Assembly: GCA_963779415.1 (NCBI GenBank) | Contig: CAVZYA010000001.1 | Coordinates: 544,001-608,000 of the forward strand | Source of the DNA: an uncultured Acidobacteriota bacterium | GTDB taxonomy: Bacteria > Acidobacteriota > Thermoanaerobaculia > UBA5066 | Reading direction: 5' to 3' | DNA length: 64,000 bases | In this document: one piece after another, positions 1-64,000 of the stretch | Layout of the letters: every line of letters starts with the position of its first letter | Numbering within the stretch: the stretch's first letter is position 1 | Notes under the pieces: generated by a model | The model's input: only the letters and a program-made list of their open reading frames with translations | Databases searched by the model: none | What the model was told of the DNA's origin: nothing | Position numbers and translations under genes: made by a program

Positions 1-1
1 G

Positions 2-853
2 CGACCCCACGGCGGCCATCCGCTCCGAATGGACGAGACGCTCCTGATGGGCCTTGAGCTCGTGAAGCGTGCGGTTCATCGCCATGGCGAGGTTCGAGAA
101 CTCGTCGCGATACTTGCGAACCGGCGTGATCGGGGAATAGTCCCCCGTTCCGATCCGCTCCATGTACCTCATGAAGCGCCCGAGCGGCTGAAGGACCGTC
201 CGGGCGAGAAAAGCGGCCACGAGGACCATCGTGAGAACCATGAAGACGAGAAAGCCGACGGCGGAGACCAGGGCGGTGTTCAGCGCGGCGTGCACCGCCA
301 GGCGCTCCTGGTCGAGCGTCTCCTCGGCATCCAGCACGATCTGGGCGCCGTGCTGCCGGAGAAGGGTTTGGATACTCAGGCGTTCCTCCGCCGGCCGGTC
401 TGCCGGCGCCTGCGTGAGGTGCAGGAGTCGTTCCAGGCTCGTCTCGTACAGCGTCAGACTCGCGCGCATGGCGGCGAGCTTCTTCGCGCCGAGGACCGAC
501 TCCAGCTCCTGCCGGTTGCGCTCGAGATAGGCGTCCGCCAGGTGGACGCTGCTCAACGCGTCGTCGAGGTTCGTGCCATAGAGAAAGAAGTTCTTCTCGT
601 ACCGGCGCGCCTGCTGGATCTCGAACTCGTAGCCGGCCGCCCGCTCGAGAAATCCCTGCTTCACCTTGAGGTTCGAGATGAGCACCACGGCCATCACCGT
701 GATGGCGGCGAGAAGAAGGAACAGGGCGCCGAAAGCCGCCGCGATGCGCGCCGCCACGCTGAACCGCGGACGTTGAAAAAGCGCACGCTGCGCCTCGACC
801 TCCGCTCCTTCTCCCGCGACCTTCGGTCGGGGCATGGACTCCGGAGAGGTCAT
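2..853 (-). CDS. Membrane HAMP sensor histidine kinase, N-terminal part (runs off the left edge)
   Basis: Not in the ORF track; translated by hand: MTSPESMPRPK..., TM1 (FGALFLLLAAITVMAVVLI), periplasmic region (RRYEKNFFLY), TM2, HAMP (QPLGRF...RDEFSNLAMAMN), then LVHSERMAAVGS, which typically precedes the HisKA H-box. GGAGG upstream of ATG 853. Confidence 0.85.
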   Translation of the reverse strand, partial: MTSPESMPRPKVAGEGAEVEAQRALFQRPRFSVAARIAAAFGALFLLLAAITVMAVVLISNLKVKQGFLERAAGYEFEIQQARRYEKNFFLYGTNLDDALSSVHLADAYLERNRQELESVLGAKKLAAMRASLTLYETSLERLLHLTQAPADRPAEERLSIQTLLRQHGAQIVLDAEETLDQERLAVHAALNTALVSAVGFLVFMVLTMVLVAAFLARTVLQPLGRFMRYMERIGTGDYSPITPVRKYRDEFSNLAMAMNRTLHELKAHQERLVHSERMAAVGS

Positions 854-1036
854 GCGCGGAAGACCTCCGGGAGACGGAAGACGGGCGCGACCCGGGCCCA
901 GAACACGTTTTCAGATCGTGGCACCGTTTCATGCGGACGTCCACCGTCTCCCGCGTCGGAGGGTTCCAAAAAGCCGGTACGCCACGACTTCGTGGAAGAC
1001 GGGACGACGCCCGCTCCTGATCTATCATCGGGTCCG

Positions 1037-1894
1037 GTGACCACGATGGTGCTGCAGGCCGTCGCGTCGGGAGTGGCGCTCGGTCTGATCTATGCCGGCG
1101 TCGGGGCCGGTCTCTCCCTGATCCTCGCGACCGGTCGGCTGACGAACCTCGCGCACGGAGAGTTCGTCCTCGCCGGCGGCTACATCCTTTACGCCCTCTG
1201 CCATGGTATCGGGTGGCCCTGGCCGGCCGCTCTCGCCGTGGCGGCTCTCGGCGGCGCCCTCCTGGGCGGGGCTCTTCCCCCCTTCGTCCGACGGCTTCCA
1301 AGGCGGGAGGTGGACGGTCTCGCTTTTACCCTCGGCGTGGCTTTCATCCTCCAGAACCTCCTTCTTCTCGGGGCCACCGCGACGTACCGTGTGATTCCCG
1401 GAGGTTACTGGCTCCGGACAGTCCCCTTCGGGCCGGTGATTCTGAGCCGGGTCTCTCTCGCGGCCGCGGGGGCGGCCGCGGCCGCACTCGTCGGACTCGA
1501 CCTCTGGCTCCGCTTCAGCTGGACCGGATCGGGCCTCCGGGCCGTCAGTCAGTCCCGGCCGGCGGCCGCCAGTCTCGGGATCTCCCCCGCCCGGATGGAG
1601 CGGATTGCCTTTCTCGCCGGTGGCGCGACCGCGGCGGCTGCCGGAGGACTTGTTCTTCTGACCCGATTCCTGACGCCGGGAGAAGGTCCCGCCTGGACGC
1701 TCGTGGCTCTTGCGGTCGCTTTCCTCGGCGGCCGGCCGGCCGCAGGGGCGCTCATGGCGGCCGGAGTCGGGCTCGGCGTCGCGGAGTCCCTCGCCACGGT
1801 TCTCGCGGGAGGAGCGTGGCGGGAGGTCGTGGTGAGCGCGTCGGTCCTCCTCTGGCTTCTCGTCCGCGGGAGAACTCTCCTCACCGATGCGTGA
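1037..1894 (+). CDS. livH: Branched-chain amino acid-type ABC permease (LivH-like)
   Basis: C-terminal part of ORF 29..1894: GLIYAGVGAGLSLI...NLAHGEF, GLRAVSQSRPAAASLGI. Start GTG 1037 or ATG 1046. Confidence 0.85.
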   Translation: MTTMVLQAVASGVALGLIYAGVGAGLSLILATGRLTNLAHGEFVLAGGYILYALCHGIGWPWPAALAVAALGGALLGGALPPFVRRLPRREVDGLAFTLGVAFILQNLLLLGATATYRVIPGGYWLRTVPFGPVILSRVSLAAAGAAAAALVGLDLWLRFSWTGSGLRAVSQSRPAAASLGISPARMERIAFLAGGATAAAAGGLVLLTRFLTPGEGPAWTLVALAVAFLGGRPAAGALMAAGVGLGVAESLATVLAGGAWREVVVSASVLLWLLVRGRTLLTDA

Positions 1895-3509
1895 GGGGAC
1901 GCGCTTCTTCGTCCTCTGGGCGGTCGTTTTCTCGGCCGCAGGCATCGTCGCCGCGTCGACGGGCCGGTACGGCCTCAACGTCGTCGCCTTCGGATTCCTC
2001 TACGCCGTTCTCGCCACGAGCTGGAGCTGGCTGCGGGCGGCTGGGCTTCTTTCGCTCGGGCAGGCGGCCTTCTTCGGGGCCGGAGCGCTGACGCAGGCCT
2101 GGCTGGTCACTGCGGAACGGATCTCCCCGTGGCTCGCCCTCTGCGCGAGTGCCGCCGCCGGCGCTCTCGCCGCGCTCCCCCTGATCCCGGCTCTTCGCCT
2201 GAGGCCGGCAAGCTTCGGCCTCGCGACACTCTCCTATGCCCTTCTCCTGAGGGGTCTCGCGGGGGGCGTCCTCGCTTTCGGCATGGAGGGATTCCTTCTT
2301 CCGAAGGTGCCGGGCTTCGAGGGGGCGGCGCCCGCGGCCGTGGCGACGCTTGGAGTGCTGGCCCTCGCCTCGAGCCTCGGTTACGAGGCGTTCCTCCGGC
2401 GGCCGGGGGGCCGGGCCGCGGCCGCCATCCGCCAGTCCCCGGCGACGACCTCGAGCCTCGGCATCGACCTCGTCGGAGAGCGCTGGCGTCCGCTGGTCCT
2501 GAGCGCCGCCGCCACCGGACTCTCGGGAGCCCTTTACGCACACTTGACCGGGAGCGTCGAGACGGCCGTCGTCTTCTCACCCACCTTCTCGATTCTGCCG
2601 CTCGTTTTCGGAATGCTCGGGGGCGCCCTCCACCCGCTGGGAGGAATCCTCGGAACGCTCCTCCTCTACCCGTTCGACGAAATGCTCCTCAGGCAAGCCC
2701 TCCCCCAGGCTCATCTGCTGGCCTACGGGCTCATTCTCTGCGGTCTGTTGATGGTGAGGCCCGAGGGGATCCTCCGACAGAGGGTTCCGGCGGTCCCGCC
2801 GCAGACGACACCGAGGCGCCGACGACAGGAGCCCTTCGCTCTGGCCGTCCAGGACGTGACCGTCCGCCGCGGAGGGATCCCCGTCCTCAGGAACGTCAGC
2901 TTCACGGTCGAGCCGGGAGAGATCCTCCGGGTGGTCGGGTCCAACGGGGCCGGCAAGACCTCGCTGCTGCTGGCCATCGCTGGAGGAATTCCGATCGCAA
3001 GAGGAGCCATCCTCTTCGGCGGAGCGCCGTCTCCCCGGGGTGCCGCCGCACGGGCGCGGCGCGGCGTGGGCCGGTCGTTCCAGGCTCCCCGCCCCTTTCC
3101 GGAGTGGACGGTTCGAGAGAACGTGGCGCTCGCCGCCGAGCGAGGCGGAACCCGGGTCGACGTGGACCGCCTCCTCTCGGAGCTTCGGCTCGCCGCCCTG
3201 GAGGACCGCCCCGCCGGCCAGTTGAGCCTCGGAGAGGGAAAGCGACTGGAATTCGCGAGGGTTCTCGCGGCGGATCCGGCGCTCCTCCTCCTCGACGAGC
3301 CCCTGGCGGGCCTCAGTCCCGAGGCGGCCGAGCACGTCTCGGGCCTCATCGATCGGGCGCGGCGGCAGGGCGCCGCCGTCGTCTGGGTCGAGCACGGTCC
3401 GGCCGCGGGGAAGCTCGCGGACCGCCTTATCGTCCTCGAGAGGGGGCAGATCCGATTCCGCGGATCGGTCGCGGAATGGGAAGCCGCACGTCTGGAGCCT
3501 TCGTCGTGA
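1887..3509 (+). CDS. Fused LivM-like permease + LivG-like ATPase
   Basis: N-terminal TM domain (SLGQAAFFGAGA); C-terminal Walker A GSNGAGKT, signature LSLGE, Walker B LLLDEP, VEH. Confidence 0.85.
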   Translation: MREGTRFFVLWAVVFSAAGIVAASTGRYGLNVVAFGFLYAVLATSWSWLRAAGLLSLGQAAFFGAGALTQAWLVTAERISPWLALCASAAAGALAALPLIPALRLRPASFGLATLSYALLLRGLAGGVLAFGMEGFLLPKVPGFEGAAPAAVATLGVLALASSLGYEAFLRRPGGRAAAAIRQSPATTSSLGIDLVGERWRPLVLSAAATGLSGALYAHLTGSVETAVVFSPTFSILPLVFGMLGGALHPLGGILGTLLLYPFDEMLLRQALPQAHLLAYGLILCGLLMVRPEGILRQRVPAVPPQTTPRRRRQEPFALAVQDVTVRRGGIPVLRNVSFTVEPGEILRVVGSNGAGKTSLLLAIAGGIPIARGAILFGGAPSPRGAAARARRGVGRSFQAPRPFPEWTVRENVALAAERGGTRVDVDRLLSELRLAALEDRPAGQLSLGEGKRLEFARVLAADPALLLLDEPLAGLSPEAAEHVSGLIDRARRQGAAVVWVEHGPAAGKLADRLIVLERGQIRFRGSVAEWEAARLEPSS

Positions 3510-4210
3510 ACGCCCGCCTCGAGACGCGCGAGCTCACCGGCGGCTACCCCGGGGTGAGCGTTTTCTCGGATGTCGGGCTCTCCGTCGAACCCGGCGAGGT
3601 CCTGACGATCCTGGGGGCCAACGGATCCGGGAAGTCCGCGCTTCTCGAGACGCTCCAGGGCCTCCTTCACCCCCGCCACGGGGCCATTCTTCTGGACGGC
3701 GAGCCGGTGCAGGATCTTCCGCCCGAGGTCCGCGCCGCACGCGGAATGAGCCTCGTCTCGGATCGTCGCCGTCTCTGGAAGGAGATGACCGTCCGGGAGC
3801 ATCTGCGGGTCGGCGCATACCGCCGGGCCGCGCGGGGCGGCTGGCGACGCCGTGAAGCATTCTTCCGGAATCTCTTCCCGGCTCTTTCCGGGAAACGCGG
3901 GGCGCGACCGGGGCAGCTGAGCAGCGGTCTCCAGCAGCAGCTCGCGCTGGCCCGATTCGGAATGTCGTCCCCGCGCGTCTGGCTCCTCGACGATCCTCTC
4001 CGGGGCCTCGACGAGTCGGCGTCGAGGCGCGCGCTCGAATGGATACGGGATTCGGCCGGCGGCGGCGCCGCCGTCGTCCTGACGGGCCAGAACGTTCCGG
4101 CGCTCCTCGGCGTCGCCACGAAGGCGATGCTGCTCGAAGAGAGCCGCCTCTCCCCGATCCCCTCCGGTGCCGACGGCCTGCGGGACCCGCGGGTGCGCCG
4201 GCTGCTCTGA
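3506..4210 (+). CDS. livF: LivF-like ABC ATPase with degenerate motifs
   Basis: GTGA overlap with the upstream stop; Walker A GANGSGKS, signature LSSGLQQ, Walker B WLLDDP. Confidence 0.8.
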   Translation: MNARLETRELTGGYPGVSVFSDVGLSVEPGEVLTILGANGSGKSALLETLQGLLHPRHGAILLDGEPVQDLPPEVRAARGMSLVSDRRRLWKEMTVREHLRVGAYRRAARGGWRRREAFFRNLFPALSGKRGARPGQLSSGLQQQLALARFGMSSPRVWLLDDPLRGLDESASRRALEWIRDSAGGGAAVVLTGQNVPALLGVATKAMLLEESRLSPIPSGADGLRDPRVRRLL

Positions 4211-4247
4211 ATTCCCGGCGGAGAAGAGTCGTATAGTCGTCGCCACC

Positions 4248-4658
4248 ATGAGTGAGCCTCTCCTCAATTCAACGGCGTCCGCGCGCCTCAAGGTGGCGCC
4301 CTCCGACCTCGCCAACACCCTGAATTTCGAGCCCGGGGACTCGTTCCCGCCGGTGTTCGCCACCTCCCGCATGGTGGCTCTGATGGAGGTGGCCGCCGCC
4401 CGGGTTCTCGGCCCCCATCTGGCAGCGGGCGAAGTCTCCGTGGGCGTCTCCATCGATGTCGTCCACACGGCCGCCACTCCCCCGGGCGCCACGGTGACCG
4501 CCACGGCGAAGTTCGTCGGACGGGACGGAAAGCTCTTCCTCTTCGAACTCTCGGCGGCGGACGACGCGGGTGAAATCGGAAAAGGGACTCACAAACGGGC
4601 GATCGTCGCGTCGGAGAGGATCGTCGCCGGCGCGGCCAAGCGCCGAGCGCAGAGCTGA
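4248..4658 (+). CDS. Hotdog thioesterase, fluoroacetyl-CoA thioesterase (FlK)-like
   Basis: VFATSRMVALME...VVHTAATPPG matches the FlK Thr/Glu/His motif pattern. Confidence 0.8.
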   Translation: MSEPLLNSTASARLKVAPSDLANTLNFEPGDSFPPVFATSRMVALMEVAAARVLGPHLAAGEVSVGVSIDVVHTAATPPGATVTATAKFVGRDGKLFLFELSAADDAGEIGKGTHKRAIVASERIVAGAAKRRAQS

Positions 4659-4666
4659 ACCGCCGG

Positions 4667-6697
4667 TCAGTCCGCCCTACCGAGGACGACCCGCGCATCC
4701 ACGACCGTGAGCCCGCTCTCGTGAACGAGGACCGGATTCAGGTCCATCTCGTCGATCTCGGGGTGCCGCGCCACGAGGTCCGAGAGCTGCACGAGAAGGC
4801 GGCGCAGGGCCGACACGTCGGCCGGCCTCGCTCCGCGGACCCCTTTGAGCAGCTTCGCTCCCCGGGTCTCCTCGATCATCTCGGCCGCGTCTTTCTCTCC
4901 GAACGGCACGATCCGGAAGGAGACGTCCTTGAAGAGCTCCACGAGAGTCCCCCCCATGCCGAACATGACGGCATGCCCGAACTGGAGATCGCGGGTCACC
5001 CCGACGATGACCTCCGGTCCGGCCGCGGACATGGCGCTCACGAGGACTCCCCCGTCCCGCGCGCCGATTCGCTTCACGATGCCGCCGATCTCCCGGAAGG
5101 CCTTCCGGACTCCCGACTCGTCTCTCACGTTCAGGATCACTCCCCCGACGTCGCTCTTGTGCGTCACGTCGACGGAGTTCATCTTCACCGCGACGGGGTA
5201 TCCGATCTCCCCCGCCGCCCGGACGGCCTCCTCCTCGTTCCCAGCCTGCCGCGAGGAAACGACCGGCAACCCCTCGCGCACGAGAAAGCTGATGGAGTCT
5301 GCCGGGGAGAGTGACCTCGCGGCGGACGACGGAGCCGATGCCACGGCCGCCGGGGCCGCCTCCACCGTCCGGGGCCAGCGGTCGCCGGCGAAGCGGACAT
5401 GGCAGGAGAGCGCCTTGACGGCGCGCTCCGGCGTCGGAAAGACGGCGATTCCCTTCTCGTGAAGGAGAAGCCGCTCGGCGCGCTCCACGTCGGCGCCGCC
5501 AAGGAACGCGACGAGGTCGTTCCGGCCCGGCTCCAGGGCCGTCGAGGCGTTTGCGATCGGATCCCCGAAGATCGTCAGAACGACGTCGTAGTGATCCCGT
5601 GACGTCGCGATGACTTTCCGGAAACAGTCGGCGTCGCCGTCGCCCGTCAGGTCGAGGGGGTTCCCGACGATGAAATGGGATGGCAGCGTCCGCCGCAGCT
5701 CCGAAGCCAGGGCCGCGGGGAGCGGGCTCACGTGGAAACCGTTGTCCGCCGCGACGTCGGTGGCGATGATGGCCGAGCCTCCGGAGCTGGTGACGATCAG
5801 CATCCGGGGGCCCGCGGGTGCGGGAACGTAGGCGAGGGCCTTGGAAAAATCGTAGAGCTCCTCGAGGGAGGCCGCGCGGTGGATCCCGTACTGCCGGAAG
5901 ACCGCGTCGTAGATCTCGTCCTTCGTGGCGAGCGTCCGGGTGTGCGATTCGGCGGCCTTGCGTCCCTGATCGGTCCGGCCGGCCTTGAAGATGACGATGG
6001 GCTTGCGGCATTCCTTCACGGCGGCCAGGAACCGTTTGGGGTCGCGTATGCCTTCGATGTAAAGGGTGATCACCTTCGTGTTCGGATCGGACGCGAAGAA
6101 GGTGATCAGGTCGGCCTCGTCCACGTCGATCCGGTTCCCCATGCTCACGAAGGCCGAAAAGCCGAGCCTCTCCTCGGCCGCCCAGTCGATCAGCGCCGCC
6201 CCGACGGTTCCGCTCTGAGACGCGATGGCCATCGCCCCTTTCCGCGTGATGAGCGGCCAGGAGGCGCAGAGGCCGTGGTGGGGGTAGTTCACTCCCTGGC
6301 AGTTCGGACCGACGACGCGGATGCCGCACCGGGTGGCGTTCTTCTTCAGCTCTTCCTGAAGGCGGGCCCCGTCCGACCCCGATTCGGCGAAACCTCCCGT
6401 GATGACGATGGCCGCCCGGACCTTCCGTTCGCCGAGCTGAAGGATCGTCTCGGGGACGGAGAGGGCCGGAACGATGACGACGGCCAGGTCCGTTCCGGAC
6501 GGGATCTCCCCCACCGACCGGACGGACGGCGTTCCGAGAATCGTCTCCCCCTTCGGATTCACGGGGGTGACGGGCCCGGCGAAGCCCGCGTCGAGGATGT
6601 TCTTCAGGATCTGGTACCCGAGCTTCCCCGGTTTCGCGGAGGCGCCGATGACGGCAAGGCCGTTCGGCCGAAAGAGAGCCTGCAGGGAGTCGTTCAT
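4667..6697 (-). CDS. ADP-forming acetate/acyl-CoA ligase, fused alpha-beta (ACD)
   Basis: CoA-binding AVIGAS, GPNCQG, SQSG, catalytic AESHT, ATP-grasp HKSDVGGV, DLNPV; both phospho-His positions present. Confidence 0.9.
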   Translation of the reverse strand: MNDSLQALFRPNGLAVIGASAKPGKLGYQILKNILDAGFAGPVTPVNPKGETILGTPSVRSVGEIPSGTDLAVVIVPALSVPETILQLGERKVRAAIVITGGFAESGSDGARLQEELKKNATRCGIRVVGPNCQGVNYPHHGLCASWPLITRKGAMAIASQSGTVGAALIDWAAEERLGFSAFVSMGNRIDVDEADLITFFASDPNTKVITLYIEGIRDPKRFLAAVKECRKPIVIFKAGRTDQGRKAAESHTRTLATKDEIYDAVFRQYGIHRAASLEELYDFSKALAYVPAPAGPRMLIVTSSGGSAIIATDVAADNGFHVSPLPAALASELRRTLPSHFIVGNPLDLTGDGDADCFRKVIATSRDHYDVVLTIFGDPIANASTALEPGRNDLVAFLGGADVERAERLLLHEKGIAVFPTPERAVKALSCHVRFAGDRWPRTVEAAPAAVASAPSSAARSLSPADSISFLVREGLPVVSSRQAGNEEEAVRAAGEIGYPVAVKMNSVDVTHKSDVGGVILNVRDESGVRKAFREIGGIVKRIGARDGGVLVSAMSAAGPEVIVGVTRDLQFGHAVMFGMGGTLVELFKDVSFRIVPFGEKDAAEMIEETRGAKLLKGVRGARPADVSALRRLLVQLSDLVARHPEIDEMDLNPVLVHESGLTVVDARVVLGRAD

Positions 6698-6808
6698 GTC
6701 GCTCCTCGAGAATGCCGCGCCTCGAAGTCTATCGCGGCGGAACGTCCCTCGCCGGCTCCGTCAGCAGCCGCTCACGTCTCGTCAGGCCGTCCGAGCGCGG
6801 CGGCCGGG

Positions 6809-7486
6809 CTACGCCCCGGGGGGCGAAAGGAAGCTCTCGAGCCGATCCTCATTCAGGATGAAGTGGCCCCCCTCTCGCTTGAGAAGGCCCATCTGCCTGA
6901 ACCTGTTCACCTGCGTCGTGACCGTCTCGCGGGTGGTCCCGATCAGCTTGGCCAGGTCCTCGTGGGTCAGCCGGAGGGGAATCAGCGTCCCTCCGGCCGT
7001 CCTCACGCCGTGCTCCCTCCCGACCTGGAGCAGGACTTTCCCGAGCCTTTGGTACGACCACGTGTGGCCGAAAGCCGCGTACCCCTGCTCGATCTTGACG
7101 AGCCGCTTCGACAGGAGGCGGATGAAGTTCCGGGCGACCGCTGGAAAGGCGGACAGAATCTCCTCGAGGCTCTTCCTCGGGATGACGGTGACGACGACCT
7201 CCGTCTTCGTCACGGCGTCGAAGGCCCGCTTCTCCTCCGCGAAGAGAAGCTCGCCGAAGATCTCTCCCGGCTTCAGGATGTGGAGGGTGGTCTCGCCCCC
7301 TCTGCCCGAGACCGAGACGAGCTTCACGATGCCCTCCGCGACGATGAACATGGCGTCCGCGCGGTCTCCCTCCGAAAAAACCGGGACTCCCTTCGCATAA
7401 CGCCGCTCGCCAAAAATCCGCGTGATCCGGCGCATCTCCTCGTCGGCCACTCCCCGGAACAGCTCAAGGGCCGTCGGGCGCACCAC
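6809..7486 (-). CDS. Crp/Fnr family transcriptional regulator
   Basis: cNMP domain (GEIFGEL...R) and HTH LTHEDLAKLIGTTRETVT; no N-terminal FNR cysteines. Confidence 0.9.
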   Translation of the reverse strand: MVRPTALELFRGVADEEMRRITRIFGERRYAKGVPVFSEGDRADAMFIVAEGIVKLVSVSGRGGETTLHILKPGEIFGELLFAEEKRAFDAVTKTEVVVTVIPRKSLEEILSAFPAVARNFIRLLSKRLVKIEQGYAAFGHTWSYQRLGKVLLQVGREHGVRTAGGTLIPLRLTHEDLAKLIGTTRETVTTQVNRFRQMGLLKREGGHFILNEDRLESFLSPPGA

Positions 7487-7636
7487 AGCTCCCGAGTCTA
7501 GGGGCCCGGCTTGAGCCTTTCAACCGCCCGCCAGAAACACGAACGCCGATGACGTCCCCCCAAGAACGTCCCGGCGGTTCGTGTCTCGTCGTTCACGCCA
7601 CATTGCGAGACATGTCGAATCGGAATCTGACGGGCC

Positions 7637-7849
7637 TCAGGCCGCGCGGCGCATTTCGACGTCACGGGGGAGGAAATCGACCAGCTCCGACTCTGAAGAG
7701 GACGACTCCGTCCAGAAGAACCTCTTTCCGGCCTTTTCCTTGTCGGCGAGAGAGCCGAGAAGAATCCCTTCGACGGCGATGACGAGAAGCGCCAGGGCGG
7801 CAAGAACAACTCCCGGCCCGACGGTGAGTTCCGTAAGAATGCCTTCCAT
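7637..7849 (-). CDS. Small single-TM hypothetical protein (70 aa)
   Basis: Purine-rich RBS-like sequence before ATG; hydrophobic VVLAALALLVIAV followed by a charged tail; fills the intergenic gap. Confidence 0.45.
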   Translation of the reverse strand: MEGILTELTVGPGVVLAALALLVIAVEGILLGSLADKEKAGKRFFWTESSSSESELVDFLPRDVEMRRAA

Positions 7850-7908
7850 CTATCTCACCCCCTTTCCAACTCTCCAACCGGAATATGGTTCCCGCGATGA
7901 AAACTGTC

Positions 7909-7924
7909 TGTGCGACCTTTCACA
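7909..7924. promoter_or_regulatory. CRP/FNR-type (or Rex-type) palindromic operator TGTGC-N6-TCACA
   Basis: TGTGCGACCTTTCACA, 9/10 match to TGTGA-N6-TCACA, in the divergent intergenic region near the Crp/Fnr gene. Confidence 0.6.
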
Positions 7925-7957
7925 ACCCTCTCGGAAAGGAAGCTAGACTCGCCCCGC

Positions 7958-9805
7958 GTGATCGAAAACCAGCGACGCGCAGACGAGAGGCCTTTCAGCG
8001 TCCCTCGGTCGAAACAGGAGATCCTCGGGGATCTCGAGACATTGATCGCGGAGAGAAAGCTCTTCGGCGCGGAGCTGAACCCGACGATTCTCAAGAAGAG
8101 CGGCAAGGGAGCGCGATTTCTCGTCAGCAAGGTTCCCTCGCGGCGAAAGCTCCTTCGGAGCTGGAGGGCCCTCTTCGAGGACCGGATCCCGCCCGCCGCC
8201 CTCTTCCGGGCCCTCGGTCCCCGCTACGGCGAGTTCTCGCACCGGGAGAGCCTCCTCCTCTTCGGCAGGAACCGCATCCTCTACGACACGCAGATTCTCG
8301 AGGGCGAGGAGAGCGTCGGCGAGGTGACGCTCAGCTTCGCGTCTCTCCCGGATCCGGCGCTCGGGCTCACGGCCTTTCTCCGGGGCCGCCGCATCAGGGT
8401 CGTCTACATCGACCACATCCGCGTGAACGCGCAGCGCTCCGGCTACGCCGCGACGCTGTTCCGCCACTACGAGGGGCTCTTCCGGGACCTGGGCTTCCGC
8501 GAGTTCCGGCTGAACGCGTCTCTTTCCATCGGTCGGTACTACTGGGGAAAGGAAGGATTCGATTTCGCCGACAGGTCCGAGGTCGAAAGGAGAAAGCAGG
8601 CCCTGCGTACTCTCGTCCGGGAGAAGGGCCTTCCCGTGCGCGAGATCGAGATCGGGCGTCTGAACCACCCGTTCGATCTCGCCGGGTTCCGGAAGGACCT
8701 GAGGATCCCCGTCTACCGGGATGCCGACGGATACCACTCGCTGACGGCCGATGAGCGGTTCACCGAGGAGGTCCAGCTGCCGCTGGGCAAGGCCTTCCTT
8801 CTCGCCTCGGCACCCTGGGAGGGGTACAAGACGATCTACACGAAGACACCCCGGAGGACGGGCTTCGTGACCTCTCCCGAATACCTTCGGCACCAGACCC
8901 GTGCCGGCCACCCGGAAAGCCACAAACGGCTCCGCGCCCTTCTCGCGGCCATCGAGAAGGAGGACCTCCGGAGGAGCCTCGTCTTCCTTCCTCCCTACGT
9001 CCCCGACCTCGAGTTCCTCGGGACGGTCCATGCCCCCGAGTACCTCGAGAGGTTCCGCGAGAGCGTCCGGAACGGAGACAAGATCTTCTCAACGAGAGAC
9101 TGCTCGATCTCGGCCGCGACCTGGGACGTCGCCCTTCTCGCGGCCGGCGGCGCGATGGCCGGCGTCGACGCCGTCATGAACGGGAGGGTCAAGAACGTCT
9201 TCTGCGCCGTGAGGCCCCCGGGGCATCACGCGGGACGGGCGTCCACGATGGGATTCTGCTTCATCAACAACGTGGCGGTCGGCGCCGTCTACGCACGGGC
9301 CGTCTACGGCGTCGAACGGATCTTCATCCTCGACTGGGACGTCCACCACGGAAACGGGACGCAGGCGATCTTCGAGGCGGACCCCCTGACGTACTACTGC
9401 AGCATCCACGAGCACCCGACCTTCTGCTTTCCGGGGACGGGACGGCGGATGGAGCGGGGAACGGGGGCGGGAGCAGGGTTCACGCTGAACCTGCCGCTCA
9501 AGCCGTTCGCGGGGGACGAGGAGCTGGTGGAGACCTTCGAGAGGGAGGTCGTCCCGGAGATCGACCGGTTCCGGCCCGGCCTGATCATGATCTCCGCGGG
9601 GTTCGACGGACACGACAACGACCCGATCGCCGACCTCCGGCTCACGAGGGAGTCATTCATCCACATGACGCGGAGGCTCTGCGAGCTGGCGGACCGCCAT
9701 TGCGCCGGCCGCATCGTCTCGGTTCTCGAAGGAGGGTACGAGGGCCCCTGGTTCGCCTCGTCGGTCCTCGCCCATCTCCTGACGCTTCAGGGAAGGAGCC
9801 AATAA
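7958..9805 (+). CDS. Fusion of N-terminal GNAT-like domain and Zn-dependent HDAC-family deacetylase
   Basis: HDAC motifs HPES..RL, RPPGHHA, GFC..NN, DWDVHHGNGT, SAGFD, LEGGY. The N-terminal ~300 aa contain IDHIRV-NAQRSGYAATL...GRYYWGKEGFDF (GNAT motif A/B-like). GTG 7958 preferred over 7910. Confidence 0.85.
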   Translation: MIENQRRADERPFSVPRSKQEILGDLETLIAERKLFGAELNPTILKKSGKGARFLVSKVPSRRKLLRSWRALFEDRIPPAALFRALGPRYGEFSHRESLLLFGRNRILYDTQILEGEESVGEVTLSFASLPDPALGLTAFLRGRRIRVVYIDHIRVNAQRSGYAATLFRHYEGLFRDLGFREFRLNASLSIGRYYWGKEGFDFADRSEVERRKQALRTLVREKGLPVREIEIGRLNHPFDLAGFRKDLRIPVYRDADGYHSLTADERFTEEVQLPLGKAFLLASAPWEGYKTIYTKTPRRTGFVTSPEYLRHQTRAGHPESHKRLRALLAAIEKEDLRRSLVFLPPYVPDLEFLGTVHAPEYLERFRESVRNGDKIFSTRDCSISAATWDVALLAAGGAMAGVDAVMNGRVKNVFCAVRPPGHHAGRASTMGFCFINNVAVGAVYARAVYGVERIFILDWDVHHGNGTQAIFEADPLTYYCSIHEHPTFCFPGTGRRMERGTGAGAGFTLNLPLKPFAGDEELVETFEREVVPEIDRFRPGLIMISAGFDGHDNDPIADLRLTRESFIHMTRRLCELADRHCAGRIVSVLEGGYEGPWFASSVLAHLLTLQGRSQ

Positions 9806-10440
9806 TGTTCGTCGGCAAGCGGATGACAAAGAACGTGATCACGGTCTCGCCGGGAGACACCCTGAAATTCGCCAGCCACGCCCTGATGGAGAACCGGATC
9901 CATCAGCTCCCGGTCGTGGAGAACGGCGAGCTGGTCGGCTTCGTGTCGGGCACGGACATCCGCAACTCGACCTTCGAGACCTCGACGGTCACGCAGCTCG
10001 GAAAGATCCTCGTGAAGAACCGGACCGTCGCGGAGATCATGATGCGCGACGTCGTCACGGTGATGCCGGAGGACACGATCGAAGACGCGCTCCTCGTCAT
10101 CCACAAGAGGAAGCTCGGGGCCCTCCCCGTCGTGGAGGGGCGGAAGCTGGTCGGGATCATCACGAAGCGGGACCTCCTGGCGGCCTTCTGCGACGCCCTC
10201 AAGATCGAGGAGCCGGGGGTCCGGATCGAGGTCATCCTCCCACGCGGGGCCGCTTCCCTCGTCCCCCTCGTTCGGAAGCTCGCGGACATGGAGGCCGAGA
10301 TCTGGAGCCTGATCCTTTCGCCCGTCCCCGGCGGCTTCCTCGCCCTCGTCCGCCTCGCCACGATCGACGCGGGTGGCGTTCGGAGGGCCCTTCGCGATGC
10401 CGGCTTCATCGTCCCGGACGTGGCGGACTTCCTGAAGTAG
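9805..10440 (+). CDS. acuB: AcuB-like CBS-pair + ACT protein
   Basis: MFVGKRMT...IHQLPVV...GALPVV...GIIT CBS pair plus C-terminal ACT-like region; TAATG coupling to the deacetylase. Confidence 0.8.
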   Translation: MFVGKRMTKNVITVSPGDTLKFASHALMENRIHQLPVVENGELVGFVSGTDIRNSTFETSTVTQLGKILVKNRTVAEIMMRDVVTVMPEDTIEDALLVIHKRKLGALPVVEGRKLVGIITKRDLLAAFCDALKIEEPGVRIEVILPRGAASLVPLVRKLADMEAEIWSLILSPVPGGFLALVRLATIDAGGVRRALRDAGFIVPDVADFLK

Positions 10441-10461
10441 CGGCCCGCCGGAAGGCTCCCG

Positions 10462-11796
10462 CTACCGGAGCTGATAGCCTTTCATCTTCCGCCAGAGGGT
10501 ATTGCGCGAGATGCCGAGTGTGGCCGCGGCCCGGCCCCGGTGGCCGCCGTGCCGCGCGATCGCGTCGCGGATGGTCTCCGCCTCGGCCTGCTCCAGGGGA
10601 CTCGCGCCGGGGGGGGCCGCGATCGCCGGCGCGCCGGGGAGCGAGGCGATCTGGGAGGGGAGGTCGGAGACCTCGATGATCGAGCCGCCGCAGACCACGA
10701 AGGCGTGCTCGATGGCGTTTTCGAGCTCCCGCACGTTCCCGGGAAACGAATGGGACATGAGGCGCGCCATCGCCGTCACCGAGATACCCGAGATGCGCCT
10801 CCCCTGCGCGGCGTTGAAGCGCGCGATGAACCGCTCGACGAGGAGCGGGATGTCCTCTGGGCGGCTCCGGAGCGGCGGCAGGGTCAGCCGGACGATGTTC
10901 AGGCGGAAGTAGAGGTCCTGGCGGAAGCGCCGGTTCATCACCTCCGCCGCGAGGTCGCGGTTGGTCGCGGCAATGATCCGTACGTCGGCCTTCGCCGGCT
11001 TGACGGCGCCGAGCGGCGTGTACTCCCGCTCCTGAAGGACCCGCAGAAGCTTGACCTGTATGGCCGGCGACAGCTCGCCGACCTCGTCGAGGAGGAGCGT
11101 CCCTCCCTGCGCGAGGGCGAAACGGCCGGGCTTGTCCTTCTTGGCGTCGGTGAAGGCGCCGCGGACGTAGCCGAACAGCTCCGATTCCACGAGGGAGTCC
11201 GGGATGGCGCCGCAGTTGACCGCGACGAAGGGCTTTCGGGAGCGCGCCCCGAGGTTGTGGATCGCCCTCGCGACGAGCTCCTTTCCGGTGCCGGGCTCCC
11301 CCTCGATCAGGACGGTCGCGTCGCTCCGGGCGATGAGCGGCAGCATGTCGCGCACATGACGCATCGCCGCGCTCTTGGAGATGACGTCATCCGACTTGTA
11401 GCTGGCTTTCAGCTGGCGACGCAGCTCGGCGACCTCGGAGAGGTCGCGGAACATCTCGACCCCCCCGATCACCTGTCCGTCCTCGCCACGCAGCGCCGCC
11501 GTGCTGACGGCGATCGGAACGGAGCGCCCCTCCTTCCGGAGGATCGAGACCTCGCTGTCGGCATGGCTCTGGCCGGCCCGCATGCTGTCGCGCAAGAGGC
11601 AGTTCCTCTCGCATCCGGTGCTCCGGAGCACATCGCCACAGAAGCGCCCCAGAACCTCTTCCCGGCCGTAGCCCGTGATCTCCTCCGCCGTCCGATTGAA
11701 GGCCGTGATCCGGCAGTCGCCGTCTACGGTGAAGATCGCGTGCGGGATGGAGTTGAAGATCAGGTTCGCGTACCTGATGACGAGAGCCCGCTGCAT
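10462..11796 (-). CDS. PAS-containing sigma54-dependent transcriptional activator
   Basis: PAS, Walker A GEPGTGKE, ESELFG..GAFTDA, LLDEVGEL, Fis-type HTH LGISRNTLWRK. Confidence 0.95.
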   Translation of the reverse strand: MQRALVIRYANLIFNSIPHAIFTVDGDCRITAFNRTAEEITGYGREEVLGRFCGDVLRSTGCERNCLLRDSMRAGQSHADSEVSILRKEGRSVPIAVSTAALRGEDGQVIGGVEMFRDLSEVAELRRQLKASYKSDDVISKSAAMRHVRDMLPLIARSDATVLIEGEPGTGKELVARAIHNLGARSRKPFVAVNCGAIPDSLVESELFGYVRGAFTDAKKDKPGRFALAQGGTLLLDEVGELSPAIQVKLLRVLQEREYTPLGAVKPAKADVRIIAATNRDLAAEVMNRRFRQDLYFRLNIVRLTLPPLRSRPEDIPLLVERFIARFNAAQGRRISGISVTAMARLMSHSFPGNVRELENAIEHAFVVCGGSIIEVSDLPSQIASLPGAPAIAAPPGASPLEQAEAETIRDAIARHGGHRGRAAATLGISRNTLWRKMKGYQLR

Positions 11797-11847
11797 GTCG
11801 GCAATCTAACTCCTATGCTCCAGAAGTGCAACAACAGATGAAGAGAC

Positions 11848-11863
11848 GTCTCGAATCCGAGAC
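11848..11863. promoter_or_regulatory. Inverted repeat GTCTCG-N4-CGAGAC, candidate enhancer (UAS) for the adjacent activator
   Basis: Perfect 6-bp arms about 90 bp upstream of the -24 box. Confidence 0.5.
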
Positions 11864-11948
11864 ACCACAATCGCAGCTGTTCAGACAAGAGGCCGTGTTT
11901 TCGAAAGCCAACACATTGTCAACGAAGAAGATGCCGCCGCCGCCCCGA

Positions 11949-11963
11949 TGGCACGTTGATTGC
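11949..11963 (+). promoter_or_regulatory. sigma54 -24/-12 promoter
   Basis: TGGCACGTTGATTGC equals the consensus TGGCACG-N4-TTGC; upstream of the redox operon and next to a divergent activator gene. Confidence 0.9.
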
Positions 11964-12006
11964 CATAGAGGACCATGCGGGACGAACCGCAGCGCGGAGG
12001 GCTCGA

Positions 12007-13398
12007 ATGGCGCTAACAACTTCCTATTACATGGAGGCGGTCGACACGAAGAACCTCCCGGAGAGGTTCCTCGAGGCATTCGCCGCGATTCTTTCTCACT
12101 CGAACTACGCCGCCGTTCTCGACCTCTATGCCCGGATGAGCACGCGATGCGGACGCTGCGCCGCGAGCTGTCCGGTCTACGAGGCCTCCTGCGATCCGCG
12201 GGACATTCCGTGCAAGAGGTCGGAGCTGCTCCTCGACGTCTTCACCCGCTACTTCACCCCTCTCGGCGCCCTCAAGGCGCGCTTCGGCACTCCCTTCACC
12301 CTCACGGAGGAGCACATCAACAGGCTGGCAGAGGATCTCTACCGCTGCACCGCCTGCCGCCGGTGCAAGCTCGAGTGCCCGCTGGGGATCGACCACGCGA
12401 TGATCACCCACCTCGGCCGCTGGGTCCTTGCGGAGGTCGGCATCATTCCGAAGGCGCTCAAGGTGGCGGTGCGGGAGCAACTGGACGGAAAGACGCACAA
12501 CACGTCGGCGATTCCCGAGGCGGCGCTGCGCGACACGTGCGAGTTCCTCACGGACGACTGCAAGGACACCTGGGGGATGAAGATCGAGTTCCCGATCGAC
12601 CGGGAGGGGTCGGAATACGTCTTCTTCCCGGCGGTATCCGATTACCTCCTGGAGCCCGACACGCTGACGGGAAACTCCGCGGTCCTCACCGCGGCCGGCG
12701 CCTCCTGGACCATCGGCTCGCGTTACTTCGACGGGATCAACTACGGCCTCTTCTACTCCGACCGGATGCTCGACCGGATCCTGCAGCAGGAGGTCGCGGA
12801 GGTCCGCCGCCTCGGGGCACGCAAGATCCTGATCGGAGAGTGCGGGCACGCCTCGCGCTCGGCCAAGTTCTTCGTCCGGACTTTCGGCGGCGGCCGGAAC
12901 GCTCCCGAGGTGGTCAACATCATGGAGTACACGCTGAGGGCGCTTCGGGAGGGGAAGCTGGCCCTTAAGGCCGGTTCGATCGGCGAGCGCGTGACGTATC
13001 ACGATCCCTGCAACATCGCCCGATCGGGCTGGGTTGTAGAACAGCCACGCGAGATCCTTCGCGCCATCTGCTCGGACTTCGTCGAGATGACGCCGCACGG
13101 CCGCGAGAACTACTGCTGCGGGGGCGGAAGCGGGACCGTCTCCATCGACGAGATCCGCTCCTTCCGGACGCTCGTCGGCGGCAAGACCAAGGCGGAACAG
13201 ATCCGCCGCACCGGCGCCACCGTCCTGGTCGCCCCCTGCGCCAACTGCAAGAAGCAGCTCCGCGAGGTCTGCGAAGACCACGGCCTCAAGGACGTCCGGG
13301 TCGTCGGGTTGCACGATCTCCTCTTGCCGGCCCTCCAACCGCCTGCGGCCATGCGCGTCGAAAAACCGGCGGCCGACGAAGCCGCGAAGGGGGCGTGA
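12007..13398 (+). CDS. HdrD-like Fe-S/CCG-domain protein (HmcF/TmcB/DsrK family)
   Basis: CxxCxxxCP and CTACRRCKLECP clusters, ECGHA, YHDPCN, CCGGG, APCANC; GGAGG RBS. Confidence 0.85.
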   Translation: MALTTSYYMEAVDTKNLPERFLEAFAAILSHSNYAAVLDLYARMSTRCGRCAASCPVYEASCDPRDIPCKRSELLLDVFTRYFTPLGALKARFGTPFTLTEEHINRLAEDLYRCTACRRCKLECPLGIDHAMITHLGRWVLAEVGIIPKALKVAVREQLDGKTHNTSAIPEAALRDTCEFLTDDCKDTWGMKIEFPIDREGSEYVFFPAVSDYLLEPDTLTGNSAVLTAAGASWTIGSRYFDGINYGLFYSDRMLDRILQQEVAEVRRLGARKILIGECGHASRSAKFFVRTFGGGRNAPEVVNIMEYTLRALREGKLALKAGSIGERVTYHDPCNIARSGWVVEQPREILRAICSDFVEMTPHGRENYCCGGGSGTVSIDEIRSFRTLVGGKTKAEQIRRTGATVLVAPCANCKKQLREVCEDHGLKDVRVVGLHDLLLPALQPPAAMRVEKPAADEAAKGA

Positions 13399-13401
13399 CG
13401 C

Positions 13402-14103
13402 GTGGACGCCTGGATCGCCCTCGCGCGGGGCCCCCTCTTTCGCATCTCCCTCGCGGTCTGCGTGCTCGGCCTTCTCTACCGTGTCGGCGTCGCCTGCTAC
13501 TCCCTCCTGCGCGCGTGGCAGAGAGCGGGAGACCGGCTCCTGCCGCTCTCCGCGATCCGCCGCGCGACCCTGGAGTGGTTGGTGCCACGCCGTCTCCTCA
13601 AGGCGAGGCCGCTCTACTCGATCGCCTCGTTCGCGTTTCACGTCGGCATCATCGTCGTGCCGCTCTTCCTCGCCGGACACGTCCTCCTCTGGCAGCGCGA
13701 CCTGCCGGTCGCCTGGCTTGTGCTCCCCGCCTTCTGGGCCGACCTCCTGACCCTCCTCGCCACGGCGGCGCTCTTCGGTGTCCTCGTCGCCCGGGCCGTG
13801 ACGAAGGAGAGCCGCTTCCTGACGCAGACGCAGGACGTCGTGGTGCTCCTCCTCCTCGCAGGGGTGCTCGTCGCCGGCTTTCTCGCATCCCATCCGGGCC
13901 TCGCTCCGTTCGACGCACGGGCGCTGCTCCTAGCCCACGTCCTCCTCGGAGATCTGGTGCTGATCCTGACGCCCTTGACCAAGATCGTGCACTGCGTCCT
14001 CTTCCCATTCATGCAGCTCGCCGGAGAGATCGGCTGGCACTTCCCCGCCGAGAGCGGCCGCCACGTGGCGCTCGCCCTCGGCAAGGAGGGTGAGCGGATA
14101 TGA
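13402..14103 (+). CDS. NarI-like membrane di-heme b cytochrome (HmcE-like)
   Basis: About 5 TM helices with paired His (FHVG...AGH; LAH...TKIVH). Confidence 0.8.
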   Translation: MDAWIALARGPLFRISLAVCVLGLLYRVGVACYSLLRAWQRAGDRLLPLSAIRRATLEWLVPRRLLKARPLYSIASFAFHVGIIVVPLFLAGHVLLWQRDLPVAWLVLPAFWADLLTLLATAALFGVLVARAVTKESRFLTQTQDVVVLLLLAGVLVAGFLASHPGLAPFDARALLLAHVLLGDLVLILTPLTKIVHCVLFPFMQLAGEIGWHFPAESGRHVALALGKEGERI

Positions 14104-14909
14104 GCGCCTGGGGCATCCTGACCGACGTTACGAAGTGCATCGGCTGCGAGGAGTGCGTCGCCGCTTGCAAGCGGACGAACGCGACCGGAGAGGACGAGCC
14201 GTGGAGCTGGCAGGGCTCACCCGGGGATCTCTCGTCGACGCGGTGGACGACGATCGTCTCCGCGCCGCGCGGACGCTCCGTCCGCGTCCACTGTCGCCAC
14301 TGCCTCGAGCCGGCCTGTGCCTCGGCCTGTCCGGTGGGAGCGCTCCGCCGGACGAAGGAAGGCGCGGTCGCTTACGACGCGGACATCTGCATGGGCTGCC
14401 GCTACTGCATGATCGCCTGCCCGTTCAAGATGACCCGCTACGAGTGGGAGTCGGCCACCCCCCGGGTCCGCAAGTGCATCCTCTGCTACGACCGGATCCG
14501 TAAAGGCGAGATCAGGGAGCCGGCCTGTACGGCCGCCTGCCCGACGAAGGCGACGATCTTCGGCGACCGGGACACCCTCCTCGCCGAAGCCCGCCGCCGC
14601 ATCGCGGAGGAGCCGGGCCGATACGTCCACCACATCTGGGGCGAGCACGAAGTGGGAGGGACCTCAGTCCTCTACCTTTCCGACGTCAACCTCTCCACGG
14701 CTGGCTGGCCCTCTTCGCTGCGCGACACTTCGTATCCGGCGCTCACGCATCCGGCCATGCACGCCGTCCCTCCCGCGTTTCTCGGCGTGGGCGCCGTGAT
14801 GTTCGGCCTCTCGTGGGTGATCGGCCGCCGGGAGCGCCTCGCCCGGGAGGGGGATCCGGAAACTCCGCCGCACGAGAAAGGCAACACGCCTCCGAAGGCT
14901 ACGCCATGA
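14100..14909 (+). CDS. 4x[4Fe-4S] electron-transfer subunit (HmcB/HybA-like)
   Basis: CIGCEECVAAC, CRHCLEPACASACP, CMGCRYCMIACP, CILC...ACTAACP; C-terminal TM; no Tat leader. Confidence 0.9.
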   Translation: MSAWGILTDVTKCIGCEECVAACKRTNATGEDEPWSWQGSPGDLSSTRWTTIVSAPRGRSVRVHCRHCLEPACASACPVGALRRTKEGAVAYDADICMGCRYCMIACPFKMTRYEWESATPRVRKCILCYDRIRKGEIREPACTAACPTKATIFGDRDTLLAEARRRIAEEPGRYVHHIWGEHEVGGTSVLYLSDVNLSTAGWPSSLRDTSYPALTHPAMHAVPPAFLGVGAVMFGLSWVIGRRERLAREGDPETPPHEKGNTPPKATP

Positions 14910-16832
14910 GCACGCCCGTCAACATCCGCCTGGCCACGACCAAGGCCGTCCTCTGGCTCCTCGTCGGCGTGGCGACCGCCGTGGCGGCGGTGCGCTACGC
15001 GTACGGCCTCGGCCTGACAACGGCCCTCACGGACCTCACCCCCTGGGGTCTCTGGATCGGACTCGACGTCATGGCCGGTGTGGCGCTCGCCGCCGGGGGC
15101 TTCGTCATCGCGGCCACCGTGTACGTCTTTCACCGCGAGCGCTACCACGCTCTCGTCCGGCCCGCCGTCCTGACGGCTTTCCTCGGTTACGTGGCGGTCG
15201 TCCTCGGACTGCTCGTCGACCTCGGCCGGCCCTGGAACATCTGGCGAATGACCGTCCGCTGGCAGCCAACCTCCGCCCTCTTCGAGGTCGGCTGGTGCGT
15301 GATGCTCTACCTGACCGTCCTGACCCTCGAGTTCGCCCCGGTCGTCTTCGAGGGCTTGCGCTGGAATCGAGCTTTCGCTCTGCTCAAGCGCGCGACCCTC
15401 CCCCTCGTCATCGTCGGCATCGCTCTCTCCACGCTGCACCAGTCCTCCCTCGGGACGCTCCTCGTCATCGCACCCGAACGCCTCCACCCGCTCTGGTACT
15501 CGCCCATCCTGCCTCTGCTTTTCCTCGTCTCGGCCATCGGCCTCGGGCTCGCCACCGTCGTCGTGGAGGATGTAACGAGCACGTGGCTCTACCGGCGGCA
15601 GCCGGAGTGGGACCTCCTGCCGGCCCTGACGCGCGCCTCGGCTCTGGTTCTTCTGCTCTACCTCGCGCTCCGTGTCGGCGACCTGGCTTTTCGCGGGACG
15701 CTGGCACGTGTCCTGGAAGGCTCGTGGTGGTCGGCGCTCTTCGTCGTCGAGCTGCTGGTGAGCGTCGTCGTCCCCGTCCTGATCTTCCTCCTCCCCTCGA
15801 CGCGCAAGAGCCCCCGCGCCCTCTCCGTGGGCGCTTTCCTCGTCATTTCGGGATTCGTCTTCAACCGGGCCATGGTGGGAGGGATCGCCCAGCTCGCCCG
15901 GACCCGGGACTTCTACGTCCCGGCGGCCACCGAGCTCGCCATCAGCCTCGGGATCATCGCGGTGATGGCGCTGGTCTTCATGTTCTTCGTGGAGCACCTC
16001 GGAGTTTGGGAGACGCCGCCAGCGGCACCCGACCACTTCCGGCCGGCCGTGACCGACCGGGCCTCGGCCGTGCGCCTCCGCGGGCCCTGGTTCGGAAGCG
16101 TGCAACGCTCGGGTCTCGCGTGGGTCGTCGGCGTCCTCCTCGGACTGGGGATCGTCTCGGCCGAAGTCCGTCACCGCGGCATGGTCCGGGCGACTCCCGT
16201 GGCTCCGCCCCGGACGGTCACCGTGGACCGGTCGGATCGCCCCGGGGGGCTTCTGCATCAGCTCCGGCTTCTCCCGGCGACGGCCACCGGAGAGACGACC
16301 GAGAACGCGCTCCTCCTCTCGGCGGCCGGGAGCGGGCGGTACGTCCTTTTCGAGCATGACCAGCACCAGAAGAGGCTCGGCGGCGTCTCTTCGTGCCGCC
16401 GATGCCATCACCTCAACCTGCCTCTCGACAAGGCGACGCCCTGCGCGTCGTGTCACCGCGACATGTACGCGGCGACCGACATTTTCGGGCACGAGCGGCA
16501 TGTCGTTTCCCTCGGCCGCAACGCCTCCTGCTCGAGGTGCCACGCTCCCGGAAGGGCGCAGACGAGGGAGGCGTCGACCCCCTGTGCGTCGTGCCATGCC
16601 GCGGAAGGCGGCCCGCCCGTCGGCCTTGGCGAGAGAAAGGATGCCGCCGGTATCGCGCCCGGCTATCGGCGAGTCCCTCCACTCCCTCTGCATCTCGTGC
16701 CATCGGTCCGAGGAGGCGCGGACCGGACGAAAGCCGTATCTCTCGCGCTGTCCGGCCTGTCATCGCGGGGCGGCCGCTGGCGACGAGAACCTCCGGGTCC
16801 GCGAAGGCGCGGTCCTCCTGGCGAGAAGATGA
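14906..16832 (+). CDS. NrfD/HybB (HmcC-like) membrane subunit fused to a six-heme c-type cytochrome; +1 frameshift near 16668
   Basis: PWGLWI, DLGRPW, LHQSSLG, HPLW motifs; then CRRCH, CASCH, CSRCH, CASCH and, after the frame change, CISCH, CPACH (ORF 16356..16832); ATGA overlap with the next gene. Confidence 0.8.
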
Positions 16833-17255
16833 TGCGCGAAATGCCGGCTCACCCACGCCCGCGGGTGGCGGTGGTCGATGACGAGCCAGACGTCCTGACG
16901 TTCGTGCGGCTCGCTCTCGACGACCGGGGGTTCGACGTCCTGACCCTCGACCGCGTCGCCGGAGCGCTTCCCGCGCCTCCACGCCTTCGCCCCGGACGCG
17001 GTCTGCCTCGACCTCTTGATGCCGGAGCGGACGGGACTCTCGCTCCTCGTCGAGATCCGGAAGGATCCCGATCTGGCGAAGGTCCCGGTGCTCATCCTCT
17101 CGGCACTCAACGCCCGGGAGGAGCTCCTCGCGACCCTCCGCCGCGAGGGACTCGGCCCGGAGCCTGCCGCCTTCGTCGAGAAGCCGCTGGATATGGAGTC
17201 GCTGGTCCGGGCCTTGCGCGAGTGCCTGGGGATCGCGGTAGGAGGTGGGCCATGA
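16829..17255 (+). CDS. Single-domain response regulator; +1 frameshift near 16976
   Basis: VAVVDDEP ... CLDLLMPERTG ... ILSA ... FVEKP split over two frames. Confidence 0.75.
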
Positions 17256-19126
17256 CGACGCTTGCTCGCCGGCAGGCCCTCTTGCGCGCCGGGCTGTTCG
17301 ACGAACATTCCGAGCGAAATCGCGATCATCGACCGGACGCTGCGGCTCGTCGACAACAACCGCGCCTGCGTCGAGCAGCACGGCGAGGGGCTCGGAGCAG
17401 CCGTGCTATCGAGTCCTCAGGGGCCGGAACACGCCCTGCAGGGACTGCCCGGCGCCCCGAGTCTTCGCCGAGGGCCGGCCCTCTGTGCTGGAGACGACCG
17501 GGCGCGACAAACAGGCCCGGGCGTTCCCACCTCCTGCTGCAGCTCATCCCGCTCCGCGGGCGCGAAAGGCGACGTGACCCACCTCGCGGAGCTCGCCATC
17601 GACCTGACGGCATCGAGACAGCTCCAGAGCGAATACCAGACGCTCTTCGAGAAAGTGCCGTGCTACGTCTGCGTTCTGAACCGGGACTTCCGGGTCGTCA
17701 AGGCGAACGAGCGGTTCCGTGAGGTCTTCGGGGTCGCGGCCGGAGAGCCCTGCCACATGGTCTACAAGCGGCGGCCGATGAAATGCACGAACTGCGCCGC
17801 GGAGAAGGTCTTTGCCGACGGCGTCCTGCGCACGGCGCACCATGCCGGCGTCACCCGTGAGGGGAAGGCCGCCTACTACATCGTGAGCACCGCGCCTCTG
17901 CTCCACTCGGGAAACGAGGTCACACACGTCATCCAGATGGCCCTGGACGTGACCGAGCTGCGCGCCTTGAGGCAGGAGCTGGATCAGGCGAGCCGCCTTC
18001 GCGAGGCGCTCGTGGAGACCTCGCCGGAGGCCATCGTCGTCCTGGACAACGCCGGGAAGGTCCTGATCTTCAACCGCGCCGCCGAGGCGCTCTGGGGCGT
18101 GGCGCGCCAACGCGTGGTCGGCCACGTCTGGCGCTCCGCGTTCCTGGAGGCCTCGGTGGTCGATCTCTATCGCGGCCGTCAGGAGCGCCTCGAGCTCGAG
18201 GAGACGCTGGCCGCGCCCCGGCAGGGCGAGCCGATCCCGGTGCTCGCGTCGGGCGTGACGTCTGCGGGATGAGGACGGGGGCGTCGCTGGGGCGGCCCTG
18301 CTGCTGCACGACCTTCGGGCGCGAAAGCAGCTCGAGAAGGAGAAGCTGGAGGCCGAGCGCCTGGCCGCCGTGGGCCAGACGGTCGCCGGGCTGGCCCACG
18401 GCATCAAGAACATTCTCACCGGTCTCGAGGGCGGAATGTACGTGACCTCCACGGGCCTCGAACGGCACGACGACGCCCGCATCCGCCAGGGCTGGGGGAT
18501 GCTGGAGCGCAACATCGGCAGGATCTCCACGCCTCGCCCGCAACCTGCTGGAGTTCTCGCGCGGCGAGGAGCCGCACCCGGAGATGGTGGATCCGGCGGC
18601 CCTCGTGGCCGAGGTCGCCGACCTCTATCGCGACAGCGCCCGCCAGCACGGCGTCGAGATCGTGGTCGAGGCGAACGGGCCCGTGCGGCCCGCCTCGCTC
18701 GACCACAAGGGCGTGGCGAGCTGCCTGGAGAACCTGGTCTCCAACGCCCTCGACGCCTGCCTCGTCAGCCGCCGCCCCTCGCCCCGGATCACGCTTCGCG
18801 CCATGGATCACGGTGATAACCTCGAGTTCGAAGTCGCCGACACCGGGTGCGGCATGGACTACGAGGTCAAGCAGAAGGTCTTCACGAGCTTCTTCTCCAC
18901 GAAGGGCGCCGGGGGGACGGGGATCGGCCTGCTCCTGACGCGGAAGATCGTCCAGCAGCACGGCGGCGCCATCACGTTCGAGACGACGCCGGAGACGGGG
19001 ACCACGTTCCGGCTGACGTTCCCCCGGGAGCGCCTGCCACGACCGGCGGCGGGGGCAACGGGGCCCCGGAAGGCAGTTCCCGCCGAGAGCGGCGCCGGGG
19101 CGGTCCCCGAGGCCAGGAAGGAGTGA
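17252..19126 (+). CDS. Cytoplasmic triple-PAS histidine kinase; six +1 frameshifts
   Basis: Reassembled from ORF fragments: Cys-motif PAS domains, ERLAAVGQTVAGLAHGIKN (H-box), NLVSNA, DTGCG, FFSTK, GTGIGL. Breaks near 17303, 17396, 17527, 17559, 18261, 18532. Confidence 0.75.
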
Positions 19127-19129
19127 TCG

Positions 19130-19677
19130 ATGCGTCAGGCAACCGAGGTGACGGTACTGGTGGTGGACGACGACCCGGACGTCACGACCTTCCTCGGGAC
19201 GATCCTCGGCGACGCGGGGATGCATGTGGTCACCGCGCACGACGGCCAGGAGGCTCTGGACCGGCTGCACGAGTTCACGCCGGACCTCATCTCCCTCGAC
19301 CTCGTGATGCCGGGCAAGTCCGGCGTGCGGCTCCTGCACGACCTGCGCAAGCATCCGAGCTGGCAGCGGATCCCGGTGATCATCGTCACCGGTCACGCGC
19401 GGGACGAAAAGATACGGAGGGATCTCGACCAGGTGCTGGCGGAGAGCGCCATCTCGGGTCCGTCCGTCTATCTGGAGAAGCCGGTCACGGCGCGGGCCTA
19501 TCTGGAGACAGGTCTGCCGGGTCGTCGGTGTGACGCCGCCCGGGCGGGGGACCGGCCCCCGGGCCGGACCGGCTGAAACACGAACTCGCCGAGCTGCTCG
19601 CCGGGGCCGACGAGGAGAGCCTGGCGCGGGCGATCGAGACTCTCAAGGCCGGGCGGCCGGTCAAGACGCCAGCCTAG
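19130..19677 (+). CDS. Response regulator receiver with short C-terminal extension; frameshifts near 19511 and 19560
   Basis: LVVDDD, LDLVMPGKSG, IVTG, YLEKP; tail LKHELAELLAGADEESLARAIE in a shifted frame ending TAG 19677. Confidence 0.7.
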
Positions 19678-19697
19678 GCGCGGAAGGGGAAGACGTC

Positions 19698-20094
19698 ATG
19701 GAAAAGCCGGGACGGATCCTCGTCATCGACGACGATGCGGACATCGTCGCCTACCTCGGAACGATCCTTCGGGACCACGGCTACGAAGTCCTCTCCGCCA
19801 CCGACGGCGCTGCGGGTCTCGAGCTGGCCCGCCGCGAGCGCCCCGACCTGATCTGCCTGGACATCGCCATGCCGCCGCCGACGGGCGTCCGCGTCTACCG
19901 CGATCTGCGGGACGATCCCGGCCCTGAAGGGGATCCCGGTGGTGATGGTGACCGGCGTCATGCCGCAGTTCAAGGAGTTCATCCATCACCGCAAGAAGGT
20001 CCCGCCCCCGGACGGCTACATCCAGAAGCCGTTCGAACCCGCGGACGTGATCGCCACTCTCGGAAAGCTCCTGGCGCCGGCCGCGCGCGCCTGA
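19698..20094 (+). CDS. Single-domain response regulator; +1 frameshift near 19921
   Basis: ILVIDDD, LDIAMP, then shifted LKGIPVVMVTG...YIQKPF ending TGA 20094. Confidence 0.75.
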
Positions 20095-20097
20095 CGG

Positions 20098-21543
20098 TTA
20101 CGTCGCCAGGTGGATCCGCTTCGTGTAGGCCATCTCCTCGATCTTGTCGGTCGAGCCGTAGAGGCCGCTGTCGCGGATGCCGCCGATGGGTAGCGTGTAG
20201 TCGCTGTAGAGAGGCCCCTCGTTGATCATGACCCGCCCGGCCGCGAGGTCCCGTCCGATCGCCGCCGCCTGCTCCCGCTCCCCGAAGATGCTGGCTCCGA
20301 GGCCGTAGGTCCCGTCGTTGGCGAGTGCCACCGCCTCGTCGACCGTATCGAAGACGACGAAGGAGCGGACGGGCGCGAAGGCCTCCTCGGTCCAGAGGAA
20401 GGGCTTCTCGTCATCGGGTTTTCCGAGAAGCTCCCCTTTCTCGAACTCGATCAGCGTCGGGTAGAAGAAGGGTCCGTCGGCCTTCCCTCCGATCAGGAGG
20501 CGGCCCCCCCGTTCCAGCGCCTCCTGGACCTGGTACGTCGCGATGTCCAGGCTCTCGTGCTTCCCGATCGGGCCGATGTCCGTCTCCTCGAGTCGGGGAT
20601 CGCCCATCTTGAGCCGGCCGATTCCCTCGATGAGGCGCTCGCGGAACGCCGAGGCGACGGGGCGCTGGACGAGGAACCGCTTGGCGGCGATGCAGAGCTG
20701 GCCGCTGTGCGCAAACCCGCCGAGGAGGCCGGCGGCCGCGGCCTGTGGCAGGTCGGCGCTCGCGAGGACGATGAACGGGTCGTTTCCCGCGAGTTCGGGA
20801 ACGTACTTCTTCATCCGGCCGCCGACGTGGAGCATGCACTCGCCGAGCGTCTTCTTCGTCCGTTCGAGATAAGACCCCATCTTGATCAGGTTGTCCTTCC
20901 CGACGGGGCTGGACGCATAGTGGACGAGGACGTCGACCTCGGGGTTCTCGATGAACTCCCACGCGGCGTCCTCGCCGGGGCAAGTGGAGACCTGCGCGCC
21001 GTCCGCCGGGCAGCCCGCCTCGACGACGATCTGGACGATTCGCTGGCAGATCAGGGGAACGAGGCTGGAGGGCTTCTCGATGACGGCGTTCCCGGCCCCG
21101 AGCGCGGCCAGCATCGTGTAGAGCGGGACGACGAGGGGCGTGTTCCGCGGCGGGAGGACGCCAACGACGCCGTACGGCTCGCGGTAGAGGATGTTCCTTC
21201 CCTTGGCCGCGTGAAGCTCCCTCGGTTTGAGCAGCTCGAGACGCCGCTCGAGGTTCGCGGCGCTGGCGATGGCCCGCTCCATCTCCCACCGCGCGAATTT
21301 TCGCGGCTGGCCCCCTTCACGAACCATCAGCTCCTCGAACTCGGCCCGCCTCGCCTCGAGCCGCGCCGCCACGCGGCGCCCCAGCCCGGCCCGCTCCTCG
21401 AAGGTCGTCTTTCGGACGGATTCCTTGGCCAGAAACGCCTTGTGGATCCTGGCGCGCAGGTCCCGGCGCGTGTCCACCGCCACCTCGCCGATCACCTCGC
21501 CCGAGAACTTGTCGCGGATCTCCGTCCTTCTGAGGCTGAGCAT
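20098..21543 (-). CDS. Aldehyde dehydrogenase family protein (divergent)
   Basis: REPYGVVG, KPS, ELAGND (catalytic Glu), GQLC (catalytic Cys), EEAFAPV, YGL. Confidence 0.9.
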   Translation of the reverse strand: MLSLRRTEIRDKFSGEVIGEVAVDTRRDLRARIHKAFLAKESVRKTTFEERAGLGRRVAARLEARRAEFEELMVREGGQPRKFARWEMERAIASAANLERRLELLKPRELHAAKGRNILYREPYGVVGVLPPRNTPLVVPLYTMLAALGAGNAVIEKPSSLVPLICQRIVQIVVEAGCPADGAQVSTCPGEDAAWEFIENPEVDVLVHYASSPVGKDNLIKMGSYLERTKKTLGECMLHVGGRMKKYVPELAGNDPFIVLASADLPQAAAAGLLGGFAHSGQLCIAAKRFLVQRPVASAFRERLIEGIGRLKMGDPRLEETDIGPIGKHESLDIATYQVQEALERGGRLLIGGKADGPFFYPTLIEFEKGELLGKPDDEKPFLWTEEAFAPVRSFVVFDTVDEAVALANDGTYGLGASIFGEREQAAAIGRDLAAGRVMINEGPLYSDYTLPIGGIRDSGLYGSTDKIEEMAYTKRIHLAT

Positions 21544-21590
21544 CTCTTCGCGATGCTAGCACCGGCCTCCGACGACGATTTCCTCGGAAC

Positions 21591-21606
21591 TGTGAAAGGT
21601 TTCACG
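21591..21606. promoter_or_regulatory. CRP/Rex-like palindrome TGTGAAAGGTTTCACG
   Basis: 9/10 match to TGTGA-N6-TCACA and close to Rex TTGTGAA-N4-TTCACAA; divergent ALDH/MFS intergenic region. Confidence 0.6.
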
Positions 21607-21672
21607 GATAAACGGGGAGCTTCGGCCTATCCATGGAGGGTCAGGCGGGGAGAGTGCGGGACGCTGCGGTTT

Positions 21673-21688
21673 GGTGAGACGTTTCACA
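21673..21688. promoter_or_regulatory. Second CRP/Rex-like palindrome GGTGAGACGTTTCACA
   Basis: 9/10 match to TGTGA-N6-TCACA, 37 bp upstream of the MFS ATG. Confidence 0.55.
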
Positions 21689-21725
21689 ACAACAACCGTG
21701 CAACCGGCATAGTGGAGAGAAAACC

Positions 21726-22985
21726 ATGGAAGAGAAAACGCTCAGTCGCTCCTGGCGCATCGTCGGGGGCCTCTTCATGAACCTGGCGCTCGGCTCTCTG
21801 TATGCCTGGAGCGTCTTCGTCGCGCCCCTGGAGAAGGAATTCGGGTGGAAGCGGGCGGACACGTCCCTCGTCTTCACCTGGGCCGTCGTCGTCTTCGCGA
21901 TCGCCTTCATTCTCGCGGGGCGGCTGCAGGACAAGCTCGGGCCCTTCAGGATCTCTCTCACCGGCTGCATCCTCCTGACGGCGGGTTTCATCCTCTGCAT
22001 GTGGACCAGCAGCCTGACCTATTTGATCATCTGCTTCGGCGTCCTCGTCGGCATCGGGAATGGCTTCGGCTACGCGACGCCGATTCCCGTCATGGCGAAG
22101 TGGTTCCCGGACAAGCGAGGCCTCGCCGTCGGACTGGCCGTGGCCGGCTACGGGGGCGGCTCGGCCATCTTCGGACCGCTCGCGAATCTCTGGCTCATCC
22201 CGGCGTTCGGGTGGCGCAGCACCTTCGTCATCCTCGGAGCGATCTTCTTCGTCATGACGCTCATCGGCTCTTTCCTGCTGAAGAACCCTCCGGTGGGCTA
22301 CCGGCCGCCGGGATGGACGCCCGCCGCCGCGGCCAGGACGACGGCCACGGCCTACGAGTTCTCTCCCGGTGAGATGTGGCGCACCCCGGCGGCGTATTTC
22401 ATGTGGATCGCGTACGCGCTGGGCACGTCGGCCGGTCTCATGGTCATAAGCCAGCTCGTCCCCTTCGCCAACAGCATGAAAATCCCGAGCGAGGCGCTGG
22501 CGGCGATCACGCTCGTCATCGGCGCGGCGGGGAACGCCTCGGGCCGGATCTTCTCGGGGTGGATGTCCGACGCACTCGGACGCCTCAATGTCCTGCGCCT
22601 CATGATCGGCATCTCCGCGGTCGCCATGCCGGTCCTCTACCTTACCGGCGGCAACGTGGGGCTGCTCTACGTCATGGTCTTCGTCGTCTACTGGTGCTAC
22701 GGCACGCAGCTTTCGGTGAACGCGTCCACGACGTCCGATTTCTGGGGGACGAAGAACGCCGGGATCAACTACGGCATCCTGTTCACCGCCTGGGGCGTGG
22801 CCGGCATCCTGGGACCCCGGATCGGCGGCGCGTTGTTCGACAAGTACAAGAACTACGAAGCGGCTTTCTTCGTCGCGGCGGGCCTTGCCGTCGTGGCCCT
22901 CCTCTTCGAGCTTCTGGCGAGACGCCCCGCCGCGCCGGTGCAGACCGGCGTGGAGGCGCGACTCGCCGCCGGGGTCAAGGCCTGA
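21726..22985 (+). CDS. MFS transporter, oxalate/formate antiporter (OFA) family
   Basis: About 12 TM; LGSLYAWSVF, GRLQDKLGP, KWFPDKRGLAVG, GTKNAGINYG. Confidence 0.9.
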   Translation: MEEKTLSRSWRIVGGLFMNLALGSLYAWSVFVAPLEKEFGWKRADTSLVFTWAVVVFAIAFILAGRLQDKLGPFRISLTGCILLTAGFILCMWTSSLTYLIICFGVLVGIGNGFGYATPIPVMAKWFPDKRGLAVGLAVAGYGGGSAIFGPLANLWLIPAFGWRSTFVILGAIFFVMTLIGSFLLKNPPVGYRPPGWTPAAAARTTATAYEFSPGEMWRTPAAYFMWIAYALGTSAGLMVISQLVPFANSMKIPSEALAAITLVIGAAGNASGRIFSGWMSDALGRLNVLRLMIGISAVAMPVLYLTGGNVGLLYVMVFVVYWCYGTQLSVNASTTSDFWGTKNAGINYGILFTAWGVAGILGPRIGGALFDKYKNYEAAFFVAAGLAVVALLFELLARRPAAPVQTGVEARLAAGVKA

Positions 22986-23120
22986 TGGAGATCCTGCGGC
23001 TGTCGCCCGGGCCGTAGCCGATCCCGGTGAATCTCCGGACCTCCGCCAAGGTCTGCCGGGCGAAGGCGAGGGCCCGGGCGGCACCTTCTCGGCGTACCGG
23101 ATCGCTTCGAAGGGCTCCTT

Positions 23121-23981
23121 CTAGGAAGAAAAGAGAGCGGCGGCGTTTTCGAAGAGGATCTTCCGCTTCACATCGGCCGGAAGCGGGAGCGAGAGAAACT
23201 CCTCCACGTTCCGGCGCATCGACCGGACCCCCATCGAGGGCCAGTCCGTGCCCCACAGGACCCGGTCGGCAACGTCGCCGAGCCTCGGGAGGACGTCGAG
23301 AAGCCTCCTCGGCGGGATCCCCGAGACGTCGAGCCGGACGTTCGGATGCCGGCGGACCAGAAAGAAGGCCGTGTCATACCAGAGCGGCCGGCCCGCGTGA
23401 CAGAGGACGAGGGTCGTCCCGGGAAAGTCGACCGCCACGTCGTCGCACGGCATCGGGTCGGCGTGGACGTTCCGGGCTCCGGGGAATATGGACGTCCCGG
23501 TATGGATCAGGACGGGCCGCCTCGCTTCGCCGGCCAGCCGGTAGACCTCGGCGAGGGAGGGGCAATCGGTCCTGTAGGCGTTCGCCGCCAGCTCCATGTG
23601 CGGGGGGTGGATCTTGATCGCGCCGACGCGGTGGACGTCGAGGAGCCTCTTCATCTCCCCGGCGACGTCGCGCGTGTGCCGAGGATGGATTCCGCCGACC
23701 GGGACGAGACGGTCGCGGTGTCCCGCGACGTATCGGGCGATCCAGGGGTTCACGCTCGCCGTGAGGCCCATGACCTCGGGCGAGACGGAGGTGATCAGCG
23801 CGGCCCGGGCGATTCCCTCGGCGTCCATCGCCTTGAGAAGCTCGTCGGCCGACTCGCCCACCCGCGCGACGAGGTCGAGGTCTTCCCGTCCCTCCGTCAT
23901 CGCCCGCCGGGCCCCTTCCTTGAGCTGGTCGTTCGGGCCGACGTGGATGTGGGCGTCGAAAACCGGGAATGACGGCGACAC
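23121..23981 (-). CDS. Amidohydrolase_2-type metal-dependent TIM-barrel protein
   Basis: DAHIH, KIHP, IHTG, CHAG, WGTDWP. Confidence 0.85.
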   Translation of the reverse strand: MSPSFPVFDAHIHVGPNDQLKEGARRAMTEGREDLDLVARVGESADELLKAMDAEGIARAALITSVSPEVMGLTASVNPWIARYVAGHRDRLVPVGGIHPRHTRDVAGEMKRLLDVHRVGAIKIHPPHMELAANAYRTDCPSLAEVYRLAGEARRPVLIHTGTSIFPGARNVHADPMPCDDVAVDFPGTTLVLCHAGRPLWYDTAFFLVRRHPNVRLDVSGIPPRRLLDVLPRLGDVADRVLWGTDWPSMGVRSMRRNVEEFLSLPLPADVKRKILFENAAALFSS

Positions 23982-24066
23982 CCGCGGGATAATAACGAAG
24001 CCCGGCCGTCGCTCCTTCGGTGCTAAGCTGAAGGGGACGGGGGGAAAGGGGACGACTTCCGCGCCG

Positions 24067-26872
24067 ATGCGAACCCTCTTCCTGCCGCCGACCTACCAGG
24101 ACTCCGCGGAATCGGGTCGGCTCATCCTGCGCGACGGATCGACGGCATTCATCCGCCCGGCAGAGCCGTCGGACTTCGAAGAGCTGCGGGAGTTCTTTCG
24201 CCAGCTCTCGCCCGAGTCGAAGCGCCGCCGCTTCTTCTCCATCGCCGACCCGGCGAAGGCGCTCCTCGAACGGCAGTGCGATTCCTCCAATCCCCGCGTC
24301 CAGCTGACTCTGATCGTCATCCGGATCGTGAGCGGCGCCTCGCGGATCATCGCGACCGCCTCCTACGTCGCGCGGGACGAGACGAGCGCCGAGGTCGCCT
24401 TCGCGGTCGACGACGAGTTCCAGGGACGAGGCCTCGGAGGCCTCCTTCTCGAGCGCCTGGCCCTCATCGCCGCCCGGTACGGCTTTGTCCGCTTCTGGGC
24501 CGTGACGCGTCTCGAGAACGCCCTGATGCTCGACACGTTCCGCCGCTCGGGCTTCCCGCTCCACACGAAGGTCGAGGACGAGTGTGTCGAGATCGACTTC
24601 TCCGTCGCCCAGAGCGAGGACAGCGTCAGTCACTCGGAGTCGCGGGACCGTCTCTTCACCACGGCCTCGCTCCACCCCCTGTTCCGTCCCCGCGCCGTCG
24701 CCCTCATCGGCGCCTCACGCGACGTCTCCAGCATCGGCTGGCGCATCCTCGACGGGCTCGTTCAGAGCGGCTTTCACGGCCCGGTCTACGCGGTGAACCC
24801 GAATGCGACGCACGTCCACTCGCTGCCGGCCTACTCTTCGGCCCGCGAGATCCCGAAGGGGACCGATCTCGCCATCGTGGCGATCCCGCGCGAGGGCGTG
24901 CTGGATGCCGTGGACGATTGCGCCGCCGCCGGCGTCCGCGCCCTCGTCGTCGTCACGGTCGGCTTTCTGGACAGCTATTCCGGAGGACGTGACCTGCAGG
25001 AGAAGCTCCTCGAGAGGGTTCGCGGCCACGGGATGCGCCTCGTCGGTCCCAACTCGATGGGCGTCGTCAACACCGATCCGGAGATCCGGCTCAACGCCTC
25101 GGTCTCCCCCGTCCTGCCTCCACGCGGGAGCGTGGCGATGTCGTCCCAGAGCGGCGTCCTCGGCATGGCGATGCTGGCTCTCGCGCGGCAGCGCCATGTC
25201 GGCGTCTCGACCTTCATCAGCGTCGGCAACAAGGCCGACATCTCCGGCAACGACCTTCTGCAGTACTGGCAGGGGGACGATGCGACACGCGTCATCCTTC
25301 TCTATCTGGAGTCCTTCGGAAATCCGCGCCGCTTCGCCCGGATCGCGCGGGTCGTGAGCCGGGAAAAGCCGATCGTCGTCGTGAAGGCGGGACCGGCCCC
25401 GGAGCCCGCCCGATCCGCCGCCGCGACGCTCGTCGCGGGCGAAGCCGTCGTGAACGCGCTCTTCCGTCAGACGGGGGTCATCCGGGCCGACACGCTGGAC
25501 GAGATGTTCGACCTCGCGGCCGCTCTCGACCGGCAGCCTCTTCCGGCAGGGCGCCGCGTCGCGATCCTCTCGGACGGGAGCGGTCCCGGCATCCTCTGCG
25601 CGGGCGCCTGCGAGGCGGCCCGTCTGACCGTGCCGCCGCTCTCGGAGACGACGGCGGAGCGGCTCGCGACTTTCCTCCCCTCCGGCACGCCGATCGGCAA
25701 CCCCCTGGAGCTCGTCTTCTCGCCGACTCCGGAGCCGTACCGGCAAGCCCTCGAGACGCTCCTCAAGGCTCCCGAAGTGGACGCCCTCATCGCGATTCAC
25801 ACGCCGCTCGACGAGAGCGGTTCGGAGGCCATGGTGGAGGCGATCCGGCAGGGAGCCGCGGCGGCGCGCGCCTCGGGAGGCGACGGCAAGCCGGTCCTCG
25901 CGTGCCTCCTCGCGAAGGAGGACGCCGGTGCGCCGGTGGTTCTCGGAGAGTCGAGCATTCCGACGTATGCGTTTCCGGAGTCGGCCGCGCGGGTTCTCGG
26001 GAAGGTGGCCGCTTACGCGGAGTGGCGCGCCGGCTCCGCACGGGGTCATTCCCGACTTCGACGACATCGACCCGGCGGCCGCCCGTTCGATCTGCCGGAA
26101 AGCGATCGAGGAGCGCGGAGCCGGACCTCTCACTTCGGACGAGGCGAGGGCGGTCCTTCAGGCCATGCACCTTCCCGTCGCTCCGGGCGGGGTCGCCCGG
26201 ACGCCCGACGAGGCCGTGGCGCTCGCCCGGGGAATCGGATTTCCCGTCGCCGTCAAGCTCGCTTCTCCCCGGATCCGCCAGAAGACCGAGAAGGGAGCCG
26301 TTCACCTGAACGTGGAGGAGGAGATCGGGGTCCGGCTGGCTTTCGGGGCGATCCGAAAGACGAGGGAAGCGGATCACAACCCGGAGGCGATGGAGGGAGT
26401 GCTGGTCCAGCCGATGGCCGGAACCGACGTCGAGGTGATGGTGAGAGTCGTGGAGGACCCTCTCTTCGGGCCTCTCGTCGTCTTCGGTCTGGGCGGGATC
26501 CACGTCGAGGTGATCGCCGATGCGGGTCTGCGCGTGACGCCGCTGACCGATCGCGCCGCCCAGGCGATGGTCCGGGAGATCCGGGGTTATTCCCTCCTCG
26601 AGGGGTACCGGGGGCATCCTCCCGCCGACGTTTCGGCCATCCACGACGTCCTTCTGCGCGTCTCTCGCCTCGTCGAAGAGGTCCCCGACATCTCGGAGGT
26701 CGATCTGAGCCCGATCTTCGTCGGGCCCCCCGGCGGAGGGTGCTACATCTTCGACTCGCGAATCGACGTGGCTCTCCCCCGGAAGGACCGGGCGGCCCGC
26801 TACACCGTTCCCCCCCTTCCCGTCGTCCGCAAGGAAGCGGTCGCCATCTCCCCCGCCGAGGCGCCGAGGTAG
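24067..26872 (+). CDS. pat: Pat-type protein lysine acetyltransferase (N-terminal GNAT + inactive ACD-like domains); +1 frameshift near 26032
   Basis: LRDGS..IRP, LSPES..RRFF, AEVAFAV.D.FQGRGLG; ACD scaffold lacking both His (no SHT; QKTE instead of HKSD); C-terminus in ORF 25928..26872. Confidence 0.85.
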
Positions 26873-26884
26873 CGAGGAGCTTTC

Positions 26885-27331
26885 ATGACCGATTTCCCTG
26901 ACCACGACTGGCTCTGCCGGAGAATCGTCGAAGACTCCCCGGTGGCGATTCTTTTTGCCGACCGGGAAGGAACGATCCGCCTCTGGAACGCGGGGGCCGA
27001 GGCGATGTTCGGCTACCTGGCAGACGAGGCGCTCGGCCAGTCGATGGACCTGATCATCCCAGAGCGCCAGAGGCCCCGGCACTGGGAAGGCTGGAAGAAG
27101 GTGATGGCGACCGGAGTCACGCGGTACGGCCGCGAGGTGCTGGCGGTTCCGGCCATGCGAAAGGACGGCTCGCGAATCTCCATCGAGTTCAATATCCTCC
27201 TGCTGCGGACGGGCGACGGCGGGATCCCGGGCGCGGCCGCCCTGATTCAGGACGTGACGGCCCGGTGGCAGCGAGAGAAAGAGATGAAGGCGCGCCTCGC
27301 GGCCCTCGAAGCCGGGGCGCGGGAGGGCTGA
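26885..27331 (+). CDS. Stand-alone PAS domain protein
   Basis: WNAGAEAMFGY..EALGQS.DLIIP, RKDGSRI; C-terminal coiled coil. Confidence 0.85.
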   Translation: MTDFPDHDWLCRRIVEDSPVAILFADREGTIRLWNAGAEAMFGYLADEALGQSMDLIIPERQRPRHWEGWKKVMATGVTRYGREVLAVPAMRKDGSRISIEFNILLLRTGDGGIPGAAALIQDVTARWQREKEMKARLAALEAGAREG

Positions 27332-27332
27332 G

Positions 27333-28070
27333 ATGGATTTTCGGCGGGTGAACGATCTGAAGGCGCCGGACGGCCATGACATTCCGGCCTTTCTTCTCGC
27401 GCCAGCCTCGCCGCGCGGCGGCGCCGTCGTCTGTCACGGCTACGGGGGGTCGAAGGAGCAGATGCTCGGAATCGCGACGAGCATCGCCGAGAAGGGCGCC
27501 GCCGCGCTCGCGATCGACCTCTGCGGACACGGCGAGAACAGGGCGCCGATCGGCCCGGCCATGCGCGAAGAGCTGGAGGCGGCCGTCGCCTTCGCCCGGC
27601 GGTTCGGCCGGACGGGCGCCATCGGCCACAGCCTGGGGGGAAGGCTGGCGCTCATGTCGTCGGCGGACGTCATGGTGGCGATGTCGCCGTCCGTCATGGT
27701 GCAAATGTCTCCCCAAGGGAAGTGGATGTTCGAGAACCTCCCGAGCCCCGGCGTCCGCGAGCCCTATTCCGGCTACGTCCTCGAGCTGCTGGAGAAGCTG
27801 GGACCGGTTCCGCCGCACGGGCGCCCCTGCCTTCTCCTCTACTCCGAAAGGGACATCCAGGGGCTTCTGGACGGCGCGGCGGGCCTCCTCTCCCAGCTCT
27901 CCGGTGCCGAGAAGCAGCTCGTCACCCAGGACATCCGTCCCGACGTGCAGCACGAGAGCGGCCTGGTCCGGTACCTGCCGCGCTGGTTCAACCACATCGA
28001 GCTCAAGTCCAACGCTTCGGCTTCCGCCACGGCGGGCTCCTGGCTCGCCGGTCGCCTCGCCGGAGCCTGA
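27333..28070 (+). CDS. Alpha/beta hydrolase
   Basis: HGYGG, D..GHG, nucleophile elbow GHSLG. Confidence 0.8.
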   Translation: MDFRRVNDLKAPDGHDIPAFLLAPASPRGGAVVCHGYGGSKEQMLGIATSIAEKGAAALAIDLCGHGENRAPIGPAMREELEAAVAFARRFGRTGAIGHSLGGRLALMSSADVMVAMSPSVMVQMSPQGKWMFENLPSPGVREPYSGYVLELLEKLGPVPPHGRPCLLLYSERDIQGLLDGAAGLLSQLSGAEKQLVTQDIRPDVQHESGLVRYLPRWFNHIELKSNASASATAGSWLAGRLAGA

Positions 28071-28092
28071 GGGGCTCGGAAAGGTGCACGGA

Positions 28093-28869
28093 ATGACGTA
28101 CGAGAACCTCACCTTCGAAACGGAGGGCCCGATCGCCGTCGTGACGCTCAATCGCCCGACCCGGCGAAACGCCCTTTCGCTGGGGCTCATGCGGGAGCTT
28201 CTCGACTGTCTGACGGAGATCGGCCGAGACCGGCAGCTCCGCACCGTGATCCTCGCCGCCGCCGGGAAGGTCTACAGCTCGGGACACGATCTCTCCGAGC
28301 TGGTCGGGAGGGACCTCAACGCCTACCGGGAGATCTTCGACGTCTGCGCCGACCTGATGACGAGGATCCAGGCGATTCCGCAGCCCGTCATCGCGGAAGT
28401 CCAGGGAGTCGCCACCGCGGCCGGCTGCCAGCTCGTGGCGACGTGCGACATCGCGGTGGCGGCCGAAGAGGCCTGGTTCGCCACGCCGGGCGTCAAGACC
28501 GGGCTATTCTGCACGACGCCGATGGTCGCGCTCTCCCGGGCGATCGGGCGCAAGCGCGCGCTCCAGATGCTCCTGACCGGAGATCCGGTCGACTCGAAGA
28601 CGGCGGCCGAATGGGGACTCGTCAACAGCGTCGTCCCCGCGGGGTCGCTCCGCGCCGAGACGCGGAAGCTCGCGGCGAAGATCGCCGAGGCGAGCCCCGT
28701 CACGGTCGCCATCGGAAAGCAGGCCTTTTACTCGCAGATCGACCTCGATCAGCCGAAAGCCTATGCCTACGCAAAGGAGATCATGGCGATGAACTCCCTA
28801 GCGATGGACGCCCAGGAGGGAATCTCAGCGTTCCTCGGAAAGAGGGCGGCCTCCTGGACGGGACGATAG
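28093..28869 (+). CDS. Enoyl-CoA hydratase/crotonase family protein
   Basis: LNRP..RNAL, SSGHDL, ATAAGCQLVATCD, EGISAFLGKR. Confidence 0.9.
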   Translation: MTYENLTFETEGPIAVVTLNRPTRRNALSLGLMRELLDCLTEIGRDRQLRTVILAAAGKVYSSGHDLSELVGRDLNAYREIFDVCADLMTRIQAIPQPVIAEVQGVATAAGCQLVATCDIAVAAEEAWFATPGVKTGLFCTTPMVALSRAIGRKRALQMLLTGDPVDSKTAAEWGLVNSVVPAGSLRAETRKLAAKIAEASPVTVAIGKQAFYSQIDLDQPKAYAYAKEIMAMNSLAMDAQEGISAFLGKRAASWTGR

Positions 28870-28884
28870 AAAGGAGACACTTCG

Positions 28885-29190
28885 ATGGTCACGTTCGAGT
28901 ACCGGTTCGACGTCCTCCCCGGAAAGCTGCGGGACTACGAGAGGCATACGAAGGGCGCCGGAAAGGACATCTGGCTGAGGTTCCGCGGAGTCAAGACCGT
29001 CCGGGTCTACAAGAGCATGCTCGGCGGGTCGTCGCCGCAGCGCGTGGTCCAGGTCGACCTGGAGAGCCTCGCGGCGCTCGAGAAGATCCTGACCGACCCG
29101 GGCTTCCGGAAGGTCAAGGAGAACTTCCACAAGATCGTCACGAACGTCACGGACTCGCTTCTCGTCCAGGTGAGCGAAAAGAAGAAGTAG
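28885..29190 (+). CDS. Small hypothetical protein, possible dimeric alpha-beta barrel
   Basis: AGGAG RBS, typical codon usage, beta-alpha-beta pattern (FDVLPGK..YE). Confidence 0.65.
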   Translation: MVTFEYRFDVLPGKLRDYERHTKGAGKDIWLRFRGVKTVRVYKSMLGGSSPQRVVQVDLESLAALEKILTDPGFRKVKENFHKIVTNVTDSLLVQVSEKKK

Positions 29191-29196
29191 CCGCGG

Positions 29197-29709
29197 TTAC
29201 GGGCGCGGCTTCTTTCCCGTCGGGCGCGGGCGTCGCCTGACGCCCGCGCCCGACGAGAGCGCCCGGACGACGGCGCCCCAGTTGTCGAACCACGTTTCGA
29301 ACGCGGCCCGGAGCTGGGATCGTCCCTGCTCGTCGGCCGCGGCGCGCAGGGCCTCCACCACCGCGGCCGTGGACGGGCGAAGGCGGCGTTCGCCCTTCCG
29401 GGTCAGCGCCACGTGGACGAAACGGCGATCCGTCGCGGAGCGCGTCGTGCGAACCAGACCGGCCCGCTCCATCCGCCGGACGAGGGCGGAGGTCGTGTTC
29501 ATCGTGCCGAACGTCTGGCGCGCCAGATCGCCGATCGTCAGAGGGACCCCCGAGGGGTTGCCGGCCAGCGTCAGGAGGACGAACTGCTGGGCGGAGGTGA
29601 GTCCGCCGTCGGTCGGTTCGGTCGTGATCGTCCGGCGAACCGACTCGAAGAACCGCCTCAGGTGGGCCATCGAGCGGTAGATTTCCGCGAGGCGCCGCTG
29701 CGTGGTCAT
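29197..29709 (-). CDS. MarR family regulator
   Basis: LTSAQQFVL, TIGDLA, LVRRMERAGLV, DRR..VALT.KG. Confidence 0.85.
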   Translation of the reverse strand: MTTQRRLAEIYRSMAHLRRFFESVRRTITTEPTDGGLTSAQQFVLLTLAGNPSGVPLTIGDLARQTFGTMNTTSALVRRMERAGLVRTTRSATDRRFVHVALTRKGERRLRPSTAAVVEALRAAADEQGRSQLRAAFETWFDNWGAVVRALSSGAGVRRRPRPTGKKPRP

Positions 29710-29870
29710 TACGCGCGATTATAGGGAGGAGGGACCGGGCGATTCCGCTTGACTCGGGGCGGCACCGGACACCTAAAATCATTCCACGTGACGAACAGTC
29801 GACGACACGTACTATTCGGCCCACAGCCCGACACGGGACTCCTCGCCGGAGAGGAATCCCCTTTCGTGTC

Positions 29871-30782
29871 GTGATGGCTCTCCCCGCTCTTCTCGCGCCC
29901 GCCGGAAGTCCCGCGGCCGTCCGCGCGGCGCTCGACGCGGGGGCCGACGCCGTCTACGTCGGCCTCAAGGGCTGGAGCCGGGGGGGCTCCCGAGGCGAGC
30001 TCGACTGGGACGAGCTGGTCTCCTCCCGGAGCGAGGCCGCCGCGGCGGGGCGGAGCCTTCAGGTGGCGCTCAACATCATCCCCAAGGCCCCGGAGCGCGC
30101 CCGGCTCTTCGAGCGAATCCCCGCGCTCCTCGATCTGGGGATTCGAGAAGTCATCGTCAACGACATCGGGATTCTCGCCACGCTGCGCCGCGACTTTCCG
30201 GACCTTCTCCTGACGGCCAGCATCGGCTGCGGGGCACGGACGGCCGCGGACGTCGCGTTCTTCCGGGATCTGGGCGCCGACGCCGTCGTCCTGCCGGGGA
30301 CGTTGAGCCCCGCGGAGATGAACGAGATCCGGAGCGTCCGGGGGATCTCGATCGAGATCATGATCCACATGGTCGAGGAGTTCGTCCTCCTCGGAAAGTG
30401 CTGGATGCCGAGCTACGTGAGCCTGAAGCCGTCGCGGCTTCCGGACGCCGGGGGGCTTCGGCAGACCGGAAGCATGAAGCGAGGGGGCGTCGGGGCCTGC
30501 TTCCGGGTCTGTCAGGAGCCATGGGAGCTCTACGCCTGCGGGCGGCACCTCGAGACGCGCTTCCTTCCGGGACGACAGATCAGCCGGATTTCCGAGGTCC
30601 AGACCTTCGCGGACGCGGGCGTGGACGTCCTGAAGCTCCAGGGGCGGAGTCTTCCCCCGGAGCTTCTCGCGCCTCTCGTCCGGAGCTACCGGGAGGCGAT
30701 CGACGCCCGGGACGTTCCGGCCACGGATGAAGAGATCGCTTCGCCGGCCCTGCCGGCGGCCTGGACGGTGGTCGGACGATGA
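29871..30782 (+). CDS. U32 peptidase-family Fe-S protein 1 (UbiU/TrhP-like, first Cys replaced by Glu)
   Basis: LLAPAG, GADAVYVG, HMVEEFVLLGKC, GACFRVC, LKLQGR. Confidence 0.85.
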   Translation: MMALPALLAPAGSPAAVRAALDAGADAVYVGLKGWSRGGSRGELDWDELVSSRSEAAAAGRSLQVALNIIPKAPERARLFERIPALLDLGIREVIVNDIGILATLRRDFPDLLLTASIGCGARTAADVAFFRDLGADAVVLPGTLSPAEMNEIRSVRGISIEIMIHMVEEFVLLGKCWMPSYVSLKPSRLPDAGGLRQTGSMKRGGVGACFRVCQEPWELYACGRHLETRFLPGRQISRISEVQTFADAGVDVLKLQGRSLPPELLAPLVRSYREAIDARDVPATDEEIASPALPAAWTVVGR

Positions 30783-31762
30783 CGGCGACTGGCAAATCAG
30801 GAGGAGCATTGAGCTCGTTCGAGCTGAACACGACGATCGCGAACCTCCGGGACCTCCGTGAGTCGGACCTGACCGACTACGACGGGATCTACCTGGGCGA
30901 CATCTACTGCCGGCTCTACGAAGCGAACTTCCTCGAGCAGCTCGGAGACCTCAGGGAAGGGCTCCGCATCCTGCGGGATCAGGGGAAGCGCGCCTACGTG
31001 ACGACCTACGCCGGGCCACGCAACGACTTCCTTCCCAAGGTGATGAGGATGCTGGAAGCCGCCGCCGCGGCGGGAGCCGAGGCGGTCGAGATCCACAACA
31101 TGGGGATCCTGCGGATGGCTCACGAGTCGTTCCCGGGGCTCCCGTTGCACGTCGGCGGCTTCGCGAACGTCTACACCGCCGCGGGCGCCGAGGTCCTGCG
31201 CGGTCTCGGGGCCGTGCGGTTTACGCCCAACTACGAGCTGAGCCTGGACGAGATCCGGGAGATGACGGACGCCGGCGCCGCTCCCATGGAGCTCCTCGTG
31301 CACGGGAAGATGCCTCTCGGGATCTCGGACTACTGCTTCCTCCTGGAATACGAGGAGAAGTGGGGCATCAAGTGTCCCGACCTCTGCCAGAAGGAGCTGT
31401 TCCTCAAGCAGGGCGAGTGGGCCATGAAGTCGCTCGGGAAGGGGATCCTGAGCGGCAAGGACGTCTGCATGCTGGAGCACCTGCCGCGTCTCCTCTCCGA
31501 GGGCCACCGGCACTTCCGGATCGAGGCCATTTCGGAGAGCCCTGCGTACCGGCGCGAGGTCGCGGCGGTCTACCGCGCGGCGCTCCAGGGGGCCGCCGGC
31601 GGCGAGGGCGAGGTCGACGAAGCCTGGTGGGAGACGTTGCGGCGCCATGCGAGGATCGGTCTATGCAACGGGTTCTATTTCGGCAAGAGCGGAATGGACT
31701 ATTCGGGAATCCGGCCGGGGGCGATGGGGTCCCTTCCGACGATCTCCCGTCTGGAATCCTAG
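30779..31762 (+). CDS. U32 peptidase-family Fe-S protein 2 (UbiV-like)
   Basis: IYLGDIYC, HGKMPLGISDYC, CPDLC, FRIE, CNGFY; ATGA overlap. Confidence 0.85.
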   Translation: MTATGKSGGALSSFELNTTIANLRDLRESDLTDYDGIYLGDIYCRLYEANFLEQLGDLREGLRILRDQGKRAYVTTYAGPRNDFLPKVMRMLEAAAAAGAEAVEIHNMGILRMAHESFPGLPLHVGGFANVYTAAGAEVLRGLGAVRFTPNYELSLDEIREMTDAGAAPMELLVHGKMPLGISDYCFLLEYEEKWGIKCPDLCQKELFLKQGEWAMKSLGKGILSGKDVCMLEHLPRLLSEGHRHFRIEAISESPAYRREVAAVYRAALQGAAGGEGEVDEAWWETLRRHARIGLCNGFYFGKSGMDYSGIRPGAMGSLPTISRLES

Positions 31763-31785
31763 AAAGGGTCGAGGAGGGCGGAGTC

Positions 31786-32754
31786 ATGGTCGAGCTTCTG
31801 GCGCCGGCAGGCAATCTTCCGATGGTCGAGGCCGCCCTGGCGGGCGGCGCGAACGCGATCTACGTCGGCGCCCGCGGGTGGAGTCGGCGGCGCGACCGTT
31901 ACGAGCTGGCGGACGACGAGGTGAAGGCCGCGATCGGCATCGCCCACGGGGGCGGCGCGAAGCTGCGGGTGGCCATCAACACCAACATGCAGTCCCACGA
32001 GATTCCGCCCCTGCTCCGGAAGATGGAGCGCTTCGTCGCCTGGGGGGTGGACGGAGCGATCATGACCGACATCGGCGCGATCGCGGAGGTTCACCGGAAC
32101 TTCCCCGACCTCACCCTCCACGCCAGCATCGGGGCCAACATCCTCAACGACGAGGACGTCCGCTTCTATCGTTCGCTCGGCGTTTCCCAGGTCGTGGCGG
32201 ACACGAAGCTGACGCTCACGGAGCTGGCGTCCCGGAAGGGGCGGATCGACGTCGGAATCGAGATCCTGATCCACGCCAACAAGTGCTACACCTACCTCGG
32301 AAAATGCTGGATGTCCCCCTATCACCGGCTGGAGCGGACGACGGACCCCTTCGGAAAGGACATGTTCAAGGGAAGTCCCAACCGCGGCGGCCTCGACTAC
32401 CGTGTCTGTCTGGAATCGTGGGACCTTTTCCACGGTGACGAGCCGTGGGAAAAGGGCGTGGCCTTGAAGAACGACGCCTTCTTCCTCCTGGAAGACATCC
32501 CCCACCTGATCCACCTCGGCGTCCATTGCCTGAAGGTGCAGGGGCGGGAGTATCCGGTCCCCCTCGTGGAGCGAATCGTCCGGTTCTACCGGGATCTGAT
32601 CGACGCGTGTCTGGCTTCCCCGAAGGGCGAGCCCTTCGACTGTTCGCCATGGCACTCCCGCCTCGAGGCCATTCAGTCGGGACGCGACGCGGCCCGAGAG
32701 GAGGGAACCCGCCTCCTCCTGATCGAGGCCCGGCAACCGGTGCCGGCGCCCTGA
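31786..32754 (+). CDS. U32 peptidase-family Fe-S protein 3 (UbiU/TrhP-like, third Cys replaced by Asp)
   Basis: ELLAPAGN, GANAIYVG, LHAS, HANKCYTYLGKC, NRGGLDYRVC, LKVQGR; GAGGAG RBS. Confidence 0.85.
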   Translation: MVELLAPAGNLPMVEAALAGGANAIYVGARGWSRRRDRYELADDEVKAAIGIAHGGGAKLRVAINTNMQSHEIPPLLRKMERFVAWGVDGAIMTDIGAIAEVHRNFPDLTLHASIGANILNDEDVRFYRSLGVSQVVADTKLTLTELASRKGRIDVGIEILIHANKCYTYLGKCWMSPYHRLERTTDPFGKDMFKGSPNRGGLDYRVCLESWDLFHGDEPWEKGVALKNDAFFLLEDIPHLIHLGVHCLKVQGREYPVPLVERIVRFYRDLIDACLASPKGEPFDCSPWHSRLEAIQSGRDAAREEGTRLLLIEARQPVPAP

Positions 32755-32761
32755 CACGGGT

Positions 32762-33958
32762 TTGAGCCGCTCCCGGCGTTCCGTATCGGGCGCGATCCTG
32801 GCGCTCGGCCTTCTCTCGGCGCACTGCTCCCGGGATAAGGGGAAAGGGATCGAGATTCGGGTCGGAGAGATCGACTCGTTGAGCGGCGCCCTGGCAGCCC
32901 AGGGGACGGCGGTTCATGAAGGGGTCGTCTTCGCCGTTTCCGAGGTCAACGCACGGGGAGGCCTTCGGGGCCGTCCCGTGATCCTGCTGACCCGCGACGA
33001 CAGCGGCCAGCCGGACGCCGCCACGAACGCGGCCCACGACCTCGCCGTCCGCGAGAGCGTGAGCGCGCTGGTCGGGGGTTACGTCGACTCGATCGTCGGC
33101 CCGGCGGCCCAGGTCGCCGAGAGGGAGCGCGTTCCGTATGTCGCGGCCTCCTCCCTGGATCAGCGTCTCACGCAGCGCGGAAACGCCTGGTTCTTCAGGA
33201 TCAGCCGCCTGGAGCCGTTCGTTCAGGCCACGACCGCCGTCCCGCTCGAAATCCTCCCCGCACGAAACGTCGCGATCCTCTATTCGTCGACGCCGGGGGC
33301 CACCCAGCTCGCCAGGCTCCAGAAGGAGCGGCTCGAGGCCCGGGGCGTGATCGTTTCTTCGTTCGACAGCTTCCAGACGGGGACCCCCGACTTCATCCCG
33401 CTTCTCACCCGCGGGAAGTCGGCCGGGGCGACCCTCCTCCTCATGGACGGCTTCTTCGCCGACAACCTCGTCCTCCTGCGGCAGCTCCACGGATCGTCCG
33501 GGCCCGTCCTGCCCGTCGTCGGCGCGTTCGGCATGGAGTTCCCCGCCCTCATCAGGCAGCTCGGCCCTCTCGGCGAGGGCGCGATCGGAGCGATCGTCTG
33601 GGAGCCCGGGATGTCGCTCTCGGGGGACGTGGAAGGGAGCCGCGCGTACGAGACCGGCTTCGAGAGGCAGTTCGGCCACCCCCCGGCGCCGCTCAGCATG
33701 TATGGCTACACGGCGATGCGGGCGGTCCTGGCCGCGCTGGAGCAGTCCGTCGCGGTCGGCACGACGCCGGAACGGGAAGCCGTCCGGGACGCGCTTCGAA
33801 AGACAGATCTCCTCCTCCCTTTGGAGCGCCTGAAATTCGACGAGCACGGAGATCCGCTCTTCTACCAGGTCGGCATTTTCCAGATCCAGGAGGGGCGGCA
33901 CGTGCTCCTCTATCCGCGCGAGAGAGCCACCGGGGAGCCCGTCCGGCCGAAGTCCTGA
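32762..33958 (+). CDS. LivJ-like ABC substrate-binding lipoprotein (orphan)
   Basis: Lipobox-like LSAHC, VGEIDSLSG, VNARGGLRGRPV.L..DD; TTG start. Confidence 0.8.
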   Translation: MSRSRRSVSGAILALGLLSAHCSRDKGKGIEIRVGEIDSLSGALAAQGTAVHEGVVFAVSEVNARGGLRGRPVILLTRDDSGQPDAATNAAHDLAVRESVSALVGGYVDSIVGPAAQVAERERVPYVAASSLDQRLTQRGNAWFFRISRLEPFVQATTAVPLEILPARNVAILYSSTPGATQLARLQKERLEARGVIVSSFDSFQTGTPDFIPLLTRGKSAGATLLLMDGFFADNLVLLRQLHGSSGPVLPVVGAFGMEFPALIRQLGPLGEGAIGAIVWEPGMSLSGDVEGSRAYETGFERQFGHPPAPLSMYGYTAMRAVLAALEQSVAVGTTPEREAVRDALRKTDLLLPLERLKFDEHGDPLFYQVGIFQIQEGRHVLLYPRERATGEPVRPKS

Positions 33959-33974
33959 GACCGGAGGCGGGACC

Positions 33975-35108
33975 TCAGGTCCAGTACTGGCGGGCGAGGT
34001 CGAGCAGCCGCTCGGCCACCTGCCGGTTGCGGTGCGAAACCTCGTAGCGGTTCGGGACGTCCGGACGCGCCGTCAGGGGATCGTGAAGGCTCTCCGGCAG
34101 CGTCTCGCCGACGGCCCCCTGCCATCTTTCCCTCCAGGGCTCCGGAACCCCGGACACGATCGGAAGATCGTGCAGCAGGAGATAGAGGATGGCCCAGATC
34201 CGCGGGGCCGCTCCGAACGAGTAGCCGCCCCCCAGCGTGAAGAGAACCCTCCCCGAGGCAAACAGCTCCGCCCACTCGAGGATCTGCCGGAAGAGAGCTT
34301 CGTAGTCCCGCGTCGTCAGCATCAGATCGGCGAGCGGATCGTCGAAATGCGCGTCGGCCCCGGCCTGGACGACGAGGACGTCGGGCCGGAAGTGCCGGAG
34401 CGCCGGCGGGAGCACCTGTTCGAAGACCTCGCGATAGCTCTCGCCCGCGGTGAACGGCTGGAGGGGCACGTTGAGCTTCAGGCCGCGGCCCGCGCCGGCG
34501 CCGAGTTCCCGGATCTCGCCGCTTCCCGGAAAGAGAAACTGCCCCGACTCGTGAAGGCTGAGGGTCATCACGCCCGGGTCTTCGTAGAGGATCTCCTGGA
34601 CGCCGTTTCCGTGATGGACGTCGATGTCGATGTATGCGGTCCGGAGGCCCCTCCGGGTGAACAGGTCGATGGCGACCGCGAGATCGTTGTAAATGCAGAA
34701 GCCCGAAGCGGAGCTTCGCCCCGCGTGATGGAGTCCCCCACCCAGCTGAAGGACCCGCTTTGCATTCCCTTCCGCGATGAGACGGGCCCCGAGCAGGGTC
34801 CCGCCCACGTGCAACCGGGCGGCCTCGTCCATGCCGGGGAAGGCGGGCGTGTCCTGGGTACCGAGCCCGTACACCGCCGCGTCGGGAACCGTTCCGCCCG
34901 CGCTCAGCTCCTCCACGCGCTGCACGTAGGCGTCGGCGTGGACGGCGAGAAGGTCCTCTCTCGTGGCGGGCTCCGGCTCGACCGACTCCACGGAATGGCC
35001 GAGCGCAGAGACGAGATCGAGAGTCATCTCGACACGGAGCGGGCTGAACGGATGCTTTTCGCCGAAAGAGTATTTCCGGTAGGCCGGGGCGAAGATCACC
35101 GCGGGCAC
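33975..35108 (-). CDS. acuC: Acetoin utilization protein AcuC (Zn-dependent deacetylase)
   Basis: HPFSPLR, GGLHHA, ASGFCIYND, YIDIDVHHGNGVQ, QAGADAH.DDPL, LGGGY. Start GTG 35108 or 35099. Confidence 0.9.
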   Translation of the reverse strand: MPAVIFAPAYRKYSFGEKHPFSPLRVEMTLDLVSALGHSVESVEPEPATREDLLAVHADAYVQRVEELSAGGTVPDAAVYGLGTQDTPAFPGMDEAARLHVGGTLLGARLIAEGNAKRVLQLGGGLHHAGRSSASGFCIYNDLAVAIDLFTRRGLRTAYIDIDVHHGNGVQEILYEDPGVMTLSLHESGQFLFPGSGEIRELGAGAGRGLKLNVPLQPFTAGESYREVFEQVLPPALRHFRPDVLVVQAGADAHFDDPLADLMLTTRDYEALFRQILEWAELFASGRVLFTLGGGYSFGAAPRIWAILYLLLHDLPIVSGVPEPWRERWQGAVGETLPESLHDPLTARPDVPNRYEVSHRNRQVAERLLDLARQYWT

Positions 35109-35725
35109 GGCTTCTCCGGGGGCCAGAGGACCTGGAAGCCGCCTTTCCGCAGGTCCTGCGCCAGATAGGCGGTCTCCATCGAACCGATCCGCAGCACGGT
35201 GCGAATGGCACTCGGCCCCTCCGGATAGGAGAGGATCGAATGGATGTTCAGCTTCCGTTCGCTGAGGAAGCCGGCGAGGCGTGCCAGCTCGCCGGGCTGA
35301 TCCGGAAGGCGCACGTCGAGGCGGCCCGACGGCTTGTCGACGCCCGTCATCCGGATGAGGGCGTCGAGCAGATCGAGGCCGGTCACGATCCCGATCAGGC
35401 GCCCGTCGTCCAGGACGGGAAGGCAGCCGATCTTCCGCTCGCGCATGACGCGCGCGGCGTCCTCGATCGGATCCGAGGGATCCGCCGTCAGCGGGCGGGA
35501 ACACATGACGCCGGAGACCCGGCTGCCGGGGGAGAACGGGTTCGGCACGAGGACGCTCGTCGCCAGCCTCAGATCGCGGTCCGTGATGACGCCGACGAGC
35601 CTTCCTTCGTCCAGGACGGGCAGATGCCGGATTCCCTTCTCCCGCATCGTTCGGTATGCGTCTTCAAGGGTGGTGTCCGCGGAGACGGTCACGGCCGGAC
35701 TCCGCATGATGTCCCGTACCAACAT
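35096..35725 (-). CDS. acuB: AcuB (CBS pair + ACT)
   Basis: IRHLPV, ITDRDLR, IGCLPV, ACT LPDQPGELA; overlaps acuC. Confidence 0.9.
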   Translation of the reverse strand: MLVRDIMRSPAVTVSADTTLEDAYRTMREKGIRHLPVLDEGRLVGVITDRDLRLATSVLVPNPFSPGSRVSGVMCSRPLTADPSDPIEDAARVMRERKIGCLPVLDDGRLIGIVTGLDLLDALIRMTGVDKPSGRLDVRLPDQPGELARLAGFLSERKLNIHSILSYPEGPSAIRTVLRIGSMETAYLAQDLRKGGFQVLWPPEKPCPR

Positions 35726-35738
35726 GGGTGCGCCCTCC

Positions 35739-38363
35739 TCAGACGGGTTTCAGGCTTCCTTCCTCCAGCCAGTGCGTGAAAAGGCGGCGGATTCTGAAGG
35801 AGTCGGCGGGGATCGACTCCTCGCAGAGGCGCGGGCTCGCACCCTGGGAGGCCCGGGCCCACACCTGCTGCTGAAGGACGGCGTCCGATTCCTCCCCAAG
35901 CGCCGTCGGCTTCTGACCCGAGGCCGTGAGGTAGAGATCGTCCGGAATGAGGGCCGCGGCGCGCTGGAACTCGTCGTAGCGCCGCATCCCCTCGAGAAGG
36001 AGCGGCACGACCTCGCGGGGCGGCGGATCGGTCTCCTTCCGCGGCGCCGTCTCCTGCTTCGTAAAGGCGAACGTCCCCGGGAATGGCCTCTCGAAGAACT
36101 GGTAGCAGGCGTCGTCCCCCTTCAGGATGCCGAACTGGGCCGCACGAACCCGCCCGTGCTCCATCGTGATCGTCCCGACGCCGTTTCCCTTCTGGTCACG
36201 GAGCACGAGCTGACCCGTGACCTCCGAGACGCCGAGGCTCTGGAGGAGGCTCGGAAGCTCGAAGAGCTCGAGGTCGCCCGAGAGGCTCGCCGTCGCCGCC
36301 TCCTGAACGTGCTGCACGTCGAAGCCTCCGAGGACCTTCGCGGCGATCCGCGAGAACTCCTGGTTCGGGAAGCTCTCGACGATGTTCTCCATCAGCTTCC
36401 GGACCTGGGGCAACGGGGTCCCGGAAAGGGACTCGATGATCTGGCCGATCCGCTCGTCGTTCTTCTTCAGGACGAGCCCGAGCACCTTGAACGGCAGCTC
36501 CGACCGAAGGCTCTTGAGGAGGAAGGCCACGAGCTCCGGGTCGCTCGAAAGGTCCGACTCGGCCAGCTCCGCGAGGCGAACGCCGGCCTCTCCGAGCGGC
36601 CCCTTCTTCCGGAGCGCGTGCTCCACGACGACGCGCCGCGAGGTCGCCGTCCCGAAGCGCGCGAGGGTCGTCACGGCGCGCTCGAGAAGGGGTTGAAGCT
36701 CCGCCTCGTCGAAAGGGGCGTCCCCCCGTTTTGCCAGGAGCTGCTCCAGCCCTTCCACGCGGGCGATGAGGGCGCTCTCCGCCTTCTCGTGCTTGATCTG
36801 ACCGAGTGCCGCGAGGGCCTCCTTCACGAGCGGGGCGGGCAGGCCGGGCTCCGACAGCCGGATGACGGCCTCCAGCTCGCGGTCAGGCGGGCTGCTCGGC
36901 CGGCCGCGGAATCCGGCGAAGGAGATAAACGAGGTTCCGCTTGAAATGCCACTCGTCTTCGGGAGCGTCCCCGTCTCGTGCCATCTGGTGAAGACGCTCG
37001 AGCGCCCCGTCGCGTGCATCCGACCCGTGGATCTCCAGAAGAGAAAGGAAGAGCCGGCGCCGCTCCCGCTTCTCCTCGATCCGGATCTCGTCGAGGAGGG
37101 CCGGCACGCGAAGGGCCGGGAAAAACGCCAGGATCCTCCGGAGAAGCGGGTGCTTCTCCGGGTGCTCGCCGATGCTCCGGATCCTCTCGAGATCGAGCCC
37201 GTCGAACGCGCGGCGGCACGCGACGTCCACCGCCGTCGCGTCGATCCGCTTTTCGGCGATCAGGCGCGCGGCGACTTCGAACATCTTGGCGGCGCGCGGG
37301 AGCGAGCCCTTGTTGAACTGCTCGACCGCGGCCTGCAGCATCTCGTGGAAGCGCTTTCCGACCTCCACCGGATCCTCGGGAAGGGTCACGATCTTCCGGA
37401 TGGCGGCGCTCGCGCTTCCGGCGGCCGTCGAGCCCGTCCCTTCGAGGACCTCGACGCCGGGGGGGACGACCCAGCCCGGCAGGGCGCGCCCGAGAACCCG
37501 GAACGCTTCCGCCGTCTGCATCTCGAGCCCGATCCGGCGGAGCTTCTCGAGCGCGCGGGAAAGCTCGCGGTCGCTGTCGGATCCCGTCGCGGCGTTCGAA
37601 AGGAGCTGCGAGAGGAGGGCCTCGTTCTTCTTGCGCCGCTCCGCCGCGGCGGCCTCGCGTGTCGCGGCGGCGGTGGGCTTTTTGGCCGCCGCGTCCGCGC
37701 CCGTCTGCGACGCCGGAGGTCCCTTTTCCGGATCCGGTCGTCGAGTCGGCTCCGGCCGCGCCTTTCTCCCCTTCGCCCGAGGTCGACTCCCAGCGTTCGA
37801 GGAGCATCTCGAACCGCTTCAGCTTCTTCGGGAGATCGCCTTCGCCGACCCCCTCCCGACCGCCGGCGCCCCCCGGCGCCACCGGCACCGCTTCCCTTCT
37901 CGGAGGCGAGGGGGTTCTGGCTTCCGACCTGACGCCGGAGCAGCTCGACCGGGGCCGCAACGACCGAATCCCCCTCTCCGAGACGCGCCAGGTTCGTGCG
38001 GAGCAGGTCGCGGTCATCCTCCGGACATTGGCGGACGACGAGCGGGATCAGTTCGTCGAGGTACTCGCGCAGCCGTTCCTTCGGGACGAGGCCGTACGAG
38101 GAGAGCTGGAAGATCTTGTCGACCGCGTGGTAGAGGTAGTCGGAGACGGGGACCGCCCCCATGTTTCCGCGGAACTGCGCCGCCGTCCATGCGTTGATCT
38201 CGAAGGCGGCGAGTTCGGCCGGAAAATCGAGGAGCAGAGCCACGGCGTCGGCGACCATGAGGGGCGCGATCGAGTCGGAGAGATAGCGCTGCAGCTCCGT
38301 CAGCGCATCGCGCACGTCCGGCGAGACATCTCCCTCGTTCGTGGGGGGCGGAAGGTCGCTCAA
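35739..38363 (-). CDS. Large helical/HEAT-like protein with C-terminal DUF4388-like domain; three +1 frameshifts
   Basis: Consecutive ORFs 37386..38483, 36824..38017, 36883..37521 and 35739..37019 join by +1 shifts near 37860, 37640, 36890; LSGDL..F.LPSLLQ.L...TG.L DUF4388 motif; AGGAG before TTG 38363. Confidence 0.65.
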
Positions 38364-38555
38364 CGAAGCTCCTGCAGCCTTCACCTCACGGGCGGCAACT
38401 CCGTCCGTCGATTCCGATGTTCCCGCAATGATAACCGGGCGCCTCGTGGAAGCGTTCTCCCATCGGAAGGCCTCGCACCTCACGCAAGTGATTCAGATAC
38501 ATCATTTGCTGGGAGGCCCGCGGACCGGAGCATTCCGGCGAAAGGAAACCGGCCC

Positions 38556-38888
38556 ATGAAAAGAAATACGCAGACGGTTTTCGCCCTCCTCGCCGCTCTC
38601 GGTTTCGCCTCGACCCTCCTCGCGAGCGTCGACGCCCAGAAGCAGTTCGTCGCCGCCTATCCGGACGCCAAGGCCAAGCTCGGAAAGTGCACGACCTGCC
38701 ACACGACCGCCATGCCGAAGAAAGAGGCCCCCGACCTGAACGCCTACGGCAAGGACCTCGCCGAGAAGGCCTATGACAAGGCCAAGAAGACCTACGACTT
38801 CAAGAAGGTCGAAGCGCTGGACTCCGACGGCGACGGCGTCAAGAACATCGACGAGATCAAGGCCGGAACGAACCCGGGCGCGAAGTAA
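38556..38888 (+). CDS. Periplasmic monoheme cytochrome c with DxDxDG Ca-binding-like loop
   Basis: Signal peptide, CTTCH, LNAYG.D, DSDGDGVKNIDEI; AAGGA RBS. Confidence 0.8.
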   Translation: MKRNTQTVFALLAALGFASTLLASVDAQKQFVAAYPDAKAKLGKCTTCHTTAMPKKEAPDLNAYGKDLAEKAYDKAKKTYDFKKVEALDSDGDGVKNIDEIKAGTNPGAK

Positions 38889-38898
38889 GGCTTCCCTC

Positions 38899-40134
38899 TT
38901 GAGAGCCGCGCTCCTCGCCGTTCTCCTGGGTGGAGTGCTGCTTCCGGCCGCCGCGGCGCCGAAGAAGCCCCCGGCCGTTGCCCCGCCGACGAACGACGAC
39001 TGCCTGACCTGCCATTCGGACGAGGTCCCGCGGGCCGACGGTAGGAAGATCGCTCCCGTCGGCCCGCTCTTCGCCGCCTCCGTCCACGGGGAGGCCGGCG
39101 TCGCCTGTGTCGACTGCCACGCGGACCTCGCGAAGGCCGAGCTCCCCCACGCCGAGAAGCTCGCGCCCGTCGACTGCTCTCCATGCCACGAGAAGCCCGC
39201 CGAGGCGTTCGCCAAGAGCCTTCACGCGGCCGTCTCCGGGAAGCGCCCCGGCACGCCGACCGTCACCTGCGGCAGCTGCCACGGCTCCCATGACATCCTC
39301 CCGTCGAAGGACCCGAAGAGCCGGACGAACCACTTCAACGTCCCGACGACCTGCCTCGCCTGCCACGGGAACACCGGGATGGTCCGGGACTCCGCCCTCG
39401 CCGCGAAGTCCGGAGCCCCCTCCACCTTCGGCGACAGCATCCACGGAAGCGCCCTCGAGAAGACCGGCCTCGAGGTCGCGCCGAACTGCGCCACGTGTCA
39501 CGGAGCCCATCGGATCCTCCCCCCCTCGGACCCGGACTCCCGAATCGCCCGCGCGCGCGTTCCGGAGACGTGCGGCAGCTGCCACGTGAAGATCCTCACG
39601 GCCTTCCAGACGGGCGTTCACGCCGAGGCGGCCCGGAAAGGGAATCCGGACGCGCCGGTCTGCATCGACTGCCACTCCGCGCACGCCGTGAAGACGCCTT
39701 CCACCGTCACCTGGAAGGTCGGAGTCATCAAGGAGTGCGGCACCTGCCACGTCGATCTGATCGAGACCTACCGCGATACGTATCACGGTCAGGTGACGGA
39801 GCTCGGCTTCGCGCGTGTCGCGACCTGCGCCGACTGCCACGGCGCGCACGCGATCCTCGCCCCCTCGGACCCGGCGTCGACCGTCTCCCGGCAGAACGTC
39901 CTCACGACGTGCCGGAAGTGTCACCCGAAGGCCACGGCCAACTTCACGAAATACGACCCGCACGCCGACCACAGGAACCGGAAGCGGGACCCCCTTCTCT
40001 TCTACACGGCGAAGTTCATGAAGTGGCTCCTCATCGGCGTCTTCTCGTTCTTCGGCGTCCACACGCTTCTCTGGCTTCCACGCTCCATCCAGGCGCGCCG
40101 CGTGCACGAGCGGCACCGGCACCGGAAAAAGTGA
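38899..40134 (+). CDS. 11-heme periplasmic cytochrome c with C-terminal TM (CbcL c-domain-like)
   Basis: 11 CxxCH motifs counted; TY..TYHG, YDPHAD; C-terminal hydrophobic helix with His. Start (TTG) uncertain. Confidence 0.85.
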   Translation: MRAALLAVLLGGVLLPAAAAPKKPPAVAPPTNDDCLTCHSDEVPRADGRKIAPVGPLFAASVHGEAGVACVDCHADLAKAELPHAEKLAPVDCSPCHEKPAEAFAKSLHAAVSGKRPGTPTVTCGSCHGSHDILPSKDPKSRTNHFNVPTTCLACHGNTGMVRDSALAAKSGAPSTFGDSIHGSALEKTGLEVAPNCATCHGAHRILPPSDPDSRIARARVPETCGSCHVKILTAFQTGVHAEAARKGNPDAPVCIDCHSAHAVKTPSTVTWKVGVIKECGTCHVDLIETYRDTYHGQVTELGFARVATCADCHGAHAILAPSDPASTVSRQNVLTTCRKCHPKATANFTKYDPHADHRNRKRDPLLFYTAKFMKWLLIGVFSFFGVHTLLWLPRSIQARRVHERHRHRKK

Positions 40135-40148
40135 GGCAGGGTCCGACG

Positions 40149-40982
40149 ATGCCGAGCCATTCCGAACCGGCCGGGGAGGTCTGCTACCGGCGCTTCAGCC
40201 GGACCGAGCGGATCATGCACGCGATGCTCTTCTCGAGTTTCCTGGGCCTCTCCCTCACGGGCCTTCCGCTTCTCTTTTCGGACCAGCCGTGGGCCCAGGG
40301 GTTCGCGCACGCCGTCGGCGTCCGGACGGCCGGCAACATCCACCGATTCTTCGCGGTCGTCCTCATCGGGACCTTCCTCGGACACCTCTTCCTGATCGTC
40401 GAGCGGCTCTTCGGGAAGAGGGACTTCGGCATCCTCTGGGGACCGCATTCCCTCGTCCCCCAGCCGCGCGACGTCCGGGAGTTCGTCGGCCACATGAAGT
40501 GGTTCCTTCACCTCGGGCCGCGCCCGAAGTTCGACCACTTCGCCTACTGGCAGAAGTTCGACTACTGGGCCGTCTTCTGGGGGATGGGGATCATCGGCGG
40601 CTCCGGGCTGATGCTCTGGTTCCCGACGTTTTTCGCGCGGCTCCTCCCCGGCTGGGTCTTCAACGTCGCCACGGTCGTCCACGGCGAGGAGGCGCTTCTC
40701 GCGGTCATCTTCATCTTCACGGTCCATTTCTTCAACGAGAACCTCCGCCCCGAGAAGTTCCCCATGGACGACGTGATGTTCACCGGGCGGGTCTCCGCCC
40801 ACGAGCTTCGGGACGAGCGGCCCGGAGAGTGGGAACGCCTTCGTGCCGACGGTTCCCTCTCTGCCCTCGAGGTGCCGCCGGCGTCGCCCCGCCTCCGGCG
40901 GGCGGGCCGCGTGATCGGCGCCACGGCCATCACGCTCGGGCTCGTCCTCGTCTCCCTGACGATCTACTCCCTGACCCGGTAG
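40149..40982 (+). CDS. FdnI/HydC-type cytochrome b (CbcL b-domain-like)
   Basis: RFS..R..H, IHR, QKFDYWAVFWG, VHGEEALLA..FIFTVHFFN. Confidence 0.85.
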   Translation: MPSHSEPAGEVCYRRFSRTERIMHAMLFSSFLGLSLTGLPLLFSDQPWAQGFAHAVGVRTAGNIHRFFAVVLIGTFLGHLFLIVERLFGKRDFGILWGPHSLVPQPRDVREFVGHMKWFLHLGPRPKFDHFAYWQKFDYWAVFWGMGIIGGSGLMLWFPTFFARLLPGWVFNVATVVHGEEALLAVIFIFTVHFFNENLRPEKFPMDDVMFTGRVSAHELRDERPGEWERLRADGSLSALEVPPASPRLRRAGRVIGATAITLGLVLVSLTIYSLTR

Positions 40983-41014
40983 GATTCCCCCGGCGCGCGG
41001 AGGAGGCGCCTCGA

Positions 41015-42472
41015 ATGGCTACACGTCTCAAGGATGTCGTCTCGGGATGGATGCGGCCCGCCGTCTACCTCGGCCACAACAAGATCACCGCCTTCGGCGC
41101 GATTCTGACGACGAGCACGGCGATCACGATGATGGCCGTCTGGTTCTACGAGTCGCTTCGCGGCATCGGGTCCATCCACCCTTACAGCGGCCTCGTCTTC
41201 TTCCTCCTCCTCCCCGGGGTCTTCGTCTGCGGCCTCATCCTGATGCCCCTCGGCGTCTGGCTCCGCCGGCGCCTCCTTCAGCGGAAGCACGAGCTGCCCG
41301 TCGAGTACCCGCAGATCGACCTGAAGAGCCCGGTCCTGCAGCGGGGCCTCCTCCTGATCGCGGCCCTGACCCTCGTCAACGTCCTCCTGATGGGAGTCTC
41401 GAGCTACAAGAGCGTCGAATACATGGACTCCCAGAAGTTCTGCGGACAGACCTGTCACAGCGTGATGGACCCCGAATACACCGCCTACGAGAACTCCCCC
41501 CACTCGCGCGTGGAGTGCGTCGGCTGTCACATCGGCCCCGGAGCGTCCTGGTTCGTGAAGTCGAAGATGTCGGGCCTCCGCCAGGTCTTCGCCGTCGCGT
41601 TCAAGACCTACTCCCGCCCGATCCCCTCCCCCGTCAAGGAGCTCCGCCCCGCCCGCGAGACGTGCGAGCAGTGCCACTGGCCGCAGCGCTTCTCGGGGGA
41701 CAAGTTCCTCGTGCGGCGGAAGTATCTCGACGACGAGAAGAACAGTCCGCAGACGACCGTCCTCGTCCTGAAGCTCGGCGGCCGGATCTCGAGCGGGGCC
41801 GTCGGCATCCACGGCCGGCACATCGACGCGACCGAGCGGATCGAGTACGTCTCGACCGACGAGAGGCGGCAGGTGATTCCGCGCGTCCACTACCGGGACG
41901 ACGCGGGGAAGACGGTGGAGTACGCCTCGACGGACCTGAAGGTGACGCCCGCCGAGCTCGCGAAGGGGGAGAGACGGAAGATGGACTGCGTCGACTGCCA
42001 CAACCGGCCGACGCACGCCTTCGAGCTGCCCGAGCGCGCGGTCGACCGCCGGATCGACCTCGGCCTCGTCAGCCGCGACCTCCCGTTCGTCAAGAAGAAG
42101 GCGGTGGAGCTGCTCCGGGCCGACTACGCGTCGCGCTCCGTCGCCCGGGAGAAGATCGTCGCTTCCCTCACGGAGTTCTACAGGACGCAGTACCCGGAGG
42201 TTTACCGGGATCACCGCGTCGCGGTGGAATCCGCCGCCGACGCGGTTCGGGACATCTACCTCCGGAACGTCTTTCCCGACATGAAGATCACCTGGGGGAC
42301 CTACCCGAACAACCTAGGGCACGAGGATTTCCTCGGCTGCTTCCGATGCCACGACGGGAACCACGCCGCGTCCGACGGGAAAGTGATCGCCTCCGACTGC
42401 GACACCTGTCATAACATCCTCGCCCAGGACGAAACGAACCCGAAGGTCCTCGCTCAGCTCGGCGTCCAGTAG
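41015..42472 (+). CDS. NapC/NirT-family multiheme quinol dehydrogenase, ImcH-like
   Basis: 3 TM then FCGQTCH, SPHSRVECVGCH, CEQCH, CVDCH, CFRCH, CDTCH (6 heme motifs); GGAGG RBS. Confidence 0.85.
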   Translation: MATRLKDVVSGWMRPAVYLGHNKITAFGAILTTSTAITMMAVWFYESLRGIGSIHPYSGLVFFLLLPGVFVCGLILMPLGVWLRRRLLQRKHELPVEYPQIDLKSPVLQRGLLLIAALTLVNVLLMGVSSYKSVEYMDSQKFCGQTCHSVMDPEYTAYENSPHSRVECVGCHIGPGASWFVKSKMSGLRQVFAVAFKTYSRPIPSPVKELRPARETCEQCHWPQRFSGDKFLVRRKYLDDEKNSPQTTVLVLKLGGRISSGAVGIHGRHIDATERIEYVSTDERRQVIPRVHYRDDAGKTVEYASTDLKVTPAELAKGERRKMDCVDCHNRPTHAFELPERAVDRRIDLGLVSRDLPFVKKKAVELLRADYASRSVAREKIVASLTEFYRTQYPEVYRDHRVAVESAADAVRDIYLRNVFPDMKITWGTYPNNLGHEDFLGCFRCHDGNHAASDGKVIASDCDTCHNILAQDETNPKVLAQLGVQ

Positions 42473-42480
42473 ACCAAGAG

Positions 42481-42957
42481 ATGGCGCGCGCGCCCGCTCC
42501 GATCACGCCTCTCGCCACGATCGCGCGGCATATGACGCCCTCGCCGGCGACGATCGAGTCGTCTCGCTCGCTCGCGGAGGCTCACCGGATGATGAGGCGC
42601 CACGGAATCCGGCACCTTCCGGTCGTCGCGGGCGGCGGTCTCGTCGGGATCCTCTCCCTGCGCGACCTCCATCTCCTCGAGACCCTTCGCGACGTCGATC
42701 CGGAGAAGGTCAAGGTGGACGAGGCCATGACCCGGAGCCCTTACACCGTCGAGCCCGGCACCGCCGTCGAGACGGTGGCGCAGACCCTCGCCGAGAACAA
42801 GTGGGGCTCCGCCGTCATCGTCGACGAAGGGAAGGTCGTCGGCATGTTCACGACGACCGACGCCCTGATGCTCCTCGGCCGCCTCCTGAAGAACGAGCGG
42901 CTCCGCGCGCACCGCGTCCGCCGCCTCCGCCGCAAACGCGCCGGACTCGCGGAGTAG
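42481..42957 (+). CDS. CBS-pair protein
   Basis: MTPSP, IRHLPVV, GSAVIV, GMFTTTD. Confidence 0.85.
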   Translation: MARAPAPITPLATIARHMTPSPATIESSRSLAEAHRMMRRHGIRHLPVVAGGGLVGILSLRDLHLLETLRDVDPEKVKVDEAMTRSPYTVEPGTAVETVAQTLAENKWGSAVIVDEGKVVGMFTTTDALMLLGRLLKNERLRAHRVRRLRRKRAGLAE

Positions 42958-43005
42958 CGTTTTCTCCGCCGCGGAGGGCCCGTGGCCGGGTTCCCCCTAT
43001 TCATG

Positions 43006-43668
43006 TCAGATCCAGCCTCTCCGGAAGGCCACGGCGATCGCCTCGACCTGGCTGTGCACCTCCAGCTTCCGGAGGATGTTCTGGATGTGATTCCGGACCG
43101 TCGCGTGCGACAGGTTGAGCTTCGCGGCGATGTTCAGCGCTGCATAGCCGTTCGACAGGAGAACGACGATCTCGCGCTCTCGCACCGTCAGCGGAGAGAC
43201 CGAAAGGACCGGGTCGGCATTCGCCGCGTCACCGGACGGGCGCGCCGCCGAACGGAGCGACAGGACCAGCCGCTCCATCTCGACCGGGTCTCCCCGCTCG
43301 ACGAGGTGCATCAGACAGCTCACGGTCCGAGCACCGGCCGGAAGAGGGACGACGCGGACCTTGACGCGCTGGGTCCCCCCTTTCCGCCGCGCGACCTCCA
43401 TGAAGAAGGGCTCGACGCTCGCTCCTTCCACGGCCGTCCGGACGATGGCGCAATCGCGCATGCAGTAGAGGTTCCCGAACGGATCACGCCCGGCAAGGAC
43501 GGAAAAGCAGGGCTTCCCGAGAACCTCGTCCGCCGTCCAGCCGAGCAGCTTCTCGGCGGCGGCGTTCCAGTAGATGATCTTCTCGTTCCGGTCCATCGCG
43601 AAGGCGGCCGTGCCGGACCCCGCAATGAGGTCGAGCGCATCCGCCGTCGGGAGCTCTACCGAGGCCAT
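43006..43668 (-). CDS. PAS + LuxR-type HTH regulator
   Basis: WNAAAEKLLG, Cys-rich PAS, LTVREREI...TVRNHIQNI..KL. Confidence 0.9.
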   Translation of the reverse strand: MASVELPTADALDLIAGSGTAAFAMDRNEKIIYWNAAAEKLLGWTADEVLGKPCFSVLAGRDPFGNLYCMRDCAIVRTAVEGASVEPFFMEVARRKGGTQRVKVRVVPLPAGARTVSCLMHLVERGDPVEMERLVLSLRSAARPSGDAANADPVLSVSPLTVREREIVVLLSNGYAALNIAAKLNLSHATVRNHIQNILRKLEVHSQVEAIAVAFRRGWI

Positions 43669-43714
43669 GAGGGGACATTTTTACCACGCTTTTCCATGAT
43701 CAGGATGCTTCAGA

Positions 43715-44503
43715 TCAATCGGATGCTGGGGACCCCCGGTTCGCCCGGACGACGAAGACCGTGTCGGGAGAGTGATCCGCGATCCAGGATTCCCTCTGCA
43801 TCCCCCCCGCCACGCTCTCCACGTCGAACCCGTCTTCGGCGAATGCGGCCTCCAGATCCGCCCTCCGGTATCCGCGGAGCCGGACATTGTGCGCCGAGGC
43901 GACGGCGACGGGAGGCTCCTCTCCGGGGCGCCAGACGAGAGTCGTCGGGGTGAAAAGCACGCTTCCGTCCTCCCGCGGGTCCATCAGACGGAGGAAGACG
44001 ACGGCCCCGGAAGGGTCGTCCCGGACGTTTACCGGAAGGCTCCGGATCCGCTTCGAAAAGATCCGGTCGTAGTTCAGGAGCTGAAGGAGGAACGGCGCTC
44101 CGGGGGCGAGCCGCCCCGCGAGCCCCCGAAGAAAGGCGCGAAGGTCCTCGGGATCCGCGAGGTTCGGCACCGTGTTGCCGAGACAGATCGCACCGCCGAA
44201 GCCGTCCGGAACGAGCGTGGCGATTCCCCGGAGATCCGCCTCCACGAAGAGGGCCCTCCCCTCGACAGACCGGCGGGCCCCCTCGATCTGGCCCGGCGAG
44301 ACGTCCACGCCGGTGACTTCGAATCCGATCGAAGCGAGGAAGAGAGCGTGCTCGCCGGTGCCGCACCCGAGATCGAGGATCCGGCGGTTCGGGCCGCTTC
44401 CGAGAACGTCGCGGAGAAGCGGCTCCTCCCGCCGGATCCTCTCCGGCCAGGCGACGAGGCGCCGATACCCGAGGCGCGCGTAAGGATCGTCGGGCTCACT
44501 CAT
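43715..44503 (-). CDS. Class I SAM-dependent methyltransferase
   Basis: ILDLGCGTG, GVDVS, CLGNT, NYDRI (glycine/sarcosine N-methyltransferase-like). Confidence 0.85.
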   Translation of the reverse strand: MSEPDDPYARLGYRRLVAWPERIRREEPLLRDVLGSGPNRRILDLGCGTGEHALFLASIGFEVTGVDVSPGQIEGARRSVEGRALFVEADLRGIATLVPDGFGGAICLGNTVPNLADPEDLRAFLRGLAGRLAPGAPFLLQLLNYDRIFSKRIRSLPVNVRDDPSGAVVFLRLMDPREDGSVLFTPTTLVWRPGEEPPVAVASAHNVRLRGYRRADLEAAFAEDGFDVESVAGGMQRESWIADHSPDTVFVVRANRGSPASD

Positions 44504-44539
44504 CGTCCCGCGCGGGCCGTCCGCCCCCGGGGGGCCCGG

Positions 44540-45154
44540 CTACTTCTTCCGGGTGTAGTTGATCTCGAGCACCTTGAAGATCTTCCCGTCGGGCCCCGGC
44601 CCCCACATCTCGAATTTGTGGTGGTCGTTGTCGACGATCGTGAGAACACTCTTGATCTTCGCCGGCTTTTTCGCGATGACGTCGTCCACGACGGACCAGC
44701 TGGTCAGCTTCTTCCCCGACGCGTCCATGGTGCCCGTGGACGTCATGATCATCGTCCCCATACTGTCCATCCAGGCGCCGACATACTTTTTCTTGTAGTT
44801 GTCGTAACCCGTATAGCCGACTCCGCTGAAGGGTTGCCCCATCATCGTTCCGGTGACGTTCTGCTCGACGAATCGGTTGCCGAGGATCCATTTGTTCTCC
44901 GAGGTCCCCACCGTCTCTTCGGGGGGCTTCCCGGGCGCCATCCAGCTCGTCGTCTTCACGTCGAACGTTCCGACGATCGGCTCGAGCTTCTTGTGCGCCT
45001 CCCCCGGCGAGGCGACCGCCGTCCAGGCTTTCATCATCTCTTCCTGCGAGGGCGCCTTCGGGGCCTCGGTCGTCTTCGGTTTGTCCTCGGCGGCGGCTGG
45101 AAGGGCGAGCAGGGCCCCCACGGCGAGGGCGGCAGCAGCTTGGGCAATCCTCAT
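44540..45154 (-). CDS. Secreted DUF1579-like protein
   Basis: Signal peptide, PGEAHKKL, GYDN.KKKY..W.DSMGT; AAGGAGG RBS. Confidence 0.8.
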   Translation of the reverse strand: MRIAQAAAALAVGALLALPAAAEDKPKTTEAPKAPSQEEMMKAWTAVASPGEAHKKLEPIVGTFDVKTTSWMAPGKPPEETVGTSENKWILGNRFVEQNVTGTMMGQPFSGVGYTGYDNYKKKYVGAWMDSMGTMIMTSTGTMDASGKKLTSWSVVDDVIAKKPAKIKSVLTIVDNDHHKFEMWGPGPDGKIFKVLEINYTRKK

Positions 45155-45243
45155 GGTCGCAATCCTCCTTTTGTTGAGATTCATTCTACGGAGCTTACGC
45201 GGACTCCAAGCCGTCGGATTCGGTCGAGAGGCGGTCCCGGGTC

Positions 45244-45669
45244 CTAGACCAGCTTCGCGCTGAGACGGATCTCGGCGCCGGTGAAGAGGTTCGAGATGGG
45301 ACACCCCTTCTTCGCGGCCTCGGCCAGCTCCTGGAACTTCTCCGGGCTGATGCCGGGGACGACGGCTTCCGTGGCGAGCTCGATCACCGGGATCCGGAAG
45401 CCCTCGGGGCGCTTCTCCAGGTGGACCTTCGCCACGGTCGAGACGCGCGTCGGGGTATGCCCGGCCGACGCCAGGCCGTTGGAAAACGCCATCGAGAAGC
45501 ACCCCGCGTGCGCCGCCGCCGCCAGCTCCTCGGGGTTCGTGCCCGCCCCTTCCTCGAACCGGGACTGGAAGGAAAAGGCGCCTTCGTAAGCCCCGCTCCC
45601 CAGCTTCATCTTCCCCTTGCCGCTCTTCAGATCGCCTTCCCAGACGGCGGATGCGGTTCTCGTCGGCAT
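45244..45669 (-). CDS. osmC: OsmC peroxiredoxin
   Basis: TNPEEL..AAHAGCFSMA, AKKGCPIS. Confidence 0.9.
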   Translation of the reverse strand: MPTRTASAVWEGDLKSGKGKMKLGSGAYEGAFSFQSRFEEGAGTNPEELAAAAHAGCFSMAFSNGLASAGHTPTRVSTVAKVHLEKRPEGFRIPVIELATEAVVPGISPEKFQELAEAAKKGCPISNLFTGAEIRLSAKLV

Positions 45670-45722
45670 CGATTCCTCCTTCTTGGTCAACTGGCGCGGG
45701 CCGGCGGCCCGTCGCGAATCGA

Positions 45723-46490
45723 TTATGCCCTTTGGAGAAAGAGGAGGATCGTGATCCCGAAGCCGATGACGACGACGGCGACCCGGGCCTTCTCCTTTCC
45801 GATCCGCCGCGCGAAGTGCGCTCCGGCGTAGCCGCCGAGCGTCGCGCCGAGAACCATGACCAGCGCGACCGGCCAGACGACCGCTCCCCGGAGGATGAAG
45901 TAGCCGGCCGCCACGCTGTTGATGCAGATCCCGAAGAAGTTCTTGAGCCCGTTCATCGCGTGAATGTCCTCGAGCCCGAGAAAGCCGAGGATCACGAGCA
46001 TCAGGATTCCGATTCCCGCGCCGAAGTAGCCGCCGTAGATCGCGACGCCGAACTGCAGCGCCCATGCGAACGCCCACCTCTCGAGGCCGGGCTTCTTCGT
46101 CCCGTCCTCGCCGTCCCGCAGCCGCGAAGAGACGATCTGGAAGAGGAAGAGGAGCGTCGCGAAGAGGACGAGGTACGGGGCGAGGCGCGCGAAGACCTTC
46201 TCCGGCGTCATCAGGAGGAGGACGGAGCCGAGCGCGCCGCCGACGAGGCTCGGGACGAGGAGCGTCTTGAGCCATTCACGATGCGTGGCCACTTCGCGCC
46301 GGTAGCCCGCCATGCTCGAGGCCGCTCCCGGGAGAAGCGCCACGGTCGAGGTCGCGTTCGCCTGGATGGCGGGCATCCCGAGAAAGACGAGCGTCGGGAA
46401 GGTGAGGAGCGTCCCGCCTCCGGCGAGGGCGTTCATGATCCCCCCGCCGGCCGAAGCCGCGAGCATGACGGCGACCTCGAAGCTCTTCAC
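45723..46490 (-). CDS. TSUP (TauE/SafE) family membrane protein
   Basis: AGGGTL..FP, ANAT, YGGYFGAG.G. Confidence 0.9.
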   Translation of the reverse strand: MKSFEVAVMLAASAGGGIMNALAGGGTLLTFPTLVFLGMPAIQANATSTVALLPGAASSMAGYRREVATHREWLKTLLVPSLVGGALGSVLLLMTPEKVFARLAPYLVLFATLLFLFQIVSSRLRDGEDGTKKPGLERWAFAWALQFGVAIYGGYFGAGIGILMLVILGFLGLEDIHAMNGLKNFFGICINSVAAGYFILRGAVVWPVALVMVLGATLGGYAGAHFARRIGKEKARVAVVVIGFGITILLFLQRA

Positions 46491-48541
46491 CGCCCTTCCC
46501 CGAGGCCCCGCTTCGTCAGCCCGTAGACCGCGAACGTCCCGAGCCAGTGCCCTCCCTCGTAGTGCTCTCCCGTGATGGCCGCGAGGCCGGCGGCGCGGTG
46601 CGCGAGCGCGGCGTTCCGAAGGGACGGAATCCGCGGGTCGCCCGCCGGAAGACCGGACGCGATCCCCTCGAGCATGAAGGAGCGGCTGAGGTTGAGGCCG
46701 TCGAGGTGGGCCAGCTTTCCGTCACCCGCGTCCGTCGTCACGCCGGGCCGGATCCAGTCGCCCGTGGCGTCCGAAGGCACCTCGGGGAGGAAGGCTCCGA
46801 GCCACGAGGCGAAGGGCAAAGGCGGAAGGACGCGTCGGACGAGATCGGCCTCCGCGAGGCAGGGCGAAAGGAAATCCTGCCCCGACGGCTCGTACCCGAG
46901 GGGGCAGCCCCTGTCGCCGCCATACAGCTCGAGAATCCGGCGCTCGAGGAGCGACGCCTTCCCGGTCTCCCCCGCGCCGCGCGCCCAGTCGAGGACGAGG
47001 CCGAAGGCGAAGGCCGTCTGCGCGTGTTCCCCCTCGCGAATAGGATAGGAGAGCTTCGGAATCCAGCCGAAGAGCTGTGCGGCGGCCGCCTGCTCCAGCG
47101 GGCGGAGCGCCGCCGACCAGGCCCGCGCCTCGGGATCGTTCCATTCGCGGAGCTCGGCGGCGAGCTGGAGAAGCCACGCGAGCCCGTACGGACGCTCGAA
47201 GGTGCCGCGTCCCGGACCCTCGAGGTAGGCGACCTCTCCGGCCACATTCGCCGGCGTCAGGCTCTTCGCGAGCGCCGCCCGCGCCCGCGCGGCGAGCGGA
47301 TCGCCCGGGGCGAGACGCGCCATCCGCGCGAGAAGCCAGTGGCCATGAACCGACGAATGCCAGTCGTAGCAGCCGTAGAAGGCCGGCGTCAGCTTCCGGG
47401 GCGGAAGGGCGTCCGCGTCGGAGTTCATCACGTGGGCGATCTTGTTCGGGTACTCGCGGTGAACGCAGTCGAGCGCGAGGCGGGCATAGCGGGCCACCGC
47501 CTCGAGCCCCCCCGGAACCGGGACGACCTCGCTGGTGCCGAGCCCGTCCGGCTCCTTGCCGGCCGGGAACCCCCCGACGACCTCCATCCGGGCGAGGTCG
47601 ACGACGGCCACGACGTCCGCGTTGGAGTTCGCGACGAAGACGGACGTGCCGGAGGGCGGGACGAGAATCCCGACGGGTGCCGGACTTGCCCCGAACATTC
47701 CGGAGAAGAGGCGGCCCGACGGGTCGACCGCCTTGGCGGACATCGGGATCCGGCCGGTCTCCTTTCGGGTGGCCCGGTCGAAGACGGCGACGTCCCCGCT
47801 GCGGGCCCGCGAGACGAGGACGCCCCGCCCGTCCCGCGTGAAGGCGACACGGATCGGAAACGAGGGACAGGCAAGCGTCGCGCGAACCTCGAGCGTCGCC
47901 GCGTCGACGACGCTGACCGTGTCGGACGCGCGGTTCGCCACCCAGACCTCCGTTCCGTCCGGCGAGACCGCGATTCCCTCCGCGCCGGCCCCCGTTGCCG
48001 TCGACCGGACGGTCCCCGTCGCGACGTCGATCGCGGTGACGCTCCCCGACCCGACGTTCGCGACGAAGATCCTCGCTCCGTCGGGCGAGACGGCGAGCAT
48101 GTGCGACGTCTCGGCCCCGGTCGCCCAGGTCCGGAGGACCCTTCCCGACGGAACGTCGACGAGGGCGACGGCCTGGTTCGCCTCTGCGGTCACGGCCACC
48201 GTCCTGCCGTCCGGAAGGAAGGCGAGGCCGTGCGGGCGGCGCAGCTCTCCGAGGTCGATCGTCCGGACGGCCCGCGCCCCGGCCACGTCGAGGACCGTCA
48301 GCGTCCGCCCGTCCTTTCCCCGGACGCCGTAGTTCGAGACGACCGCCGTCCGGCCGTCGGGCGAAACGGCCACCTCGTGCGGCCCGAGCCCGACGGGGAC
48401 CGTCGCGGAGACGGCGCCCGTCCTCTCGTCGAGAAGAGAGACGTTCGCCTCCGACTTGTTCAGGACGAGGAGCGTCCCGTCGGCACGGAGGGCGCGCGGC
48501 AGGAGAAGCACCAATGCGAGCGCGGCAGCACCGAGTCTCAT
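46487..48541 (-). CDS. Secreted YVTN-type beta-propeller fused to DUF2891-like domain
   Basis: Signal peptide; repeats PH..AVSPDG...V.N; C-terminal half EYPNK, FYGCYDWHSSVHGHW, FERPYG, HLDGLNLSR, HWLGTFA. Confidence 0.8.
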   Translation of the reverse strand: MRLGAAALALVLLLPRALRADGTLLVLNKSEANVSLLDERTGAVSATVPVGLGPHEVAVSPDGRTAVVSNYGVRGKDGRTLTVLDVAGARAVRTIDLGELRRPHGLAFLPDGRTVAVTAEANQAVALVDVPSGRVLRTWATGAETSHMLAVSPDGARIFVANVGSGSVTAIDVATGTVRSTATGAGAEGIAVSPDGTEVWVANRASDTVSVVDAATLEVRATLACPSFPIRVAFTRDGRGVLVSRARSGDVAVFDRATRKETGRIPMSAKAVDPSGRLFSGMFGASPAPVGILVPPSGTSVFVANSNADVVAVVDLARMEVVGGFPAGKEPDGLGTSEVVPVPGGLEAVARYARLALDCVHREYPNKIAHVMNSDADALPPRKLTPAFYGCYDWHSSVHGHWLLARMARLAPGDPLAARARAALAKSLTPANVAGEVAYLEGPGRGTFERPYGLAWLLQLAAELREWNDPEARAWSAALRPLEQAAAAQLFGWIPKLSYPIREGEHAQTAFAFGLVLDWARGAGETGKASLLERRILELYGGDRGCPLGYEPSGQDFLSPCLAEADLVRRVLPPLPFASWLGAFLPEVPSDATGDWIRPGVTTDAGDGKLAHLDGLNLSRSFMLEGIASGLPAGDPRIPSLRNAALAHRAAGLAAITGEHYEGGHWLGTFAVYGLTKRGLGEGR

Positions 48542-48569
48542 TCCGACATGCTACCGCGCGGCGAAGGCG

Positions 48570-48887
48570 TCAGCCGGAGCGCGGGCCGAGCGGCAGAAGC
48601 GACAGCTGCGAAACGCTCTTCTCCAGCCGCGCGATCTTCTTCCTCGGTTCCGACTTCGAGAGCGACCAGGCCCCCTGCAGATGGAGCCAGTACTCCGGGT
48701 CGGTGCCGAACGCCTGTGCGAAGAGCCACGCGGTCCGCGGCGTCACGCTGCGCCTCCCGTGGACGATCTCGAGGATCGTCTTCTCCGAGAGGTGGACGTG
48801 CCGGGCGAGGGTCGCGTGCGTGACGCCGAGAGGCCCGAGGAACTTCTCCTCGAGAACCTGCCCCGGATGCGGGGGTTTCGACTCCAT
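48570..48887 (-). CDS. higA: HigA-type XRE antitoxin (orphan)
   Basis: PPHPG.VL.E.FL.PLG, EIVHGRR..T, FGT.PEYWL.LQ. Confidence 0.8.
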   Translation of the reverse strand: MESKPPHPGQVLEEKFLGPLGVTHATLARHVHLSEKTILEIVHGRRSVTPRTAWLFAQAFGTDPEYWLHLQGAWSLSKSEPRKKIARLEKSVSQLSLLPLGPRSG

Positions 48888-48942
48888 GCCGATGACCTCT
48901 CGCGCGATCCTACCGCGTGCCGGACCGGCCGAGGCCCCTAGA

Positions 48943-49689
48943 ATGCGCTCCGTGCCGAACAAGTACCTCTCCGAAGGCGAGGAGCGCGCCCCGAAGGTCC
49001 GGGAGATGTTCTCGCTCCTCGCGGGGCGCTACGACCTGATCAACGACCTGATGTCCGCGGGCCTCCACCGGAAATGGAAGCGGGAAACCGTGACGCTTGC
49101 GCTCGAAGGGAAGAAGGGGCGCCTCCGGCTCCTCGACCTCTGCTGCGGGACGGGCGACCTCGCCTTCCTCGCCGAGAAGGCCGCGCCCGAGGCGGCGGTG
49201 ACCGGCGCCGATTTCACCCTTCCGATGCTCCGGATCGCCCGAAAGAGACGATCGGCCGCGAGCGGTCGCAGCCGCTTCACCCAGGCCGACGCCCTCCGGC
49301 TCCCCTTCCGGAGCGGAGCCTTCGACGCCATCACCATCGGCTACGGCCTCCGGAACGTGGCCGACCTTCCGAAGGCGCTCTCGGAGATGCGCCGCGTCCT
49401 CGCGCCGGGCGGCCGGCTCGTCGTCCTCGACTTCGGCAAGCCGGCGAATCCCGTCGCGGCGTGGCTCTACAACGCCTTTCTCCATACGGTCATGCCGGTC
49501 ATGGGGACCCTCTTCCACGGGGACCCCGAGACCTATCTCTACATTCCCGAGTCTCTCCGGAAGTTCCCGGCGCAGAAGGGGGTCGAGGAGCTGATGAGAG
49601 AGGCCGGTTTCGTCCGCGCTCGCTACCAGAACCGCCTTCTCGGGACGATGGGCCTCAACGTCGGCGAAGCGCCCGGCGGGGCGACATGA
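48943..49689 (+). CDS. menG: UbiE/MenG quinone C-methyltransferase
   Basis: YD..ND.MS.GLH..W, LDLCCGTGD, IGYGLRNV, Y.YIPES. Start ATG 48943 or GTG 48952. Confidence 0.9.
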   Translation: MRSVPNKYLSEGEERAPKVREMFSLLAGRYDLINDLMSAGLHRKWKRETVTLALEGKKGRLRLLDLCCGTGDLAFLAEKAAPEAAVTGADFTLPMLRIARKRRSAASGRSRFTQADALRLPFRSGAFDAITIGYGLRNVADLPKALSEMRRVLAPGGRLVVLDFGKPANPVAAWLYNAFLHTVMPVMGTLFHGDPETYLYIPESLRKFPAQKGVEELMREAGFVRARYQNRLLGTMGLNVGEAPGGAT

Positions 49690-49768
49690 GGACGACTGGT
49701 CACTTTGAACCAAGGAGGCCCCCGGCCACATGTGGGATAGTTTCCCCGGATCCGTTGGGAGGGCTCGC

Positions 49769-50785
49769 ATGACGACGATCGGCATCATGGGTTTCGGGCG
49801 AATCGGGCGGAACCTCTTCCGCCTCCTCTACAAGCGCGACGACGTCCGGATCGGCGCCGTCTGCGACATCGCGGATCCCGCCAGCGCGGAGTACCTTCTC
49901 CGTTTCGACACGCTCTCGGGCCGCTTCCCCGATCCGATCTCGGTGAAGGAAGGACAGCTCTGGGTCTACGGGCGGCCGATCCCCTTCCTCGCGGGGTGGG
50001 ACAAGGCGGCAATCCCCGACTGGCAGGCCCTCGGAGTCGACACGGTCATCGAGGCGACGAGCCGCCCCCAGAGCCGGGCCGACCTCGAGAAGCACCTCGC
50101 TGCGGGGGCCCGCCGCGTGATTCTCACGGCGCTCCCCACCGAGCCGCTCGACATGATGGTGGTCCCGGGCGTCAACGACGAGACTCTCTCCGCCGCTCAC
50201 CGGCTCGTCTGCAACGCGTCGCCGACCATCCAGGGCCTCGCTCCCCTCGTGAAGATCCTTCTCGACGCCTTCGGGATCGACCGGCTGATGTTCACGACGG
50301 TCCACGAATACACGAGCTATCACCGCCTCGCCGACGTGCCGGCCCAGGACATGCGCCGCGGTCGCTCGGCCCCCGAGAACATCGTGCCGCAGGAATCGCG
50401 CTCGCCGGCGATCCTGATGGACCTCTTCCCCGAGCTGAAGAACAAGGTCCTCGGCGCGGCGCTGAACGTTCCCGTCCCGAACGGGTCGGCTGTCGATCTC
50501 GTCTGCTGGCACCCGAAGAAGGTCACCGTCGACGCCGTCAACGAAGCGGTCCGGACGGCCGCCGGGAGCCGATGGAAAGGAATCCTCGACTGGACCGCGG
50601 ACCCGATCGTCTCCTCCGACGTCGCCCAGAGCCCCTATTCGGGGACCTTCGACTCGAAGGCGACGATGGTCCTCAGCGAGACGCTCTCGAAGACGCTCCT
50701 CTGGTTCGACTCCGGCTGGGCGTACGCCCACCGGCTCGCCGACCTCATCGACCGGTTCCACATCCTCGACAAGGAGGCACGCTGA
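49769..50785 (+). CDS. GAPDH paralogue lacking the catalytic cysteine (predicted pseudoenzyme)
   Basis: GFGRIGR, TTVH, VPVPNGS, PIVSSD, WFD; active-site motif reads CNASPTIQGLAP instead of SNASCTTNCLAP. Confidence 0.85.
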   Translation: MTTIGIMGFGRIGRNLFRLLYKRDDVRIGAVCDIADPASAEYLLRFDTLSGRFPDPISVKEGQLWVYGRPIPFLAGWDKAAIPDWQALGVDTVIEATSRPQSRADLEKHLAAGARRVILTALPTEPLDMMVVPGVNDETLSAAHRLVCNASPTIQGLAPLVKILLDAFGIDRLMFTTVHEYTSYHRLADVPAQDMRRGRSAPENIVPQESRSPAILMDLFPELKNKVLGAALNVPVPNGSAVDLVCWHPKKVTVDAVNEAVRTAAGSRWKGILDWTADPIVSSDVAQSPYSGTFDSKATMVLSETLSKTLLWFDSGWAYAHRLADLIDRFHILDKEAR

Positions 50786-51786
50786 TGTCCCGCGTCGCCA
50801 TCAACGGCTTCGGCCGCATCGGACGGAGCGTCTTCCGCATCCTCGCCGGCCGACCGGATGTCGAAGTCGTCGCCATCAACGACCTCTTCGACGACGACCA
50901 GCTCGCCTATCTCCTCAAGTACGACACGATCATGGGGGTCTTCGAGAAGGACGTCGCCGTCGCCGGAAACCAGATGGTCGTCGACGGCCGGAAGGTCCTG
51001 ATGACGAAGGAGAAGGACCCGTCGAAGCTCCCGTGGGCGAAGCTCGGCGTCGACGTCGTGGTGGAGTCGACCGGGAGGTTCCTGACGCGGGAGGCGCTCG
51101 AAAAGCACCTCGCGGCCGGCGCCCGGAGGGTCATTCTGACGGTTCCGGCCAAGGACGAGATCGACGCCATGATCGTCATGGGGGTGAACGACGCCTCGCT
51201 CAAGAAGGAGCACCGCATCGTCTCGAACGCCTCCTGTACGACGAACTGCCTCGCGCCGATCGCGAAGATCCTCGACGAGTCGTTCGGCATCGAGAACGGC
51301 TTCATGACGACCGTACACGCCTACACGAACGACCAGCGCCTCGCCGACGTTCCGCACAAGGACCTCCGCCGCGCGCGAGCCGCCGCCGAGAACATCATCC
51401 CGACGACGACGGGCGCGGCCCGCGCGGTCGGCAAGGTCCTCCCGCATCTGAAGGGGAAGCTGGACGGGATGGCGATGCGGGTCCCGGTACCGGACGGCTC
51501 CGTCGTCGACCTCGACGTCAAGCTCCGGAAGAGCCCGTCCGCCAGGGAGATCAACGAAGCCGTCCGCGCCGCGGCGGCGGGGCCGATGAAGCGGATCGTC
51601 GAGTACAGCGAAGTCCCTCTCGTCTCGAGCGACATCATCGGGAACCCGCACTCCTCCGTCTTCGACGCCCTCTCGACGAAGAGCCTCGGCGACGGCTACG
51701 CGAAGGTCCTCTCCTGGTACGACAACGAGTGGGGGTACTCCAACCGCGTCGTGGATCTCGTCGACCGGCTGGTGGCGCTCGGCTGA
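50785..51786 (+). CDS. gap: Type I glyceraldehyde-3-phosphate dehydrogenase
   Basis: INGFGRIGR, SNASCTTNCLAP, TTVHAYT, TTGAA, WYDNEWGYS. Confidence 0.95.
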   Translation: MSRVAINGFGRIGRSVFRILAGRPDVEVVAINDLFDDDQLAYLLKYDTIMGVFEKDVAVAGNQMVVDGRKVLMTKEKDPSKLPWAKLGVDVVVESTGRFLTREALEKHLAAGARRVILTVPAKDEIDAMIVMGVNDASLKKEHRIVSNASCTTNCLAPIAKILDESFGIENGFMTTVHAYTNDQRLADVPHKDLRRARAAAENIIPTTTGAARAVGKVLPHLKGKLDGMAMRVPVPDGSVVDLDVKLRKSPSAREINEAVRAAAAGPMKRIVEYSEVPLVSSDIIGNPHSSVFDALSTKSLGDGYAKVLSWYDNEWGYSNRVVDLVDRLVALG

Positions 51787-51970
51787 CCGACACCGTGATC
51801 CTCATCCGCCCCGGGAGTCCTCGCCGCCTATAATTCAGACGTCACGTGAGGACGGGGGAGAGACCGCGGCCGACCGCACGGAGGAATCCCGCGCCCCTGA
51901 GGGCTCCGGGGCCGGAGTTCGCGTCCACGGAGTTCCCGAACAGCCCGCGCCGCGCTCCGTCAACCGCCTG

Positions 51971-54337
51971 GTGACGGTTCTCGTCGTCCTCTTCGCCCTC
52001 GCCACGACGGTCGCGATGATTCTCGGAATCCTGGGACTCGACACGCTGGCCACGTTTCGAGCGTACGCCGCTGCCGAGAGCCGGTGGTCCCGGGAAGAGG
52101 CGGCGAGCCTTCTCGCCCTCTACCGGTATCTCGACTCGGCGGACGAAAAGGACCATCAACTCTTCCTCGGCAGCCAGGAGATCCCGAAGGCGTTCCACCA
52201 CGCCCTCCGCGAGCTCGATGGGCCGGTGATCGAGCCCCGCCCGGCGGCGGAGGCGCTTCTCGCGGCCCGCAGCCACCCGGACGAGGTGGACGGGATGGTG
52301 TCGGTCTTCGCCCGGATGAGGAGCCTGGACGACGTCGCACGAGGCCTCGCCATCTGGCGCCAGTCGGACGCCCTCGGCGAGGAGATCGTGGCGCTCGGGG
52401 AGAGGATTCGGGGGGACTTCGCCTCCCACCGAATCGACGCGACCCGCCGTTCGGCATACCAGGCGGAGATCGAGCAGATCGGCGCCCGGCTGTCGGAGAC
52501 GTCCGAACGCTTCACCGCACAGGTCGGTTCGACGACGCGGCGGCTCCGGCGTCTCCTCGTCGCGACGCTCGTCGCCCTCACGCTCCTTGCGATGGCCTTT
52601 GCCGTCTCGGTCTCCGTGCACGTCGCCCGCCTCCTCCGGAAGCGGGAGCGCGACCTCGCGGTCTCGGAGCGCCGCTATCGGCTCCTCTTCGAGCGGAACC
52701 TCGCCGGCCTCTACCGAGCCACCCTCGACGGAAGGATCCTCGAGTGCAACTCGGCTTTCGCCCGGACCCTCGGCTACCCCAGCCGAGAGGAGATCCTCCA
52801 GCTCAACATGCACGAGCTCTACCTCGACCCGGACGACCGGGAGGTGACGATCGCCACCCTCCTGCAGCAGAAGTTCCTCGTGAACTACGAGATCGGCCTC
52901 CGCCGGCGGGACGGCTCACCCGTCTGGGTCCTCGTCAACGAAAGCCTTCTCGACGACGAGACCGGAGGACCGGTCCTCGAGGGAAGCCTCATCGACATCA
53001 CGGACCGGAAGAGGGCGGAGGAGGAGAGCCACCATCAGGCGTATCACGACGCCCTGACCGACCTCCCGAACCGGGCCCTCTTCCACGACCGGCTCTCCCT
53101 CGCGATCCTCCACGCCCACCGCCGGAAACAGAGCCTCGCGGTGATGTTCATCGACCTCGACCACTTCAAGAACGTCAACGACACGCTCGGGCATTCGGCG
53201 GGTGACGAGGTCCTCGTCGCCGTGGCCGACCGGCTGAAGGCCTGCCTTCGCGAGGAAGACACCGTCGCTCGGGTCGGCGGCGACGAGTTCCTCCTCCTCC
53301 TGACCGGGATCGCCCGGGAGAGCGACGTCGCCGGAATGTCCCGGAAGATTCTCAAGGTGCTGGCCGACCCCTTCGCTCTCAAGAAGCGGGAGCTCTTCCT
53401 CTCGGCCTCGATCGGCGTCGGCCTCTACCCGAACGACGGCACCGACGCGGAGACCCTCGTGGCGAACGTCGACACGGCGATGTACCGCGCCAAGGAGGCC
53501 GGCCGGAACAACTTCCAGTTCTTCACGCCCCACATGCAGGAGGCCTCCCAGGAGCGCGCCCACCTCGAGAGCGGCCTCAGGCGCGCTCTCCCGAGGCGCG
53601 AGTTCGCCCTTCATTACCAGCCGGTGATCGATCTCGCCTCGCGGCGCGTCCTCGGTCTCGAAGCCCTCGTCCGATGGAACCATCCGGAAAGGGGCCTGCT
53701 CGGCCCCAAGGAGTTCATCAGTCTCGCCGAGGATGCCGGGCTGATCGTGTCGATCGGGGACTGGATCCTCCACAAGGCCTGCGAGGAGGCCCGCCGGCTT
53801 CAGGCGGGCGCCTTCCCGGACCTCCGGATGTCCGTCAACCTCTCGCCCCGGCAGTTCCAGGACAAGGACCTCGTCTGGACGGTGCAGCGCGCTCTCACGG
53901 AGACCGGACTTCAACCGACCTCGCTCGAGCTCGAGATCACGGAGGGGATCGCCATGCAGAACCTCTCCCTCACGATGGAGGTGCTCGGCGAGCTCTCTCG
54001 CACGGGGATCCAGATCTCGGTCGACGATTTCGGGACGGGCCACTCCTCCCTCAGCTACCTCAAGCACTTTCCGATTCACCGCCTCAAGATCGACCGCTCC
54101 TTCGTGGCGGGAATGACGCGGGACGACCGGGACCGCTCGATCGTGGCCGCCATCGTCTCGATGGCCCACAACCTCTCGCTCCGGGTCACGGCCGAGGGCG
54201 TCGAGACGGCCGCGCAGGCCGAGCTTCTCGCCTCCCTCGGCTGCGACGACGTGCAGGGCTTCCTCTTCGCTCCGCCGCTCCCCGAGGCGAGCCTCGAGGA
54301 GCGCCTCCTCGCCGTCTGCGGGACGGAGCCGGGCTGA
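51971..54337 (+). CDS. Membrane PAS-GGDEF-EAL protein
   Basis: Two TM segments, PAS, DALT.LPNR, GGDEF, EAL, DDFGTG, AEGVE, QG. Confidence 0.92.
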   Translation: MTVLVVLFALATTVAMILGILGLDTLATFRAYAAAESRWSREEAASLLALYRYLDSADEKDHQLFLGSQEIPKAFHHALRELDGPVIEPRPAAEALLAARSHPDEVDGMVSVFARMRSLDDVARGLAIWRQSDALGEEIVALGERIRGDFASHRIDATRRSAYQAEIEQIGARLSETSERFTAQVGSTTRRLRRLLVATLVALTLLAMAFAVSVSVHVARLLRKRERDLAVSERRYRLLFERNLAGLYRATLDGRILECNSAFARTLGYPSREEILQLNMHELYLDPDDREVTIATLLQQKFLVNYEIGLRRRDGSPVWVLVNESLLDDETGGPVLEGSLIDITDRKRAEEESHHQAYHDALTDLPNRALFHDRLSLAILHAHRRKQSLAVMFIDLDHFKNVNDTLGHSAGDEVLVAVADRLKACLREEDTVARVGGDEFLLLLTGIARESDVAGMSRKILKVLADPFALKKRELFLSASIGVGLYPNDGTDAETLVANVDTAMYRAKEAGRNNFQFFTPHMQEASQERAHLESGLRRALPRREFALHYQPVIDLASRRVLGLEALVRWNHPERGLLGPKEFISLAEDAGLIVSIGDWILHKACEEARRLQAGAFPDLRMSVNLSPRQFQDKDLVWTVQRALTETGLQPTSLELEITEGIAMQNLSLTMEVLGELSRTGIQISVDDFGTGHSSLSYLKHFPIHRLKIDRSFVAGMTRDDRDRSIVAAIVSMAHNLSLRVTAEGVETAAQAELLASLGCDDVQGFLFAPPLPEASLEERLLAVCGTEPG

Positions 54338-54340
54338 CGG

Positions 54341-55159
54341 CTACCGGCCCAGCTCGCCCGCGACCCGGGCCGCGGTCTCGACACCCCGTGCCAGGACCGA
54401 ACGGATCCTGCCGTCCTCCAGCGCGAGGATCCCGGCGATCGTGCACCCCGCCGGCGTCGTGACGTCGTCCTTGAGGGCCGCCGGGTGCCGGCCGGTCCTG
54501 AGGACCATCTCCGCGGCGCCCAGGGTCATCTGGGCGACGAGCTCGGTGGCGACGTGGCGTGGAAGGCCCCGCATGACGCCCCCGTCCGCGAGCGACTCGA
54601 TGATGATGTAGATGAAGGCCGGCCCGCTCGCCGAAAGTCCCGTGACCGTGTCCATGTGCTTCTCTTCCAGCTCGAGGACCCGCCCGAGCGGCGCGAAGAT
54701 CTCCCGCGCGAGCGCGACGTCCCGGTCGGTCGCCCGGGTCCCCTTCGCGAGGACGGTCATCCCCTTTCCGATCAGGCACGGGGTGTTCGGCATCGCGCGG
54801 ACGACCGGAGCACCTCCACCGAGCGCCTCCTCGATCGTGCCGGTGGAGATGCCGGCCGCGATGGAAATGAAGAGGGTCCTTCGCCGCGGCTCGAAGACCC
54901 CACGAAGCGCCTCGGCCGCCGCCACGACGTCCTTCGGCTTGACGCAGAGGATCACGATGTCGCTCCGGAAAGCAACGGCCGCGCTGTCGAGCGAGCAGGC
55001 GACGCCCAGCTCCTTCGTCGCCCTTTCCGCGCTGGCCTTCGACCGGGCGGAGGCCCGAACGTCACCGCGGTGCACCTTCCCCGAGGCGAGGAGACCCGCC
55101 ACGATGCTCCGCCCCATGGTCCCGGTCCCCACCACCGCGATCTTTTTGCCCCGAAGCAT
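54341..55159 (-). CDS. proC: Pyrroline-5-carboxylate reductase
   Basis: GTGTMG, CVKP, SIAAG, RAMPNTP, SASGPAF, VTTPAG.T. Confidence 0.92.
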   Translation of the reverse strand: MLRGKKIAVVGTGTMGRSIVAGLLASGKVHRGDVRASARSKASAERATKELGVACSLDSAAVAFRSDIVILCVKPKDVVAAAEALRGVFEPRRRTLFISIAAGISTGTIEEALGGGAPVVRAMPNTPCLIGKGMTVLAKGTRATDRDVALAREIFAPLGRVLELEEKHMDTVTGLSASGPAFIYIIIESLADGGVMRGLPRHVATELVAQMTLGAAEMVLRTGRHPAALKDDVTTPAGCTIAGILALEDGRIRSVLARGVETAARVAGELGR

Positions 55160-55239
55160 GATGGCCTCCTATAGCATTGATTCAGGAGAATCATCGCAGG
55201 CCCGAGCGGTCATCGCCAATCATCCGCTGCGAGCAGGAA

Positions 55240-56463
55240 ATGACTGGCAGGAGGTCGCCGATTAGGACACTGCGTTCGATCCCGGGACTTGCGACCGTCG
55301 CCGCGACGGTTCTTCTCCTGACCCCGGCCGCCACCGCCCAGCAGAAGACCTTCAAAGTCGGAATCCCGCTCCCTCTCACCGGAATCGAGGCGAAGTTCGG
55401 CGAGATGGAGAAGCAGGCATACGAGATGGCTGCCGAAGAGATCAACGCGAAGGGCGGGATCAAGGGCGAAAGGCTCGTCCTCGACATCCAGGACTCCGGC
55501 GGCAAGCCGGAGACGGCGAGCGCGATCGTCGAGAAGTTCATCACGATGAACGGGTACCCGATCGTCGTCGGCGAGTACTCGAGCCAGTGCAGTTACGCCG
55601 TGGCCGGCGTCTCCGAGAAGTACAAGGTCCCGTATCTCGTCGTGACGGGGGCGGCCGACAAGATCACGCAGCAGGGCTGGAAGAACGTCTACCGGCTGAA
55701 CCCTCCCGCGAGCCTCTACAACACCGGCGTCTTCAGCTTCTTCGAGCAGGTCGCCAGGCCCAGGACCATCGCCATTCTCTACGAGAACACCGACTTCGGG
55801 AGCAGCACCTCGAACGCGATGAAGGAGTGGTGCGAAGGGCACGGCGTTCGGGTGGTTCTCTCGGAGGGATACCAGTCGGGCGCGGTCGACTTCAAGCCGA
55901 TCCTCCAGAAGGTGAAGTCCCTCCGGCCCGACATTCTCTACATGGTGTCGTACCTGATGGACGCCTCCCTCCTGATGCGGCAGTCGAAGGAGCTCGACAT
56001 CAACCCGCAGGCCTTCATCGGAGGAGGAGCCGGACACACGCTCCCGGAATTCCTCCAGAACGCCGCCGACGCCTCGGAGTACTGCATGTCGGCCACGCTC
56101 TGGACGCCGCAGGTCAAGTATCCGGGCGCGAAGGCATTTTTCGACGGCTTCAGGCAGAAGTTCGGCAAGGAGCCCGACTATCACGGAGTCGAGGCGTACG
56201 CCGCGGCCTACGTCCTGGCCGACGCCCTGAAGCGGGCCAAGACCTGGACCCCGGAGGATCTGCGGGCGGCGCTCGCGGGCACGGAGATGATGACGGCTTT
56301 CGGCCCGGTGAAGTTCGTCTCATGGGACAAGTTCACGAACCAGAACCGGATGGAGACGCTCGTCCTCCAGGTCCTCAAGGGGAGGTTCGAGACGGTCTGG
56401 CCGAAGGAGGGCGCCTCCGCCCCCTATGTCTTCCCGGTCCCGCGCTGGCGGGACCGGAAGTAG
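55240..56463 (+). CDS. LivJ/K-like ABC substrate-binding protein
   Basis: Signal peptide, [19 protein letters not shown]; start uncertain. Confidence 0.9.
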
Positions 56464-56485
56464 GCGGGAAGCGAGAGACGGAGAG

Positions 56486-57409
56486 ATGTCGCCACAGGTC
56501 GCCGGACAGATCGAGCTCCTCGGGCAGGTCCTGATCTCCGGCATCCTTCTCGGGGGGCTCTACGCCCTGATCGGCCTCGGAATGTCGCTGATCATGGGGG
56601 TCATGAAGATCATCAACCTCGCCCACGGCGAGCTGATGATGGTCGCCATGTACATGACGTTCTGGTCCTTCACGCTCCTCCATCTGGACCCGTACGTCTC
56701 GATCCTGATCGTCCTGCCGGCGATGTTCGCCCTCGGCGTCCTCCTCCAGAAGTACCTGATCGCCCCGGTCATGGAGGTCGAGTCGATCCTCCCGGAGAAC
56801 CAGGTTCTGCTGACGGTCGGGATCGGTCTCGTCCTCTCCAACCTCGCCCTCCTCCTCTTCAGCGCGGACTACCGATCGGTTCCGGTCGCATACGCCTCGA
56901 AGGCGCTCTACTGGGACCTCAAGGCCGGCGGACAGACGATCTCCCTCTCGTTCAGCGTCCCGATGATCGGCGCTTTCGCCGTCGCCCTCCTTCTCGGGGC
57001 CGCCCTCTTCCTCTTTCTCGGCAGGACCGAGCTCGGGCGGATGATCCGCGCCACCGCGCAGGACAGGCGCGCGGCCTCGCTGATGGGAATCAACACGAGA
57101 CGGATCACCTACGTGACGTTCGGCATCGGCTCGGCGCTCGTCGGCGCGGCCGGCGCCCTTCTCGCCCCCGTCTATTACCTCTTCCCCCAGATCGGGGGCC
57201 CTTTCACGCTGAAGGCCTTCATCATCACCGTACTGGGGGGGATGGGGAACATCCCGGGGGCGGTCCTCGGCGGCGTCGTTCTCGGCCTCGCCGAGTCTCT
57301 CGGATCCGTCTATATCTCCCTCGGGTACAAGGACGCGTTCGGCTTCATCATCTTCGTCCTCGTCCTCATCTTCCTTCCGAAGGGAATCCTCGGAAGAGGA
57401 AACGCCTGA
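56486..57409 (+). CDS. livH: ABC permease LivH
   Basis: GGLYAL..LG.SLI.G...INLAHG, IRATAQD, VLGGMG. Confidence 0.92.
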
Positions 57410-57420
57410 GGGGAGCCGCC

Positions 57421-58377
57421 GTGACGAAGACGACTCTCCTCCGGGCCCTCCCCGTCGCCGCGATCGTGCTGATCCCCGTCCTGACCCGGAACCCGTACCT
57501 CCTCCACATGCTCATCCTCGCCCTGATCTGGGTGATCCTCGGGCAGAGCTGGAACCTGCTCGGCGGCTACACGGGACAGGTCTCGTTCGGCCACGCCGCG
57601 TTCTTCGGAATCGGGGCGTACACGACGGGGATCCTCGTGAAATCCGGCCTCTCCCCGGCGGCCGCCTGGTGGGGCCTCCTCTTCGGCGGCCTCGCCGCGA
57701 CGGTCGTGGCGTCGGTCATCGGCTGGATCTGCTTCCGGCTTCGCGGCCCCTACTTCGCGCTTTCCGTCCTCGCCCTTTCGGAGGTGCTGCGCCTCGTGGC
57801 CCTCAACTGGAAGGCGCTGACGAACGGGGCCGAGGGAATCCTCTACATCCCCGCCTTCACCTCGAAGGCCGCCTATTACTACATCGCCCTCGCCATCGCC
57901 GCCGCCTGCTTCCTGGTCATCCGGAGCGTCCTGCGGAGCCGCCTCGGCTATTACTTCCTCGCCATCCGGGAGGATCAGGACTGCGCCGAGTCGCTGGGCA
58001 TCGACACGACACGCTACAAGCTCTACTCGCTCCTCGTGAGCGCCTTCTTCACGGGCGTCGCGGGGAGCTTCTACATGAATTACATGGGGTTCATCGACCC
58101 CTTCATCGTCTTCTCCATCGAGAACATCTCGATCATGGTGATTCTCGTCGTCATGCTCGGAGGGGCCGGGACGATGTGGGGGCCCGCCGTGGGCGCGGTT
58201 CTCTACATACTGATGTTCGAGGTCTTCCGCGTCTTGATGACGCGCGGCCATCTCCTCGTCTTCGGGGTCCTGATCATCCTCATCATCATCCGGTTCCCGA
58301 GCGGGATCGTCGGGACGCTCAACGAGCGGCGGACGCAGCGGAAGGCGCAGGCCATGCCGGCGCCGGAGGGGGCATGA
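57421..58377 (+). CDS. livM: ABC permease LivM
   Basis: WNLLGGYTGQVSFGHAAFFG, LRGPYF, AIRED. Confidence 0.92.
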   Translation: MTKTTLLRALPVAAIVLIPVLTRNPYLLHMLILALIWVILGQSWNLLGGYTGQVSFGHAAFFGIGAYTTGILVKSGLSPAAAWWGLLFGGLAATVVASVIGWICFRLRGPYFALSVLALSEVLRLVALNWKALTNGAEGILYIPAFTSKAAYYYIALAIAAACFLVIRSVLRSRLGYYFLAIREDQDCAESLGIDTTRYKLYSLLVSAFFTGVAGSFYMNYMGFIDPFIVFSIENISIMVILVVMLGGAGTMWGPAVGAVLYILMFEVFRVLMTRGHLLVFGVLIILIIIRFPSGIVGTLNERRTQRKAQAMPAPEGA

Positions 58378-59093
58378 GCCTCCTCGAGCTGGCGGACGTC
58401 ACGAAGCGCTTCGGCGGACTTCAGGCCGTGGGCCATCTCTCGTTCCGGCTGGAGAAGGGGGAGATTCTCGGCCTCATCGGACCCAACGGCGCCGGCAAGA
58501 CGACCGTCTTCAACCTCATCAACGGCTTCACCCCCCTCTCCACGGGCGAGATCCGCCTCAAGGGCGAGAGGATCGACGGCAGGAAGCCGAACCAGGTCTG
58601 CGCCCGCGGCCTCGCGCGGACGTTTCAGGTCGTGAAGCCACTGGCCCGCCTTTCGGTACTCGACAACGTCATGGTCTCCGCATTCCGCCGAACCGCTCAT
58701 CACGACGAGGCGCGCAGCATGGCCCTCGACGCCATCCGCTTCACCGAGATGGAGGCCTGGCGCGACCACCGCGCGGGGAGCCTCCCTCTCGGGATGCGCA
58801 AGCGCCTCGAGATGGCCCGCGCCCTCGCGACGAAGCCCGACCTTCTGCTCCTCGACGAAAACGTCGCCGGGCTGAACCCCTCCGAGGTCGATGCGACGAT
58901 CGCGATCGTCAGGAAGATCCACGGGAGCGGCGTCACCCTCCTCATCATCGAGCACAACATGCGGGTCATCATGTCGATCTCGCACCGCGTCCTCTGCATC
59001 AACTACGGCGAGAAGCTCGCCGAGGGGAAGCCGGAGGACGTCGCCAACGACCCGCGGGTCATCGAGGCGTACCTCGGAGCGGCCCATGCTTAG
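58374..59093 (+). CDS. livG: ABC ATPase LivG
   Basis: KRFGGL, GPNGAGKT, RTFQ, LLLDE, IEH, AYLG. Confidence 0.92.
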   Translation: MSLLELADVTKRFGGLQAVGHLSFRLEKGEILGLIGPNGAGKTTVFNLINGFTPLSTGEIRLKGERIDGRKPNQVCARGLARTFQVVKPLARLSVLDNVMVSAFRRTAHHDEARSMALDAIRFTEMEAWRDHRAGSLPLGMRKRLEMARALATKPDLLLLDENVAGLNPSEVDATIAIVRKIHGSGVTLLIIEHNMRVIMSISHRVLCINYGEKLAEGKPEDVANDPRVIEAYLGAAHA

Positions 59094-59790
59094 TGTCCGC
59101 GGTCTCGACGTCTTCTACGGGGACGTCCAGGTCCTCTGGGACGTCTCATTTGAAGTAAGACAAGGAGAAATCGTGGCCCTCATCGGCTCGAACGGTTCCG
59201 GAAAGACGACGACCCTCTCGACGGTTTCGTCGCTCCTCAAGCCCCGGAAGGGTACCGTCGAGTTCGAGGGCCAGCCGATCCACACACGCTCCGCGCATGA
59301 AATGGTGACTCTCGGGATCGCCCACGTCCCCGAGGCGCGGCGCCTCTTCCCCGAGATGACCGTCAAGGAGAACCTCCTCCTCGGCGCCCTCACGGCGGAT
59401 GCGAAAAAGAGCCGCCCGGAGATGCTCGAGAACGTCTATGCGATCTTTCCGCGCCTCAAGGAGAGGGCGAAGCAGCAGGCGGGGACGCTCTCCGGCGGCG
59501 AGCAGCAGATGGCTGCCATCGGGCGGGGCCTCATGTCGAAGCCGCGCCTCCTGATGCTCGACGAGCCCTCGCTCGGCCTTTCCCCTCTCCTCGTTGCGGA
59601 GATCTTCCGCGTCATCGAGGAGGTCCACTCCCAGGGTGTCACGGTCCTTCTCGTCGAGCAGAACGTCTTCAGGACCCTCTCCGTCGCCGATCGCGCCTAC
59701 GTTCTCGAGAACGGCCGGATCGTCCTCGAGGGGACCGGAAAGGGCCTCCTCGCGGAAGAGCACGTGAAGAAGGCGTACCTCGGAATCTGA
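59086..59790 (+). CDS. livF: ABC ATPase LivF
   Basis: GSNGSGKT, LSGGEQQM, LDEPS.GL, VEQN. Confidence 0.92.
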   Translation: MLSVRGLDVFYGDVQVLWDVSFEVRQGEIVALIGSNGSGKTTTLSTVSSLLKPRKGTVEFEGQPIHTRSAHEMVTLGIAHVPEARRLFPEMTVKENLLLGALTADAKKSRPEMLENVYAIFPRLKERAKQQAGTLSGGEQQMAAIGRGLMSKPRLLMLDEPSLGLSPLLVAEIFRVIEEVHSQGVTVLLVEQNVFRTLSVADRAYVLENGRIVLEGTGKGLLAEEHVKKAYLGI

Positions 59791-59802
59791 AAGGCAGATG
59801 CC

Positions 59803-60465
59803 ATGTTCGTCTCGAAGTGGATGAGCCCCAACGTGATCTCGATGGACAAGAACGAGTCGCTCGGAACGGCAATCCGGCTCATGCGGGAACACCGGATCCG
59901 CCGCCTGCCGATCGTCTCGAAGGGGAAGCTCGTCGGCATCGTCTCCGACCGGGACCTCAAGGGAGCGCTCCCGTCGAACGCGACGTCGCTCGACGTCTGG
60001 GAGCTGCACGGCCTCCTCGACCGGCTGAAGATCTCCGACATCATGACGAAGAACGTCATCACGACGACGCCCGACGCCACGATCGAACGCGTCGCCCTGA
60101 CCATGATGGAAAAGAGGATCGAAGGGATCCCGGTTCTCGGCCCCAAGGGAGACCTCGTCGGGATCGTGACGGAAGGGGACATCTTCCGGGCCCTGGTGGA
60201 GGTCACCGGCGTCCGCCGGAGATCGACCCGCATAAGCCTCACGCTCGAGGACAAGCCCGGGTCGATCATGGGCGTCGCCGACCTCGTGCGGGCCAGGGGA
60301 GGAAGGATCTTCTCCATCCTCACCACGCAAGCCAAGGTCCCGAACGGCAGCCGGGATCTCGTCATGCGGATCGAGATCTCCGATGCGAAAGCCGCCGAGA
60401 TCAGGAAAGAACTGATGGCCCGGTATGGCGAGGTCAGCGTCCTTTCCGACGCCGGGACCTCCTGA
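59803..60465 (+). CDS. acuB: Third AcuB-like CBS-pair + ACT protein
   Basis: IRRLP, VSDRDLK.A.PS.ATSL..WEL, ACT DKPGS. Confidence 0.8.
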   Translation: MFVSKWMSPNVISMDKNESLGTAIRLMREHRIRRLPIVSKGKLVGIVSDRDLKGALPSNATSLDVWELHGLLDRLKISDIMTKNVITTTPDATIERVALTMMEKRIEGIPVLGPKGDLVGIVTEGDIFRALVEVTGVRRRSTRISLTLEDKPGSIMGVADLVRARGGRIFSILTTQAKVPNGSRDLVMRIEISDAKAAEIRKELMARYGEVSVLSDAGTS

Positions 60466-60522
60466 GGCGCTGACGGGCCCACGTCGTCCGTAGGTTCGGG
60501 GAGCGCCGGGCTACACTCGGGC

Positions 60523-61914
60523 GTGCCCCTCGCGATTCGCCTCGCGGCGCACCGGAGCGCAACGCAGGCTTCCTCCCCGAACCCGCGCTGGGCCCTCGCG
60601 GCCGGCTTCGGCGGGCTCCTGGTCCTCATGCTGTTCGCCGGACTGGATGCGGGGCTTCTCGTCCGGAAGACGGAGACCGAGAACGAGAGGATCCGGATCG
60701 AGTTCCTCCAGCGGCTTCAGATCCTCGAGAAGATCCGATCGGACCTCTATCTCTCCGGCACGTTCGCGCGCGACTACCTCCTCGAGCCGGAGGAGGGGAA
60801 AGTGGATTCCCACCGGGCCCTTCTCGAGGCGACCCGAAAGGAGATGGACGAGATCCTCGCCCGCTATGTCGCTCTCCTTCCGCAGGGGGAAGCTCCCGCG
60901 GTCGTCGACCTCCAGCGGGAGCTCTCGGACTACTGGCGGGCCCTCGCTCCGGTCCTCCGCTGGTCCCCCCAGGAGCGCCGCGAGAGGGCCTCTGCGTTCT
61001 TCTCGTCCGAGATCGTGCCGAGGCGGATCGGAATGCTGGGGATCGCCGACCGGATCGCGCGGATGAACCAGGATCAGCTCGCCGCCGGCGAGCGCCGGGT
61101 GGACGCGCTCTTCGCGCGCGTGAAGACCCATCTCACGGTCGCGCTCATTGCCTCGCTCGCCCTCGGGCTCGTCTTCGCCGGGCTCGTCGTCCGACGGATC
61201 CTTCACCTCGAGGAGGTGGCGCGCCGGCGCTACACGGAGCTCGAGGCGGCCCGGAAAGAGCTTCAGGAGCTGTCGGCACGCCTCCGCGACGTGCAGGAGT
61301 CGGAGCGCCGGACGATCTCCCGGGAGCTGCACGACGAGGTGGGACAGGCGCTCACGGCGCTGATCGTCGAGCTGGGAGAGCTCGAGACGGCGGCGTCCGG
61401 CCCCGCCGACACCGGCCTCAGGGCACAGGTGGCGCAGATCCGGAAGCTCGCCGAGGAGACCGTGGGGGTCGTCCGGAACATGGCGCTCCTCCTCAGGCCC
61501 TCGATGCTCGACGACCTTGGACTCGGCCCCGCCCTCAGATGGCAGGCGCGCGAAGTGAGCAAGCGCTCGGGACTGAGGGTGGACGTGGCCGCGAGCGACG
61601 AGCTCGACAGCCTCCCCGACGAGTACAAGACCTGCCTCTACCGCGTCGTGCAGGAGGCGCTCCACAACTCCGTGCGACACGCCCGGGCCACGCACGTCCG
61701 GATCGCGGTTCGGGAGGAGCCGGCCCGGATCCTCCTCACCGTGGAAGACGACGGCCGGGGATTCTCGCCGGAGCAGGGGCGGGGCCTCGGAATCCTCGGC
61801 ATCGAGGAGCGTTTCGCCCACCTCGGCGGAACTTTTCGGATCGACTCCGAGCCGGGGGCGGGGACCGTCCTGAGCGGGAGCCTCCCGCTTCCCCCGCGAG
61901 GCCTCGCCTCATGA
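60523..61914 (+). CDS. Membrane sensor histidine kinase (HisKA_3, NarX/UhpB-like)
   Basis: Two TM segments, ER..ISRELHDEVGQ.L, LRP..LDDLGL, QEAL.N..RHA, DDGRG. Confidence 0.92.
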   Translation: MPLAIRLAAHRSATQASSPNPRWALAAGFGGLLVLMLFAGLDAGLLVRKTETENERIRIEFLQRLQILEKIRSDLYLSGTFARDYLLEPEEGKVDSHRALLEATRKEMDEILARYVALLPQGEAPAVVDLQRELSDYWRALAPVLRWSPQERRERASAFFSSEIVPRRIGMLGIADRIARMNQDQLAAGERRVDALFARVKTHLTVALIASLALGLVFAGLVVRRILHLEEVARRRYTELEAARKELQELSARLRDVQESERRTISRELHDEVGQALTALIVELGELETAASGPADTGLRAQVAQIRKLAEETVGVVRNMALLLRPSMLDDLGLGPALRWQAREVSKRSGLRVDVAASDELDSLPDEYKTCLYRVVQEALHNSVRHARATHVRIAVREEPARILLTVEDDGRGFSPEQGRGLGILGIEERFAHLGGTFRIDSEPGAGTVLSGSLPLPPRGLAS

Positions 61915-62561
61915 GACGGATCCGGATCGTCCTCGCCGACGACCACAACCTGATCCGGAGCGGGCTGAGGCTTCTCCTGGAGCGCCAGGAGGACCTGGAA
62001 GTCGTCGGCGAAGCGGGGGACGGGCGCGCGGCGGTCGAGTGCGTCGAGCGGACCGGGCCGGACGTAGTTGTCCTCGACATCGCGATGCCCCTCTTGAACG
62101 GCATCGAGGCGGCCCGCCAGATCGCGGCCCGCTTCTCCGACGTCAAGATCGTCATCCTGTCGATGCACTCCGACGAGAGCTACGTCATCCGCGCCCTGAA
62201 GGCGGGGGCGCGCGCCTATCTCCTGAAGGACTCGGCCGAGACGGACCTGATCTCCGCCGTCCGGGCGGTCACCGCCGGGCGCGCCTTCTTCAGCCCGACG
62301 GTGAGTAAGGTCCTCGCGGAGGACTACGTCCGCCAGCTTCGGCTGCGCGACGAGGACGACAGCTACGAGCTCCTCACCTCCCGCGAGCGGGAGGTCCTCC
62401 AGCTGCTGGCCGAAGGAAAATCGAACAAGGAGGTCGCCTCCGTCCTCGGGATCAGCCTCTACACCGCGGAGACCCACCGCGGGAACATCATCGCGAAGCT
62501 GAACATCCACTCCGTGCCGGAGCTGATTCTCTACGCCGTGAGGAAGGGGATCATCTCGTGA
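61911..62561 (+). CDS. NarL/LuxR-family response regulator
   Basis: ADDH, LDIAMP, YLLK, LT.REREVL..LAEG.SNKE. Confidence 0.95.
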   Translation: MRRIRIVLADDHNLIRSGLRLLLERQEDLEVVGEAGDGRAAVECVERTGPDVVVLDIAMPLLNGIEAARQIAARFSDVKIVILSMHSDESYVIRALKAGARAYLLKDSAETDLISAVRAVTAGRAFFSPTVSKVLAEDYVRQLRLRDEDDSYELLTSREREVLQLLAEGKSNKEVASVLGISLYTAETHRGNIIAKLNIHSVPELILYAVRKGIIS

Positions 62562-62991
62562 AGGCGCGCGACCGGCACCAGGCGCGCGCACGCCGGAACA
62601 GCCGCACTCCCTCCTCGTCACTCGAGACGTCCGAGAGCACCTCGAATCCTCCGAGGGACGCGAGCTCCTCCCAGAGCGACGCTCCGTCCTGAGGCGCGAG
62701 GAGGACGACGCAGGCGTCCCCGGCAAGGAGCTTCACGGCCCGCTGCCAATCGTCGCCGGCCGTTTCGCGGTCCAGCGCGACGATGGCGCCGCCGGAGGAG
62801 TCGAGGTCCCTGGCCTCGGCGACCGAACCCGCGCCGACGAAGGCGAGCCCGGCACGACCGGCGAGACGGGCGACCCGCTCGCGCCGGGCCGGCGTCGCCG
62901 CGAGGCAGACCAGCCGGCCCGGCTCTCCCGGTGCCGGAGCGGGCCGCCTCCAGCGGAAGACGGAGCCGAAAAGGGAGGGACGCATGCTCAT
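62551..62991 (-). CDS. Small hypothetical protein, possibly a degenerate receiver-like domain
   Basis: ATG overlaps the TolC stop; alpha/beta pattern with LWEELASLGGFEVL; no acidic DD pocket or Lys. Confidence 0.45.
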   Translation of the reverse strand: MSMRPSLFGSVFRWRRPAPAPGEPGRLVCLAATPARRERVARLAGRAGLAFVGAGSVAEARDLDSSGGAIVALDRETAGDDWQRAVKLLAGDACVVLLAPQDGASLWEELASLGGFEVLSDVSSDEEGVRLFRRARAWCRSRAFTR

Positions 62992-64000
62992 TGGAGCGCC
63001 CCGGAGGCGTAGTCGAGGACGGCGCGCCGGGTCAGGTAGTCGTACCGGGCGCGAGCAGCCGAGAGCGAAGCGCCCGTGAGCGCCAGCTCGGCCTGGGAGA
63101 GCTCGACGATCGAGCCGAGCCCGAGGTCGTACCGGCTCTTGGAGAGGTCGAAGGCGCGCTTCGCCTGTTGAACGAGCTCGACCGTCAAGCCGAGCCTCTG
63201 GTACGCCGTCATGGCGTCGAGAAACGCCACCTGGACGTCGCGGGTGATCCTTGTGGCGAGGTCCCGGACGCTCTCGGCGGCCGCCTCTGCCCGCAGCTGG
63301 GCCTCCCGGTGCCGTGCGGAGGTGAGCCCTCCGTTCCAGAGCGGCACCGCGAGGTTCACGCCTCCGGCGGCCCACGAGGGTTTGAGCGCCGGGTTTCCGT
63401 CCCAGACCCGGCCGATCGTGGCGGCAGCGGAGAGAGTCGGGAAGAAGAGGGCGGCCTCTGCCTTCTGGATCTGCCGGGCGGACTCCGCGTCCGACCGCGC
63501 AGCCAGGAGGTCGGGGCGCTGCGCGAGGGCCTGCGTCACGAAGGTCGCTTCCCCCGAAGAGAGCGGCCCGGGGGCGGGGAGATCGACGAGCGCCGCTTCG
63601 GCCACGGAGGGGCTTCCGACGACGTTCGCCAGCTCGGCCCGCGCCGCCGTCACGTCGTTCCGTGCCCCTTCGAGGAGGAGCTTGGCCTCGGTGAGGTTCA
63701 CCTGCGCAAAGCCGACGTCGAGGTCGGACCGCAGCTTGGCATTGGCCAGGGCCCCGATCTGATCGGCCACGAGCTGCCGGGCGGTCACCGTGTCCTCGGC
63801 GACTTTCAGGACCGCCTCGGCCTGGAGGACTCCCGCGTAGGCGCGGCGGACCTCGAGCCGGACCTGCGCCCGAACGTTCTCGGCCCCGTGGCTTCCGGAT
63901 TCCGCCCGGAAGGAGGCGGCGGCTACGAGGTGCGGCGTCCGGCCGAAATCGGTCAGGAGGAGCGTGGCCGCGAGACCGCCCCCGGTGTGGTCGTAGAGGA
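62988..64000 (-). CDS. TolC-family outer membrane efflux protein (5' end beyond the window)
   Basis: RPDL.A, FPTLS, .PLW.GG, RY.LGL.SI.EL.QA; frame continues upstream of the ORF-track start to the edge. Confidence 0.88.
   Translation of the reverse strand, partial: LYDHTGGGLAATLLLTDFGRTPHLVAAASFRAESGSHGAENVRAQVRLEVRRAYAGVLQAEAVLKVAEDTVTARQLVADQIGALANAKLRSDLDVGFAQVNLTEAKLLLEGARNDVTAARAELANVVGSPSVAEAALVDLPAPGPLSSGEATFVTQALAQRPDLLAARSDAESARQIQKAEAALFFPTLSAAATIGRVWDGNPALKPSWAAGGVNLAVPLWNGGLTSARHREAQLRAEAAAESVRDLATRITRDVQVAFLDAMTAYQRLGLTVELVQQAKRAFDLSKSRYDLGLGSIVELSQAELALTGASLSAARARYDYLTRRAVLDYASGALQ

Follow-up and report, generated by a model that had tools for sequence, protein, structure and literature searches.

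A window of 64,000 nt from the genome of an uncultured Acidobacteriota bacterium carries a gene in which a GNAT-like domain is joined to an intact class II zinc deacylase domain, and this fusion gene is followed by a gene for an AcuB-like CBS-CBS-ACT protein (Table 1). The evidence consists of architecture, fold, motif conservation, homology of the parts and synteny, all of which were observed or computed. Whether the two genes form a conserved reversible-acylation module, equivalent in function to Bacillus acuABC but assembled from non-orthologous parts, is in our view an evenly balanced question. Since the two parts share one chain and the AcuB-type sensor always follows, the protein has the look of a single-chain switch that could turn protein acetylation on and off.

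Table 1. Features of the fusion locus and of the second AcuB/AcuC-like locus (positions in the window)
Feature	Position	Strand	Description
ADP-forming acyl-CoA synthetase (ACD)	4667..6697	-	Divergent from the fusion gene; Pfam CoA_binding_2, Succ_CoA_lig, ATP-grasp_5
Fusion gene	7958..9805	+	615 aa; GNAT-like N-domain and class II zinc deacetylase domain
N-domain	7958..8857	+	About residues 1-300; putative divergent GNAT core (about 19-205) and C-terminal subdomain of about 90 aa
Predicted acyl-CoA pyrophosphate loop, Q159-R-S-G162-Y-A164 (QRSGYA)	8432..8449	+	From translation and conservation
YYWGKEGF, GNAT motif-B-like helix	8537..8560	+	Invariant Y194, Y195, W196; candidate general acid
Class II (HDAC6/HdaH-like) Zn-dependent deacylase domain	8858..9802	+	Pfam PF00850, E 8.6e-91
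Deacylase motifs	RPPGHH 9212-9229; DWDVHHGNGTQ 9332-9364; SAGFD 9593-9607; EGGY 9728-9739	+	From translation
AcuB-like Bateman (CBS-CBS) and ACT protein	9805..10440	+	211 aa; Pfam CBS (two copies)
Class I AcuC-like deacetylase	33981-35126		Best single-stretch matches HDAC8, HDAC2, RPD3
Canonical AcuB copy	35099-35725

The open reading frame from 7910 to 9805 (+) contains no interruption, and the GTG at 7958 was taken as the start codon because the protein of the window is 615 aa long in its database entry (P0001). The stop codon (TAA, 9803-9805) overlaps the ATG at 9805 of the CBS-CBS-ACT gene by one base (TAATG), and GGAAGGAG is found upstream of this stop/start overlap. An earlier note on this DNA had claimed one unbroken frame with the motifs of both halves and an overlap with the CBS-ACT gene, and both claims were confirmed. 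The GC3 of the frame is 0.87 and homologues built in the same way are found across many independent assemblies; thus, the fusion is not a chance reading frame. In the full-length AlphaFold model (pLDDT 86.3, pTM 0.87) the linker has no low-confidence stretch. No NCBIfam family matched the whole protein.

The Pfam Hist_deacetyl domain spans residues 334-624 of the 631-aa frame. The four deacylase motifs align with the counterpart motifs of HDAC6 and are conserved in 76 homologues, and the site residues H423/H424, D461, H463, D550 and Y594 are present, which we take to be the tandem His, the Asp-His-Asp zinc ligands and the catalytic Tyr. The top solved relatives are class II enzymes, namely HDAC6 (second domain, domain E 1.4e-51), Pseudomonas aeruginosa HDAH (5g0x, E 2.9e-61), FB188 HDAH (1zz0) and HDAC4/7, and the domain ranks with these and not with the class I, AcuC-type catalytic domains. 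The description of this half as a deacetylase with all HDAC metal and catalytic motifs, of the RPPGHH type and not of the AcuC type, therefore holds. Further solved relatives are the lysine deacylase 5zmp, the polyamine deacetylase HDAC10, the acetylpolyamine amidohydrolase APAH (3q9b, E 8.8e-33) and two small-molecule amidases, dimethoate hydrolase (9gkw, E 4.7e-56) and propanil hydrolase (9gku, E 4.6e-55).

The amidases, HDAC10 and APAH would fit a cycle on small molecules (polyamines, amino compounds or xenobiotic amides) in which the GNAT acetylates the amine and the HDAC-like amidohydrolase restores it, with no protein regulation at all, and small amines are frequent GNAT substrates (PMC4964394). 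We nevertheless regard such a cycle as distinctly unlikely, as the best solved matches (HDAC6, HDAH 5g0x and 5zmp) are protein-lysine deacylases and APAH is a much weaker match, and control of protein acetylation is the role suggested by the AcuB-type partner, which never varies, and by the canonical AcuB/AcuC-like pair in tandem. In addition, the GNATs of polyvalent proteins, the kind of protein that harbors the distant relatives of the N-domain, are predicted protein modifiers (PMC5512222).

The window also carries a canonical AcuB gene paired with a class I AcuC-like gene. The AcuC-like protein, compared by way of its orthologue at locus L013, shares only 40% identity with the fusion deacylase over 172 residues. 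This separate pair, together with the class II deacetylase in the fusion, indicates a parallel system, in agreement with the earlier suggestion that the gene is not a simple acuA-acuC fusion. Family members are named "acetoin utilization deacetylase AcuC-like enzyme" or "histone deacetylase" in the databases, and these source names are what favors reading the protein as a plain AcuC-like deacetylase to which an unrelated N-terminal segment has been added. This annotation is very improbable: the deacylase is of class II, with the class I gene located elsewhere in the window, and the 300-aa N-domain is conserved to the same degree as the deacylase, has a predicted GNAT fold and also occurs standalone.

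For the N-domain, no Pfam or NCBIfam match was found; the window protein reached the gathering cut-off of none of the GNAT-clan models, and a family profile searched against all PDB sequences retrieved no solved GNAT, the lone match being a chance lipocalin (E 0.28). The AlphaFold2 model (pLDDT 84, pTM 0.80) has a mixed alpha/beta GNAT fold. In a Foldseek search against PDB the top rows were GNATs (AtaT, TacT, GmvT, Naa50, Gcn5 and PCAF, probability 1.00), with AtaT (7chd, E 2.9e-4) as the best match; these alignments cover about 100-110 of the 301 residues, with TM values of 0.38-0.47 on the target. In the model, the QRSGYA loop follows strand 145-156 and leads into helix 163-178; it fits the P-loop that links strand 4 to helix 3 in GNATs, with the consensus Gln/Arg-x-x-Gly-x-Gly/Ala (PMC4964394). 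Across 49 N-domains, six of them standalone, neither the P-loop nor the YYW-x-x-EGF block varies: G162, Y163 and A164 are strictly invariant, and Q159, replaced by R in some homologues, is conserved to at least 90%. A general-acid role for a Tyr of YYWGKEGF would follow from the GNAT mechanism (PMC4964394), and the candidate general base (position 152 in strand 4) is D/E in most homologues and G in one.

Sub-threshold Pfam matches among the 49 members were to IDM1_C (18/49), which is presumably a GNAT-type acetyltransferase domain, Acetyltransf_10 (4/49) and Acetyltransf_1 (4/49). Among the distant phmmer relatives, 13 of the 58 scanned have a GNAT-clan Pfam match over the stretch that matches the N-domain, five of them above the gathering cut-off, and such a match also overlaps the N-domain-like stretch in P0143, P0146 and P0162. 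The ESM Atlas yielded "hypothetical protein" clusters only, one of them with PF00583 on 20% of its members. On the basis of the AlphaFold fold, the invariant loop, the weak clan matches and the Pfam GNAT assignments of distant relatives, we mark the N-domain as a putative divergent GNAT, so that the proposal of a GNAT fold in residues 1-300 with an intact acyl-CoA loop is borne out at the level of prediction. The matches to AtaT, TacT and GmvT prompted the alternative of a GNAT toxin with a deacylase antidote, which was rejected because they reflect no more than the general GNAT core, over about 100 columns, and because the gene context is metabolic/regulatory, with an AcuB partner.

The missing threshold match and the variable general base would also suit an N-domain that is a non-catalytic GNAT-like module, sensing acyl-CoA or docking substrates and serving just to tune or direct the deacylase, in which case the protein would be a regulated eraser instead of a writer-eraser. 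The rigid domain packing (pTM 0.87) would suit allostery, and a precedent exists in O-GlcNAcase, a hydrolase with an acetyltransferase-like domain whose activity is described no further than as "reported" (PMC3814719). We consider this rather unlikely, given the invariant P-loop and Tyr-rich motif B; moreover, an inactive GNAT domain described in PMC4964394 lacks the P-loop Gln/Arg that is retained here. Furthermore, about 80 standalone N-domain proteins of 270-337 aa, some of them encoded on contigs of 0.2-1.3 Mb, keep the motifs without any deacylase, and thus the N-domain has a role of its own and is, judging from these sequences, autonomous.

Fused forms prevail in the family: the deacylase is present in 116 of the 120 relatives listed, and 60 of the 69 genomic loci have the fused form, so that the fusion recurs in other genomes. 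The hosts are Acidobacteriota/Thermoanaerobaculia MAGs and Deferrimicrobia-type MAGs (many of them labelled Deltaproteobacteria), with a few loci binned to further phyla. A tree of fused and standalone forms implies 5 to 9 state changes, and because it is unrooted, the order of the two forms cannot be read from it. Forms of 355-385 aa (P0054, P0063, P0069 and P0094) were considered as a split gene; this was rejected, as unrelated residues follow the N-domain in the alignment. They look like truncated or frameshifted calls and were left out, the standalone set being taken from other proteins.

The neighboring gene is an AcuB homologue, as the earlier note had it. Its product aligns nearly end to end with solved structures, that is, with 5awe (TTHA0829, E 1.6e-26, residues 2-206, including the ACT part) and with AcuB of Bacillus subtilis (9qs7, E 1.6e-22) and of Geobacillus stearothermophilus (9s4w, E 2.7e-22, residues 5-203); the ACT part is too divergent for detection by Pfam, and identity to the canonical AcuB copy of the window is only 30%. 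It contains two G-h-h-S/T-x-x-D motifs (GFVSGTD and GIITKRD), which we assume to bind ribose. In each of the 51 fused loci whose sequence extends 650 nt or more beyond the fusion, this gene is the next one downstream. According to two studies of 2026, AcuB acts as an inhibitor of AcuC, and its CBS/Bateman domains are the binding site of Ap4A or AMP (PMC13039410 and PMC13121692); the binding of AcuC was mapped to the ACT domain (PMC13039410). By analogy, the AcuB-like protein may bind nucleotides and gate the deacylase, although the known AcuB partner belongs to class I and the deacylase of the fusion to class II. Complex predictions from alignments of the deacylase domain (residues 296-615) and of the AcuB-like protein gave scores of 0.17 and 0.30, the mark being 0.32, and are neutral either way.

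The ACD gene matches an ADP-forming ligase (8wzu, E 1.6e-115) and, over residues 5-669, the "Protein acetyltransferase" (Pat-type) chains 9isq and 9it0 (E 1.2e-88). In the alignment, the ACD retains the His of the SHT motif, presumably the phosphorylated catalytic residue, which Pat proteins would have lost. A split-Pat reading, in which the ACD would be the regulatory half of a Pat-type acetyltransferase, is unlikely because the ACD is nearer to true ligases and keeps the SHT His. The earlier proposal of the ACD as a candidate target stands in part: an ACD is nearby at 20 of the 69 loci, in two gene arrangements, and was not present in the fetched flanks of the other 49. It lies near the fusion in 14 of the 16 Acidobacteriota-type fused loci, is convergent with it at three distant loci (L023, L030 and L051), and adjoins standalone N-domain genes at L058, L067 and L068. 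At L007, L008, L010, L013 and L014 the order is ACD, divergent fusion gene, AcuB-like gene, canonical AcuB and AcuC-like gene, and this order of ACD and fusion operon mirrors the divergent acsA/acuABC layout reported in PMC13121692.

From homology and gene order, we infer all steps of the following scheme, that is, the catalysis, the target and the binding and gating by AcuB. The N-domain would bind acyl-CoA through its Q-x-x-G-x-A loop and move the acyl group onto an amine, most probably that of lysines in target proteins, and the class II zinc deacylase, rigidly packed on it, would take off the same mark. The co-translated AcuB paralogue would sense adenine nucleotides (or Ap4A) through its Bateman domain, and its ACT domain would block the deacylase as AcuB does AcuC. 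The net direction would then be set jointly by acyl-CoA supply and energy state, with the ACD as the best candidate target or partner in Acidobacteriota. In its full form, a single-chain lysine-acylation writer-eraser whose direction is set by an AcuB paralogue reading adenylate or Ap4A and whose target is the ACD, the scheme is put forward only tentatively. Without reciprocal regulation, acyl-CoA would be wasted by a chain that both writes and erases, and no result presented here supports regulation of the GNAT half.

Bacterial lysine acetylation normally has separate writers and erasers. It was not until 2026, with work on AcuB-AcuC of Bacillus, that the coordination of the opposed activities became clear. 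In the literature searched, mostly abstracts, no description of a GNAT-deacetylase fusion was found, and the supplements of a catalogue of bacterial deacylases (PMC11532494) might list these proteins; nor was acetylation control of ADP-forming synthetases found at this mostly abstract level. With both predicted activities on one chain and an AcuB-type sensor adjacent, the family offers a small system, open to experiment, in which an acylation mark might be set by acyl-CoA supply together with the energy state of the cell. The full scheme, if true, would be the first acylation control of ADP-forming acyl-CoA synthetases; it would also be the first case outside Firmicutes in which a class II deacylase is under AcuB-type control. 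The GNAT-like domain of uncharacterised phage and polyvalent proteins gains a function-bearing cellular context, and about 250 database protein clusters are flagged as carrying names ("AcuC-like", "histone deacetylase" or "hypothetical") that miss half of the protein.

Opposed modifying and demodifying activities on one polypeptide, under the control of a metabolite or a small sensor protein, are a feature of the bifunctional converter enzymes GlnE, GlnD and AceK; the likeness is conceptual only, as their chemistry (adenylylation, uridylylation and phosphorylation) and folds are unrelated. Pat/PatZ similarly associates an NDP-forming acyl-CoA-synthetase-like protein with a GNAT. However, the ACD and the GNAT-like domain are here encoded by two genes on opposite strands instead of one polypeptide, and the ACD of the window is nearer to true ADP-forming ligases (8wzu).

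Outside its own family, the nearest relatives of the N-domain are the GNATs of phage and conjugative-element polyvalent proteins. Phmmer matches (1e-12 to 1e-4) fall in proteins of 1000-3000 aa with GNAT, ADP-ribosyltransferase, MuF and LPD1 domains, Foldseek against BFVD retrieved uncharacterised phage proteins (E 7e-11, 250-300 columns), and phrog_25452 and phrog_27103 are matched as well. Two polyvalent-protein GNAT families, often beside an ART domain, are predicted to modify proteins (PMC5512222). In contrast to these, the N-domain of the window is chromosomal, lies in a metabolic/regulatory context and is joined to a deacylase.

A close parallel in organization is acuABC-acsA of B. subtilis and Geobacillus, in which an acetyltransferase, a CBS-CBS-ACT protein and a zinc deacetylase are likewise encoded divergently from an acetyl-CoA-forming enzyme. 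In the locus described here, however, the putative writer belongs to an unnamed GNAT lineage that is probably unrelated to AcuA and is joined to the eraser, the eraser is of class II whereas AcuC is of class I, and the neighboring synthetase is ADP-forming instead of AMP-forming. The hosts are Acidobacteriota and Deferrimicrobia-type MAGs, and the organism of the window has a canonical AcuB/AcuC-like pair in addition.

The open reading frame is uninterrupted, as the earlier note had claimed; it runs from 7910 to 9805 on the + strand, in a window with a G+C content of 65–72%. The copy of this protein in the database is 615 residues long, and therefore the start is placed at the GTG at 7958, which agrees with the coordinate proposed there; residue numbers refer to these 615 residues, except for the Pfam range, which is given on the 631-aa open reading frame. 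Translation recovered the quoted motifs where the note had placed them, and the overlap with the downstream CBS gene is real: the stop codon TAA (9803–9805) and the next ATG share one base (TAATG), with GGAAGGAG just 5' of this junction. Most homologues (alignments A1 and A5) share a conserved C-terminal tail, with the consensus QGRSxxCxSxxx and ECSSEKG in many A1 rows, that the window protein lacks; in one fused locus (L002:7848–7869), the fusion frame overlaps the AcuB-like gene, which is read in a different frame, by about 22 nt, so the tail probably owes its conservation to the start of that gene, which it overlaps.

Features of the window discussed in the text
Feature	Coordinates	Strand	Remarks
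FlK-family hotdog thioesterase	4167–4658	+	Pfam FlK E 1e-30; convergent with the ACD gene
ACD (ADP-forming acyl-CoA synthetase)	4667–6697	-	676 aa
Membrane ORF	7637–7849	-	70 aa; one hydrophobic stretch; good Shine-Dalgarno; no Pfam match
Fusion	7958–9805	+	615 aa
AcuB-like gene	9805–10440	+	211 aa; two CBS domains (Pfam)
Sigma-54 PAS activator	10462–11796	-	faces the redox gene cluster
Activator and redox gene cluster	10462–17722		CCG/Fe-S protein, NarI-like membrane protein, 4Fe-4S protein, NrfD protein with cytochrome c3 domain facing the activator
969-aa ORF	14813–17722		looks over-extended
ATP-grasp_5 protein	25928–26872	+	314 aa; this domain only, like the ACD beta part
Class I AcuC-like deacetylase	33981–35126	-	best single-stretch matches HDAC8, HDAC2, RPD3, E ~1e-51
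Canonical AcuB	35099–35725	-	CBS x2 and Pfam ACT; GsAcuB E 5.8e-41
CBS-pair protein	42481–42957	+	
CBS-pair protein	59803–60465	+	after a branched-chain amino acid ABC transporter operon, before a histidine kinase

The single Pfam domain in the open reading frame is Hist_deacetyl (residues 334–624, E 8.6e-91); the N-terminal ~330 residues have no Pfam match, and the whole protein has none in NCBIfam. A database search with residues 1–330 of the open reading frame retrieved 169 proteins of 347–1105 aa; among the 120 listed, 116, of about 600–650 aa, contain PF00850, and the source names are only 'histone deacetylase' or 'AcuC-like'. A locus scan with one genome per species yielded 69 loci, 60 with both halves, 8 with the N-domain only and 1 cut by a contig end, which establishes the presence of the fusion in other genomes. 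The hosts are Thermoanaerobaculia/Acidobacteriota and Deferrimicrobia-type ('Deltaproteobacteria') MAGs, with a few loci binned to other phyla. An assembly chimera can be dismissed, since some of the carrying contigs are 1–3.9 Mb long. We regard the architecture as nearly certain. That the protein is an ordinary deacetylase whose N-terminal extension is unrelated would fit the source names, and is very improbable: across 76 full-length homologues, the N-domain is about as conserved as the deacylase. The full-length model (pLDDT 86.3, pTM 0.87) has no low-confidence linker, which suggests a fixed two-domain body.

All catalytic motifs are kept in the deacylase half (RPPGHH, DWDVHHGNGTQ, SAGFD and EGGY) and align with their HDAC6 counterparts. 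The closest solved structures are class II, namely P. aeruginosa HDAH (5g0x, E 2.9e-61) and HDAC6 (domain E 1.4e-51), with FB188 HDAH and the lysine deacylase 5zmp also among the nearest. Dimethoate and propanil hydrolases, small-molecule amidases of the same cluster, likewise score high (E ~1e-55), as would suit a small-molecule acetylation cycle; the match to acetylpolyamine amidohydrolase is much poorer (E 8.8e-33), and we consider such a cycle improbable.

For the N-domain, the AlphaFold model (78 sequences; pLDDT 84, pTM 0.80) is confident, and the Foldseek matches in the PDB are GNAT acyltransferases (AtaT, TacT, GmvT, Naa50, Gcn5/PCAF, PaiA and Ard1), bearing out the proposed GNAT fold. 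The best match has an E-value of 2.9e-4 at probability 1.00; TM-scores on target are 0.38–0.47, and the alignments span only ~100–110 of the 301 residues. Among predicted viral structures, matches extend over 250–300 columns (E ~1e-10) and are uncharacterised phage proteins, for example of Bacillus phages CP-51 and JL; a PHROGs search returned two families only, both of unknown function. The loop Q159-R-S-G162-Y-A164 sits between strand 145–156 and helix 163–178 of the model, conforms to the P-loop consensus of GNATs, Gln/Arg-x-x-Gly-x-Gly/Ala, and is similar to the loops of Gcn5 and PCAF (PMC4964394). Across 49 N-domains, including six standalone ones, G162, Y163, A164, Y194, Y195, W196, E199, G200 and F201 never vary. 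Pfam IDM1_C, which we take to be a GNAT-type acetyltransferase domain, matched 18 of these 49 weakly and below threshold (best E 0.0057); Acetyltransf_10 and Acetyltransf_1 appeared in four each, none at threshold, and the family profile found no GNAT by sequence alone among solved structures.

Distant relatives point in the same direction. Exhaustive phmmer gave 121 representatives, which outside the family itself are orphans of 240–340 aa and proteins of 1000–3000 aa. Pfam scans of the first 25 showed GNAT, ADP-ribosyltransferase, MuF and LPD1 domains in the large ones, and in P0143, P0146 and P0162 the stretch similar to the N-domain overlaps an Acetyltransf_1 match. In a further 58 relatives, 14 have a GNAT-clan match at E <= 0.01, 13 of them overlapping the similar stretch and 5 above the gathering cut-off. 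The large relatives correspond to the 'polyvalent proteins' described in PMC5512222, where GNAT families, often beside an ART domain, are predicted to modify proteins. No single strong score stands behind the case; together, fold, motif and transitive homology lead us to assign the N-domain to a divergent GNAT lineage that has no name and carries an additional C-terminal subdomain of ~90 residues. In the fusion, this divergent GNAT, whose acyl-CoA loop is intact, and a class II deacylase, likewise intact, form a single rigid chain. A non-catalytic GNAT serving as a sensor or docking module, to which the weak family matches would be no obstacle, is unlikely given the intact loop.

Searching shorter proteins yielded 90 matches, ~80 of 270–337 aa, and no Pfam domain was detected in these standalone proteins. 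Several are not cut by contig ends, because their contigs are 0.2–1.3 Mb long; gene calling gave complete genes at L058, L060, L061, L065, L067 and L069. An unrooted tree of N-domains (58 fused, 82 standalone) requires 9 state changes, and well-supported branches force at least 5 of these; since it is unrooted, gain and loss of the fusion are not distinguishable in it. A 51-row standalone clade nests within the Acidobacteriota-type fused forms, and an 18-row clade (47–50% identity to the window's N-domain) has members that co-occur with a fused copy in three MAGs (L033/L065, L048/L069 and L037/L061). The N-domain gene at L060:5057–6067 comes with neither deacylase half nor AcuB-like gene, yet it is flanked as in the fused loci L018 and L026, by an APH-like kinase and GIY-YIG on the upstream side and by DUF2007 on the downstream side; it looks as though both parts were lost or gained together, cleanly.

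The CBS gene is an AcuB homologue, in line with the coupling to AcuB proposed earlier. Its product aligns end-to-end with TTHA0829 (5awe; residues 2–206, E 1.6e-26) and with the AcuB proteins of B. subtilis and G. stearothermophilus (E ~1e-22); these alignments take in the ACT domains, and Pfam ACT was not detected in this AcuB-like copy. In each of the 51 fused loci whose downstream sequence is long enough, it comes after the fusion, 3–52 nt past the last matched residue: the coupling is invariable. According to two 2026 reports, AcuB complexes with and inhibits AcuC, and its Bateman/CBS domains bind Ap4A or AMP (PMC13039410, PMC13121692); AcuC binding is placed in the ACT domain (PMC13039410). 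The window's canonical AcuB overlaps the start of the AcuC-like gene, no AcuA-like gene was seen beside this pair, and a DUF4388 protein lies upstream. In L007, L008, L010, L013 and L014, such a pair lies directly downstream of the fusion and the AcuB-like gene. The fusion is placed within an acu-like cluster.

Upstream of the fusion, on the opposite strand, are the 70-aa membrane ORF, a Crp/Fnr regulator and the ACD. Among solved structures, the ACD is closest to a 4-hydroxybutyrate-CoA ligase (8wzu, E 1.6e-115); for Pat-type acetyltransferases the E-value is 1.2e-88, and the SHT-motif His is present. The suggested link between the fusion and the ACD has partial support from gene order: an ACD homologue occurs within the fetched flanks of 20/69 loci. 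It is divergent in 14 of 16 Acidobacteriota-type fused loci (the two exceptions have at most ~1 kb of upstream sequence), convergent just past the AcuB-like gene in three distant loci (L023, L030 and L051), and near a standalone or broken N-domain gene in L058, L067 and L068. At the remaining Deferrimicrobia-type loci the neighbours vary (APH-like kinase, GIY-YIG, DUF2007, Band 7, NlpC/P60), and the flanks contain no acyl-CoA enzyme. The linkage is recurrent, not universal.

Homologues of the 70-aa ORF (tblastn, 42–69% identity) occur near the fusion in L002, L005, L006, L009, L012 and L015, directly after the standalone gene in L065 and ~5 kb from that of L069. An FlK thioesterase recurs no more than a few kb away from the ACD in L002, L005, L007, L009, L010, L013, L014 and L067. 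The redox cluster is presumably, by analogy, a Dsr/Hmc/Qrc-like membrane complex. A split alpha subunit may precede the ATP-grasp_5 gene, in 24350–25928, a stretch left without a gene by the crude caller.

In the mechanism that we propose, the GNAT half would acylate protein lysines from acyl-CoA and the deacylase half would reverse this acylation; the AcuB paralogue would gate the deacylase by adenylate or Ap4A state, preventing a futile cycle, and the ACD would be target or partner, as AcsA is for AcuA and AcuC. We give this complete switch about an even chance of being right. Literature searches found no description of a GNAT-deacetylase fusion, nor any of ADP-forming synthetases being controlled by acylation, and the main text of a deacylase survey, for the terms searched, yielded no GNAT fusion, added N-terminal domain or AcuB (PMC11532494). 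The fusion system may work like acuABC, yet it is not a member: homology is limited to the AcuB part, and no test that gave a result marks the writer as AcuA-like. The eraser is class II, not of the AcuC type, and shares one chain with the writer; together with the separate canonical AcuB/AcuC-like pair in the window, this upholds the earlier view that the gene is not a simple acuA-acuC fusion.

Follow-up and report, generated by a model that had tools for sequence, protein, structure and literature searches.

A conserved but uncharacterized triad of U32 genes, horizontally spread and related to the O2-independent U32 hydroxylases

Results

Three tandem U32 genes with carboxylates in cysteine ligand columns

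The locus raises the question of what function is served by three adjacent U32 genes, two of whose products carry a carboxylate in place of an expected iron-sulfur ligand cysteine. In the 64,000-nucleotide stretch of Acidobacteriota DNA analyzed here (the window), this triad spans positions 29871-32754 and consists of three co-directional forward-strand genes encoding a UbiU-like subunit, U32_1 (29871-30782, 303 aa), a UbiV-like subunit, U32_2 (30779-31762, 327 aa), and a second UbiU-like subunit, U32_3 (31786-32754, 322 aa). The products matched PF01136 (Peptidase_U32) at 94.3, 127.6, and 124.2 bits, respectively, against a cut-off of 22.4 bits, which bears out the three tandem U32 genes of an earlier, sequence-only reading. 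The start of U32_2 overlaps the stop of U32_1 by 4 nt, and a GGAGG lies upstream of U32_3. The ligand columns were set by alignment with E. coli UbiU, UbiV, TrhP, and RlhA, whose Fe-S ligands are reported to have been mapped by mutagenesis (10.1101/587956). In this alignment, the Cys1 column of U32_1 is occupied by Glu170, with C177, C210, and C214 as Cys2, Cys3, and Cys4, and the Cys3 column of U32_3 is occupied by Asp204, with C167, C174, and C208 at the other ligand positions. U32_2 has C44, C186, C199, and C203, the UbiV pattern C...Cx12Cx3C. The same reading had noted the Glu, the Asp, and the four UbiV-type Cys, as well as motifs shared by genes 1 and 3, and the latter were also found: U32_1 and U32_3 are 37% identical and have the GWSR, LGKCWM, and RGG motifs in common. 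In the AlphaFold monomer, pLDDT was below 50 across residues 165-232, so the geometry of that region cannot be read.

Relatives of these proteins are labeled "putative protease" or "collagenase-related protease," but genuine peptidase or collagenase activity, which the family name and database annotations imply, is hardly credible. The protease names are propagated family labels, and what is conserved is a set of Fe-S ligand motifs common to UbiU, UbiV, TrhP, and RlhA. By eye, no signal peptide was present in any of U32_1, U32_2, and U32_3, and the genomic context is acyl-CoA metabolism.

Conservation and phylogeny of the triad

Conservation was examined in the window and 80 related loci from Acidobacteriota, Methylomirabilota, Rokuibacteriota, and Thermoplasmata, with row numbers differing per gene. 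Gene order 1-2-3 was kept in each of the 70 loci with a complete triad; where U32_1 was missing (10 loci), the retained part starts within about 110 nt of a contig end. Conservation was highest for U32_3, which showed 64 to 90% identity to the window protein across phyla and long invariant stretches flanking the ligands; its C167, C174, D204, and C208 were all present in 81/81 rows. E170 of U32_1 was kept in 69 of 71 rows, with Gln in both Thermoplasmata rows, and C177, C210, and C214 were kept in every row. Both carboxylate substitutions are genuine and fixed. The four Cys of U32_2 were found in 71 to 74 of 76 rows, the remainder being gaps in truncated rows, and C230 and C296 were conserved besides them. 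The swaps had also been called complementary; no result of this analysis shows the products of genes 1 and 3 to complement one another.

All three proteins stayed below the cut-offs of the NCBIfam models for UbiU, UbiV, and TrhP. The UbiU model gave scores of 96.8 and 124.3 (cut-off, 440); the best match of U32_2 was UbiV (81.7 bits; cut-off, 275), and that of U32_3 was TrhP (139 bits; cut-off, 534). In a 58-row tree with SH-aLRT support, U32_1 and U32_3 fell in a 39-row clade of U32 proteins of about 300 aa (support, 98), separate from E. coli UbiU, TrhP, and RlhA, with U32_1 inside an "ECCC" clade (99) and U32_3 forming a clade of its own (99). U32_2 lay on the UbiV side, and the nearest named relative of the U32_1/U32_3 clade was E. 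coli UbiU. Orthology to UbiU, UbiV, or TrhP was rejected on these grounds, the scores being far below the equivalog cut-offs and the tree placing the proteins apart from their E. coli counterparts. Among 37 representatives of the wider clade, 21 had a residue other than Cys at ligand 1 (D, E, Q, N, H, P, T, S, or G). Judged from the aligned sequences, a non-Cys residue at putative ligand 1 is not special to the triad and is common among the U32 proteins of about 300 aa; only the Asp at putative ligand 3 is confined to the proteins of gene 3.

The high variability of ligand 1 suggests that a thiolate is not essential there. U32_1 and/or U32_3 might accordingly be cluster-less or [3Fe-4S] scaffold or regulatory paralogues of one active subunit, or might use a relocated Cys ligand, with no carboxylate-ligated site. 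For U32_1, a further near-invariant Cys, C120 (69/71 rows), could be such a candidate relocated ligand by analogy with UbiU and UbiV, in which the ligand positions are themselves reported to be shifted (10.1101/587956). We nevertheless consider this alternative rather unlikely. The carboxylates are fixed in each family, and U32_3, as the most conserved protein with invariant surroundings of its ligands, does not resemble a decayed site. The comparable extra cysteine of U32_3, C248, is replaced by Thr or Val in 11/81 rows and is thus not an obligate ligand.

Predicted pairing of U32_2 and U32_3

The complex model of U32_2 with U32_3 reached an ipSAE of 0.75, compared with 0.01 for the best of three controls. 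Of 80 solved complexes, 58 attained this level, as did 2 of 110 mismatched pairs; these counts hold only roughly, as the input alignments were self-made. At least 80% of contacts were shared between runs, and partner pLDDT was at least 85. The contacts listed for the model run between the cluster loops, linking residues 178-187 and 205-211 of U32_2 to residues 168-176 and 207-217 of U32_3. Searches of the PDB by sequence and by profile gave no hits and thus no solved complex of this kind, and the best fold match was 5D88, which is monomeric. The model supports formation of a U32_2-U32_3 heterodimer. Of the three-subunit or heterodimeric hydroxylase that had been proposed, the multi-subunit part is thereby plausible, whereas the hydroxylase activity and the site-differentiated clusters are predictions from homology.

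The modeled pair resembles the reported UbiU-UbiV heterodimer (10.1101/587956) and, together with the UbiV ligand pattern and UbiV best match of U32_2 and the position of E. coli UbiU in the tree, recalls UbiU/UbiV-type O2-independent hydroxylation in the synthesis of a quinone or some other prenylated cofactor, the UbiU-like subunit having been duplicated. Several results make this explanation improbable. The UbiU and UbiV cut-offs were missed by far. A single E. coli UbiT query gave no match in the window's genome, which is 92% complete, and no UbiA_proteo protein there exceeded the cut-off (best, 128.6 bits; cut-off, 275.45). The triad was found in only 3/301 sampled genomes of the phylum, which would be odd for a respiratory cofactor, and the genes around it encode CoA-transferases, a ligase, and a thioesterase rather than prenyl- or methyltransferases.

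Distribution of the triad

The count of three genomes refers to U32_3 orthologues at E <= 1e-90. In a Thermoplasmata assembly, the triad shares one contig with the genes for S19e and L15e, two archaeal ribosomal proteins. The triad is accessory and mobile and has spread between lineages. In six genomes examined (its own and five others) it was the sole U32 set, so a housekeeping role there would be compatible on paralogue grounds. This observation, and the TrhP best match of U32_3, would agree with an RNA hydroxylase like TrhP or RlhA acting in tRNA or rRNA modification. Such a role is quite improbable, as the proteins are only about 300 to 330 aa long and contain PF01136 alone, without the C-terminal part of TrhP and without DUF3656, the reported defining domain of RlhA (PMC5727448). 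No CmoA exceeded the cut-off in the genome (21.5 bits; cut-off, 193.3). The distribution is patchy, the genes have been transferred between domains, and the triad lies inside metabolic clusters beside MarR or IclR regulators.

Acyl-CoA genes as recurring neighbors

The neighbors recurring across phyla were CoA-transferases, an AMP-forming ligase, an FlK-type thioesterase, an Amidohydro_2 protein, and a PAS protein. Among the 80 loci, the AMP-forming ligase was found in 27, the CoA-transferase in 21, families c13 and c14 in 22 each, the PAS protein in 23, and an alpha/beta hydrolase in 27. The PAS protein was 57 to 76% identical in Thermoanaerobaculia-type, Terriglobales, and Thermoplasmata loci, and the alpha/beta hydrolase loci included those of NC10 (44 to 48% identity). 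One Terriglobales locus (L042) has 12 co-directional genes including the triad, in the order FlK, three U32 genes, ABM, Amidohydro_2, two CoA_transf_3 genes, c13, c14, AMP-binding, and PAS; the NC10 loci have CoA_transf_3, c13, c14, AMP-binding, and IclR followed by the three U32 genes. In Terriglobales, the FlK homologue lies directly upstream of the triad (105.1 bits for the L042 copy; tblastn identity, 41%), and the Amidohydro_2 homologue, PF04909 in L042 as well, directly adjoins it.

In the window's genome, homologues of the cross-phylum neighbors occur up to about 50 kb upstream of the U32 genes, the AMP-forming ligase being 60% identical. The CoA genes are non-adjacent in the window, at 6 to 50 kb from the triad, and the CoA-transferase, c13, and c14 copies of this genome are only 32 to 48% identical to those of other phyla. 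The FlK-type acyl-CoA thioesterase is at 4167-4658 on the forward strand (PF22636, 106.3 bits), and the Amidohydro_2 protein, 43% identical to family c26, is at 23121-23981 on the reverse strand (PF04909, 117.7 bits). In the phylum sample, c13 was present in two of three triad-positive genomes and in 2/298 others; the link between the triad and c13 is not obligate. The ligase fell short of the benzoate-CoA ligase family (351 bits; cut-off, 375) and scored similarly with fatty-acid and acetate ligases, so no substrate can be assigned to it. The cross-phylum neighbors point away from quinone synthesis and RNA modification.

The genes described next, between 24478 and 29190 upstream of the triad, lie on the forward strand. 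An NDP-forming acyl-CoA synthetase with CoA_binding_2 and Succ_CoA_lig domains lies in two frames at 24478-26872, where the tblastn matches switch frame near 26035. It is followed by the stand-alone PAS protein (26885-27331, 148 aa; PF08448, 60.4 bits), the alpha/beta hydrolase (27333-28070, 245 aa; PF12697 and PF00561), and an enoyl-CoA hydratase/isomerase (28105-28869; PF00378, 195.2 bits), which is present in Thermoanaerobaculia-type loci. A 101-aa protein without a match in Pfam or NCBIfam (28885-29190) occurs in 18 of the 80 loci.

Lineage-specific MarR regulator and binding protein

The triad is flanked by a divergent MarR-family regulator (29197-29709, reverse strand; PF12802, 41.7 bits) and by a Peripla_BP_6 solute-binding protein with a signal peptide (32762-33958, forward strand; PF13458, 156.1 bits), whose gene begins 7 nt past the U32_3 stop. 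No permease or ATPase gene adjoins the latter; the next gene is Hist_deacetyl on the opposite strand. The residues up to its Cys, L-S-A-H-C, do not seem to match the usual lipobox, and the label "lipoprotein" is uncertain. The MarR regulator was found in 25/80 loci and the binding protein in 16/80, every one with Thermoanaerobaculia-type synteny. Both are lineage-specific and stand outside the conserved system; they are present at the locus as originally described, but they do not belong to what is conserved. The imported inducing small molecule postulated from them would accordingly apply at the level of this lineage only, the cross-phylum neighbors being acyl-CoA genes. The MarR regulators CouR, FerR, and BadR are reported to sense acyl-CoA thioesters (PMC10458429).

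Discussion

Among known systems, the triad most resembles UbiU-UbiV (YhbU/YhbV, ubiquinone) of E. coli, in which two kinds of U32 subunit are likewise encoded adjacently. U32_2 has the N-terminal Cys and Cx12Cx3C of UbiV, U32_1 and U32_3 have an in-domain motif of the UbiU type, and the predicted heterodimer would place the cluster loops at the interface. In contrast to UbiU-UbiV, the triad has three genes rather than two, one Cys ligand exchanged for Glu (U32_1) or Asp (U32_3), and an insert of about 15 residues with GS-x-[KN]RGG between ligands 2 and 3. Its HMM scores are 82 to 124 bits against cut-offs of 275 to 440, and its context is CoA genes without ubi genes, UbiT not being found with the E. 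coli query. With TrhP (YegQ) and RlhA (YdcP), it shares the PF01136 core and, in U32_1 and U32_3, a recognizable Cx6C...Cx3C framework; unlike them, it lacks a C-terminal extension and DUF3656 and has one non-Cys ligand position, and they are 28 to 29% identical to U32_1 and form separate groups in the tree.

In IspG, Glu serves as an Fe-S ligand. In MnmA of E. coli, DxxC+C is reported to ligate a [4Fe-4S] cluster, whereas other MnmA proteins have CxxC+C (PMC8053098). These proteins offer a likeness in that Cys and Asp or Glu differ among relatives that still bind [4Fe-4S], the non-thiolate iron being a reactive or exchangeable site. Their folds and chemistry are unrelated to those of U32 proteins, and the Glu and Asp of U32_1 and U32_3 are putative ligands. 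The triad may also correspond to "PepU32#6" (Kimura 2017/Pelosi 2019; D5MIQ1_9BACT), which Pelosi et al. describe as lacking the conserved four-Cys motif and having two mildly and three poorly conserved Cys. Compared by description, this would fit a pooled alignment of the three triad families; the three-gene operon, the carboxylates, and the CoA context do not figure in that description.

Altogether, U32_2 would be a subunit of the UbiV type whose [4Fe-4S] site has cysteine ligands only, and U32_1 and U32_3 would be diverged UbiU-type subunits, each with three Cys and a putative carboxylate ligand at a different position, the near-invariant Glu at position 1 in U32_1 and the invariant Asp at position 3 in U32_3. 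U32_2 is predicted to pair with U32_3 as UbiV does with UbiU, both cluster-binding loops lying at the interface, and U32_1 most likely forms an equivalent pair with U32_2 or acts as a third subunit. Judged by its homology to UbiUV, TrhP, and RlhA, the system most likely performs O2-independent hydroxylation, probably prephenate-dependent, prephenate being the reported oxygen donor of UbiUV (PMC10990095); even for these three, hydroxylase activity is reported not to have been demonstrated directly in vitro so far (PMC10990095). The clusters may be site-differentiated, and the putative carboxylate-ligated iron could offer substrate or donor an exchangeable site or could tune the cluster. The genes accompanying the triad across phyla encode two family-III CoA-transferases, an AMP-forming ligase, a thioesterase of the FlK type, Amidohydro_2, ABM, and PAS proteins; from these, the pathway would be one that handles an organic acid activated with CoA, which may be aromatic. 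The operon would have gained the MarR regulator and the solute-binding protein in the window's lineage. The triad thus appears as an uncharacterized system that is related to the O2-independent U32 hydroxylases and has spread horizontally, and the favored explanation, to which we give an even chance, is that it may constitute an O2-independent hydroxylase within an acyl-CoA pathway, one conserved Fe-S system that moves between lineages.

Three tandem U32 genes with Glu and Asp at ligand positions

At the locus of the window (G+C content, about 68%), a minus-strand MarR-family gene (29197-29709; PF12802) is separated by 161 nt from four plus-strand genes. The first three encode U32 proteins, U32_1 (29871-30782, 303 aa), U32_2 (30779-31762, 327 aa), and U32_3 (31786-32754, 322 aa), hereafter the triad, which matched PF01136 (Peptidase_U32) with 94.3, 127.6, and 124.2 bits, respectively, all above the gathering score of 22.4 bits. 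The fourth encodes a Peripla_BP_6 binding protein (32762-33958). Because the stop of U32_1 and the start of U32_2 overlap by 4 nt and the remaining gaps are 23 and 7 nt, the plus-strand genes are likely read as a single transcript. A scan of 28800-34300 found no promoter-like site and one terminator-like site, compared with 3.3 expected by chance. One weak inverted-repeat pair in the MarR-U32 intergenic region overlaps the start of U32_1, and it is not put forward as an operator. The triad accounts for all PF01136 matches in the window's genome (4.36 Mb, 92% complete).

The ligand residues were examined by aligning the three proteins with E. coli UbiU, UbiV, TrhP, and RlhA (alignment A1). The ligands of UbiU (C169, C176, C193, and C232) and UbiV (C39, C180, C193, and C197) have been assigned by mutagenesis (10.1101/587956). 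U32_1 carries Glu170 in the Cys1 column, followed by C177, C210, and C214, whereas UbiU has four Cys ligands; U32_3 carries C167, C174, Asp204 in the Cys3 column, and C208. The fourth Cys is distal in UbiU but of the Cx3C type in both window proteins. U32_1 and U32_3 are 37% identical, and both have an insert with a GS-x-[KN]RGG motif that separates ligand 2 from ligand 3. Like UbiV, U32_2 lacks Cys at domain position 1, and its N-terminal C44 aligns with UbiV C39. Together with C186-x12-C199-x3-C203, this residue gives the UbiV ligand motif CXnCX12CX3C, in which the first Cys lies upstream of the U32 domain. The alignment thus bears out the sequence-only reading of three tandem U32 genes with Glu in the first and Asp in the third at ligand positions.

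We next consider the same residues in related loci. When one genome per species was scanned, 87 stretches were found to encode a U32_3 relative, and 80 were kept. Asp204 and the three Cys of U32_3 were present in 81 of 81 rows, and Glu170 of U32_1 was present in 69 of 71, with Gln in both Thermoplasmata rows (L079 and L049). C177, C210, and C214 of U32_1 were found in 71/71 rows, and the four U32_2 ligand Cys were found in all rows covering them. The identity of U32_3 to the window copy was 64 to 90% over all loci, and long invariant runs flank the ligands. Because Glu170 and Asp204 are fixed across the loci, the exchange extends to the orthologues, which do not retain Cys at these positions. 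As judged from its conservation (69 of 71 rows), C120 of U32_1 could be a relocated ligand. Beyond the four ligands, two further Cys of U32_2 are conserved: C230 in 76 of 76 rows and, in 75 of 76, C296, which lies in an LCNGFYFG motif that resembles, by eye, a CNGYW motif near the C terminus of E. coli UbiV.

Relation to known U32 families

The scores of the triad proteins against the equivalog families were far below the cutoffs. UbiU (NF047963; cutoff, 440 bits) gave 96.8 bits for U32_1 and 124.3 bits for U32_3, UbiV (NF047965; cutoff, 275 bits) gave 81.7 bits for U32_2, and TrhP (NF011996; cutoff, 534 bits) gave at best 139 bits (U32_3), over profile positions 2 to 186 of 449 only. TrhP has about 450 aa with a C-terminal part, whereas the triad proteins have 303 to 327 aa and lack this part. 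RlhA is defined by PF01136 together with DUF3656 (PMC5727448); PF01136 alone was present in the three proteins, and DUF3656 was not found. In the window's own genome (92% complete), single-query searches gave no match to E. coli UbiT (SCP2) at an E value of ≤0.01 and no proteobacterial-type UbiA over the cutoff (best UbiA_proteo score, 128.6 versus 275.45 bits). No CmoA over the cutoff was found in this genome.

In a maximum-likelihood tree of 58 rows, U32_1 fell inside an "ECCC" clade (SH-aLRT, 99) and U32_3 formed its own clade (SH-aLRT, 99), both within a 39-row clade of proteins of about 300 aa (SH-aLRT, 98). E. coli UbiU was placed outside the 39-row clade, TrhP and RlhA were further out, and U32_2 was on the UbiV side. 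With just one named reference per known family in the tree, placement outside the clade is based on the tree combined with the profile scores. On both counts, U32_1 and U32_3 stand apart from E. coli UbiU and TrhP.

A search of 1.84 billion cluster representatives returned 8,804 proteins at an E value of ≤0.001 and 85 at ≤1e-30, and cluster look-ups of relatives gave generic names only. Among the matches listed, 37 representatives of 280 to 420 aa were aligned for the wider clade. Cys occupied all four ligand positions in 15 of these; position 1 was Glu in 7, Asp in 6, and Q, N, H, P, T, S, or G in 8; and the C-C-D-C pattern was seen in 1, a U32_3 orthologue. These patterns indicate that a nonthiolate residue at ligand 1 is a habit of the whole clade, and in the same residue comparison only the U32_3 family has Asp at ligand 3. 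Pelosi et al. described a U32#6 family (reference, D5MIQ1_9BACT) in which the Cys are only partly conserved (10.1101/587956). This family (PepU32#6, Kimura/Pelosi), compared here by its description, could be the group of about 300 aa with its paralogues pooled. Among the papers that the literature searches listed, none placed a U32 protein in a CoA-dependent pathway or reported an operon of three U32 genes.

Distribution of the triad

According to record titles, the 80 loci belong to Thermoanaerobaculia and other Acidobacteriota, Terriglobales, Methylomirabilota/NC10, Rokuibacteriota, and Thermoplasmata, and, as judged from the titles, they are uncultured lineages of soil, peat, and groundwater. 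The order U32_1-U32_2-U32_3 was kept in 70 of the 70 loci having all three genes, and in the 10 loci without U32_1, a contig end lies at most about 110 nt from the retained part. Of 301 genomes sampled from the phylum, only 3 had a U32_3 orthologue (E value, ≤1e-90), and the triad is the sole full U32 set in five other triad-bearing genomes. Nine sequencing runs were listed as containing the sequence, each with a share of 0.19 or less, and there was no RNA run among them. In a Thermoplasmata assembly, G305, the triad is on contig C4 (L079) together with genes for the archaeal ribosomal proteins S19e and L15e, and the Thermoplasmata U32_3 copies (L079 and L049) are 72 to 75% identical to the bacterial ones. 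Unless this contig is chimeric, the presence of the triad beside S19e and L15e points to a transfer between domains. The patchy distribution and the probable transfer between domains suit an accessory module of metabolism better than they do a modification enzyme with a housekeeping role.

Three loci, two labeled Anaeromyxobacteraceae (L022 and L025) and one labeled Acidithiobacillales (L026), carry triads with identities of 81 to 84% within the Thermoanaerobaculia type of synteny; L022 and L025 have the MarR gene, and L026 has the binding protein, Hist_deacetyl, and CBS genes. These labels likely reflect mis-binning, and because binning errors are possible, the three loci were not counted as separate phyla.

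Predicted pairing of U32_2 and U32_3

The three proteins were folded together with a 29-row alignment for each (A2 to A4), and U32_3 was the scored partner. The complex model scored 0.75, and the best of three controls scored 0.01. Among 80 solved complexes, 58 attain this mark, as do 2 of 110 mismatched pairs, a calibration that is rough for this model with its own alignments and three chains. The contact agreement between runs was at least 80%, and the pLDDT of the partner was at least 85. The contacts listed for U32_2 were in residues 178 to 187 and 205 to 211, around C186 and C203, and 292 to 306, near C296, and those for U32_3 were in residues 168 to 176 and 207 to 217, around C174 and C208. 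Because these contacts surround ligand Cys, the two cluster regions face each other in the model. The model therefore supports U32_2-U32_3 binding as a prediction.

The best fold match of the U32_3 model was 5D88, the monomeric U32 protein Mk0906, and neither a single-sequence nor a profile search of the PDB gave a relative by sequence. Because no like complex has been solved, the score of the U32_2-U32_3 model is unlikely to reflect a memorized structure. All confident contacts listed were between U32_2 and U32_3, and none involved U32_1. The control in which U32_2 was swapped for an unrelated protein and U32_1 was kept scored 0.01, which neither supports nor opposes a direct U32_1-U32_3 pair. 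Thus, the multisubunit assembly suggested by the sequence-only reading is supported for the U32_2-U32_3 pair, while contacts of U32_1 are absent among those listed. The AlphaFold monomer of U32_3 had a mean pLDDT of 73.1, and its Fe-S region (residues 165 to 232) was below 50 and is unreliable.

Acyl-CoA genes near the triad

The MarR gene was found in 25 of the 80 loci and the binding protein was found in 16, solely in the Thermoanaerobaculia type of synteny. The three-gene set with fixed ligand patterns is upheld as the core of the initial interpretation, but the MarR and binding protein context proved lineage specific, and acyl-CoA genes recur instead. In related pathways, the signal sensed by MarR regulators is often an acyl-CoA ester (PMC10458429).

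The recurring neighbors occur across phyla in varying arrangements. In one Terriglobales locus (L042), 12 codirectional genes encode an FlK-type thioesterase, the three U32 proteins, an ABM protein, Amidohydro_2, two CoA_transf_3 proteins, c13, c14, an AMP-binding ligase, and a PAS protein, where c13 and c14 are two small protein families without a Pfam or NCBIfam match, for which Atlas gave unnamed clusters. The NC10 loci have CoA_transf_3, c13, c14, AMP-binding, and IclR genes followed by the three U32 genes, and the Thermoplasmata loci have the ligase, transferases, c13, and a PAS protein nearby. Over the 80 loci, the ligase was found in 27, the transferase in 21, c13 in 22, c14 in 22, the PAS protein in 23, and an alpha/beta hydrolase in 27. 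The window's genome has these families on the upstream side of the triad: genes for the PAS protein, the hydrolase, and an enoyl-CoA hydratase directly upstream, Amidohydro_2 at about 6 kb, the FlK thioesterase at about 25 kb, an AMP ligase (60% identical) at about 38 kb, and two CoA-transferase genes with c13 and c14-like genes at about 47 kb. The AMP ligase scored just below the cutoff of the benzoate-CoA ligase family and similarly against aliphatic ligases. Among 301 genomes of the phylum, c13 was present in 4, two of which are triad positive, and the link between the triad and c13 is thus not obligate.

The c13 and c14 genes always follow the CoA-transferase pair (L036:3259-4347, L042:13522-14556, and G000:C1:526908-527655, the last in the window's own genome), and c13 has about 125 to 140 aa with a zinc-ribbon-like CxxC...CxxC N terminus. 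The conserved core of c14 (about 124 aa; alignment A5) has one invariant Cys, and a Cys-rich N-terminal domain is found in some lineages. A role of c14 as a redox partner was dropped, given the single invariant Cys in the core and thioredoxin-like Atlas leads (0.79) under the evidence level. A 101-aa protein of the window (p101; 28885..29190, plus strand) was rejected as the equivalent of the Terriglobales ABM protein, the similarity being undetectable. Upstream of the window, the AMP ligase gene is separated from the CoA-transferase/c13/c14 genes by those for an AAA/ClpB-like ATPase and a ThiF-family protein (G000:C1:531418-534636; L087:13418-16636), which have several family-less open reading frames around them.

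Other genes of the window were also recorded. The coding sequence of an NDP-forming acyl-CoA synthetase (CoA_binding_2 and Succ_CoA_lig; 24478-26872, plus strand) is spread over two frames. Intact homologues, about 676 aa long, align with it in two parts, and the switch of frame near 26035 may be due to a split gene, a frameshift, or an error in sequencing. By eye, the extension at the N terminus of the protein resembles GNAT. A second NDP-forming synthetase (ATP-grasp_5, Succ_CoA_lig, and CoA_binding; 4667-6697, minus strand) is tail to tail with an FlK-type thioesterase gene (4167-4658, plus strand). Hist_deacetyl-family genes are found at 7910-9805 (plus strand) and 33978-35102 (minus strand). 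In Thermoanaerobaculia-type loci, the latter keeps its synteny with the triad; the gene after it (35096-35725, minus strand) encodes a CBS-domain protein. The Hist_deacetyl genes and the acyl-CoA synthetases hint at acyl-lysine regulation. Three genes at 11956-14909 (plus strand), which resemble those of a membrane-bound redox complex, encode a CCG and Fer4_8 protein (HdrD/DsrK-like, 480 aa), a 233-aa membrane-like protein, and a Fer4_11 protein (269 aa).

Proposed function of the triad

The computed core consists of a U32 trio with the patterns E-C-C-C, UbiV-type all-Cys, and C-C-D-C, a predicted U32_2-U32_3 pair, and acyl-CoA neighbors. Beyond this core, we tentatively propose, with the odds against it, that the triad is a mobile cassette for an O2-independent hydroxylase of a new class, acting on organic acids that are CoA activated and probably aromatic, and that this cassette crossed from bacteria to Thermoplasmata archaea. 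The enzyme would comprise one UbiV-like electron-transfer partner common to two catalytic UbiU-like subunits, and in each of these two, the substrate or prephenate would bind at the Glu- or Asp-held iron of a [4Fe-4S] cluster that is naturally site differentiated. In the main mechanism proposed here, U32_1, U32_2, and U32_3 would each hold a [4Fe-4S] cluster, and the carboxylate-bound iron may be exchangeable and serve as the contact point for the substrate or an oxygen donor. E. coli MnmA, in which Asp takes the place of a Cys ligand, is a precedent for carboxylate-bound iron (PMC8053098), and an IspH-like mechanism for U32 proteins has been raised in a review. U32_2 would relay electrons, and U32_1 and U32_3 would act as alternative or successive catalytic partners. 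The reaction may be a prephenate-dependent hydroxylation (for prephenate, PMC10990095) of an acid activated as its CoA ester; the thioesterase could later free the acid, which the Amidohydro_2 enzyme would perhaps decarboxylate. In the lineage of the window, the operon would be under MarR control, and the binding protein may supply or sense the compound.

As described in PMC10990095 and the review, the mechanism of U32 hydroxylases is open, no in vitro activity is reported, the role of the cluster and the electron acceptor are unknown, and most of the twelve U32 subfamilies have no assigned function. The triad would be of interest to researchers of U32 and Fe-S enzymes, since two paralogues in which one thiolate is naturally replaced at different positions are a probe of which iron matters. 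A predicted heterodimer with an interface made of the cluster loops is a second asset of the family. The context of CoA ligase, CoA-transferases, thioesterase, and Amidohydro_2 narrows the search for the substrate, and the anoxic turnover of plant-derived acids is poorly understood in the lineages that bear the triad. If the proposal is true, small-molecule catabolism would gain its first U32 enzyme in the triad, and U32 chemistry would extend past quinones and RNA.

Follow-up and report, generated by a model that had tools for sequence, protein, structure and literature searches.

[quoted passage not shown] Its phosphate site is built from Arg231 and Thr208/Gly209. In plants, GapA and GapB are both catalytic, and regulation comes from a CP12-like C-terminal extension of GapB. 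Two reports describe the chloroplast A2B2 enzyme (GapA/GapB), together with CP12, as a tetramer of two paralogous subunits, one of them regulatory (PMC11025378, 10.1101/2021.11.21.469434). Catalytically dead paralogues as partners of active enzymes are described elsewhere: trypanosomatid deoxyhypusine synthase is an NAD-dependent heterotetramer with a dead paralogue that activates it 3000-fold (PMC3663545), and AdoMetDC works as a heteromer whose second subunit, the prozyme, is a dead paralogue (PMC6221367). TbGAPDHL of Trypanosoma brucei is a conserved paralogue of GAPDH with Pro in place of the catalytic Cys152; its authors predict it to be inactive, with a cofactor pocket that may still bind a ligand, and the earlier-branching relative in Bodo saltans still has the Cys (PMC4106842).

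Here we describe gapX, a GAPDH paralogue that overlaps a canonical gap gene in an uncultured member of the Acidobacteriota and is probably an undescribed non-catalytic partner of Gap, the cell's only normal GAPDH. With and without the Cys, the lineage of TbGAPDHL parallels the gapX proteins described below, some of which retain the Cys while others lack it. TbGAPDHL differs in being a eukaryotic component of the paraflagellar rod with no gene linkage to an active GAPDH, poorly conserved between species and read by its authors as a relic, whereas gapX is under clear constraint (PMC4106842). The proposed gapX/Gap pair resembles the chloroplast A2B2 enzyme in combining two paralogous GAPDH subunits in one tetramer. 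Compared with GapB, however, gapX has no extension (338 residues against 333 in gap, ending at the last helix) and lacks catalytic residues. Deoxyhypusine synthase and the AdoMetDC prozyme differ from gapX in fold and pathway and are eukaryotic; activation has been demonstrated biochemically there, whereas gapX is known from sequence. Searches of the literature outside subscription journals and supplementary files turned up no description of a bacterial GAPDH paralogue that lacks the Cys and adjoins gap.

The gapX-gap locus

gapX occupies positions 49769-50785 on the forward strand of the window (the whole 64,000-nucleotide stretch analysed here) and encodes a 338-residue protein beginning MTTIGIMGFGRIGR, in which the nucleophile Cys is absent. 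Its start was set at 49769 because homologues begin there, and a Shine-Dalgarno-like GGGAGGG, read from the sequence, lies 5 nt ahead of the start codon (49757-49763). The canonical type I gap (333 residues, 50785-51786, same strand), a member of what we call the partner gap lineage, overlaps it: the gapX TGA (50783-50785) and the gap ATG (50785-50787) have one base in common in the sequence TGATG (50783-50787), and an AAGGAGG Shine-Dalgarno for gap (50771-50777) sits within the gapX 3' end. Both this junction and the full-length, frameshift-free reading frame had been described in the original prediction and were found as described. The two genes, 45% identical across 330 residues, are the only Gp_dh_C genes in the genome. 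A scan of positions 48400-52100 returned no promoter-like and no terminator-like sequence (0.2 and 1.4, respectively, in shuffles), a result that is uninformative at high GC. For positions 49600-51900 no RNA run was listed, and the DNA runs listed matched small shares of the sampled words.

The NASCTTNC of gap reads NASPTIQG in gapX, with Pro152 (codon CCG, 50222-50224) at the position of the catalytic Cys149. The phosphate-site TTTGAA is replaced by QESRSP (50390-50407) and WYDNE by WFDSG (50702-50716), the latter corresponding to Asn313 to Ser and Glu314 to Gly (Gly316); aligned to canonical GAPDH, the protein is without the T208/G209 site and without Glu314. These three replacements had all been called correctly beforehand. 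A further change, missing from that earlier list, is the conversion of MAMRVPV in gap to AALNVPV, which puts Asn233 (codon AAC, 50465-50467) at the position of the phosphate-site Arg231.

What is kept is what gapX has in common with type I GAPDH (GapA, EC 1.2.1.12, TIGR01534; e.g. Bacillus stearothermophilus 1gd1): the two-domain fold (Pfam PF00044, Gp_dh_N, 1.9e-22; PF02800, Gp_dh_C, 7.2e-42), GFGRIGR, the catalytic His176 (His179 in gapX, within TTVHEYT) and the S-loop RLADVP..D.RR.R.A.ENI.P (residues 181-204, 50309-50380), which is conserved and has its LADVP signature in common with the partner gap. Asp33, the acidic residue after the first strand, is also retained. The closeness of the GFGRIGR, His and S-loop motifs to the neighbouring gene, as originally predicted, is evident in the alignment. 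Type I enzymes differ from gapX in possessing the nucleophile Cys, Arg231, T208/G209 and Glu314 and in scoring above the equivalog cut-off. With TIGR01534 gap reaches 445.6 bits, whereas gapX, at 267.2 bits, stays below the cut-off of 367.2; with TIGR01532 (Epd, erythrose-4-phosphate dehydrogenase) gapX, having no nucleophile Cys, obtains 242.9 bits against a cut-off of 530.55, and every NCBIfam GAPDH and E4PDH cut-off is higher than its score. Sequence matches of gapX in the PDB extend up to E = 5e-75, with 1nq5 and 1npt, engineered C149S and C149A mutants used as inactive forms, among the top ones, and Foldseek aligned the gapX model with 1gd1, 3zcx and others at a TM of 0.91. Judging from its residues, the gapX of this window would have lost GAPDH activity.

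The Pro codon had been held not to be a single-base error. This is so relative to a Cys codon, from which several base changes are needed, but not relative to the Ser typical of relatives, from which one change suffices (TCG to CCG). A read error is nevertheless excluded because Pro also occupies the nucleophile position in 13 of the best 120 cluster representatives. The suggestion of a new activity using the upstream Cys (CNASP) did not survive: among 121 scanned proteins CNASPTIQG occurs in one, that of the window, relatives having SNAS or S/CASS, and we reject this Cys as a nucleophile because it is unique to the window sequence.

The gapX clade

The best 120 cluster representatives of gapX (59-100% identity, query counted) are all full length, and none has Arg at 231 or Glu at 314. 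In a midpoint-rooted FastTree phylogeny of 150 sequences (branch supports not inspected), gapX forms one clade apart from canonical GAPDH and lies outside all canonical GAPDHs. The S-loop signature shared with the partner gap suggests an origin of gapX from the partner-gap lineage, a point on which the midpoint-rooted tree differs. Among six locus pairs with dS < 0.5, Nei-Gojobori dN/dS was 0.04-0.26 for gapX and 0.15-0.25 for gap, with no relaxation of selection in these close pairs, in keeping with the original prediction. The window compared with other loci gave 0.36-0.48 at a dS of ~0.7; only pairs with dS < 0.5 were relied on because the window dS is compressed by codon bias. The gapX clade is old and under purifying selection.

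Variation at the active site is nevertheless considerable. The nucleophile column of 72 gapX proteins holds Ser in 28, Cys in 27, Val in 8, Phe in 4, Ala in 2 and Pro, Gly and Asn in one each, against Cys in 72/72 partner gaps, and the Cys has changed to another residue at least 8 times across the gapX tree. From this pattern of replacements, the nucleophile Cys is dispensable in the clade. 'Catalytically dead', an apt description of the Pro-bearing window copy, is too sweeping for the family, in which 27 of the 72 sampled members keep the Cys. His176 (68/72) and Ser148, Thr150, Arg194 and Arg197 (72/72 each) are conserved; with these substrate-site residues in place and the Cys present in 27/72, some gapX members could therefore still be enzymes. 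The positions replacing T208/G209 vary across the clade (N26, R20, G5, E5, W4, others), and the QESRSP motif, which brings in a new Arg, is found in 81 of the 121 scanned proteins. One subclade has also lost His176 and has an altered Rossmann motif. No alternative catalytic residue conserved across the gapX clade was found. Gly13 and Arg14 are invariant (72/72), the first strand is followed by an acidic residue throughout (Asp in 64 proteins, Glu in 8), and gapX probably binds NAD(H), as far as these motifs can tell.

Linkage and co-inheritance with one gap lineage

A canonical gap lies downstream of gapX on the same strand in all 20 loci from the class and in 79 of 80 loci selected by a degenerate DNA pattern for NVPVxNGSxVDL, a gapX-specific motif inside gapX (the 80th locus ends at the contig end); the two samples share one genome or more (L020 = L050), and related loci do not count as independent. 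Both the gene order and the stop/start overlap come close to being invariant across lineages. The motif-selected loci carry labels of four phyla, and carriers of the pair include Thermoanaerobaculia, other Acidobacteriota and MAGs labelled Marinisomatota, Desulfobacterota and Gammaproteobacteria. Across 95 gapX/gap junctions the genes overlap in 84 (by 4 nt in 53 and by 1 nt in 31), are spaced by 0-3 nt in 9 and by more in 2, and a GGAG-like motif stands at the same place in most of them. In other lineages, 8 of 10 downstream ORFs that were tested belong to carbon metabolism (PFK in four cases, glycerate-kinase-like in two, class I aldolase and PGK in one each). The partner gap is the housekeeping GAPDH.

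A gap at least 64% identical to that of the window was present in 83 of 201 genomes of the class, two of them (G128 and G160) counted via partial matches. At least two GAPDH-like matches were found in 83/83 of these genomes versus 6/118 of the others. Five relatives without gapX, a same-genus genome included, carry one gap each, at 48-52% identity. The gap that follows gapX forms a separate lineage, and relatives without gapX use a different gap. Within its family the pair occurs in 6 of 19 genomes; being missing from close relatives, gapX is therefore dispensable provided that gap is also exchanged for another type. Between gapX and the partner gap, pairwise identities are correlated (r = 0.91), a value that none of 999 permutations reached.

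Interface, S-loop and complex prediction

Conservation, taken as 1 minus normalised column entropy with motif-biased positions left out, was 0.819 in gapX and 0.789 in gap at 33 predicted dimer-interface positions, and 0.668 and 0.786, respectively, at the remaining 270 (permutation p = 0.0001 for 72 pairs and 0.007 for 18 class pairs). The predicted interface of gapX is as conserved as that of gap while the rest of the protein drifts, a pattern equally expected of a homo-oligomer. No enrichment in the predicted interface was seen for residues that set the partner gap apart (1/17, Fisher p = 0.92), and a hetero-specific adaptation of the partner gap is not borne out by these positions.

In the gapX monomer model, pLDDT falls below 50 in the S-loop and nowhere else. 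Within it, Ala at P0002 position 187 is found in 72/72 gapX proteins, 67/72 partner gaps and 0/76 other canonical GAPDHs; the signature common to gapX and its partner may reflect common ancestry only. Prediction of the gapX-Gap complex scored 0.67, against 0.00 for the best of three controls, and passed the mark for a complex, to which 58 of 80 solved complexes but also 2 of 110 mismatched pairs come up; likeness to solved GAPDH homotetramers may explain the pass. Runs agreed in at least 98% of contacts, with a partner pLDDT of at least 91. The predicted interface resembles those of GAPDH dimers, and the prediction does not separate a heteromer from a gapX homotetramer.

Discussion

We lean, with some reserve, towards reading gapX as a catalytically degenerate subunit that probably binds NAD(H) and assembles with Gap, the binding being predicted. 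It would have kept the fold, the dinucleotide motif, the subunit interface and the S-loop and lost the residues that oxidise G3P. Made with the housekeeping Gap from one mRNA, with translation re-initiating where stop and start overlap, it would join Gap in a mixed oligomer, the simplest form of which is an X2G2 tetramer with the ordinary GAPDH architecture. There, as a non-catalytic subunit that probably binds NAD(H), it may shape how the catalytic subunits work or are regulated. We infer here the co-translation, physical association and NAD(H) binding of gapX and any regulatory effect it has. The original prediction of a non-catalytic subunit co-expressed and assembling with Gap is favoured by selection on the clade, linkage, co-inheritance, conservation of the interface and S-loop and the heterodimer prediction, with the binding itself still at the level of prediction and the NAD(H)/redox-sensor role suggested along with it a hypothesis.

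An NAD-dependent dehydrogenase or reductase that has acquired another substrate, forms its own homo-oligomer and is linked to gap for co-expression only would also be under purifying selection, and the intact GxGxxG with its following acidic residue, the near-constant His176, the invariant Ser148, Thr150, Arg194 and Arg197, the Cys kept by a minority, the new Arg of the subfamily-specific QESRSP and the glycolytic neighbour genes would all suit it. Such an enzyme would hardly be expected to accept eight different residues at its nucleophile position, Pro in the window copy among them, with repeated loss of the Cys under continued selection; the wide variation of the T208/G209 replacements, the subclade without His176 and with an altered Rossmann motif, and the lack of a clade-wide alternative catalytic residue point the same way, and strict co-inheritance with one gap lineage is unexpected for an independent enzyme. 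We consider a new enzyme unlikely. To much the same degree we doubt that gapX is non-catalytic yet forms no stable mixed tetramer, acting instead as a separate homo-oligomer, e.g. by buffering or sensing NAD(H) or a metabolite, by serving other glycolytic enzymes as a scaffold or by moonlighting as a binder of nucleic acids or proteins. Interface conservation and the complex prediction fit this equally well, as does the want of partner-specific residues at the interface, and the trypanosome protein with Cys152 replaced by Pro is a structural component of the flagellum and not a GAPDH subunit (PMC4106842). Against it stand the near-universal stop/start overlap, the co-inheritance with one gap lineage and the S-loop signature common to the partner, which together argue for a direct relationship of gapX with that particular Gap.

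The loss of catalytic residues and the absence of the pair from a same-genus relative might also be read as a recent gap duplicate drifting to a pseudogene, or as an assembly artefact. This we regard as extremely improbable, given a full-length gene without frameshift and Pro152 recurring among the closest representatives; a recent duplicate or pseudogene is ruled out by the 45% identity to the neighbour, which is far from close, by the dN/dS values and by a separate clade with members in several phyla.

The reading of gapX as a partner subunit can be taken further, and we do so tentatively and with rather more doubt: the housekeeping GAPDH of these bacteria might be an obligate two-gene heterotetramer in which the catalytic Gap is joined by GapX, a degenerate subunit that would bind NAD(H) and whose S-loop would complete the cofactor pocket of its neighbour and so tune or activate it, the module moving between phyla as a unit and displacing the single-gene gap. 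If true, one of the best-studied enzymes would have a bacterial 'prozyme'. Source databases name gapX proteins 'glyceraldehyde 3-phosphate dehydrogenase', a label that makes the catalytic gene content of these genomes look larger than it is. A conserved partner subunit, if confirmed, would give a core glycolytic enzyme a new quaternary form and provide a rare bacterial case, spread over several phyla, of regulation by a pseudoenzyme paralogue.

A degenerate GAPDH gene coupled to gap

The gapX gene (49769-50785, + strand, 338 aa), a degenerate GAPDH paralogue, and the canonical gap gene (50785-51786, + strand, 333 aa) are arranged tail-to-head; in TGATG at 50783-50787 the TGA stop of the first and the ATG start of the second have one base in common, and AAGGAGG stands 7 nt 5' of the gap ATG. 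Both proteins contain Gp_dh_N and Gp_dh_C domains and are 45% identical across 330 residues, Gap scoring 445.6 bits and GapX 267.2 bits, above and below the type I GAPDH equivalog cut-off of 367.2. The 4.36-Mb genome (92% complete) has no further Gp_dh_C match and, gapX being degenerate, gap is therefore the organism's sole conventional GAPDH. In GapX, Pro152 and Asn233 (own numbering) occupy the positions of the nucleophile Cys149 and of Arg231 (standard numbering), QESRSP replaces TTTGAA and WFDSG replaces WYDNE; GFGRIGR, Asp33, His179 (own numbering) and an S-loop closely resembling that of Gap are retained. The original prediction had named the Cys-to-Pro and the two motif changes together with the TGATG and AAGGAGG signals, all present in the sequence, and the kept GFGRIGR, His motif and S-loop, which alignment with Gap confirmed.

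A conserved family linked to gap

The best 120 cluster representatives of GapX, query included, are 59-100% identical and all full length, and their named members carry the label Thermoanaerobaculia GAPDH. Arg231 and Glu314 are absent from all 120, and the nucleophile column, from an alignment of proteins of 300-380 aa only, holds 97 Ser, 13 Pro, 7 Cys, 2 Asn and 1 Ala. When the 50%-identity representatives were searched exhaustively, 14 further, more divergent members showing the same losses were recovered; names in the cluster look-up for ten of them include Acidobacteriota, Planctomycetota and one partial Actinomycetota record. In a FastTree phylogeny of 150 sequences (midpoint root, topology alone), these GapX members form one clade separate from canonical GAPDHs, and no NCBIfam 20.0 model claims GapX. 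Across six locus pairs with dS < 0.5, dN/dS ranges from 0.04 to 0.26 in gapX and from 0.15 to 0.25 in gap, so gapX is constrained on the measure that the original prediction had proposed; at longer distances its dN is about 1.5-2 times that of gap. Judged by these comparisons, gapX is a conserved family, not a decaying wreck.

In the class sample of 201 genomes, wherever a genome has at least two GAPDH-like matches, those listed adjoin one another, and all 20 class loci read (window counted) have the degenerate copy upstream of canonical gap on the same strand. DNA encoding NVPVxNGSxVDL, a motif absent from canonical GAPDHs, was also scanned for in one genome per species: at least 119 stretches matched, and 80 were made into loci, at least one of which is shared with the class sample (L050 = L020). 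Canonical gap lies directly 3' of gapX in 79 of the 80, the last one ending at a contig end, so the tandem pair recurs in both samples. Full-length downstream gaps of the motif-selected loci are 63-81% identical to the window's gap. By depositors' labels, which can be wrong for MAGs, the 80 loci comprise Thermoanaerobaculia (29), unspecified Acidobacteriota (16), Desulfobacterales or deltaproteobacteria (10), Marinimicrobia/Neomarinimicrobiota (8), 'uncultured bacterium' (6), Multivoradales (4), Holophagae, 'TMED' bacteria and Gammaproteobacteria (2 each) and Polarisedimenticolaceae (1).

At 95 readable gapX/gap junctions (four fragmented-gene loci and one cut locus set aside, the start nearest to the stop being taken among alternatives), the genes overlap by 4 nt in 53 cases and by 1 nt in 31, are separated by 0-3 nt in 9, and lie 85 and 157 nt apart in the last two; a GGAG-like motif is found within the gapX 3' end at most of them. 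The gap or gapX frames of L033, L055 and L079 (and L053) are split in MAG contigs, by assembly indels or real frameshifts.

Active-site losses

We compared 72 non-identical gapX/gap pairs, the window's and 71 drawn from the 73 of 99 loci having exactly two genes of 325-365 aa, each GapX against the Gap of the same genome. Cys149, His176, Thr179, Arg195, Gly209, Arg231, Asn313 and Glu314 are each present in 72/72 partner Gaps. In GapX, position 231 is N68, S2, A1, D1 (to some extent imposed by the search motif), position 314 G64, S5 and three others, and position 209 N26, R20, G5, E5, W4 and others. Arg195 (R58, S10, T2, K1, L1), His176 (H68, R4) and acidic residue 33 (D64, E8) are better kept, and Ser148, Thr150, Arg194, Arg197, Gly13 and Arg14 are conserved in all 72. 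The Cys149 position reads S28, C27, V8, F4, A2, P1, G1, N1. The family is thus not uniformly Cys-less: the description of a catalytically dead, Cys-less copy holds for the window's GapX, with its Pro152, and does not extend to the family at large, 27 of 72 members of which retain Cys. The Cys of CNASP, put forward originally as an alternative nucleophile, finds no support, as the motif is not conserved (1 of 121 proteins scanned, the window's own).

The gapX tree rooted with partner gaps has Cys along its backbone and at least eight replacements. Thr179 and Arg195 are gone as well from the Val- and Phe-type lineages, the latter of which also lack His176 and some of the Rossmann motif. In the Multivorans-type subclade (L015, L016, L068, L072), with Phe at the nucleophile, Arg for His176, Gly for Thr179 and GFGLLGR for GFGRIGR, gapX takes the most degenerate form seen, yet its 4-nt overlap with gap is intact. 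As read from this tree and these columns, the order of loss is Arg231, Glu314 and the T208/G209 site first, Cys being repeatedly dispensable later while selection continued.

Predicted contacts with Gap

The GapX monomer model (mean pLDDT 89.4) is confident except in the S-loop (pLDDT below 50 at residues 182-191 and 198-204) and superposes on solved GAPDHs (TM 0.91). The Gap + GapX complex prediction scored 0.67 (best of three controls 0.00), clearing a mark attained by 58 of 80 complexes of solved structure and by 2 of 110 mismatched pairs, with contact agreement between runs of at least 98% and partner pLDDT of at least 91; since GAPDH tetramers are already solved, this pass shows likeness rather than binding and does not separate hetero- from homo-oligomers. 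The sheet of the catalytic domain and the C-terminal portion of the S-loop make up the predicted interface. Conservation (1 minus normalised column entropy) at 33 positions of the predicted interface list, 12 search-motif-biased positions having been removed, is 0.819 in GapX and 0.789 in Gap, against 0.668 and 0.786 at the 270 remaining positions (permutation p 0.0001, 72 pairs). With the 18 class-sample pairs only, interface conservation is 0.834 and 0.839 (p 0.007).

In GAPDH, the S-loop contacts the adjacent subunit along with that subunit's cofactor. Its N-terminal half carries a signature common to GapX and partner Gap and not to other GAPDHs: Ala at P0002 position 187 (GapX 72/72, partners 67/72, other canonical representatives 0/76, solitary class Gaps 0/5) and Val two residues later (62/72 and 67/72). 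This signature could be simple inheritance from a common ancestor. The title of PDB entry 1dbv (Leu187/Pro188/Asp32 mutant) would fit an importance of the S-loop region for the cofactor.

Distribution and transfer of the pair

Identities to the window's gap are bimodal across the 201 class genomes: 64-81% in 83 (G128 and G160 on partial matches only), at most 56% in 113, and no match at E 1e-60 or better in 5. Two or more GAPDH-like matches occur in 83/83 genomes with partner-type gap (two or three each) versus 6/118 others; all these tallies include five genomes flagged unpublished (G004, G104, G135, G175, G179), counted from matches alone. A third such match is present in addition to the pair in G010, G015, G020, G041, G045 and others (families f10, f12, f15-f17, f19, f20). 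The pair is present in 6 of the 19 genomes from the window's family; G052 (same genus, 99% complete; L027) and four other relatives (L023-L026) have instead one solitary gap each, 48-52% identical to the window's. Hence gapX and its gap are present or absent jointly, and relatives lacking the pair rely on another gap. Retention among relatives, a point on which the original prediction could have failed, is mixed: partner-type gap with a second GAPDH-like match occurs in 83 of 201 class genomes, and the pair in 6 of 19 in the family, G052 not among them. From gene content, the module is replaced as a whole by a different gap within one genus.

Pairwise identities of GapX and partner Gap are correlated over 72 pairs (r = 0.91, reached by 0/999 permutations). 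Pairs occur in MAGs labelled Desulfobacterales/deltaproteobacteria (L030, L038, L047, L051, L054, L074, L080, L085, L089, L104) and Gammaproteobacteria (L064, L081). The seven deltaproteobacterial gapX on the tree (L030, L038, L051, L074, L080, L085, L089) all encode Cys, and these Desulfobacterales copies are nested within the acidobacterial clade, a placement that points to movement of the pair from phylum to phylum as one unit, by horizontal transfer, unless the contigs are mis-binned.

Discussion

We slightly favour the view that GapX, catalytically degenerate and probably able to bind NAD(H), is a GAPDH subunit that would be produced with Gap and assemble with it. A decaying duplicate is very improbable given the constraint on gapX. 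The conserved His and the Cys-retaining members speak for a neofunctionalised enzyme; repeated Cys loss under selection is what one would expect were the protein's conserved function something other than catalysis by that Cys, and we consider this reading rather unlikely. It is similarly doubtful that GapX is a non-catalytic protein forming no mixed tetramer. Partner-Gap-specific residues are not enriched in the predicted interface (1 of 17, p = 0.92), which argues against hetero-specific adaptation.

Canonical GAPDH is among the nearest described relatives of GapX. Plant A2B2 GAPDH is a near system to the proposed GapX/Gap assembly and differs in that both plant subunits are catalytic. The trypanosome flagellar GAPDH-like protein, predicted by its authors to be inactive (PMC4106842), has the same Cys-to-Pro change as the window's GapX. 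The proposed role may be likened to dead-paralogue activators such as trypanosomatid deoxyhypusine synthase (PMC3663545). Full-text searches outside subscription journals and supplementary files turned up no paper describing a degenerate GAPDH paralogue in bacteria that is coupled to gap.

The window's upstream ubiE/COQ5-type methyltransferase gene (48937-49689, + strand) and downstream PAS-GGDEF-EAL gene (51971-54337, + strand, 788 aa) were seen in none of the other loci examined. Ten ORFs downstream of pairs in eight loci of other lineages encode, by Pfam, PFK (4, one per locus), class I fructose-bisphosphate aldolase (1) and PGK (1) (L036:2117-4350, L048:4576-5736, L058:4320-5480, L073:4888-6048, L030:1859-3088), a glycerate-kinase-like DUF4147/MOFRL protein (2) and proteins without a Pfam match (2). 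In some lineages, then, the pair stands at the head of a cluster of glycolytic genes, and these identities place the gapX-gap module in central carbon metabolism, where a GapX subunit may act on Gap through activation, altered cooperativity, or redox or metabolite sensing.
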